32,000 nt of DNA. Source: Candidatus Methanoperedens sp. (GTDB taxonomy: Archaea > Halobacteriota > Methanosarcinia > Methanosarcinales > Methanoperedenaceae). The position numbers and the translations under genes were made by a program. The notes beneath the pieces were generated by a model that did not search any database, was not told the DNA's origin, and saw only the letters and a list, made by a program, of their open reading frames with translations. The stretch covers positions 30,001-62,000 of the forward strand of contig JAPZAR010000004.1 in the NCBI GenBank assembly GCA_027460535.1, in the 5' to 3' direction. The first letter of the stretch is position 1. Every line of letters starts with the position of its first letter. Positions 1 to 32,000 of this stretch are shown here, piece after piece.

Positions 1-138
1 GGGATCAAGATTTATGCGGATGACAAAGCAGTCCTTTCAAGGTCGCTCACAAATAAGTTGATCAGCTGGGTAGAAGTGAAAGAGATAGGCACGCTTCTGG
101 ATTTCATAATGAATACTGACAGAGTTGCTTGGTTTTAG
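1..138 (+). CDS. 3' end of a DsrH/TusB-family sulfur-relay subunit (partial; start lies upstream of the window)
   Basis: Frame 1 is open from base 1 to TAG 136-138. The translation GIKIYADDKAVLSRSLTNKLISWVEVKEIGTLLDFIMNTDRVAWF follows the TusB/DsrH C-terminal pattern (IKxYA..D...R.LT ... AW near the end). DsrE/DsrF/TusA-like genes follow directly. Confidence 0.5.
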   Translation, partial: GIKIYADDKAVLSRSLTNKLISWVEVKEIGTLLDFIMNTDRVAWF

Positions 139-146
139 GTGATAAC

Positions 147-515
147 ATGACAGGAAAACAGCTAACCATCGTATCAATAAACGGCCCGTATCGTGACGAA
201 GGCGTGTTCACAATGATGAGATTGGCCCATGCGGCAAAGGAAAAAGGCATCACTGTTAATTTCTTTAATTATCTGGATGCAACTGTGATTGCCCACAGGG
301 ACCAGGCTCCCAAAGAGTTCCCCACAGTTGAGACCATCTTCGGTACCATCGTGAAGAAAGGCATAAAGAAACCAAAGGCGGATGCTATCGCATGCATAAA
401 ATGCACAGATGCGCGCGGTGTGACGAAACAGCAGACCGAAGGCGTCATAATCGGCGGACTTTATGACCTTGGCGAATGGACTGGAGAATCGGATAAAACA
501 ATTCTGATAGGGTGA
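147..515 (+). CDS. DsrE/TusD-like sulfurtransferase subunit
   Basis: ATG 147 is preceded by GGTGA (138-142), so the TTG at 129 in the ORF track is less likely. 122 aa with a DsrE-family pattern, including the Cys-containing segment ADAIACIKCTDARGV. Confidence 0.7.
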   Translation: MTGKQLTIVSINGPYRDEGVFTMMRLAHAAKEKGITVNFFNYLDATVIAHRDQAPKEFPTVETIFGTIVKKGIKKPKADAIACIKCTDARGVTKQQTEGVIIGGLYDLGEWTGESDKTILIG

Positions 516-519
516 GAAC

Positions 520-894
520 ATGAGCAAGAAAGTAAACATCATCGTGACCCAGCCCCCGTATGGGAAAGAAGATGCTTTCGGGGCAGTGCCAATGGGAGCT
601 TCCCAGGTCGCAGCTGGAAATGAGGCGTCTTTGATCTTCGTGAGCGGAGGTGTGCATTCCATTGTAAAAGGGCAGAAAACCGGATATGGGGACCTCGCTG
701 TATGGATAAAGGATGTCCCATCTGTGGAAGCGGAGATAACCAAGAATATCGAAATCGTCAACTTTTTCGCTCTTGACAGGGATATTGCGAAACGTGGAAT
801 AGCCGATAGTGAGATCATTGATGGAATAAAGAAGATCTCACTTGATGAGCTCACGGACAGGATACTCGAAGCGGACGTGAACCTGGTATTTTGA
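520..894 (+). CDS. DsrF/TusC-like sulfur-relay subunit
   Basis: Starts 4 nt after the previous stop. 124 aa. The N-terminus KVNIIVTQPPYG and the C-terminal FFALDRDIAKRGI...DVNLVF fit the DsrE/F/H fold. There is no Cys at the DsrE active-site position. Confidence 0.65.
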   Translation: MSKKVNIIVTQPPYGKEDAFGAVPMGASQVAAGNEASLIFVSGGVHSIVKGQKTGYGDLAVWIKDVPSVEAEITKNIEIVNFFALDRDIAKRGIADSEIIDGIKKISLDELTDRILEADVNLVF

Positions 895-1130
895 TGACAG
901 AAATAATTCCGGATGAGACGATTGATGTGAGAGGAGAGTGCTGCCCATATCCTCTCATCCTGACCAAAAAAAAGGTGGAGCAGTTAAAAAGCGGAGAGAT
1001 ATTAAAGGTAATAGCCGACGATCCTGTAGCTCCTCAGAACATCGACAGCTGGGCTAAAAAATCGGGAAATAAACTCCTTGCCGTCCAGCAGGAAGGTAAC
1101 ATTTTCAATATATATGTCCAGAGAACCTAG
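894..1130 (+). CDS. tusA: TusA/SirA-family sulfur carrier protein
   Basis: ATG 894 overlaps the DsrF-like stop (TGATG). 78 aa. Carries the diagnostic motif DVRGECCPYPLILTKK (CPxP cysteine). Confidence 0.8.
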   Translation: MTEIIPDETIDVRGECCPYPLILTKKKVEQLKSGEILKVIADDPVAPQNIDSWAKKSGNKLLAVQQEGNIFNIYVQRT

Positions 1131-1696
1131 GCTTTCCCTGTAGATTCCCCCAGCACTACCCCTGTAGCTATAAGATGAGCAACGCGAAGGGGCTCAGGGA
1201 TGTTGCTGTGAGTTGAGGTTTTTTTCACGATCTCGATAGCGCTTTTTTTATCGATCCCGCAAACCTGAATAAAAACGGGATTCTCCTGTTCGATCTCGTG
1301 GATCTTTCCAGCGCTTCTTATTATCTCCCATCGTTTTTCTTTCTCAGGCAGATTTTCGAGGGCAAGCCTGATTTTTTCAAAATCGGGGCATGACCGCATA
1401 AAAACGATGACAGGAATATTTGTTTCACTGAAAAGCCTGTTTATGTCCACAGGATTGAATCCTGCGTATGTGACGCCGTCAAGCATAGTTGCCCTTATCT
1501 GGGAATAATATTTAGAGTTCTTTATCATCCCTGCAATGATCTCTGTTGCATCCATACCGTCTTTCGTTATCTCAGAACAAAGAACGCCATCGAGCTGCTC
1601 ACCTCCCCGGAAAAAAGCCCCTATTATCGTAACCCGTTCATAGATAATAGCCGAATCATCGATGGCAAGAATCCTTATCTGGGATTTTATGTGCAT
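1127..1696 (-). CDS. DUF99/UPF0215 family protein (EndoV-like fold)
   Basis: 189 aa. The pattern ILAIDDS...GAFFRGG..LDGV...ITKDGMDAT...LDGVTYAGFN is typical of archaeal UPF0215. Its stop overlaps the tusA stop in a convergent CTAG. Confidence 0.7.
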   Translation of the reverse strand: MHIKSQIRILAIDDSAIIYERVTIIGAFFRGGEQLDGVLCSEITKDGMDATEIIAGMIKNSKYYSQIRATMLDGVTYAGFNPVDINRLFSETNIPVIVFMRSCPDFEKIRLALENLPEKEKRWEIIRSAGKIHEIEQENPVFIQVCGIDKKSAIEIVKKTSTHSNIPEPLRVAHLIATGVVLGESTGKA

Positions 1697-1773
1697 TGTT
1701 TTCTTTTAGATATGAAATTTTATATAACTTTCTGTCGATGATTTTAATATCGTCTGTTACAATACCAGAATGC

Positions 1774-2511
1774 ATGAAATTTGCCAAGAAATGTCCCAAA
1801 TGCGGCGGTGAAATTCAGACAAAGAGCATTAAAAAGTCCATAGGGCTTGGGTTCGTTGATATCCCGGTAGCTCAGTTCTGCCTGAATCCCCAGTGCGACT
1901 GGTATCAGGATTTTTCGGAGGCAAAAAAACCTGAAGAAATAAGAGACGGAGTGCTTCAGATAAAAGTTCCAAGAATCAAATATAAGATGCCTGAAATAAA
2001 GGGTGCATCTTTCCCAGAGGTGACTCAAAAAAACGTAATCACCCTGGGAGGTATTATTGTTATCATATCTACTTTACTGCTCGTTTCATTTCTCTACCAT
2101 CCGCAGTTACCATCAAATCCTCATTCATACAACACTTCAGAAAAAGGTACTCCGGTCGAAACTGCAATTGTTTCTCCCAAGACAACGATCCAGGCATCGG
2201 CCATTGTTTCTGAAAAGCACCAGCAATATGTTGTGAAGATGGACGCATCTCACGGCTTCATTCCCGCGATTTCGAACATAAACAGGTCTGATACCGTTGT
2301 ATGGATTAACCAGGAAGACCAGCGTCCAAGGATTGTCTTGATAAGCAAAGAAAATTTATTTGAAAATCAGATCATACAATATGCCGGGGATCGATTTTCC
2401 TACCAGTTCAACCAGTCAGGGAATTACATTTTCATGCTTGCGGATTATGACCCGGCTAATCATACTACTATTGAATATCCGGATGTCAAAGGCTATGTGG
2501 CCGTGAAATAA
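1774..2511 (+). CDS. Zinc-ribbon / single-pass membrane protein with a C-terminal cupredoxin-like domain
   Basis: Start moved to ATG 1774 (MKFAKKCPKCGGEIQ). Contains a CPKC...CLNPQC zinc ribbon, a TM helix ITLGGIIVIISTLLLVSFLY, a P/S/T linker and a beta-rich C-terminal domain (GFIPAISNINRSDTVVWINQED...GNYIFML...KGYVAVK). Confidence 0.5.
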   Translation: MKFAKKCPKCGGEIQTKSIKKSIGLGFVDIPVAQFCLNPQCDWYQDFSEAKKPEEIRDGVLQIKVPRIKYKMPEIKGASFPEVTQKNVITLGGIIVIISTLLLVSFLYHPQLPSNPHSYNTSEKGTPVETAIVSPKTTIQASAIVSEKHQQYVVKMDASHGFIPAISNINRSDTVVWINQEDQRPRIVLISKENLFENQIIQYAGDRFSYQFNQSGNYIFMLADYDPANHTTIEYPDVKGYVAVK

Positions 2512-2578
2512 AACCATCACGTTTATTCATTTGGAAAGCATTATATTCCCATAATCCAATATTAGAATTGGTGAAATA

Positions 2579-2812
2579 ATGGCAATAGGTTTTGTATTGA
2601 TAAATGTTGCTCCAGGTTCAGAAAAGAAAGTCTTTGATACGATGATAAAGTGGGATGAGATACAGGAACTTCATCCGCTTTTCGGGGATTACGACCTTAT
2701 TGCTAAGATCCAGGCGTCCGATTACGAAGCGTTGAGCGATATCGTGGTCAATAAGATTAGGGCCATAAAAGGCGTCACCGAGACAAAGACGCTGACCGGC
2801 GCGAAGTTCTAA
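2579..2812 (+). CDS. Stand-alone Lrp/AsnC-type ligand-binding (RAM) domain protein
   Basis: 77 aa. The pattern MAIGFVLINVAPGSEKKV...ELHPLFGDYDLIAKIQASD...IRAIKGVTETKTL matches small AsnC-type RAM-domain proteins without an HTH. Confidence 0.7.
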   Translation: MAIGFVLINVAPGSEKKVFDTMIKWDEIQELHPLFGDYDLIAKIQASDYEALSDIVVNKIRAIKGVTETKTLTGAKF

Positions 2813-2819
2813 TGATATT

Positions 2820-3578
2820 TTAGAAAAACCTGGATGCCAGTGTAGATTTTACATCACATATTCCCGTGAAGCTGCAATGTTCACACGGCGCATTTGCGGG
2901 TCTTTCTGGCATGAAACCCTCCTCGATCTTTCTTATCTTATCTCTTATCTGGAGGATATTTCTGCGCTCATGCCTTTTGATCACCGCCTCCCTCACCTTC
3001 CCCCACTTTGCATATTCAACAAATCCCCGCTCAACGGGAATGCCATATTTTTCGCCTGCAAGCATGGCATATGCGGCCAGCTGGAGCCTGTCGCTCTGCC
3101 ATATTCCGTTCTCAGGAATATTTCCTGTTTTTGTTATCGACGGGATGAACTCATCATTTATTTTCACTAGCTTATCCGGGCTGCCGGTCATGCCGAACTT
3201 TTCGGAACGCAACAAGGGTTCGACCTGGACTGATGCACGGTTATAAAAATCAGCTTCCAGAGAGAGGTTTGAACATATATTGGCGAGGTATGACCGGACA
3301 TTTGAGAAAGAAAGAGAAAGTGTATCATCTTCGACTCCAGCTAATTCGGCAGGATAGACGATACAAATTTCGCGAGATATCCGGTCTAGCTCACCATTGA
3401 GAAAAGAAAGCATATCCGGGTTATTAAATGCCTGCTCATAGGTAAGGGCCAGTTCCTTCAATATCATGCGCTCCAGGTATTCAGCAGAGGTATCTCTTAT
3501 CAGTTCATGTCCTTTGATCATGAAATAGCACCTCCTGGGGCATTTATGATAGACCATTACATCCGAAACCCTGATCAT
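2820..3578 (-). CDS. Cas4-like / DUF83 PD-(D/E)xK nuclease with 4-Cys Fe-S motif (orphan; no CRISPR-cas nearby)
   Basis: ATG 3578 gives MIRVSDVMVYHKCPRRCYF, so the GTG at 3587 is less likely. Has an N-terminal Cys plus the C-terminal CEHCSFTGIC (CxxCx5C), and the QxxxY-type segment RLQLAAYAML. Confidence 0.7.
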   Translation of the reverse strand: MIRVSDVMVYHKCPRRCYFMIKGHELIRDTSAEYLERMILKELALTYEQAFNNPDMLSFLNGELDRISREICIVYPAELAGVEDDTLSLSFSNVRSYLANICSNLSLEADFYNRASVQVEPLLRSEKFGMTGSPDKLVKINDEFIPSITKTGNIPENGIWQSDRLQLAAYAMLAGEKYGIPVERGFVEYAKWGKVREAVIKRHERRNILQIRDKIRKIEEGFMPERPANAPCEHCSFTGICDVKSTLASRFF

Positions 3579-3724
3579 AACGCACACGACTCGCCCAGCG
3601 TTTAAAAATATTGCTTTTCTGTCCGCAATTTTAGAGAGTGCTTGGAGAAAGAAGTTTTTTAGAAAACATTCCCAAAACCTATATCAATAATGGAGTTGTA
3701 TGCGAAGGAAAATGGAGAAATACC

Positions 3725-3925
3725 ATGGGAAATATAAGACCTAATTATATCAAATCATTGGCACACCAGTTACTCGAAGAGCACAGCGACATTTTCACCA
3801 CGGATTTCGGGACGAACAAGGAGAATGTCACCAGATACACCAACATAGAGAGCAAAGGAATCAGGAACCGGGTAGCCGGATACATAGTACGTCAGTTAAG
3901 AGTGAAAGCTATCAGAAAGAAGTAG
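3725..3925 (+). CDS. rps17e: 30S ribosomal protein eS17 (S17e)
   Basis: Start moved to ATG 3725, downstream of GGAGAAATACC. 66 aa. [20 protein letters not shown]...[12 protein letters not shown] is a typical archaeal S17e. Confidence 0.85.
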
Positions 3926-3931
3926 AGGCTT

Positions 3932-4807
3932 ATGATAGAAGGTGTTCTACCAGCCCTCATTACTCCTTTCACGAAGGATAATAAAATAGACACGGATGGT
4001 CTCCAGCAGAATATCGAATTTTTGATAGAAGGCGGGGTTTCAGGTATAGTCCCATGCGGGACTACAGGCGAGTCTGCCACCCTCACCATGGAGGAACACA
4101 AAAAGGTCATTGAGATCGCAGTTGACTGTTCCTCGGTTCCAGTGGTAGCAGGCACGGGTTCCAATAACACCATTGAAGCTATAGAATTGACATGCGCAGC
4201 CCGGGACGAGGGTGCTGACGCTGCTCTTTTGATAACGCCGTATTACAACAAGCCGAACGACCGCGGGATGCTTGCCCATTTCAAGAAAGTCGCGGATGCA
4301 GTTGACATACCGATTATTCTATACAATGTTCCCTCCCGCACTGGTATCAACCTCAAGCCCGAGCTGGTTGCCCAGCTTGCAAAAGAACCCAATATCGCAG
4401 GAATAAAAGAGGCAAGCGGCAGTCTTGATCAGGTTACCAGGATCCTTGAGCTTACAAAGGATGAGGATTTTGTAATACTTTCAGGGGATGACGGCCTGAC
4501 GCTGCCCATAATGGCGATTGGTGGTTCGGGTGTGATATCCGTTGTGGCCAACGTAGCTCCGAAACTCATGGTTTCCATGCTCAGAGCATTCCGGAAAGGG
4601 GACATGAAAGAGGCAAGAAGACTGCATCTTGAGCTTGCCCCGCTGATACGCGCGGTCTTCTTAGAGACAAATCCCATCCCAATAAAAAAGGCGGTCGAGC
4701 TCATCGGGCTTCGTGCAGGAGATCTCAGGCTTCCCCTTGCGCCCATCAGCGAAGACAACGAAAGAAAGCTTAAAGCCGCATTAAATGACCTTCATCTGAT
4801 AGCATGA
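3932..4807 (+). CDS. dapA: 4-hydroxy-tetrahydrodipicolinate synthase
   Basis: 291 aa. Contains GTTGESATLT, YNVPSRTG and GIKEASG (Schiff-base Lys region). Starts 6 nt after rps17e. Confidence 0.95.
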   Translation: MIEGVLPALITPFTKDNKIDTDGLQQNIEFLIEGGVSGIVPCGTTGESATLTMEEHKKVIEIAVDCSSVPVVAGTGSNNTIEAIELTCAARDEGADAALLITPYYNKPNDRGMLAHFKKVADAVDIPIILYNVPSRTGINLKPELVAQLAKEPNIAGIKEASGSLDQVTRILELTKDEDFVILSGDDGLTLPIMAIGGSGVISVVANVAPKLMVSMLRAFRKGDMKEARRLHLELAPLIRAVFLETNPIPIKKAVELIGLRAGDLRLPLAPISEDNERKLKAALNDLHLIA

Positions 4808-4813
4808 GTTAAT

Positions 4814-5608
4814 ATGATAAAAATAGCAGTTTCCGGCGCCTGCGGAAGGATGGGTGGCCTTATTATTGAAAATGTGCTGAAATCGAAAGATTTGAAGCTC
4901 GTATCAGCTATCGATGTGACAAATATTGGCAAGGATATAGGGGATGTTTTGAGGGCTGGTAAATTAAATATCCAAGTTGAGGATGCAAGGAATATCGATA
5001 ATGCGCTGGACAGATCAAAACCTGATGTGCTCATTGATTTTACGATAGCCGATGCGGCTGTAAAGACCGTGTTGGCGTGCGCTGCAAAAGAAGTCAATGT
5101 GGTAGTAGGAACAACGGGATTCACCCCCCAGCAGCGAACGCTCATGGAGAATACCATTAAAGAAAATAACGTTTCTGCCGTGATATCACCCAATTTCTCG
5201 ATCGGGGTGAATGTCTTCTGGGGATTGCTTGCCGAGGCCGCACAGCGGCTTTCGGACTATGATATTGAAATAATAGAAGCGCACCATAACCAGAAAAAAG
5301 ACGCGCCAAGCGGTACTGCAATGAAGGCTGCAGAGGTCATTTCAAAAACGCTTGGAGGAAAAGATCTCATTTATGGAAGACATGGCATTTCGCCCCGCCA
5401 GAAAGAGATTGGCATCCATGCAGTGCGTGGGGGCGACATTGTCGGCGATCATACTGTGCTATTCGCGGGTGACGGGGAACGCATTGAAATCAAACACCAG
5501 GCCCACAGCAGACAGGCATTCGCAAAAGGCGCAGTCAAGGCGGCACACTGGGTTGCAGAGGCATCATCTGGCGTGTATGAAATGAAGGATGTTCTTGGCA
5601 TAAAATGA
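4814..5608 (+). CDS. dapB: 4-hydroxy-tetrahydrodipicolinate reductase
   Basis: 264 aa. N-terminal GACGRMG dinucleotide fold and the signature EAHHNQKKDAPSGTA. Starts 6 nt after dapA. Confidence 0.95.
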   Translation: MIKIAVSGACGRMGGLIIENVLKSKDLKLVSAIDVTNIGKDIGDVLRAGKLNIQVEDARNIDNALDRSKPDVLIDFTIADAAVKTVLACAAKEVNVVVGTTGFTPQQRTLMENTIKENNVSAVISPNFSIGVNVFWGLLAEAAQRLSDYDIEIIEAHHNQKKDAPSGTAMKAAEVISKTLGGKDLIYGRHGISPRQKEIGIHAVRGGDIVGDHTVLFAGDGERIEIKHQAHSRQAFAKGAVKAAHWVAEASSGVYEMKDVLGIK

Positions 5609-5892
5609 CCTCTTAAGTGCTCAAACTTTTTTACAGATTATCCATTGCATCCGAAAAGGTTAAAAGCAATGTGATAGAATGAGGGAGAAATCATTCACTC
5701 TTTATGCAGTGATTGGAGTACCACTAAATATCGATTTCAAAGTTGTTTTGAGAAACTAAACTCTTCCGATGATGAAATTTCTTAATCAATGCATAATTAG
5801 AATGGAGTGACAGTTCCGGTTAATCCGGGATATGTACCGTGCATTATGAAATGCATAACCCCAACTTATGTTGGAAAAGGAGGACATATAGA

Positions 5893-6753
5893 GTGCTGAA
5901 TGAATTACAGAACAGGAAAGCCGACTTAAAAGATAAGTCTGAAGAGTATAAGAATAAAAGAAATGAGCTCAATCTGGAAGCAAGCAAGTGGGCCACAAAC
6001 AGGAACGAATTAAATAAGCGCACCAAAGAGCTGATCGATGAGGCGCAGCAACTCAAAAAGTTGCGTGATGAGAATAACCAGAAAGTGGGAGAAGCCAAAC
6101 TCAAGCGCGACGAATTGAACGAGCAGGCCAATAAGATATATGCGGAAATCGATAAGATCCGCAAGGATTTAAATCTTGGTGAAGGCCCGTCCCTGAAGGA
6201 TTTAAAAAAGGAAATTGACAGGCTGGAGTTCAGGCAGCAGACAGAGGTATTGACCCCTCCAAAGGAACGGGAGCTTGTTGACAGCATAGCGAAGATGACT
6301 GAAGAACTCAAGCGCAAGAAACAGCAGCTTGAGGGCAGTACTGAATTAAGATCATTGCTTGAGAACGCCACGACCCTGCGCGACGAAGCCGCATTGTATC
6401 ACAGTAAGGTTAAGGAATATGCAGAAGCTGCGCAGCAAAATCATGATAAGATGATCGTGATATTCAAAGAAGCGGATGCCATAAGGGCAGAATCGGATGC
6501 AGCGCATAAAGAATTTGTGAAAGCGCAGGAAGCGGCCGATGAACAGCATAGATTATTCATCCAATCTCAAAAAGAGATCCGTGAACTCAATAAAGTAATT
6601 ATCGGATTGAAGCGAAAGTCAAAGGAAACAAAGGAAGAATCCATCAGAGAGCAGACCAAGAAGGAAGCCGAAGAGGTTTATAATCAATTCAAGCTCGGCG
6701 AAAAATTGAATACAGAAGACTTGATGCTTCTCCAGAGATCGGGTCTTCTGTAA
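5893..6753 (+). CDS. Conserved archaeal coiled-coil protein (COG1340-type, from memory)
   Basis: GTG 5893 lies 9 nt after AGGAGG (5878-5883), so the GTG at 5839 in the ORF track is less likely. 286 aa, K/E/L/N-rich heptad-like sequence throughout with no other motif. Confidence 0.6.
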   Translation: MLNELQNRKADLKDKSEEYKNKRNELNLEASKWATNRNELNKRTKELIDEAQQLKKLRDENNQKVGEAKLKRDELNEQANKIYAEIDKIRKDLNLGEGPSLKDLKKEIDRLEFRQQTEVLTPPKERELVDSIAKMTEELKRKKQQLEGSTELRSLLENATTLRDEAALYHSKVKEYAEAAQQNHDKMIVIFKEADAIRAESDAAHKEFVKAQEAADEQHRLFIQSQKEIRELNKVIIGLKRKSKETKEESIREQTKKEAEEVYNQFKLGEKLNTEDLMLLQRSGLL

Positions 6754-6780
6754 ACTTCTTTTGTTAAAGACCGACCAAGC

Positions 6781-6789
6781 TTTTTTTTT
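6781..6789 (+). terminator. Oligo-T tract (archaeal-type terminator) after the coiled-coil gene
   Basis: Nine consecutive T, 28 nt after stop 6753. Confidence 0.35.
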
Positions 6790-7177
6790 GCGATATATAT
6801 TCAAGTTCATATATAAGCGGAAATAGTTCACATAAAAAAGAAACCGCAGATAAGCGTACTATTAACACTTTTGGTCTGCTTCAACCCTATGAGGCCGGTC
6901 CACTCAAAATCTGTCAGAGATGCCCGATTTTGCCTTTACTTTTGTAGCCTAGGCTACAACAATTATTTGGAAAATTTTTCGCTATCAGCGCTGTATGCGT
7001 TTTTAAATCAATTAGCTTTTGTAGTCATTGTAACCCTGGAACTCAGGACAGATATGATATAATCGCGCATAATGATAGCATTATGTATATAAGTATAATT
7101 ATTACAATTCAAAAAGTAATATATATATAGTAGGAGGTTGTACAGGAAACTGGAGAAATCACTAGTGGTGGTGGCTT

Positions 7178-8293
7178 TTGATATCTAACATAAGTGTAGG
7201 TGTGTGCGTCTACAACGAGGAAAAAAACATTAGAAGCCTGCTAAATTCATTATTGAAACAAAAAACTACAAAACATATCAAAGAAATTATAGTTGTGTCA
7301 TCTGCATGCAGCGATAAAACAAATGATATTATCGAAAATGATTTTTTGAAATTTTACCCACAGATAGTATTAATCAAACAGGAGAAAAGGGAAGGAAAAG
7401 CATCTGCAATAAATCTTTTTTTAAAATATGCCAGTGGCGATATATTCGTATTGGAAAGTGGTGACACTACTCCAGCCCTGGACACAATCGAAAATCTAAC
7501 CGAACCTTTCATGAATCCAAAAATAGGTATGACTGGAGGACGCCCAATCCCGGTAAATGATCAATATACATTTATGGGTTTTACGGTTCACTTAATATGG
7601 AAGTTTCATCATAAACTTGCTTTAAAACATCCTAAACTTGGTGAATTAGTAGCTTTTAGAAGATTTTTAATTAAAAAAATTCCGATAGATACTGCTGTAG
7701 ATGAAGCTTTCATAGAGGCATTGATCAGAGAACAAGGATACGAATTGATGTACGTTCCAAGCGCCATTGTATACAACAAAGGACCTAAAAACATTTCAGA
7801 TTTTCTAAAGCAAAGGAGAAGAATATTTGCCGGACATATCCACCTTAAGAGGACAAAAGGATATGCACCATCCAGCATGAAAAAATTAAATATACTGAAA
7901 TTAATTTTTGAAGATATTGAGTTTAGTCCCATAGAGATTTTGTGGACAGTCGGAGCTATGTTTTTGGAGTTCTATGGACGGGCGCTTGGTTCGTATGATT
8001 TTTATATAAAGAAAGAAAATCCCTTTATATGGAACATCGCAGCGACCACAAAAAGTTATATCCCGGAAATCACCCAAGGTTATGAACGGAATGAATATTC
8101 TGTCCCTGCTGCGCAACGAATAAAACTATGGTCTACGATAAACCGACAAGTGGCGGCTCCAGAATTAAAAATATCATCAGAAGCATCTTTACTGATGGAT
8201 TCACCTATCTTAAGCCCGAGCCAGATAGAAATGCCAAAAACTCAGGTTCATATGGCTTCTCGTTCAGCCGGAGAAGAAAAAATCCAAAGATAA
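7178..8293 (+). CDS. Family 2 glycosyltransferase (GT-A fold)
   Basis: The TTG start is forced. There is an in-frame TAG at 7163-7165, and no ATG until about codon 111. The N-terminus ISVGVCVYNEEKNIRSLLNSLL, EGKASAIN and a GD-containing segment are typical of GT2. There is a C-terminal extension of about 80 aa without obvious motifs. Confidence 0.8.
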   Translation: MISNISVGVCVYNEEKNIRSLLNSLLKQKTTKHIKEIIVVSSACSDKTNDIIENDFLKFYPQIVLIKQEKREGKASAINLFLKYASGDIFVLESGDTTPALDTIENLTEPFMNPKIGMTGGRPIPVNDQYTFMGFTVHLIWKFHHKLALKHPKLGELVAFRRFLIKKIPIDTAVDEAFIEALIREQGYELMYVPSAIVYNKGPKNISDFLKQRRRIFAGHIHLKRTKGYAPSSMKKLNILKLIFEDIEFSPIEILWTVGAMFLEFYGRALGSYDFYIKKENPFIWNIAATTKSYIPEITQGYERNEYSVPAAQRIKLWSTINRQVAAPELKISSEASLLMDSPILSPSQIEMPKTQVHMASRSAGEEKIQR

Positions 8294-8407
8294 TCTTAAC
8301 GAACTGACAAAAATGATGTTACCTTTTTTAATCATTGAAAGCATTGGATTTATTAATCCATGATTCATCTGATTTGTTCTGCAATTATTATTATATGGTT
8401 TTGAAAA

Positions 8408-9484
8408 ATGAAAAAAATATATGAGATCGTCCCAAAAATCCTGCAGTATAAGTTTTTCCGAAAATATAACTATCCAAAAATACTTCCTCTCAATCTGACT
8501 GTGAGCGCAACATATCGCTGCAATTCAAGATGTAAGACCTGCAATGTCTGGAAGAAAAACACTAGCGAGTTCACATCAGATGAGTTCGACAGGACATTCA
8601 GATCAATAGGCGATTCGCCGTACTGGCTCACCATCAGTGGTGGAGAGCCATTTTTGAGAGATGATATCGTGGATATTTCCTGCAGCGCCTATCATCATTT
8701 TAAACCCGGGATTATCAATATACCCACAAACGGTATTCTGCACAATAAGATCCCGCTTCGGGTCGAAGAGATAATCGGGAACTGCCCGGAAACGCAGATC
8801 ATTGTCAATCTTTCGATTGATGGGATCGGAGAGAGACACGATACTATCCGGAACGTTAAGAATAATTTTGAAAAAGCCATGAAAACCTACGAAGCGCTGC
8901 GCGGTCTTGACTTCCCCAATTTCAATCTGGGAATCCATACCGTAATATCAAAATTTAATGTGCATGAGATACCGCAGATATACGATCATCTAATAGAAAA
9001 AAACCCGGATTCATATATAACGGAGATCGCAGAGGAGAGGGTGGAACTGGATACAATAGGGTCTGGAATAACGCCTTCGCTGGAAGAATATTCAAAGGCC
9101 ATAGACTTTCTTATCAATAGAATTGAACATGAGAAATATTCAGGCGTATCAAAGATGACGCAGGCTTTCCGGCTGGAATACTACAACCATGTTAAAAAAG
9201 TCCTGAAGGAAAAAAAGCAAATTCTTCCCTGCTATGCAGGATTTGCCTCCGCTCACATTGCACCTGACGGCGATGTCTGGCCATGCTGCATAAGAGCAGA
9301 AAGTGTTGGTAATTTGAGGGACGCGGATTACGATTTCAAAAAAGTATGGTTCAGCGATAAAGCTTACGGACTGAGGGAGAGCATAAAAAAGAATGAATGC
9401 TATTGCCCTCTGGCTAACGCGCATTATACGAATATGCTGTGCGATATAAAGACTATGGCTAGGGTCGGGATGAGGGCGGTTTAA
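8408..9484 (+). CDS. Radical SAM enzyme with Cys-rich C-terminal (SPASM-like) extension
   Basis: 358 aa. Contains CNSRCKTCN (CxxxCxxC), GGEPFL and SIDGIGERHDTIR. The C-terminal cysteines are CYAG...WPCC...ECYCP. Confidence 0.8.
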   Translation: MKKIYEIVPKILQYKFFRKYNYPKILPLNLTVSATYRCNSRCKTCNVWKKNTSEFTSDEFDRTFRSIGDSPYWLTISGGEPFLRDDIVDISCSAYHHFKPGIINIPTNGILHNKIPLRVEEIIGNCPETQIIVNLSIDGIGERHDTIRNVKNNFEKAMKTYEALRGLDFPNFNLGIHTVISKFNVHEIPQIYDHLIEKNPDSYITEIAEERVELDTIGSGITPSLEEYSKAIDFLINRIEHEKYSGVSKMTQAFRLEYYNHVKKVLKEKKQILPCYAGFASAHIAPDGDVWPCCIRAESVGNLRDADYDFKKVWFSDKAYGLRESIKKNECYCPLANAHYTNMLCDIKTMARVGMRAV

Positions 9485-9966
9485 CAGAATACTGTTTTAG
9501 AACCATGCCTGTTAAGAGAACAAGTGTGACTGCAACTCCAATGCTTGAGAATATGGGCGCGTCCATGTCTGTGGTCAGGCGGAATACAACTGGCTCAAAA
9601 TAGATATTGAGCTTCAAATTCAGATCCGCAACATTGTTCATGTTGGTTGTCAATTCTGTGACGACGTGGATCGATTTGTTGAATAGGGGCCAGAAAACAG
9701 GCGTGAAATAGGTAAAAGCGGATGATCAATATCACCAGTGTCGCGACTACTGAATCACCAAATCGTTCTTTATAGAATTTTTTTGCAACAATGATTGCCG
9801 GAACAAAGAATATGAGTATAAAAAACATGGAGTGGAGCGATGAACGTGGAAGAGGACATCGAGATCGGGCAGCACGGCAAGCAGGGAGAGCCGCTTTCTT
9901 CGTGCCAAGACCATACATCACGAGCAGGAAGAATGGGATTATAAAATGAATCAATGGTTCGGGCAT
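9459..9966 (-). pseudogene. Decayed DUF457/YdjM-like membrane-bound metal-dependent hydrolase
   Basis: The N-terminus MPEPLIHFIIPFFLL is in the ATG 9966 frame. The family motif LPDLDVLFHVHRS is encoded only in another frame (9836..9875). The C-terminal TPVFWPLF...IGVAVTLVLL is in a third frame (ORF 9459..9653). Confidence 0.45.
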
Positions 9967-9984
9967 AACTCTAATTTTTCTCTA

Positions 9985-11121
9985 TTAAAGCGCCTCAAAG
10001 ATGTTTCTGGAATCCGGAGGGCAGCCTTCTATATGCACAAGATGGTTCTTATCCGCTATCTCTTTAGTGCAATCCCCCAGACATATCACTTTTCCCTTTA
10101 CATCAGGTATTTCAGCGTGTTTGCCCTGAATAATATATAAATGCCTAAGCAATGCATAGTATGTGAATTTCGGAAGGAAAGAAAACCAACATTTCGGGCT
10201 CCAAATTGAGGATTTCACGGCAAGAGAAAACGAGTCAATGCACATAGAGCATGCATAGGGATTTCTCCATGAGTAAACATTCAGGAATTTTCCATATTTT
10301 TCATTCGCCTGTTTGAAGTTTGTTCTTACTTCCTGTATATCAATACCTATTAAATCAGGGGCTTCCTGACCTATGTTCTGTCTTATCCCTTGCGCTATAT
10401 GCTTCACGTTTTTATAGTCTATGCCCATGATTCCACAGCATACCATATCGGTCTCCGCCTGGTTTGTCCCTATCACGAGGACGCCTGCCTTTTTCTTTCT
10501 ACCATTGAGAGGACCTTCGCCTTCCATGCCTTCGATGGCATCGACTATAATAAGATGCGGTTGTACCACTTTAGCCAATTCCACAAGAGGCTCGTGCAGA
10601 CCGAGCTTGTGGAACTTCTGCTTATCGGTGCGGGATAAAAGCCCTTTCTGGTTCTTCATCGAAAGCGTTACGGCTGTCTGGCCGTGGGTTTTCATCTTGG
10701 GCATGTTGATGTACAGATCTGACTCAAGCACGAGCTTCGGGAGCTTGACGGTACCGTATTTCCATTTAATCTCGATGCGCTCGGCTTTATTGAGATTTAT
10801 GAGCTTCACGTTCTTTTTTTCAGCGAGTTTGCGGTAGCCTGACAGCTCGAAGGCTTTGAGTTCGTCGGCGCCCACGCCTGGGCCTTCTCCTATGATAATA
10901 TCTTTAAAACCGATTTCTTTCAGCACGTTGATGAGAGCTTCCACGACTGCGGGGTGGGTTATTATTGCCGAGCCTGGTTTTGCGGGGATGACGATGTTGG
11001 GTTTCAGGAGGGCAGTGTTTTTGCTGTTTAAGTTCAAGCCCAGATCTTTAATCGCATCTCTGATCAGATGCTCAAGGGATTTCACATCATAGTTTTTAGC
11101 CTTAACCACTTTTACTGTCAT
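9985..11121 (-). CDS. DUF362 domain protein
   Basis: 378 aa. The pattern ALLKPNIVIPAKPGSAIITHPAVVEALINVLKE...IIIGEGPG...MKTHGQTAVTLSMKN is typical of DUF362. Its start overlaps the upstream methyltransferase stop by 20 nt. Confidence 0.7.
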   Translation of the reverse strand: MTVKVVKAKNYDVKSLEHLIRDAIKDLGLNLNSKNTALLKPNIVIPAKPGSAIITHPAVVEALINVLKEIGFKDIIIGEGPGVGADELKAFELSGYRKLAEKKNVKLINLNKAERIEIKWKYGTVKLPKLVLESDLYINMPKMKTHGQTAVTLSMKNQKGLLSRTDKQKFHKLGLHEPLVELAKVVQPHLIIVDAIEGMEGEGPLNGRKKKAGVLVIGTNQAETDMVCCGIMGIDYKNVKHIAQGIRQNIGQEAPDLIGIDIQEVRTNFKQANEKYGKFLNVYSWRNPYACSMCIDSFSLAVKSSIWSPKCWFSFLPKFTYYALLRHLYIIQGKHAEIPDVKGKVICLGDCTKEIADKNHLVHIEGCPPDSRNIFEAL

Positions 11122-12004
11122 TTTTCTCTGCTATTACATAGGGATGGTGGGCATAGAATTTCTTAAGCGTTGCCGGTGTTGTGCTTTCGATCATAAGATG
11201 CCAGACTTTGAAGAGACGGAATACTATCTCATTCTTCTTGGATGATTTTTGAAATGAATTGATTTCATTGATAACATCACTCACATCCTTTAACCCTGCT
11301 GCGGGTCTTAACCTGTTCGCAAGATCCTTATATATCCTCTTGTCATTGTTCTGTCTAGACGCCATTTCTTTTAGCCTGATGTTAATATCAGGCCACGGAG
11401 GCATATCTGTTGCTCCTGTTTCAACCATCAGGGCATTATTTTTATTAATGATTCCCCTTATATTTGAAAGTTTCATCTGATTTAAGGTTCCGTGATCCCA
11501 GGGAGCCCCTGTTAAAAAGTGATAGAGTCGATGAACAGGAAAGCCTATATTTAAAGGGTTCTGGATCTCAAGAAAAATGTACTTTTGGGACACTCGCAGC
11601 ATCTCCTCCACGACATCACCCGGGTTGTCGAAATGCTCATACACACAGAAGTTCCAGACCAGATCGAATGAATTATCTTTGAATTTAGAGCCGGTCCAGC
11701 ATGTTTTGACAAAATTCGCATCAAGACCAAGAGCACCCCATACCTTTCTGGCCGTATCCAAAAATTCTTGTGATGGATGGGAAATAGTAACATCACATCC
11801 TACTTTTGCGAACACAAGGCTTTTCACACCAGGTATCCCCATCACGCCGTTAGCCGGCATTTCAAGAACGGTTGATATGTTGTATTTTTTTACCATCTTT
11901 GCGGCGAATTTATTCAAGGCGAAACGTTCGTATTCTGTGCCGTAGCCTTCGTTGAAGAGGGGATAGTATTGCTGGAGGGATCTGATGCTATCTGGGGTTA
12001 TCAT
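11102..12004 (-). CDS. Class I SAM-dependent methyltransferase-like protein (atypical motif I)
   Basis: 300 aa. VLEMPANGVMGIPG sits in place of the GxGxG motif, and FDLVWNFCVYEHFDNPGDVVEEMLRV is Methyltransf_11/23-like. Overlaps the GT4 stop by 17 nt. Confidence 0.55.
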   Translation of the reverse strand: MITPDSIRSLQQYYPLFNEGYGTEYERFALNKFAAKMVKKYNISTVLEMPANGVMGIPGVKSLVFAKVGCDVTISHPSQEFLDTARKVWGALGLDANFVKTCWTGSKFKDNSFDLVWNFCVYEHFDNPGDVVEEMLRVSQKYIFLEIQNPLNIGFPVHRLYHFLTGAPWDHGTLNQMKLSNIRGIINKNNALMVETGATDMPPWPDINIRLKEMASRQNNDKRIYKDLANRLRPAAGLKDVSDVINEINSFQKSSKKNEIVFRLFKVWHLMIESTTPATLKKFYAHHPYVIAEKNDSKSG

Positions 12005-13148
12005 GCACTTTTTTCACCATCTCATATATCTCAGCGGTTCTTTCCGCTATTTTATCCCAGTCGTAATCTTTGACAAATTCAAGCCCATTTTTTTTAAGGT
12101 TTTCATACAGATCTTCATCCGTCAAAAGTTTTTGTATTGCGACTTCAATCTCTGACTGCGGAACTAACAGACCATTGTAATTATTTTTTATTACGTCTCC
12201 CACAGCGCTACCTTCTGCTTTAACTGCTATTGGGGGGGTACCTGCTGCCATCGCTTCGAGTAACACGATGCCCTGCCCTTCCCTGATAGACGGAAGAACC
12301 AGTATCCAGGAGGATTTCATAACGGCTATTAATCGATCGTAGGGAATGGGATCGAGGAATGTTATATCTTTGAGATCCAGTTTTTTGGATAAATTTATGA
12401 GATATTCTTTTTGTGGGCCTTTACCAACGATTATCAGATCAATATCCTTGTATCCTTTTTTAAGTTGGTGATAAGCGAAAAGTAATTTATCAACACATTT
12501 ATGGCTCTCCAGCCTACCAACATATAATATTCTTCCATATCTTTTCTCGGCTGAAACTCCATTGAATTTTTTCAGGTCAACACCGTTTGAGATTACAGAT
12601 ATTTTATTTGGATTTACTTTAAGCAGGTCGACCATTCGCCGCTTTGTGGTCTCGGAGACTGCGATATTGAAGTCTGATACCTTCGGCATATATAACTCCA
12701 AATAAAATCCTGGTATAGCCATCATCGAGCTATACTGTCCAAAATTTTCCTTGTACCATACTTCGTGCCAAGTTTCGACCATGGGCACATGAATAGATTT
12801 TGAAATAAAATAAGAAGCATAGGGAAGCGTCTTTGAAACTATATTACAATCTATTATATCAAACTTATTATTCTTTTGAATTAATTCAAGATTCTTCTTC
12901 AACAGGTGCAGACTAAATTTTATATTAAGAACGTAAGATTCTTTTTCAACACTATTTGATATATTGTGTATGCCATATCTGTGTATATGCATCCCTTCCA
13001 TATACTCTTCATCTACGCAACCATCTATTCCAGTCGTATATACATGTAGCTCATGGTTTCTAGAGAGTCTTCTACCTACCTCATAGAACCTATTACCGCT
13101 TCCGACAATGAAAGGAGGGAACCAAGTGGAAAGGAATGCGATTTTCAT
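11988..13148 (-). CDS. Family 4 (GT-B) glycosyltransferase
   Basis: 386 aa. N-terminus MKIAFLSTWFPP..GSGNRF and the C-terminal EX7E region REGQGIVLLEAMAAGTPPIA. Confidence 0.85.
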   Translation of the reverse strand: MKIAFLSTWFPPFIVGSGNRFYEVGRRLSRNHELHVYTTGIDGCVDEEYMEGMHIHRYGIHNISNSVEKESYVLNIKFSLHLLKKNLELIQKNNKFDIIDCNIVSKTLPYASYFISKSIHVPMVETWHEVWYKENFGQYSSMMAIPGFYLELYMPKVSDFNIAVSETTKRRMVDLLKVNPNKISVISNGVDLKKFNGVSAEKRYGRILYVGRLESHKCVDKLLFAYHQLKKGYKDIDLIIVGKGPQKEYLINLSKKLDLKDITFLDPIPYDRLIAVMKSSWILVLPSIREGQGIVLLEAMAAGTPPIAVKAEGSAVGDVIKNNYNGLLVPQSEIEVAIQKLLTDEDLYENLKKNGLEFVKDYDWDKIAERTAEIYEMVKKVHDNPR

Positions 13149-13173
13149 AAGCCAAATTTAAAGTTATCAATAC

Positions 13174-13183
13174 TTATATATAT
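13174..13183. promoter_or_regulatory. Candidate shared (bidirectional) TATA element
   Basis: TTATATATAT is centred about 30 nt from both divergent ATGs (13148 on minus, 13208 on plus). This spacing fits archaeal TATA-to-TSS distance for leaderless mRNAs. Confidence 0.35.
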
Positions 13184-13207
13184 GTAGATAAGTTGACAGA
13201 TAGCGTT

Positions 13208-14263
13208 ATGAATAGTGTAACTTCAAAAATGAGGATTTTTAAAAAAGTTGGCATTAATTATCTTAGTTATAAGATGGGATATCCCAAACCGTTTTTTTGC
13301 TTATATGTTTCAACTTTACAGTGTAATCTTAGGTGTAAACATTGTTTTGTGGAATCCCCTCATCAATATGATAAAGAGAAGAAAGAGTATTGGGATAATC
13401 TTAGTAAGGATCTCACTACCGAACAGGCTAAATATGCGATTGATCAGCTAGATAAGATTGGTATCTCTGTACTGCATATCACTGGTGGTGAGCCGTTGCT
13501 CAGAAAAGATCTTGAGCAGATTGCTTTACATGCAAAAATGAAAGGCATGTACGTTTCCATGGATACCAATGGTACATTGATGACTATAGATAGGGCAAAA
13601 TCATTAAGTTGTTTTGAGAGAATAGGCATCTCGGTAGACGGGATTGGAGAAACACACGAGATTATAAGGGGCATAAACACATTTGAAAAAACAAAAAATG
13701 CAATAAAACTTCTTAAAAAGTATACGAGTTCTATGATAGGGATCGTGTTTACGATTAATAAAATGAATTATAATAATATAGACAGTGTGTTTGAATTTGC
13801 TAAAGAACATGGTGATTTCGTCACTTTCCTGCCTATAGATAACATCAAGGAGCTTTCTTTGAATGAAGAAAAAGCAAAAGAAATTGGAGAGAAGATTATT
13901 AAATTAAAAAAAGAGAATTATTCTTTCATTGAGAATCCTATGGAATATATCGAACTACTCCCATACTTTCTGCAGGGGATGACAGCGATTGAATGTAATG
14001 TTGAGTGTCATCCATCTGCACTTTACTTCGTACTGGGTCCAAGCGGGGATTTAAGCGGGTGTACTTCACTGCATTCATATGTGGGTAATGTTTTAAAAGA
14101 TGACATTATGGATATGCACAAGCAGGGAATATCAAAAATATCAGATACTCGCAGCAAATGTGGGGGATGCAGTATAACATGTGCCATACAAAACTCTATG
14201 TTGTTTAATCAATCCGTTTATAAAGCAATTGTTACTGCTACATCAAAATTTTTAAGAAGTTAA
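13208..14263 (+). CDS. Radical SAM enzyme (paralogous in architecture to 8408..9484)
   Basis: Contains CNLRCKHCF (CxxxCxxC), GGEPLL and SVDGIGETHEIIRG. The C-terminal Cys cluster is CNVEC...GC...CGGCSITC. ATG 13208 is preferred on promoter geometry. TTG 13193 and ATG 13229 are alternatives. Confidence 0.8.
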   Translation: MNSVTSKMRIFKKVGINYLSYKMGYPKPFFCLYVSTLQCNLRCKHCFVESPHQYDKEKKEYWDNLSKDLTTEQAKYAIDQLDKIGISVLHITGGEPLLRKDLEQIALHAKMKGMYVSMDTNGTLMTIDRAKSLSCFERIGISVDGIGETHEIIRGINTFEKTKNAIKLLKKYTSSMIGIVFTINKMNYNNIDSVFEFAKEHGDFVTFLPIDNIKELSLNEEKAKEIGEKIIKLKKENYSFIENPMEYIELLPYFLQGMTAIECNVECHPSALYFVLGPSGDLSGCTSLHSYVGNVLKDDIMDMHKQGISKISDTRSKCGGCSITCAIQNSMLFNQSVYKAIVTATSKFLRS

Positions 14264-14281
14264 TCTTAAAGCAATATAGAG

Positions 14282-15289
14282 GTGTCAGACATTAAGCTTA
14301 AGAAATTCATGGGCTATAGAGGCTGGAAGGTCTGGACTAGCTATGATATGCATATCTGCCTCCTTGCACTTTTTTATGTTTTAATTGTAGATAACCTATT
14401 AAGACCATTAGATTCTTTATTTTTGATTTCTTCACTTGGGTTTTATTTCATGTACGGTTTTTTAATAAACGATTTCTGTGATATATCATATGACATTGCA
14501 GCAGGCAAAAAAAGGATTATTCAAGGATTACCAAAAGTTGCGTTTATTGGAATAATCCTCAGCGTCGTGCTTATAAGTGCATTGCATTTATTGTATCTAA
14601 ATAATATTCTATACACAGTAATCTACATAGTTTCGTATTTACTTGCCACTCTTTACTCTGCCTTGCCAATAAGATTTAAAGCAAGAGGTTTTTCCGGGAT
14701 TATCGTTAACGGTCTCATAGAAAAGGGATTGCCTGTTCTTGCTATATTCTCATATTTCAATCATTTTAAGTTAGATACGCTCATATTCGTGCAGGCTTCG
14801 TTTTTAATCGAGGTTGTAGAGATAATAACACACCAAATATTAGATTATGAAGCTGATTTAAATACTGGAGTTCGTACTTATGTCGTTGATGTAGGGAGAG
14901 AAAAAGCATTGAAAATATATAACAATTTTATATGCCCCATCTCTGGATCGATTGTAGTATTTATGTCTCTTTTCATATCGATAAATATCCCATATGCAGT
15001 TTTTTTTGTCGCGGCCGGCTTCATAGGCTATCCAGTGTTGACCCTATTGATATTAAAAGGTAAGTTAAAAAGAGAAAAAAAGATTATTCCATTATATTTC
15101 TCTTGTATGTATTTCTTAATCAACAACATACTCCCTTTGTTTTTTGCGTTCATTCTCAGCCTAAAAAATTCCTTAAACGTAGTTCTTCTCTTGGTGGCGC
15201 TTGTTTCCCAATATTATATATTAAAATATAATTTAAACTCTCTTAAGAAAAAAGCTTTAATTCACTTTGAACTTTTTACGGATACATGA
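14282..15289 (+). CDS. UbiA-family polytopic prenyltransferase
   Basis: 335 aa, multi-TM. Has both Asp-rich motifs, NDFCDISYD (14468..14494) and DYEADLNTG. The start is GTG 14282, with ATG 14309 as an alternative. Begins 18 nt after the radical SAM gene. Confidence 0.8.
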   Translation: MSDIKLKKFMGYRGWKVWTSYDMHICLLALFYVLIVDNLLRPLDSLFLISSLGFYFMYGFLINDFCDISYDIAAGKKRIIQGLPKVAFIGIILSVVLISALHLLYLNNILYTVIYIVSYLLATLYSALPIRFKARGFSGIIVNGLIEKGLPVLAIFSYFNHFKLDTLIFVQASFLIEVVEIITHQILDYEADLNTGVRTYVVDVGREKALKIYNNFICPISGSIVVFMSLFISINIPYAVFFVAAGFIGYPVLTLLILKGKLKREKKIIPLYFSCMYFLINNILPLFFAFILSLKNSLNVVLLLVALVSQYYILKYNLNSLKKKALIHFELFTDT

Positions 15290-15426
15290 TGGATGAAATG
15301 AAAAAAGATATAATAGTTGTGATTTGTTTATTTTTTTCTGCATTTTTAATACTATCTGCTTGTGTATCTATTGTAACAATGTATGAGGATGAGTACTTAT
15401 TTTGGGAAGATGCAAATCTGGTATGA
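15286..15426 (+). pseudogene. N-terminal 46-codon fragment of a GT-C (PMT/ArnT-like) glycosyltransferase, truncated at an IS-remnant junction
   Basis: The ATG overlaps the UbiA stop (ATGA). MMDEMKKDIIVVICLFFSAFLILSACVSIVTMYEDEYLFWEDANLV aligns with the N-terminus of the intact GT-C at 19262 (MKIEKIDYLIIICLLLISFLIRASGGTKVPMYGDEWIYWTNVNRIL), including the loop-1 DE motif. Confidence 0.5.
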
Positions 15427-15439
15427 CCCTTTAATTTAC

Positions 15440-15800
15440 TGATGTTTTAAAATAGGGAAAAGTGAGCATCTCCTCCGAAGACCAAATATGATCAGTTTTT
15501 GCCTGCCATCATTGGTGTTCTGAGCATATCTCAGATATATTCTCGGTATCTTATAGGATTCTGAGGTCTTCCCTTCTTTCGAGTTCTATCAGGTGTAATC
15601 ATTTCACTGTAAAGTTAAAAAGAGCCACTGTATATTGATTATTCCCATCACTTACAAACAAAGGTAACTCCTTCTTTTTATCCAGATACGAATCAATTCC
15701 TTCGATCAATTTGTCTGCTGACTCCTAAATTCTGGGGCCAACTACTATACAAAGGAGTTAATCGTGACTCTTTTGCAAAACCTACCCAAATCCATGTTAT
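15440..15800 (-). pseudogene. DDE-type transposase remnant (family not assignable by eye)
   Basis: The reverse strand encodes, across several frames, TWIWVGFAKESR / LPLFVSDGNNQYTVAL / RKKGRPQNP / YLRYAQNTNDGRQKLIIFG. These resemble core blocks of a DDE transposase and are interrupted by stops and frameshifts. Confidence 0.35.
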
Positions 15801-15956
15801 CTAGAATTACTGTGGAATTCCTTAAGAGGATTTCGATTAACTTGCAATTTTCCCTGAATTTTGAGCATGTTATGAATTTTCATGCTTATCTGCCTACTTA
15901 TTTCTGTTTTTTTTCTGTATCTTCATATATTTTTTGAATTTGTTAGATAGCTATCG

Positions 15957-16902
15957 CTATTCAATCACTTGTTTTTTGAAGGTCAAGAGCTGAAATAGGT
16001 TGAATCCAAATGATGCAAAAACCATTTTAACAACTACCCTTGCAACGGTCGTAACCATAGTATGCCCTGATTTGAATACATTTTTGATCACTGAGTAAGG
16101 TCTTTCTCCAGGTGCCCTTTTCTTGCTGATTCGTCTATTCCGCAGAAATATCTCTGATACCGATAGGATGACCTCTAACGGACCGTCTCATTGTGGCATT
16201 ATATCACTTTGAAAATGCCGCAAAGTATCCCTTATCTTTGTATGCAACATCTCCAGGTTTTGTTAGATCAATTTGATTGTCATGAACCGATGCAGTCGTA
16301 GTTTCAATATCTCTTATGAGACCATAATCGATATCGGACTTTGAGTGAAGTTTAAAACCGAAATACGACTTACTGTTCTTTTTTGTCCATGTTCCATCTC
16401 TACTTCTTCGTGTTTTGGCTTCATCTCCCCTTGGTTTATCTGCCTTAGTATGTCCAGGGTCGGATGTAATGAAAGTTGCATCTTGTATTACCCCCTTCTT
16501 TACCTTCAGTCCTTTTGAGTCAAGTTGCCTCTGCAATTCGTGCCAGATCTTTTTATCTCTGCCTGTCTTGCTCAATCTTTCCCTAAAAGTCCATACTGTT
16601 GAGAAATCAGGAATTGTATCTGGGAAGCCCAAAAACTTACGAAAAGATATCCTATCAGTAATTTGTCTCTCAAGTTCAGGGTCAGAAAGACCATGCCATT
16701 CCTGTAAGATCAAGACTTTTATAATCACGATTTCATCGATGTTGGGACGTCCACCTTTCTCGGTTTTATTATCGTAAATATCCGAAACAATAGGTCAGAA
16801 TGCTTCCCAATCGATCAATTTTTCTATATCTGACAATCTATCTCCCAAACGTTTTACTCGTTCGTACTCTTCTCGAAATGCAAAATCGATAAACGAAGCC
16901 AT
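15957..16902 (-). pseudogene. IS5-family transposase, inactivated (in-frame TGA plus frameshifts)
   Basis: ATG 16902 gives MASFIDFAFREEYERVKRLGDRLSDIEKLIDWEAF, then an in-frame TGA (16795..16797). The same frame continues PIVSDIYDNKTEKGGRPNIDEIVIIKVLILQEWHGLSDPELE... to 16204. The C-terminal block RNRRISKKRAPGERPYSVIKNVFKSGHTMVTTVARVVVKMVFASFGFNLFQLL (15957..16142) lies in another frame. Confidence 0.7.
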
Positions 16903-17111
16903 ACTAACTAAATATAGTTATTGTATTAAATATTTTGGTAGGTTTCTTAAAATCCATTTAAGTTTGTTTCTAGATTTTCTAATATCGTCTCTAATTAGTT
17001 TAACAAATTCTCTAATATATATCCCCTTTAATTATAATTATAATAAGAATCGGTATATATAAATAGTATGCAAGAATTAACCCAACAAAGTCAAGTTAGA
17101 GAATAACTAGA

Positions 17112-18509
17112 ATGAAATATATCATGAAAATAAAGCTCTTAATTATAATTGGAATATTGATAATCGGAATAGTTGTTGTTAGTGGATGCATGAAAAAGAC
17201 TTCTATAACCAATAACTCTGTATCAAAAGTTCCTGGACCAGTTCCTGCAGTTCCTAGTGCACCCGTCAAAAAAGACAAAATCTTGCAGGTTAAAGTAGCT
17301 TCTATTTATGAAAGCATAATAGACGGAAACCCAATTGGTCCTAATAGAAGTATTGAAGAAGTCAGTAAGTTGCTCAATGATACTCATACGGACATGGTAC
17401 ACCGGGGATTCTTTAGATGGAACCCTGTGCCTGAATCCCCCCAAAATATATCTCCTGAACTTATCACATATTTTGCCGAGCGCGGAAATATTGCTCCAGA
17501 ACAGATTCCCCCTCTCATTGAAAAAAGTGGTTATAATTATGAACAACTTAGTAAATCGATAAATGTTATAAAAGAAAAGAATCCGAACATCATATTCGTT
17601 GGCGCTATTGCTGCCCAGCGTATCAACAGAATCGAACGGAACGATAAATCTGGCAAAATTTATACTACTAATGAAACATGGGCGATGGCACTTGACCCGC
17701 AAAAATGGAACATTAGTTTCAACGGAAAGCCTTTAACAAAGGAACAATTCCAGGAAATGTTTGCCAGAAGTCAGCAATGGATAAAACCTAACGAACAATA
17801 CGATTGGAGAAAAGAGGATGCCTATTTCCCGGATATAACAAATGCTGAATTTCAAGAGATACTTTTAAGCTGGGCGGAAAAGCAAGTTGATTCCGGCGCA
17901 GACGCAATATGGATAGATGGACTACCACAAACTTCACTTTTTTATAAAGTTACAAAGGAAAAAAATAATCCAATGATTAACGATTTATATTCAGCCTCGG
18001 AAAAAATTATTGATGGAATTCACAATTACAGGCCTGAAAAAAAAGTGTACGTTGGAGCTTGGGCACTTCCTCTTGGACTTGTTGAAGGTCTCCCTTATCT
18101 GCCACCAAGTGTTGATTTTGTCACAATGACCGTTCCAAGCAATGAGATATTGAATCAAGAACTTAATAAAATAGAATGGGCTAATGAAATTACCTATGCT
18201 AAAAATATATATAATAATGTACCAATTTTTGTAGTTATGGATTGGGGTGGTGATAATTTGCCATTGTTTGTTTTTAGCCAGAAACTAACAAATGAAGAGA
18301 GGAAAAATTTGTTAAAAAATCTTGATGAGGAGTTTGAGAAAATGGGGGTAAATTTTGTATATCCTATTCACGGAGGCTGGATGGGTGAAGGCGCAACAAT
18401 ACTATCATTTGGTAAATGGAAGACGTATGATAGTCTTGCTCCAGAATTTGATACATATGAAATAATCAAGCAACTATCTCTGAATAAATCGATAAATGAA
18501 ATCGGATAA
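17112..18509 (+). CDS. Lipoprotein with TIM-barrel glycoside-hydrolase-like domain (GHL/GH114-type signature)
   Basis: 465 aa. Signal peptide with lipobox-like VVSGC. The segment AYFPDITNAEFQEILLSWAEKQVDSGADAIWIDG resembles the strand/acid region of GH-like TIM barrels. The family assignment is tentative. Confidence 0.5.
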   Translation: MKYIMKIKLLIIIGILIIGIVVVSGCMKKTSITNNSVSKVPGPVPAVPSAPVKKDKILQVKVASIYESIIDGNPIGPNRSIEEVSKLLNDTHTDMVHRGFFRWNPVPESPQNISPELITYFAERGNIAPEQIPPLIEKSGYNYEQLSKSINVIKEKNPNIIFVGAIAAQRINRIERNDKSGKIYTTNETWAMALDPQKWNISFNGKPLTKEQFQEMFARSQQWIKPNEQYDWRKEDAYFPDITNAEFQEILLSWAEKQVDSGADAIWIDGLPQTSLFYKVTKEKNNPMINDLYSASEKIIDGIHNYRPEKKVYVGAWALPLGLVEGLPYLPPSVDFVTMTVPSNEILNQELNKIEWANEITYAKNIYNNVPIFVVMDWGGDNLPLFVFSQKLTNEERKNLLKNLDEEFEKMGVNFVYPIHGGWMGEGATILSFGKWKTYDSLAPEFDTYEIIKQLSLNKSINEIG

Positions 18510-18531
18510 ATTTATCTAACCAAATTCTTTT

Positions 18532-19178
18532 TGTGTAGTCCCGAAACCTTTGGCTTTATATACCCATCTTCCCGGCATAGGAAAACGAAATAAGGTGGTA
18601 AAATTAACCAAGAAGAAGATAAGTTACATTATTCCTGCCAAAACAAAAATGACAGTAACAAAAACATAGCAGCGGACATGAAAATAAGCAGGTCCACTGT
18701 CAAGAGGGTATGGACCCACTGGTTAAAACGACAACATGAGCCGATACCTATAAAGAAATTTGGCAGGAAAAAGAAAGTGATAGATGAGGAATCTGAGAAA
18801 CTAATAATTGAAGTTCAAAAAGAGCAGAAAATGGTTGCAAGAAGAATTGAGAGAATTCTAAAGATCAAGCATGGAAAGAATATTCCTCATAACATGATCC
18901 ATCAGGTCCTTCTGAAAAACGGATTGGCCAAAGAGAATATGAATAAGAAGAAAAGGCGGAAAGCATGGACCCGCTATGAAAGGAAACACAGTTTAACCGC
19001 AGTTCGCCTGGATTGGCACACTGGACAAGTTGTCAAAAAAGAGGTATGCGTAGTCGAGGATGATAGTTCAAGATATATCCTGGCTGGAGGAGAGTTTGGT
19101 GCCGCTACAGCCGAGATCAGTATCAACCTTGTGCAGGAAGTTCGAAGAAGAGACTTTCACGAACAAAAGTGTTATTAA
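18532..19178 (+). pseudogene. Truncated IS remnant encoding the N-terminal part of an rve (integrase-core) type transposase
   Basis: A possible left end TGTGTAGTCCCGAAACC starts at 18532. KVVKLTKKKISYIIPAKTK is in one frame and NDSNKNIAADMKISRSTVKRVW... in the next, with the shift in the A-run near 18640-18650. The sequence continues to RLDWHTGQVV...VVEDDSSRYILAGGEF (first catalytic Asp region). The rest of the catalytic core is missing. Confidence 0.55.
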
Positions 19179-19261
19179 GACATTGAAGAAAAACTTTATA
19201 TTAGTTTCAATAGATGTCATAGAAAAAGTTATGCCGCATACGGAAATATTTGTAGATACAT

Positions 19262-21187
19262 ATGAAGATAGAAAAAATTGATTATTTAATAATTATTTGT
19301 TTACTTTTAATCTCATTTTTAATTCGAGCCTCAGGTGGGACAAAAGTTCCCATGTATGGAGATGAGTGGATATATTGGACTAATGTAAATAGGATATTAG
19401 CAAGTAATTTTGTCCCTCGAGCGGATGTATTTAGTTCTGCTCCACCATTCCTTTCTTATATCGGGGCGTTAGTTACTTTGTTTTTTGGAGGAGATTTGAA
19501 TGTTGTCAGGGGGATTTCTACGGTTTTTGGAAGTTTAACCGTACCCGCATTATACCTTTTTGGAAATGCAATGTATGATAGAAAGACTGGATTGTTATCA
19601 GCCTTATTTCTATGCTTTTCAGCGTATCATATTCTCTATAGTCGCATATTAATGCAAGAAGCACTCTCTCTTTTTTTTATTACTGCATTCTTATATTTTT
19701 TTTGGATGAGCCAAAATTCTAGTGGTAGAAAAAGCACAACTTATGCCATTGTTGCAGGAGCAATGCTAGGTTTAGCTATCGATGCTAAATGGATGTCTCT
19801 TTTTTTGGTTCCTGCAGCTCTTACATATGTTTTGTGGACGGGTAAGTTTAAATTAAGAGCATTATCGGACAAAAGGTTAGTCCTAATATTTATCTTTGCG
19901 TTACTGCTCTTTTTACCGTTACTTATAAGTTTATTTTACACTGGTGTGGACTTTAGTGGGATGACCTACAGTATTTATGAAAAATTTTCAAAGAAATCAC
20001 CTATAAGCCAACGGGTTTCAAGTAATTCTATATATGAATTATTTGAAAAAGCGATGGATAATATATCTGGCATACTGATGTATGGTTCTGATTTCTTAAT
20101 TTCACCATGGATAACTAAAGTCTCATTTGTACTTTTCATAATAATTTTTCTTTCTTTCTTTCGTAATTTCTTAAATTTAGAAAAAAAAGGTAGTTTTCTT
20201 ATAATTAATTTTTTCTATCTAGCCGTAATTGTGCTTTCATCTTCGGCAAATAAACATTATCTATTATATATGTTTCCTTTTTATTTTGTTATGCTTTCTC
20301 ATGTCTTTTTAAACTCTTTTAAAGATATGAATATTTTGAAAATTGTTATAATTTTACTTACTTCAATAATGTTATTTTCTTCCGTTATTACCAGTGTCAC
20401 CTCATATAACTGGGATAAAGGGGACTACCAGCCATGGGCAAACGATTTTGCAGATTACATAAAACGAGATATATTTAAGAGTGGTTATGAAGGAAGCGTT
20501 CAAATCGCGACGCTAACGTATTTAAAAGAACCTGTAGATCGGGCCTTATACCTTAGCAGTATTAATGCAACTACGATTGAAGCCTTTAAAGCTGCCGATA
20601 AATATTCAAGTGAAGCTATGGAAGTAGACTATGAGAAAATCTCTAGTCTAAAGCCAGTTTATTTAGTAGTACCTGAGCCTCAGTATGAATATTATGTCAA
20701 AGGAAATTTTAAACTTTTAAAAGATTATGGTGTGGTTTCAAACATCCAGACCTATCCCTTTGGATGTTTCGTTTTAAAAAGGAAAAATATACAACCACAG
20801 GGATCGTCAACCGATGGTATAGGGGCGAATATTTCACAAGATATATTAAAATTAAGTGTGCCATCTGTAATGAAGATTGGTAAAACATATACAGCGTCGA
20901 TTCAGGTGAAGAACACCGGGGACTTCCGCACAAATTTCACTGTTAATTTGTATTCTGATGTATATACAATATTTTTAAATGAATGGCAACGTAAGGTAAC
21001 TCTTGATAAAGGTTCAATAATTACGCTTAAAATTAAAATAGTCCCTTTTAAAGGGTACGCAGGAAAGCTCACGATAACTGCTGACCTTTACGCTAATGAT
21101 GAAGAAAATGGAACCTATAAAAAGGTAGACTCATCAACAGATTATATCTATCTTATTGAGAGGCCAATCTTCGACATCATGAACTGA
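19262..21187 (+). CDS. GT-C family glycosyltransferase (PMT/ArnT, GT39/83-like) with a C-terminal CARDB-like beta-sandwich domain
   Basis: 641 aa. About 11-13 TM helices and the loop-1 motif YGDEWIYW. The C-terminal soluble region (about 20800..21187) has the pattern KIGKTYTASIQVKNTGDFRTNFTVNLY...LKIKIVPFKGYAGKLTITADLY. Confidence 0.8.
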   Translation: MKIEKIDYLIIICLLLISFLIRASGGTKVPMYGDEWIYWTNVNRILASNFVPRADVFSSAPPFLSYIGALVTLFFGGDLNVVRGISTVFGSLTVPALYLFGNAMYDRKTGLLSALFLCFSAYHILYSRILMQEALSLFFITAFLYFFWMSQNSSGRKSTTYAIVAGAMLGLAIDAKWMSLFLVPAALTYVLWTGKFKLRALSDKRLVLIFIFALLLFLPLLISLFYTGVDFSGMTYSIYEKFSKKSPISQRVSSNSIYELFEKAMDNISGILMYGSDFLISPWITKVSFVLFIIIFLSFFRNFLNLEKKGSFLIINFFYLAVIVLSSSANKHYLLYMFPFYFVMLSHVFLNSFKDMNILKIVIILLTSIMLFSSVITSVTSYNWDKGDYQPWANDFADYIKRDIFKSGYEGSVQIATLTYLKEPVDRALYLSSINATTIEAFKAADKYSSEAMEVDYEKISSLKPVYLVVPEPQYEYYVKGNFKLLKDYGVVSNIQTYPFGCFVLKRKNIQPQGSSTDGIGANISQDILKLSVPSVMKIGKTYTASIQVKNTGDFRTNFTVNLYSDVYTIFLNEWQRKVTLDKGSIITLKIKIVPFKGYAGKLTITADLYANDEENGTYKKVDSSTDYIYLIERPIFDIMN

Positions 21188-21727
21188 GCGATAGAATTGA
21201 TGGAATTGAGAAAAGATGCTCTGTCAGTATATGATACGAGTGCACAACTCGGTCTCCCTTTACAAACAATGCAATTTGAGAAATCATTTGCAGATAAGGC
21301 GAGGTTTCCGATTCTATGCACATATTACATCCGGTGCATTTTTGATTATCCATCTTTAACGCAGACTTCTCCGTAAGTCTGACCTTTGCTGATGGACTAA
21401 ATACATTAGCATACAAAAGATTTGGCATTGGTTTCAAACCTGAGTTAGATAAGACCTTCGTATCGCTGACATGCGAGATAAAATGAGACAATAATCCTTT
21501 GAATCATTGTGAATTTCATTATGGGAACGATATTGTTCCGGGGGACATGGTTGGGTATTCCCAAAGAGAAATACAGTTAATGTAGATGTAGGTGTATCTA
21601 TAGTAAGCTTAGTTCAGACTTGATATATTCGATGAATTATATGCTCAATAATTATCCCTTAACAGGTGAAAAGTTTAAAGAAATGGTATTTGTTTAGCTC
21701 AGACATAATTCAATAATCAAAAATGGA

Positions 21728-22876
21728 ATGGATATGATTGATCTCTTATGGATTTATAAAAATTATACACTGAAAGATTTTTACAAAATTGCCGCTTCTT
21801 GTACAGTATATCGTATTGAGATACTCCGAAGGATGTTTATTCCCAAAAGAGAGACAAAAAAAGAGTTGAATTATGAAGGTATCGAAATCACCATTGAAAG
21901 AGGAAGGAAATGGTTAGAAGACCACCAGAGAGCAGACGGCTCGATTGGGGAGATAGAGCCAAGGCAATGGGAGATATGGAATACTGCAAACGCTGCTTTA
22001 GCGCTCATACAAATTGGTGGAGATGATGACTGCATTGAGAATGCAATAAATTTCGTTATGGGTGGACAGCTTAATAATGGATCTTTTTCTTTCAATTACG
22101 TGCCCAAAAATCTGACAGAAAGCCTGTATTTTAATTGCATTGAGACTGCCAGTGTGGCGTTACTTGCTGCTTATATTAAGAGAAAAAAAGTATCAGAAAA
22201 TATAAAAAGAGGCGCAGATTTCCTGATAAAAATTCAGAATGGAGATGGCTCATGGGAACTCCCATATATACCAACCAATGCGAAATATCCATCCGTAACC
22301 GGATTTGCACTAAAAACACTCCTTTATCTAAAGGTTTGTCCAGAAAAAACTTTTAAAAAGGCACTTTTATTCATTGAATCCGCTCAACTGAGGAATGGTA
22401 GCTGGGGAAGAGCCCCAGAATATTACAACACTGAGAGCTATGCTATAAAAAATATCTCTGATGCGTTAATCCTGGCAAAAAATGAAGAACGGCTGATGGG
22501 TGAAGAAAAAGAGAGAATCGATTTGATGCTGCAAAGGTGTATCCCCTATGTAGTAAAACGACAAAATTCAGATGGAAGCTGGTCAGCCAGAGGTCCATCC
22601 TCAAAATGTATTTCAACAGCGTTATATTTACAAACATTGTTAAATCTTAGTGATAAAAACGATGAAAAGAATATACTGCTAATAAAAGATGCAGTAAGCT
22701 TTCTTATGGAAAAACAAGAAAAAGAAGGTTTCTGGAAAGGCGGCAATCTTGGAAGATACAGCGCCGATTTTTTTGCTACTTCTGAGGTTTTAATTGCATT
22801 AGATAAAGTATTAAATAAATCAAGAAATGTAAATTTTACAGAGAAGCGCAGCATTGATTCCTGCCGCTCCGGTTAA
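21728..22876 (+). CDS. Prenyltransferase / squalene-oxidase (terpene-cyclase-type) repeat protein, single alpha/alpha toroid
   Basis: 382 aa with no signal peptide. Six repeats about 50 aa apart: QRADGSIGE, QLNNGSFSF, QNGDGSWEL, QLRNGSWGR, QNSDGSWSA, QEKEGFWKG. Confidence 0.7.
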   Translation: MDMIDLLWIYKNYTLKDFYKIAASCTVYRIEILRRMFIPKRETKKELNYEGIEITIERGRKWLEDHQRADGSIGEIEPRQWEIWNTANAALALIQIGGDDDCIENAINFVMGGQLNNGSFSFNYVPKNLTESLYFNCIETASVALLAAYIKRKKVSENIKRGADFLIKIQNGDGSWELPYIPTNAKYPSVTGFALKTLLYLKVCPEKTFKKALLFIESAQLRNGSWGRAPEYYNTESYAIKNISDALILAKNEERLMGEEKERIDLMLQRCIPYVVKRQNSDGSWSARGPSSKCISTALYLQTLLNLSDKNDEKNILLIKDAVSFLMEKQEKEGFWKGGNLGRYSADFFATSEVLIALDKVLNKSRNVNFTEKRSIDSCRSG

Positions 22877-23102
22877 GGGGATATTCGTGCACTGAAGGTA
22901 TTTTTTCTACAGTCAAACGAATATTTGGAGAAAACGTGAGAAGTCATAGAATTCGAAATTCGTATAAGGAAGCTAAAATAAAATTCTGGGCATATCAGCA
23001 GATAAAAAACATCCAATAGCGGAGCCAGACTATTGGTATAGCGAAAGTTACTCTATTTTTTGTTAATAATGCAACATTGCAAAGGAATAGGAAAAGTATT
23101 AA

Positions 23103-24332
23103 GACCGTGAAATCAAGCGACCGAGCGCACCAACCCCGGTAAGTACAATGGTAGCTCCGGCAAATACAACTGTAGCTTATGGGAATGAAACCATTGGAAA
23201 AGGTCTCTCTAACGTTAAAGTAGCTGTTCTCTATGAACGGATGACTGATGGAGCATTATACGGAAGAAAGCAGTGAGGATGTAATTAAATTGCTTAAGCA
23301 AACAAAAACTGACCTTATATTTAGAGGATTTTGGAGATGGGATCCTGGCCCTGAATCAAAAACGTCTGCGCAAGCCGAAGTTTCAAAATTAGGTGGAAGC
23401 CAGACGGGATTACAGGCAGTTCTAAATTCTGATTATACTTATGAGGACATGAAAGTTGCTATATCAGGAATTAAACAGCAAATGCCGAATACCGTCTTTG
23501 TTAGTGCAATACCCGCTCAAAGAATTAGAGGAGTAGAAAAAGATGACCTTACTGGTGAAATCCTGGGCAAAGATAAAACTTATGAAATGGCATTAGATCC
23601 TACAAAATGGGGTATTAGTTTAACAAAACAAGATGCTCAAAAACTTGGTAATACTTTGGGATGGAATTCAGGCGATGCATATTATCCTGATATAACAAAT
23701 CCGAACTATCAACAATTCCTTTTAGATATGGCAAAAAAACAAATAGACTGTGGAGCAGATGCGATTTGGATTGATATGTTGTTCTCATAATCAGGTGCAT
23801 TAGAATTATTCACCAAGAACCCAAATCACCCATTAGTAAAAGAATCCTTTGAAGCTTCTTCAAAGATAGTCGATGAGACACATGATTATGGGAAATCAAA
23901 AGGAAAATATATTTATGTCGGGACGTGGACTGATAGTATAGATTTCTCGTATCCTAAACGAAATTGGATTTTGTAACACTTAGTCCAAAAACAAGTGAAG
24001 TAGCAAGTAAAACTTTAAATAAAGCATATTGGAATGACAAAAAGAATAAAATCATCGAAAAATTAGGGAATATTAAAATCTATGTATTTATTGATTGGGC
24101 AAACGATGACTCGCCTATAGTTACATTCAGTCAAAAGTTAACTAAATCTGAACAAGGAGTATTCATACAGGATGCAAGTAAGTTTTTCAAAAATGAAGGA
24201 ATGACATTTGTTCTTCCGCTTCATGGAGGTTTTATGGGTAATAAAGCAAGCATACTCTCGTTTGGTAATTCTAAAGTTTATGACAGCATGGTACCACAAT
24301 TCGAAACTTTTAACACTATTGAAACTATTTAA
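23103..24332 (+). pseudogene. Decayed paralogue of the GH-like lipoprotein gene 17112..18509
   Basis: Colinear similarity is spread over three frames. NVKVAVLYERMTDGALYGRK is in the frame of 23211. SSEDVIKLLKQTKTDLIFRGFWRWDP...YYPDITNPNYQQFLLDMAKKQIDCGADAIWIDMLFS is in the 23248 frame and ends at an in-frame TAA (23788..23790). That frame continues to ...YPKRN, then shifts at about 23960 into LDFVTLSP...HGGFMG. No signal peptide is left. Confidence 0.65.
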
Positions 24333-24397
24333 GGTAGTAATTAAATATGAACCCGACTATTGATATGAAATCAATTATTTATTAGGAGTTCTTAAAA

Positions 24398-25912
24398 TTG
24401 AAAGTATTGGTTATAGGCCTGGATGGTGCAACACTGGATTTGATAAGACCTTGGGCGCGCGAAGGTAAACTGCCAATGTTTCAGAAGTTGATTTCTGAAA
24501 GCTGCTGCGGGAATCTGGAAAGCTCAAGGCCACCTATTACAATTCCTGCATGGAATTGTCTTGCAACCGGTAAGAACCCGGGCAGGATAGGCTGCTTTAG
24601 CTTTATACAGAAATCTTCCGGAAGTTATGACTTCAGGGTATATTCCAAAACGGTTGATAAAGAGGAAGATATATGGGATATCTTAAGCGACAACGGAAGC
24701 AAAGTTTTTATCTTAAACGCACCAAACATTCTTAGCGCATACAGGATCAATGGACATATGGTCGCCGGGAGCCTGTGCACAAATGAAGACAGGTTGACAT
24801 ATCCGAAAGAATTGGGAGAAGAGTTACGTAATTTAAATTATGAAATGGATATGACAGATCCAGATATTTTTGGAAGCCTTAATGATAAAGAATTTTCAAG
24901 AAGGCACAAAGAGATAACAGAGAAACATTGCAAAGTCCTTTTTAAATTCCTGGACAAGCCCTGGGACTTTGGTTTTTTTGTATTTACCGAATTGGATAGG
25001 GTACAACATCAGTTCTGGGATAAAAAAGACATTCTTTTGAGTCATTATCAAAATATAGATAATAAATTAAGGCAGATAATCAATAAAATTGAAGAGGGAG
25101 GTGAAAAGCCCAACATATTCATAGTATCAGATCATGGTTTTGGGCCAAATAAGAAAGCCTTCCTTGTAAATGAATTTCTTATAAATAGAGGTCTCTTAGA
25201 GTTAAAAAGAACACCAATCCTCGATATTATCAGGAATCTGGTTTCAATCCTTAGAAAGCCTATCATCTTGAAAATGATTACTCCATTATTGACCATTTCT
25301 TTCATAAGACCTCTGTATCGAAATATAACCCGGCAAACCGGAAGAACTCCTATACGCTGGGAAAGAACACAGGCTTTCAGTTATGCTACGTGGGGCACGA
25401 TTTACATAAATTTGGCCGGCAGGGAGCCGCAGGGGATCGTCAAAGAGGAAGATTATGAAAAATTGAGAGATGAGATTATAGATGGATTGGAAAAGATATC
25501 TGTAAAGGCGTACAGAAGAGAAGAAGTGTATAGTGGGAAATATTTGAATCTGGCGCCTGATATCATCCTCGATACAGATGATAATATTAACTCTATAACT
25601 TCGAAAGTTGGTTATGGTAGCGAATTTGTTGAATGGCATGGTGGATCGCATAGATTGAATGGAACTTTCATCGTCCGAGGACCGGATATAAAGGAGAACT
25701 TTGAAATAAATGCGAAAATAACTGATGTAGCGCCAACGATTTTGCACATGCTCAGTATGCCTGTTCCAAAAGATATGGATGGTAGGATTTTAAAGGAGAT
25801 TTTTAAAGTCGATTCGCCAATAATGGAAAGGGAGATAAAATATATAGACTCAGATAATAGAGAGATGATTAGAAAAAGAATAGCAGCACTGAAGCGTCTT
25901 GACAAGATATAG
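24398..25912 (+). CDS. Alkaline-phosphatase-superfamily enzyme, type I phosphodiesterase/nucleotide pyrophosphatase (NPP, PF01663-like)
   Basis: The TTG start is forced, with TAG at 24383-24385 and AGGAG at 24384-24388. Contains MKVLVIGLDGAT, PPITIPAW (Thr nucleophile region), ELDRVQHQFW, FIVSDHGFGP and GGSHRLNG, so the metal-ligand set appears complete. Confidence 0.8.
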   Translation: MKVLVIGLDGATLDLIRPWAREGKLPMFQKLISESCCGNLESSRPPITIPAWNCLATGKNPGRIGCFSFIQKSSGSYDFRVYSKTVDKEEDIWDILSDNGSKVFILNAPNILSAYRINGHMVAGSLCTNEDRLTYPKELGEELRNLNYEMDMTDPDIFGSLNDKEFSRRHKEITEKHCKVLFKFLDKPWDFGFFVFTELDRVQHQFWDKKDILLSHYQNIDNKLRQIINKIEEGGEKPNIFIVSDHGFGPNKKAFLVNEFLINRGLLELKRTPILDIIRNLVSILRKPIILKMITPLLTISFIRPLYRNITRQTGRTPIRWERTQAFSYATWGTIYINLAGREPQGIVKEEDYEKLRDEIIDGLEKISVKAYRREEVYSGKYLNLAPDIILDTDDNINSITSKVGYGSEFVEWHGGSHRLNGTFIVRGPDIKENFEINAKITDVAPTILHMLSMPVPKDMDGRILKEIFKVDSPIMEREIKYIDSDNREMIRKRIAALKRLDKI

Positions 25913-25943
25913 AAATCAAGTTCTAGCAAAAGTATGAATGTTT

Positions 25944-27449
25944 TCAAAGAGGGGCTTTTGCATTCTTATTTAAAATTCTTTTCACATCCTGCAGCAAAAT
26001 CATATCATCTTTATCAAAACTCTTTGTAATGATTAAGCCTGCGACTTGGGCTGTTAAAAACAAAAAGAAGAACATCATTAACATCCAGATAGTTATCGTT
26101 GTACTGGTTAGATGTGCCAAGAGGATATAAATAACAGATATGAATATAGTTGATGTTATTAAAACCTTTATAAAATTTAAGGTGAATGGATGTATCTTAT
26201 TCATCCAGAAAATTTGGGCAGATTTCAACACATTTATTGAGATAAGGGATGTTGAAGATGCTATGGCAGCGCCAGCAATACCCAATGTCGGTATAAGTAA
26301 AAAATTCAGAGAGAGATTCACTATCAGACCAATCAAATCATCCAACATATTCAGTTTAGTTTTTGCGGTCACCACCAGCGTTAAGGCATTTGGCCCGGTT
26401 ATCACCTGAACCAATGCGCCAAGCAAAAGTATTCGAAGCGCATTGCCAGCTTGTTCATAAGAAGAACCAAAAATAATATTTAGCACGGCTTCTGGAAAAA
26501 GAAACATAATAAAGAAAAAAGGCAGCGTAACTATCACAACCCATTTTGTCAATACTGCGTAGTTCCGCCTAATATCTTCGACCAGATTTTTTGAATATAA
26601 CTGCGAAGAGATAGGAACATATATAAAACCTATGGAGGTCAGGAAAATCGGAAGAAGCTGTGCAAAAGGGACAGCGGCATTATATAAGCCAACGATATCT
26701 GAAGTCTTAAAATATCCAAGCATCAATGTATCCGCTCTTGTGATTATCACCGTGGAGATAAATGTGACTAGCAACGGTATCGAAAAGCGTAACAATTTTT
26801 TCCTTACCACTGCATTATCTTTCAGTTTTATAGATAATTTCTTAATCGCATACCCGGCAAACACCACTGCCACGATCACCGTCGGCAGCAGGTACGCATA
26901 CATCATTCCCAGGAAACCGAATCCAATAATGAAGGCAAATGCAATACCGGAAACCCTTAGCAGATACATCAGGATGTCTCTGAAAAAAACCTTTTCTTTA
27001 ATTCTATCGAATCCAATGAAGATATACGACAAAATTTCGATAACCGTGAGAAAAGGAATTGCTATTGCGAACAGCTTTAAGACCATTGACTGCTCAAGAT
27101 GAAATATTTCTTTTAGAAAGTCCGATGAAAAGAAAACAACCAGAAAGAAAAACAATCCCGCAGCGATAGAAAGCTGCAGAGATGAATACACTATCCCTGC
27201 TACCGTTCCATTCTCCCCCTTCCCTCTGAAATATGCAATGCACCGTGTGGCACCTCCCTGCAGTCCCAGACAGGAGACCATAACAAAGATGTTCAGCAGC
27301 GCAAATCCTATACTGAATGCGCCGTATTCACCAGGGGTTGCATGCCTGGCAATGATCACCCTGGTGACGAACTCAAAAAAAGTGAAGGCAAGCATCCCCG
27401 CAAAAGCGATCGCCGCGCCCTTTGCGATTTTTCCCAGCGATTCGCTCAT
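25944..27449 (-). CDS. MOP-superfamily (Wzx-like) polysaccharide/oligosaccharide flippase
   Basis: About 500 aa with about 12-14 TM helices. Has the typical polysaccharide-biosynthesis-protein N-terminus MSESLGKIAKGAAIAFAGM. ATG 27449 is preferred over GTG 27467. Confidence 0.75.
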   Translation of the reverse strand: MSESLGKIAKGAAIAFAGMLAFTFFEFVTRVIIARHATPGEYGAFSIGFALLNIFVMVSCLGLQGGATRCIAYFRGKGENGTVAGIVYSSLQLSIAAGLFFFLVVFFSSDFLKEIFHLEQSMVLKLFAIAIPFLTVIEILSYIFIGFDRIKEKVFFRDILMYLLRVSGIAFAFIIGFGFLGMMYAYLLPTVIVAVVFAGYAIKKLSIKLKDNAVVRKKLLRFSIPLLVTFISTVIITRADTLMLGYFKTSDIVGLYNAAVPFAQLLPIFLTSIGFIYVPISSQLYSKNLVEDIRRNYAVLTKWVVIVTLPFFFIMFLFPEAVLNIIFGSSYEQAGNALRILLLGALVQVITGPNALTLVVTAKTKLNMLDDLIGLIVNLSLNFLLIPTLGIAGAAIASSTSLISINVLKSAQIFWMNKIHPFTLNFIKVLITSTIFISVIYILLAHLTSTTITIWMLMMFFFLFLTAQVAGLIITKSFDKDDMILLQDVKRILNKNAKAPL

Positions 27450-27485
27450 GATCCCGCCTAATCCCACTCTCTTATAAAATCTGAC

Positions 27486-28304
27486 CTACATTCCGAATTT
27501 ATGCTTGATCCTTGCCAGTATTTCATTGTTTTTCACATATAATCCATGTATCGTTTTCCTGCCTTCTTCTGACCCCTCGTACCTGTGCAACCATGATGTC
27601 AGCGGCAGTGCAAGAATGAACAAAAGCCCGAACATTAGACCGGTTTTCTCAACCTCCAGCTTGTTCAGGAATGAAACCATAATCGCAAGGAAAGTCTGGA
27701 ACGAGTACAACGTCGCAACAGCCGGAATATTCCACAGCCTGACCATCCCGTGGAATAAGAATGTCAGAACCAGCACCACAAGAAGCCCGCCAGCTAGAAA
27801 ATCTACTTTAGAAATCCCCACGATTTCAGAGAGAGAAAAAACGTCGCTCGAAATGTACGTATTTAACTGCTCCATATCATTATTTATCATCTCTATTACA
27901 TTTCCGAACCCGGCTTTGGTAGCATCGCCTATGATTAGCTTTTCAAAAGGTTGATCTATGAGATTGTAGGATGTGACATGTATATCAGATGTTATATTGT
28001 CTATTCTGACAAAACTCCCTATTTTCTGCGGTTCTTTTGATAAGATTAACTTTTTTTCCTTTGCACTCTTGCCTTGCAATTTACTGACATCTGTAGTCGG
28101 ATCTTCTATTAAAATAACATTGAATGATTCTTCTTTATATATCAGAAGATCCTGGATATCATTGGGCAAGGAGCTCATATTCATACTTTGATTTTCTATA
28201 ACGATGCCCGATTCTCCAGCATTTGAAGCGATTATATAAGGAATTAATAATATTAAATAAGCAAGGATTATTAAAATTGATAATATTTTTTTATTTAGCG
28301 GCAT
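27486..28304 (-). CDS. Membrane protein of unknown function (N-terminal anchor, about 150-aa external domain, 3 C-terminal TM helices)
   Basis: 272 aa. Hydrophobic N-terminus ILSILIILAYLILLIPYII and C-terminal TM cluster. Starts 6 nt after the upstream CARDB-type gene. No recognisable motif. Confidence 0.5.
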   Translation of the reverse strand: MPLNKKILSILIILAYLILLIPYIIASNAGESGIVIENQSMNMSSLPNDIQDLLIYKEESFNVILIEDPTTDVSKLQGKSAKEKKLILSKEPQKIGSFVRIDNITSDIHVTSYNLIDQPFEKLIIGDATKAGFGNVIEMINNDMEQLNTYISSDVFSLSEIVGISKVDFLAGGLLVVLVLTFLFHGMVRLWNIPAVATLYSFQTFLAIMVSFLNKLEVEKTGLMFGLLFILALPLTSWLHRYEGSEEGRKTIHGLYVKNNEILARIKHKFGM

Positions 28305-28310
28305 TTTTCA

Positions 28311-29585
28311 CTATTTTTTTTCTATTTGGAAACCAACGATAAGGAAAATTCCATAGCTCATCGCTGCAAATATAAATGCATAAAGAATATCATGTAGTGT
28401 CTCATCAGATGTTGACAATATCGAATCTTTTTCACTTATTTTAACTATATACAGGTTTGATTTGGAATAATGTTCACCATTTACATCATCATAATTTATT
28501 TGTATATTTAATCCGTAATCTCCTGTATCCATATTTGGATCGACATGCACTCCGAAAGATGTGGTTGAAGATTCCTTTGGGCCTGGGTGTATAATCCCTA
28601 TAAAATTCTGGCTCTGTGTTAATATCTTATCTCCCCCAAATACAGTAACTCTTACATCCTTAATATCATTGGTTCCGGCATTGGCAACATTAACCATCAG
28701 AAGTCCATCGCTGCCCTGGTTCAGTGTGGTCGGATCAAGCGTAATATCCTGAATATATACCTCAGATACTTCCTCCACGTTAATCCCTAAGCTACTCTGC
28801 TGGGACTGCAATCGATTGGTATAATCTTTATATTCAAGCGTAAAATTGAAATTATACAGGCGGCTGGGCGCCGACTTATCTATCTGTAGATTAAATAAAG
28901 CCTCAGCACTATGATCCGGTTCCAATACAGAAATATACTGCTCAGTACTAGCCCCAATGCTTGAGAATGGCATCTGCGTATCAAGAACAGCCCTTATCTG
29001 GTTGAGTTTACTATTCCCTATATTTTTTAATGCAACCTTGAGTTTAAACGTATCCCCAGGCTTGATATGCTCCGGAATCGTAGTAATGTTCACAGTATCG
29101 ATCTTAATAACTTCCGGGTTTTCAGCTACTTTGATACCGACATAAAGATCTTCCTGGCGTTTTACTGTTCCATCTGCAACCGTTGACCAGATAACGGTGA
29201 GAGGGATATAATATGTGCCTTTTGCAACAGTGTCTTTGATATATATCTCGTATTGAATCGTAAAGTTCTGGTTCCCGCGAATTTCATTGCCAACAAATTT
29301 CTGCAATTCATGCGTAATTTTTATTGGATCTGCCTTATCTTTATCAATTGCGGTCGAGACGCCGAATGCAGAATAATTGTAAATATTCTGCATAGTTATA
29401 TTGATTGTTTTGATATCTGATGGGTAAAACTCAACAGGCGAGACGCTTGTAATCACAAACTGATGGTATTGAGCAAGTTCAACTTCGCCTGGATCAGATA
29501 GACCACTGGCTAGCTGGATACCAAGAAATATTAAGATACCCACACAAATATTTCTACATCTCATGAGTCCGTGGCAAATAGGCAT
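28311..29585 (-). CDS. Cell-surface protein with repeated CARDB/NEW3-like beta-sandwich domains (COG1361-type) and a C-terminal TM anchor
   Basis: 424 aa with a signal peptide. Has three segments of the type ...INITMQNIYNYSAFGVS..., ...FKLKVALKNIGNSKLNQIRAVLD..., ...LLMVNVANAGTNDIKDVRVTVFG.... The C-terminal anchor is ILYAFIFAAMSYGIFLIVGF-QIEKK. Confidence 0.6.
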   Translation of the reverse strand: MPICHGLMRCRNICVGILIFLGIQLASGLSDPGEVELAQYHQFVITSVSPVEFYPSDIKTINITMQNIYNYSAFGVSTAIDKDKADPIKITHELQKFVGNEIRGNQNFTIQYEIYIKDTVAKGTYYIPLTVIWSTVADGTVKRQEDLYVGIKVAENPEVIKIDTVNITTIPEHIKPGDTFKLKVALKNIGNSKLNQIRAVLDTQMPFSSIGASTEQYISVLEPDHSAEALFNLQIDKSAPSRLYNFNFTLEYKDYTNRLQSQQSSLGINVEEVSEVYIQDITLDPTTLNQGSDGLLMVNVANAGTNDIKDVRVTVFGGDKILTQSQNFIGIIHPGPKESSTTSFGVHVDPNMDTGDYGLNIQINYDDVNGEHYSKSNLYIVKISEKDSILSTSDETLHDILYAFIFAAMSYGIFLIVGFQIEKK

Positions 29586-29910
29586 CCTATTGTAAAAAGC
29601 TTTCTGCTCAGTTCTTAGAATTTTAAGAAATTTGTATTATTAAATTAGAGTTGCAAATGGCATGTGACAATAATATTTTTCTATCATTTTAATTATTTAT
29701 TATGATGATGGTAAACACCACAGCCTTTATAATATGGTAGATGCTATGAGAACAATTGGTGGCGATAATGGTAGTTAAAATGGTTGCTCGATAAACTTTA
29801 TTTCATATTCCATTAACCAATTGGGAGAACTTGCGGTGGATGCAGATGAATCAGAGTCACGTAGTTGACATGCTGACAAATAGGGAGGTGAAATCTGAGA
29901 TAAAAGCCTA

Positions 29911-29934
29911 AGCTTTGAGCGCAGGAAACTGCGC
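29911..29934 (+). promoter_or_regulatory. Conserved leader/promoter motif AGCTTTGAGCGCAG with hairpin GCGCAG-GAAA-CTGCGC (copy 1)
   Basis: The motif starts 86 nt upstream of ATG 29997. An identical 14-mer sits at the same distance from ATG 31975. A TATA-like GATAAAAG lies about 10 nt upstream. Confidence 0.45.
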
Positions 29935-29996
29935 CGTAAAATAAAATAATGAATGACATTTGAACATAAATTAATGCAGAAAAAAGGTGACAATAT

Positions 29997-30467
29997 ATGA
30001 AAAAGATTGTAATAGTAGGTATAATAGCAATAATGATAGGTTCGGTATATGCAGTATATGCCGGATCATCAGTGACGGGAGACTCAAACGCGCAAGCTTT
30101 CATAGGATCAATTTGTTTCAAACCTGGCCCCTATAGTGATTTGCATGTTTTGAGAATTGACCAAGTAGGTAATGCCTTGCAGGTAACAGGCTATAACCCA
30201 GTTTATCCCAGCGCGATGGATGGCGGAGGAGCAGTTGTTAATGGTCATCTCCTCCTTCATATAGACGAGGCAATTCCTGCCTATGCATATTGGGGCGTTC
30301 ACAGTATTGATATAACCTTGGCCACAATGACAGGGACAGATGACCTTAGATGGACTGATGTAAATAATAATTTAGTTATTGGTTACACAGATTTAAATTA
30401 CACAAGAGTCCCATGTCCGGCACCTGGTTCTCAATCAGAATCGGGCTCAACATCGGTAGGTAAATAA
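29997..30467 (+). CDS. Small secreted protein of unknown function
   Basis: 156 aa. Sec-type signal peptide MKKIVIVGIIAIMIGSVYAVYA|GSS. Followed by two hairpin/oligo-T structures. Confidence 0.5.
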   Translation: MKKIVIVGIIAIMIGSVYAVYAGSSVTGDSNAQAFIGSICFKPGPYSDLHVLRIDQVGNALQVTGYNPVYPSAMDGGGAVVNGHLLLHIDEAIPAYAYWGVHSIDITLATMTGTDDLRWTDVNNNLVIGYTDLNYTRVPCPAPGSQSESGSTSVGK

Positions 30468-30521
30468 CCGAATTAGAAAGAGAGGTCTCTTTTTAGAGTA
30501 TGAATTGTGAATGTGAAATCT

Positions 30522-30558
30522 GTTCGGCATCCTGCAAAGGCTGCCGAACTCATTTTTT
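30522..30558 (+). terminator. Hairpin plus T-run (terminator-like)
   Basis: GTTCGGCA (30522-30529) pairs with TGCCGAAC (30542-30549) and is followed by TCATTTTTT. A weaker AAAGAG/CTCTTT hairpin lies at 30477-30492. Confidence 0.5.
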
Positions 30559-30594
30559 GATAGATGATAAATGAAAGAATGGAGGCGTAATAAA

Positions 30595-31827
30595 ATGAAA
30601 ATATCGACTGTTTATAATAAAATTGCAATATTCATAATTATCTCATTGGTTTTGGGAACAGGTTTAGCGGGTGCAAAGCTTGGAACTGATTCAACAAGAA
30701 TAGTGATCACGCTTGATTCCCAGACAGTTAAGGATAATGTAATCAAAGCAGTACAGGACAATGGCGGAACGTTTGTTAGAGAAACGCTCGACAATAAATT
30801 GATCTTCTATATTCCGACTGCGTCTCTCAATAATCAGATATCCATTTTAACAATTCCGGGTGCAGCTTATATAGAGGAGGATGCACAGATCCAAATTCCG
30901 ACCCCCATAATAGAGGTCGCAGGTCCTGGAGAAAATATTCAGCTAACACCCAATGATCCTTTGTATCCCAACCAATGGGGCATGCGTATGATAGAGGCGA
31001 ATAAGATGTGGGACACTCCTAAAGGGAAAGGGGATAGCCGGTTAATCGTAGCTGTTATAGACACTGGAGTGGACTACACTCACGAGGACCTCGCTGCTGT
31101 GAATAAGACTTTAGGATATGATTTTGTGAATAATGACAACGATCCTATGGATGATATGGGACACGGCACGCATGTAGCAGGCATAATTGCTGCCACTATG
31201 AATAACAAAAAAGGAGTGGTAGGGGTTGCGCCAAATGTCACAGTGATGCCCGTTAAGGTGTGTAATGCTTATGGTTCATGCTATACGTCTGATATAGCAG
31301 ATGGCATAAGATGGGCCGTGGACCATGGGGCAAAAATATTGAGCATCAGCCTTGGAGGACCTTCACCGGACCAGCAGACCTCTGACGCTACCAAGTATGC
31401 AGTTTTGACTAAGGGCGCACTGGTTATTGCAGCAGCCGGCAACAGTGGATTAGAACAGCCCAGCTATCCTGGTGCTTATCCATGGGTTCTTGCTGTGGGA
31501 GCTCTTGATTCAACTGGAAAAAGAGCTTCTTACAGCCAATATGGAAACTTCCTGGATCTAATGGCCCCTGGTTCCAACATAATCTCAACTGTTCCAAAAG
31601 GTGCATGCGAACTCTGTGATCCATCAGGTTATGAATACTTGAGCGGTACTTCAATGGCCACACCCCATGCGAGCGGAGTTGCCGCGCTTTATTGGTCATA
31701 TAATCTGAGTTTCACCAATAAGCAGGTCGGTATCATGCTACTCAAATTTGCGGATGATCTGGGAACGCCAGGCTGGGACAAATATTATGGTTATGGTAGA
31801 GTGGACGCTTATCCGCAGGACGGATGA
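30595..31827 (+). CDS. Secreted subtilisin-like serine protease (peptidase S8) with N-terminal I9-type propeptide
   Basis: ATG 30595 follows GGAGG (30582-30586). Has a signal peptide. The catalytic triad contexts are VIDTGVDYTHEDL, HGTHVAGIIAA and SGTSMATPHASGVAALY, with oxyanion Asn in AAAGNSG. Confidence 0.9.
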   Translation: MKISTVYNKIAIFIIISLVLGTGLAGAKLGTDSTRIVITLDSQTVKDNVIKAVQDNGGTFVRETLDNKLIFYIPTASLNNQISILTIPGAAYIEEDAQIQIPTPIIEVAGPGENIQLTPNDPLYPNQWGMRMIEANKMWDTPKGKGDSRLIVAVIDTGVDYTHEDLAAVNKTLGYDFVNNDNDPMDDMGHGTHVAGIIAATMNNKKGVVGVAPNVTVMPVKVCNAYGSCYTSDIADGIRWAVDHGAKILSISLGGPSPDQQTSDATKYAVLTKGALVIAAAGNSGLEQPSYPGAYPWVLAVGALDSTGKRASYSQYGNFLDLMAPGSNIISTVPKGACELCDPSGYEYLSGTSMATPHASGVAALYWSYNLSFTNKQVGIMLLKFADDLGTPGWDKYYGYGRVDAYPQDG

Positions 31828-31888
31828 ACAATAACGATTCCCGGGAGTTATTTTTGTATGGAGATGAAAAGTATGGGATATAAAATTG

Positions 31889-31912
31889 AGCTTTGAGCGC
31901 AGAATTCTGTGT
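31889..31912 (+). promoter_or_regulatory. Conserved leader/promoter motif AGCTTTGAGCGCAG with hairpin GCGCAG-AATT-CTGTGT (copy 2)
   Basis: Same 14-mer, again 86 nt upstream of an ATG (31975). The stem is kept through two G-U wobble positions. TATA-like ATATAAAA lies about 10 nt upstream. Confidence 0.45.
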
Positions 31913-31974
31913 GGTCTTATGAATCAAGGAAAATGGAACGAAGATGATCAAAATATTCAGTAGGAGTGTGGAAA

Positions 31975-32000
31975 ATGAAAAAAATAATAATGTTAGGAAT
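31975..32000 (+). CDS. 5' end of a gene (MKKIIMLG...), probably another small secreted protein; runs off the window
   Basis: The ATG is preceded by GGAGTGTGG. It has the same MKKI start and the same upstream motif as 29997..30467. Only 8 codons are visible. Confidence 0.3.

Follow-up and report, generated by a model that had tools for sequence, protein, structure and literature searches.

A conserved locus in methane- and alkane-oxidising archaea for the probable synthesis of a lipid-linked surface glycan

Gene content of the locus

The window (the whole stretch of 32,000 nucleotides that was analysed) originates from a Candidatus Methanoperedens MAG and carries a locus of ~22 kb. The features were as follows:

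7178..8293, + strand: GT2 glycosyltransferase, first gene of a four-gene cassette (PF00535, 78.7 bits)
8408..9484, + strand: radical SAM (rSAM)/SPASM enzyme of the cassette (Radical_SAM and SPASM)
9985..11121, - strand: DUF362 protein, C-terminal conserved Cys cluster (PF04015, 178 bits)
11102..12004, - strand: class I SAM methyltransferase (MT), 300 aa (Methyltransf_11, 39.5 bits)
11988..13148, - strand: GT4 glycosyltransferase, ANME-1-like allele
13149..13207, unstranded: divergent intergenic region, 59 bp, sequence read directly; TATA-like TTATATATAT
13193/13208-14263, + strand: radical SAM enzyme, rSAM2 (Radical_SAM, 88.9 bits; motif CNLRCKHC; SPASM-like C-terminal Cys motif)
14282..15289, + strand: UbiA-superfamily membrane transferase, new clade (PF01040, 52.8 bits; cut-off 34.2)
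15286..15426, + strand: GT-C N-terminal remnant, dead, 46 aa, aligning to GT-C N-termini
15771..16952, - strand: IS5-like insertion sequence relic (DUF772 and DDE_Tnp_1)
17112..18509, + strand: 465-aa lipoprotein-like protein, paralogue of the GH-like "unk434" (N-terminal TM helix and Cys)
18678..19178, + strand: truncated transposase/integrase-like ORF, second mobile-element relic (by sequence appearance only)
19222..19260, + strand: C-terminal remnant (VMPHTEIFVDT) of a second UbiA gene (tblastn, 92% identity, 13 aa)
19262..21187, + strand: intact GT-C, PMT_2 type, C-terminal soluble domain (PMT_2, 57 bits; PMT, 47 bits)
21151..21383, - strand: ferredoxin (4Fe-4S) pseudogene, frameshifted, N-terminus deleted
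21379..21682, + strand: geranylgeranyl reductase (GGR) pseudogene fragment (only aa 141-242 left)
21728..22876, + strand: cytoplasmic alpha/alpha-toroid (squalene-hopene-cyclase-like repeat) protein (SQHop_cyclase_C, 63.9 bits)
23112..24329, + strand: GH-like lipoprotein "unk434" pseudogene (TAA stops and frameshift)
24398..25912, + strand: cytoplasmic alkaline-phosphatase (AP)-superfamily phosphodiesterase/pyrophosphatase (PF01663, 138 bits)
25944..27467, - strand: MOP/Wzx-type flippase (Polysacc_synt, MatE; ~14 hydrophobic segments)
27486..28304, - strand: membrane protein, 272 aa, function unassigned, kept at the cluster edge
28311..29585, - strand: CARDB/S-layer-like surface protein, kept at the cluster edge

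The six ORFs around the divergent gap, with their overlaps and domain calls, lie exactly where a preliminary description had placed them, and its neighbours (GT2, rSAM/SPASM, complete GT-C, toroid protein, phosphodiesterase and MOP flippase) were confirmed by domain matches. DUF362 and MT overlap by 20 nt and MT and GT4 by 17 nt; rSAM2 and UbiA are separated by 18 nt, and UbiA shares an ATGA overlap with the 46-aa ORF. The length of the 59-bp gap, presumed to be a bidirectional promoter, assumes that rSAM2 starts at the ATG at 13208, as chosen by the gene callers (alternative start: 13193). The methyltransferase had no NCBIfam match, the ORF at 18678..19178 had no Pfam match, and the phosphodiesterase lacks a TM helix or signal peptide.

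The window copy is a rearranged, partly decayed mosaic: 14 genes are intact, but those for ferredoxin, GGR and one lipoprotein survive only as pseudogenes. These pseudogenes (21151-24329), the IS5-like relic and the second transposase fragment had been overlooked. The ORF after UbiA, previously called a GT-C N-terminus, does align with GT-C N-termini (TM1 and MY-x-DE motif, 35-41% identity), but is a dead, truncated remnant; locus L009 carries the same scar. The IS5-like element (21-nt imperfect inverted repeats, five in-frame stop codons) is old and dead. The 465-aa lipoprotein-like protein is 39% identical to the L005 unk434; its gene is translocated relative to L009 (93.5% DNA identity to L009 14932-16249) and contains a 209-bp difference between assemblies. 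The two IS relics and the translocated gene lie between UbiA and the intact GT-C. A mobile-element insertion of 3.8 kb parts the two genes, and UbiA lies 3.97 kb from the intact GT-C (MYGDEW motif after TM1; 89% identity to the L009 GT-C), whose start is directly preceded by the second-UbiA remnant.

Distribution and conservation

The gene order is shared by ~15 independent loci from Methanoperedens, ANME-1 and Alkanophagales (three archaeal orders), so the arrangement is not a product of chance. The gene cluster of these methane- and alkane-oxidising archaea is real and conserved, and the co-occurrence of module genes put forward in the preliminary description holds: they are co-inherited. 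In the common order, GT4, MT and DUF362 are transcribed away from (rSAM), UbiA, GT-C, (ferredoxin, GGR), GH-like lipoprotein and phosphodiesterase, with the MOP flippase facing the latter. UbiA is directly followed by GT-C in 14 of the 15 loci, frequently with overlaps of 4-11 nt, and rSAM and UbiA overlap in L023 and L027. Because a methyltransferase occupies the UbiA slot in L026 (Methanophagales) and L017 and L040 are without an adjacent UbiA, UbiA is an accessory rather than an indispensable core part. The position downstream of GT-C is invariably taken by a protein resembling glycoside hydrolases (weak GH31, GH42-like or GH13).

The radical SAM gene, regarded earlier as a module member, is present in the window, but only about half of the loci carry one between GT4 and UbiA, and these are not orthologous. 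Orthologues of rSAM2 precede UbiA in L009, L025 and L027; the family is small (~19 clusters at 56% identity or more, next matches at 41% or less) and confined to ANME and Alkanophagales. Canonical loci contain a ferredoxin and GGR pair, which the preliminary description missed because it has decayed in the window. By its score, the intact L005 orthologue qualifies as a genuine member of the GGR family (TIGR02032, 210 bits; cut-off 158.8). The pair is also missing from four loci, and chain hydrogenation is therefore not essential. The toroid protein has orthologues in L013, L015 and L025 (37-41% identity), with no conserved DxDD motif. Besides its conservation in ANME loci, the phosphodiesterase is retained in the cassette operons of bacteria, including operons without UbiA.

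The window GT4 shares 65-68% identity with ANME-1 GT4 but only 27% with its M. nitroreducens counterpart. The GC content of the locus is low (0.32-0.45, versus 0.48-0.50 in dapA/dapB). As is typical of loci for surface glycans, it combines low GC with IS relics and swapped alleles. The chances seem about even that this is a variable, horizontally exchanged locus of the envelope-glycoconjugate type, restricted to archaea that oxidise methane or alkanes anaerobically.

The four-gene cassette

The GT2, rSAM/SPASM, DUF362 and MT genes form a cassette that also occurs in Altiarchaeota and bacteria (44-58% identity; GT2 46-56%, rSAM/SPASM 51-63% across domains). DUF362 and MT occur as a pair in every case; in L023 and L025 an SDR epimerase and a short MT take their place. 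The conserved cysteines of DUF362 are C291, C294, C347, C351 and C367. Its AF2 model (pLDDT 91.5) has a predicted LarA-like fold, the top 19 PDB matches in Foldseek all being LarA-family (best E 5e-9). The earlier suggestion that DUF362, rSAM and MT replace DprE-type tailoring fits DUF362, given this fold and the SDR-epimerase swap in two relatives.

The UbiA enzyme

UbiA (AF2 model, pLDDT 89) carries the Asp motifs N63-D64-xx-D67-xxx-D71 and D188-xxx-D192, invariant in 24 relatives, and its family is confined to a few archaeal orders. Profile searches against the PDB at E<=10 returned AfUbiA (4.6e-7) and ChlG (4e-6) and no others. By Foldseek, AfUbiA (4.7e-6) and DGGGPS (1.6e-4) were matched, and DPPRS (8j8j) ranked 16 (E 0.08). 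The top NCBIfam matches (PRK12875, ChlG, BchG) were each below cut-off, and neither the profile search nor NCBIfam gave a DPPRS match at E<=10. The enzyme is thus a new clade whose nearest relatives are AfUbiA, ChlG and DGGGP synthase, outside the Rv3806c clade; the mycobacterial type envisaged previously was not borne out. As a positive control, the Altiarchaeota UbiA of L020 gave 1.6e-35 against 8j8j and 217 bits on the DPPRS model, and showed no similarity to the window UbiA. In L020 the cassette adjoins this genuine Rv3806c-like enzyme and a flippase-like LPG_synthase_TM protein.

Distant clade members from metagenomes are fused to rSAM/SPASM, PhyH dioxygenase or P450, and weakly to toroid or CrtC-like domains. 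These partners are lipid- or isoprenoid-modifying and, with the relatives of UbiA, point to prenyl-diphosphate/isoprenoid chemistry; the similarity behind the prenyl-diphosphate assignment is weak and superfamily-level (E about 1e-6 to 1e-10), with TM-scores of only 0.5-0.6 against all UbiA structures.

Proposed pathway and alternatives

The cluster is most likely an undescribed pathway that builds a lipid-linked surface sugar structure; no paper describing it was found in the literature. A lipid-linked glycan pathway ending in GT-C, as first suggested, is the natural reading of the locus. Gene content, conservation, family assignments, UbiA clade placement and decay events were established by the analysis; substrates, step order and product are inferred. 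We favour, with roughly equal belief and doubt, a pathway that makes a lipid-linked glycan or a glycolipid, involves isoprenoid chemistry and is encoded in two modules. The cross-domain cassette would make a tailored sugar unit by means of radical chemistry, methylation and a DUF362 step (either epimerisation of the LarA kind or a redox reaction), assisted by the cytoplasmic AP-family phosphodiesterase and the GT4/GT2 transferases. The second module, specific to these archaea, comprises the new-clade membrane UbiA, translationally coupled to the PMT_2-type GT-C and followed in canonical loci by ferredoxin and GGR, the extracellular GH-like lipoprotein and the MOP flippase. UbiA would draw on a prenyl diphosphate to attach the isoprenoid portion of a lipid-linked intermediate, and GGR and ferredoxin would hydrogenate the chain (other enzymes may process it in rSAM/toroid variants such as the window). 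The saccharide would be built and tailored by the cytoplasmic glycosyltransferases and the cassette, flipped by the MOP protein, completed or transferred outside the membrane by GT-C, and finally trimmed by the GH-like lipoprotein.

The close coupling of UbiA to GT-C and the conservation of a phosphatase-type phosphodiesterase would be equally consistent with UbiA as a donor synthase. The model along the lines of the preliminary description, which we consider unlikely, makes UbiA a functional Rv3806c/PPPRS analogue and the locus an archaeal counterpart of decaprenyl-phospho-arabinose (DPA) synthesis and of bacterial three-component pentofuranose systems. UbiA would then load polyprenyl phosphate with phosphoribose, or with some other phospho-sugar, taken from a diphosphate donor, and the phosphodiesterase would remove the 5-phosphate; DUF362, MT and rSAM would tailor or epimerise the lipid-linked pentose, the MOP protein would flip it and the adjacent GT-C would use it as donor. 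The conserved, translationally coupled UbiA/GT-C pair, the conserved cytoplasmic phosphodiesterase, the epimerase-family fold of DUF362 and its replaceability by an SDR epimerase, and the L020 arrangement all agree with such a route, as do the established bacterial PPPRS, flippase and GT-C systems (PMC11127046) and the unexplained pentose reported among the unusual dihexose and pentose headgroups of Methanoperedens lipids (PMC6581649). However, the window UbiA clade has no detectable DPPRS affinity, although the same tools find DPPRS readily; the locus is without a PAP2 or HAD phosphoribose phosphatase and without DprE1/E2; the phosphodiesterase accompanies the cassette even in UbiA-less bacterial operons; a DPPRS-like gene was present in none of 37 further cassette loci; and the model accounts neither for the dedicated GGR and ferredoxin nor for fusion partners of the isoprenoid type.

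Less probable again is a membrane-lipid function in which UbiA, GGR and ferredoxin make or remodel an ether lipid, GT4, GT2 and GT-C add headgroup sugars (GT-C on the outer leaflet, as ArnT on lipid A), and no polymer is formed. UbiA, GGR and ferredoxin are the archaeal ether-lipid synthesis enzyme set (PMC10821996), the GT-C is of PMT_2/ArnT type, glycolipids are commonly made by GT4 enzymes, and the same unusual headgroups would suit it; but the Wzx-type MOP flippase, GH-like extracellular lipoprotein and S-layer-like neighbours better match a glycan, the lipid profiles of ANME-1 and Methanoperedens are very different (PMC6581649) while the cluster is common to both, and UbiA fails the DGGGPS equivalog models. 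We doubt even more that the canonical function was lost in this genome, leaving a decaying remnant kept together by recent ancestry. The ferredoxin, GGR and unk434 pseudogenes, the GT-C and UbiA fragments, the two IS relics, the uncoupling of UbiA from GT-C and the assembly difference in the 465-aa lipoprotein gene would be expected of it; against this, 14 cluster genes are intact with overlaps kept, the IS is itself old and dead, and the intact set (rSAM, UbiA, GT-C, GH-like, phosphodiesterase, toroid and MOP, without GGR) matches that of the intact Alkanophaga and L025 loci, so that the losses look like a variant switch, not a collapse. A housekeeping UbiA (DGGGP synthase or MenA/UbiA quinone enzyme) placed beside glycosylation genes by accident is highly improbable and effectively refuted already, in line with the preliminary description: some source annotations label relatives 4-hydroxybenzoate or DHNA prenyltransferase, but the best NCBIfam equivalog score was 39 bits versus a cut-off of 205, DGGGPS and MenA models gave no match or E>0.1, and the family occurs in few archaeal orders only and is linked to GT-C in every case.

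Comparison with known systems

The locus matched no characterised Agl or EPS cluster, as anticipated. Like archaeal Agl N-glycosylation clusters, it combines GT2 and GT4 with a protein of flippase type and an enzyme of GT-C fold that works on the outer side of the membrane. Unlike them, it lacks AglB/STT3 (archaeo_STT3 model, 27 bits versus a cut-off of 450), its GT4 scores 108 bits on Agl16 (cut-off 575), and UbiA, GGR, DUF362 and rSAM are no Agl components.

In the hopanoid side-chain genes (HpnH/I/J/K/L) and calditol synthase, a glycosyltransferase and a radical SAM enzyme act on a lipid-bound sugar. The pairing of GT2 with a radical SAM enzyme is similar, and LPG_synthase_TM (HpnL family) and SDR (HpnA-like) proteins occur in bacterial and Altiarchaeota cassette operons; this likeness is weak and superfamily-level only (HpnH 40 bits, HpnB 31 bits) and serves as a lead rather than as a test.

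DUF362 resembles the LarA (lactate racemase) superfamily of nickel-pincer-nucleotide racemases/epimerases in that the 19 best PDB matches of its model are LarA-family structures, and DUF362 and DUF2088 belong to the same Pfam clan, CL0471 (PMC11770544). It differs in Pfam family, in TM-scores of only 0.35-0.44, in its extra C-terminal Cys-rich domain and in having no Lar maturation genes in view.

Gtr/Arn three-component lipid-P-sugar systems (GT2 synthase, flippase and a GT-C such as ArnT) resemble the cluster in the PMT_2/ArnT-type GT-C, the flippase candidates and a Dpm1/ArnC-like small GT2 in L005, L009, L023, L025 and bacterial cassette operons. The small GT2 is missing from the window, however, its flippase belongs to the MOP or LPG_synthase_TM type and not to GtrA or ArnE/F, and there is far more tailoring machinery.

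The mycobacterial DPA pathway uses Rv3806c (DPPRS), Rv3807c, DprE1/E2 and Emb/Aft GT-C enzymes. Bacterial three-component pentofuranose systems consist of PPPRS, a flippase and a GT136 GT-C (Kelly et al. 2024, PMC11127046). As in both, a UbiA-superfamily gene adjoins GT-C, the locus contains a flippase and a phosphatase-type enzyme, and the logic is lipid-linked, extracytoplasmic glycosylation. In this respect, and in the epimerase-family fold predicted for DUF362, the earlier analogy to DPA synthesis is supported, though only in part; it fails for UbiA, which lies outside the DPPRS/PPPRS clade. The cluster further differs in having no PAP2/HAD phosphatase or DprE1/E2, in its 14-TM MOP rather than SMR-like flippase, in a PMT_2-type rather than Emb or GT136 GT-C, and in the added GGR and ferredoxin, rSAM enzymes, DUF362 and MT.

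Compared with the ether-lipid enzymes of archaea (DGGGP synthase, GGR and its cognate ferredoxin, e.g. in M. acetivorans) and with the ChlG/ChlP pair from the chlorophyll pathway, the cluster UbiA and GGR are paralogues far below equivalog cut-offs and lie inside a glycosylation locus. As in these systems, a UbiA-family O-prenyltransferase is accompanied by a reductase of the GGR family and by a ferredoxin encoded next to it, and AfUbiA, ChlG and DGGGPS are the proteins closest to the cluster UbiA in sequence and structure.

Gene organisation of the window

The window sequence was present identically in contigs of the Ca. Methanoperedens MAG GCA_027460495.1 and in two ENA assemblies. The six ORFs packed around a divergent gap, with their overlaps, were recovered as reported in the preliminary description, and the flanking genes that it had named (GT2, radical SAM/SPASM, a full-length PMT_2-type GT-C, an alpha/alpha-toroid protein, a Phosphodiest protein of the AP superfamily (PDE) and a MOP flippase) were all confirmed. 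The main features are as follows:

9985-11121, minus strand: DUF362 protein, overlapping the methyltransferase gene by 20 nt
11102-12004, minus strand: class I methyltransferase (MT), overlapping the GT4 gene by 17 nt
11988-13148, minus strand: GT4 glycosyltransferase
between GT4 and rSAM: divergent gap of 59 bp with a TATA-like element inside
13208-14263, plus strand: radical SAM protein (rSAM), 18 nt before UbiA
14282-15289, plus strand: UbiA, its stop codon overlapped (ATGA) by a 46-aa ORF
19262 (start), plus strand: full-length PMT_2-type GT-C

Both Asp-rich motifs attributed to the UbiA protein (NDxxDxxxD and DxxxD) were invariant in 24 sequences. The rSAM encoded at 8408-9484 matched PF04055 and SPASM; the rSAM at 13208-14263 matched PF04055 and carries a CNLRCKHC motif and a C-terminal CGGCSITC motif, and no Pfam SPASM match was found in it. 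The GT-C scored 57 bits on PMT_2 (cut-off 26), with predicted TM segments and an acidic MYGDEW motif after TM1, in the first outer loop.

Genes unrelated to the cluster (window 129-894, 1127-1696, 2820-3587, 30571-31827) encode a DsrE/DsrF/DsrH-like pair, an Endo-dU nuclease, a Cas4-like PD-(D/E)XK nuclease and an S8 subtilase. The subtilase gene adjoins that of an S-layer-like CARDB protein, and no CRISPR array was in view beside the Cas4-like gene.

Conservation of the cluster

Loci were collected via homologues of UbiA, DUF362 and rSAM, together with a scan of genome and metagenome collections. The genes do co-occur elsewhere, a point on which the preliminary description had staked its proposal: the ordered cluster recurs in approximately 15 independent loci from Methanoperedens, ANME-1/Methanophagales (including Methanoxibalbensis) and Alkanophagales. 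The canonical order is DUF362<-MT<-GT4 | UbiA->GT-C->(<-ferredoxin) GGR->lipoprotein->phosphodiesterase-><-MOP flippase, where GGR is a geranylgeranyl reductase; genes for a 272-aa membrane protein and for a CARDB/S-layer-like protein are frequent beyond the flippase. The GT-C gene lies directly 3' of UbiA in 14 of the 15 loci, usually with a stop/start overlap, the exception being the window itself.

About half of the loci carry an rSAM/SPASM gene between GT4 and UbiA. The family of the window rSAM (13208-14263) is small and limited to these archaea, with orthologues at the same position in loci L009, L025 and L027 and a further one in L026. Locus L027, an Alkanophagales contig, is an exact copy of the six-gene arrangement set out in the preliminary description. 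A single orthologous rSAM family in this slot was rejected, because identity falls to 27% for the rSAMs that occupy it in L013, L015 and L017. In the Methanophagales locus L026 (11062-11880), the place of UbiA, with the rSAM orthologue on one side and GT-C on the other, is taken by a 272-aa class I methyltransferase, and UbiA is therefore an accessory, exchangeable part of the core.

Other positions vary as well. The toroid protein was confined to loci without intact GGR (L013, L015, L025 and the window). The toroid of the window (21728-22876) is cytoplasmic and squalene-hopene-cyclase-like, with a conserved C-I-E-T-A/S segment; a class II terpene cyclase was considered, and no conserved DxDD was found among the orthologues. 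A GH-like protein always occupied the slot 3' of GT-C, either as a lipoprotein with weak GH31 similarity or as a GH42-like (L026) or GH13 (L027) protein. The GC content of the cluster is low relative to the flanking dapA/dapB genes, and the window GT4 shares 65-68% identity with ANME-1 GT4 and only 27% with that of M. nitroreducens. Such low GC, together with swapped alleles such as GT4 and the relics of IS elements, is in keeping with how surface-glycan loci behave.

Scars and decay in the window copy

The closest relative of the window is L009, from a second Methanoperedens MAG (91-95% DNA identity). Rearranged or decayed features of the window are:

15771-16952: IS5-like relic with 21-nt imperfect terminal inverted repeats
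3' of the IS5-like relic, bracketed by it and the 166-aa ORF: translocated gene for a 465-aa lipoprotein-like protein
18678-19178: truncated 166-aa ORF resembling the N-terminal part of an integrase-type transposase
19128-19260 (L009 11114-11359): recombination scar, made up of a thioredoxin-like fragment and then the final 13 codons of a second UbiA
21379-21682: GGR pseudogene fragment, all that remains of GGR in the window
23112-24329: pseudogene of a second lipoprotein paralogue, with TAA stops and a frameshift

The preliminary description had taken the 46-aa ORF for the N-terminus of a GT-C. The assignment stands in that the ORF aligned with GT-C over the first TM helix and the acidic MY-x-DE loop; it ends at that point and is a fragment only. 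The 13-codon fragment of the second UbiA lies directly upstream of the intact GT-C start (19262). This scar of GT-C and UbiA fragments is common to the window and L009 and therefore predates their split; it shows an earlier cassette replacement of the GT4-rSAM-UbiA segment.

Compared with L009, the window alone has the IS, the translocated lipoprotein gene and the deletion of the ferredoxin start and most of GGR, and its ferredoxin gene is additionally frameshifted. With five in-frame stops (TGA, TGA, TAG, TAA, TGA) in its transposase frame, the IS5-like element is an old, dead insertion; pyrrolysine read-through was ruled out, as the stops mix TGA, TAG and TAA. A Pfam search of the 166-aa ORF gave no match. 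The NCBI MAG copy (L001) is without 209 bp (window 17686-17894) inside the 465-aa lipoprotein gene, which is there split into two ORFs; the difference reflects either population heterogeneity or assembly. Being scarred, the window is a poor prototype of the cluster, and L005, L025 and L027 serve as intact reference loci.

Placement of the UbiA enzyme

The UbiA protein scored 52.8 bits on PF01040 (cut-off 34.2). Its AF2 model was all-helical (pLDDT 89) and matched UbiA structures in Foldseek, the closest being AfUbiA and DGGGP synthase. With the family profile, only AfUbiA (4.6e-7) and chlorophyll synthase (4e-6) were retrieved from the PDB at E<=10. The AfUbiA paper does not give a physiological substrate. 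The best NCBIfam matches (PRK12875, ChlG and BchG) lay far below their cut-offs, and NCBIfam gave no DPPRS (Rv3806c-type phosphoribosyltransferase), DGGGPS or MenA assignment.

The preliminary description had drawn its parallel with Rv3806c, in which phosphoribose is bound by K28, Y70, Q135 and Y157 (PMC10994848). This placement was not borne out, and the window UbiA falls outside the DPPRS clade by profile and NCBIfam. The DPPRS models NF008976-8 did not match it at E<=10, the family profile did not retrieve the Rv3806c structure 8j8j at E<=10, and 8j8j ranked only 16th in Foldseek (E 0.08). As a positive control, the DPPRS-like UbiA of the Altiarchaeota locus L020 reached 217 bits with the DPPRS model and matched 8j8j at 1.6e-35; between it and the window UbiA there is no detectable similarity (BLASTP E 1.1). 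A housekeeping placement, which the preliminary description had named as the adverse outcome, was not found either: the window UbiA did not match the equivalog DGGGP synthase models PRK12882/12883/12884, and with PRK12884 (cut-off 269) its relatives scored 29-30 bits.

In a profile search over 1.84 billion representatives, E<=1e-30 was reached by 79 UbiA relatives and the looser threshold of E<=1e-10 by 1388. Some were fused to other domains, as UbiA-rSAM/SPASM (two), PhyH-UbiA (two), UbiA-P450 and UbiA-TPR-GT41 (metagenomic proteins P0276, P0300, P0308, P0335, P0362 and P0314); UbiA-toroid and UbiA-CrtC/lipocalin-like fusions were weaker. The intact GGR of L005 scored 210 bits on TIGR02032 (cut-off 158.8) and is encoded adjacent to a 4Fe-4S ferredoxin. 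For the UbiA enzyme we favour prenyl-diphosphate/isoprenoid chemistry over phosphoribosyl transfer, as an indication short of proof. Tetrapyrrole prenylation (by a ChlG-like UbiA, a ChlP-like GGR and an AhbC/NirJ-like rSAM) was rejected because none of the similarities goes beyond a generic superfamily score, far short of the cut-offs, and because it would leave the GT, flippase and GT-C content unexplained.

The tailoring cassette and the DUF362 protein

The GT2, rSAM/SPASM, DUF362 and MT genes (window 7178-12004) form a cassette that was also found, at 44-58% identity, in an Altiarchaeota contig and in a conserved bacterial operon (e.g. in Eisenbacteria). In bacteria the cassette is accompanied by a flippase-like protein of the LPG_synthase_TM family, an SDR epimerase, a Dpm1-like GT2, a GT9 and Phosphodiest proteins, so the phosphodiesterase is associated with the cassette and not with UbiA. 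The bacterial operon, seen in nine loci (L021, L022, L049, L057, L059, L061, L063, L065 and L070), is strongly conserved, lies 3' of riboflavin genes and nusB, and has the order GT2-rSAM/SPASM-DUF362-MT-LPG_synthase_TM-SDR epimerase-GT2-GT4-GT2-Phosphodiest-GT9-Phosphodiest.

In the Altiarchaeota locus (L020 3304-5167, GCA_043820265.1), the DPPRS-like UbiA gene stands beside an LPG_synthase_TM gene and a GT2-rSAM/SPASM-MT-DUF362 cassette. Independently of the window cluster, this locus qualifies as a candidate polyprenyl-phospho-pentose system of archaea. A general link between the cassette and DPPRS-like UbiA was rejected, since only this one of about 40 loci has it.

The DUF362 model (AF2, pLDDT 91.5) had LarA-family structures as its best 19 PDB hits in Foldseek (E 5e-9 to 2e-4); the two-domain fold was matched, with TM-scores of only 0.35-0.44. 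DUF362 and the LarA family share a Pfam clan (PMC11770544). In L023 and L025, an SDR epimerase and a short MT-like protein replace DUF362 and MT at the same position. From the LarA-like predicted fold, the SDR replacement and the shared clan, an epimerase or redox role in sugar tailoring is plausible for DUF362. The conserved residues K142/K144/H146/H171/H176 are candidate cofactor or catalytic residues only, and the window holds no LarB/C/E maturation genes. Nothing useful was retrieved from the PDB with the DUF362, MT or PDE sequences as queries.

Proposed pathway and alternatives

The best-supported reading is that of an undescribed envelope-glycoconjugate or glycolipid locus working via lipid-linked intermediates. 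A saccharide would be built by the cytoplasmic GTs and the tailoring cassette, and an isoprenoid moiety would be supplied or attached by the UbiA enzyme. The isoprenoid may be hydrogenated by GGR and ferredoxin or, in the rSAM/toroid variants, processed by other enzymes. The intermediate would then be flipped by the MOP protein, the PMT_2-type GT-C would act outside the membrane, and the product may be trimmed by the GH-like lipoprotein.

Within this reading, a more specific chemistry can be put forward as a rather unlikely proposal: UbiA would alkylate a sugar or sugar phosphate with a prenyl diphosphate (e.g. GGPP), and the resulting short isoprenoid-(phospho)-sugar would either undergo hydrogenation by the cluster GGR and ferredoxin or be acted on by the coupled rSAM and toroid, then be tailored by the LarA-like DUF362 epimerase and MT and used by the adjacent GT-C. 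If true, such a route to lipid-linked or lipid-decorated sugars would be without known precedent in any domain of life, and it could explain the pentose-type headgroups of Methanoperedens lipids. These headgroups, unexplained so far (PMC6581649), speak also for the model of the preliminary description, an archaeal counterpart of mycobacterial decaprenyl-phospho-arabinose (DPA) synthesis with UbiA feeding GT-C. That model is a live rival of low probability. The UbiA-GT-C coupling, a phosphatase-type enzyme, an epimerase-like DUF362, the DPPRS-cassette link in Altiarchaeota and the existence of bacterial three-component systems (PMC11127046) agree with it; the clade placement of UbiA, the dedicated GGR and 37 further cassette loci, none with a DPPRS-like gene, argue against it.

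Significance and comparison with known pathways

ANME-1, Methanoperedens and Alkanophagales have barely, if at all, been cultured, and they govern the fluxes of methane and alkanes. Aggregation, syntrophy and extracellular electron transfer take place via their envelopes. To our knowledge, envelope biosynthesis in these archaea is essentially unknown. The cluster provides candidate genes for the unusual ANME glycolipids. No published description of this gene set was found in the literature searched. Each component can be assigned to a known superfamily, and the general scheme of Leloir GTs, a flippase and a GT-C is familiar; what is new is a UbiA clade obligately paired with GT-C in a lineage-restricted, exchangeable surface-structure locus of ANME and alkane-oxidising archaea. 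The LarA-like DUF362 subfamily, also part of a conserved bacterial operon, gains a first functional context (sugar tailoring, SDR-epimerase interchange). Should UbiA prenylate a sugar, or make a lipid-phospho-sugar by a new route, known lipid-linked glycan chemistry would be extended.

No match to a characterised Agl cluster, which the preliminary description had considered, was found: the N-glycosylation markers stayed below model cut-offs (archaeo_STT3 27 bits against 450, Agl16 108 against 575), with AglJ at E 4e-4. Neither a dedicated 5-phosphatase (PAP2 or HAD PRP) nor DprE1/DprE2 was present in the window or related loci, where the AP-superfamily Phosphodiest protein and DUF362/SDR candidates are the only candidates for the roles of these enzymes. 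The GT-C and flippase found here come from other families than those of the DPA-type and three-component pentofuranose pathways, which the locus resembles in encoding a GT-C and a flippase together with UbiA.
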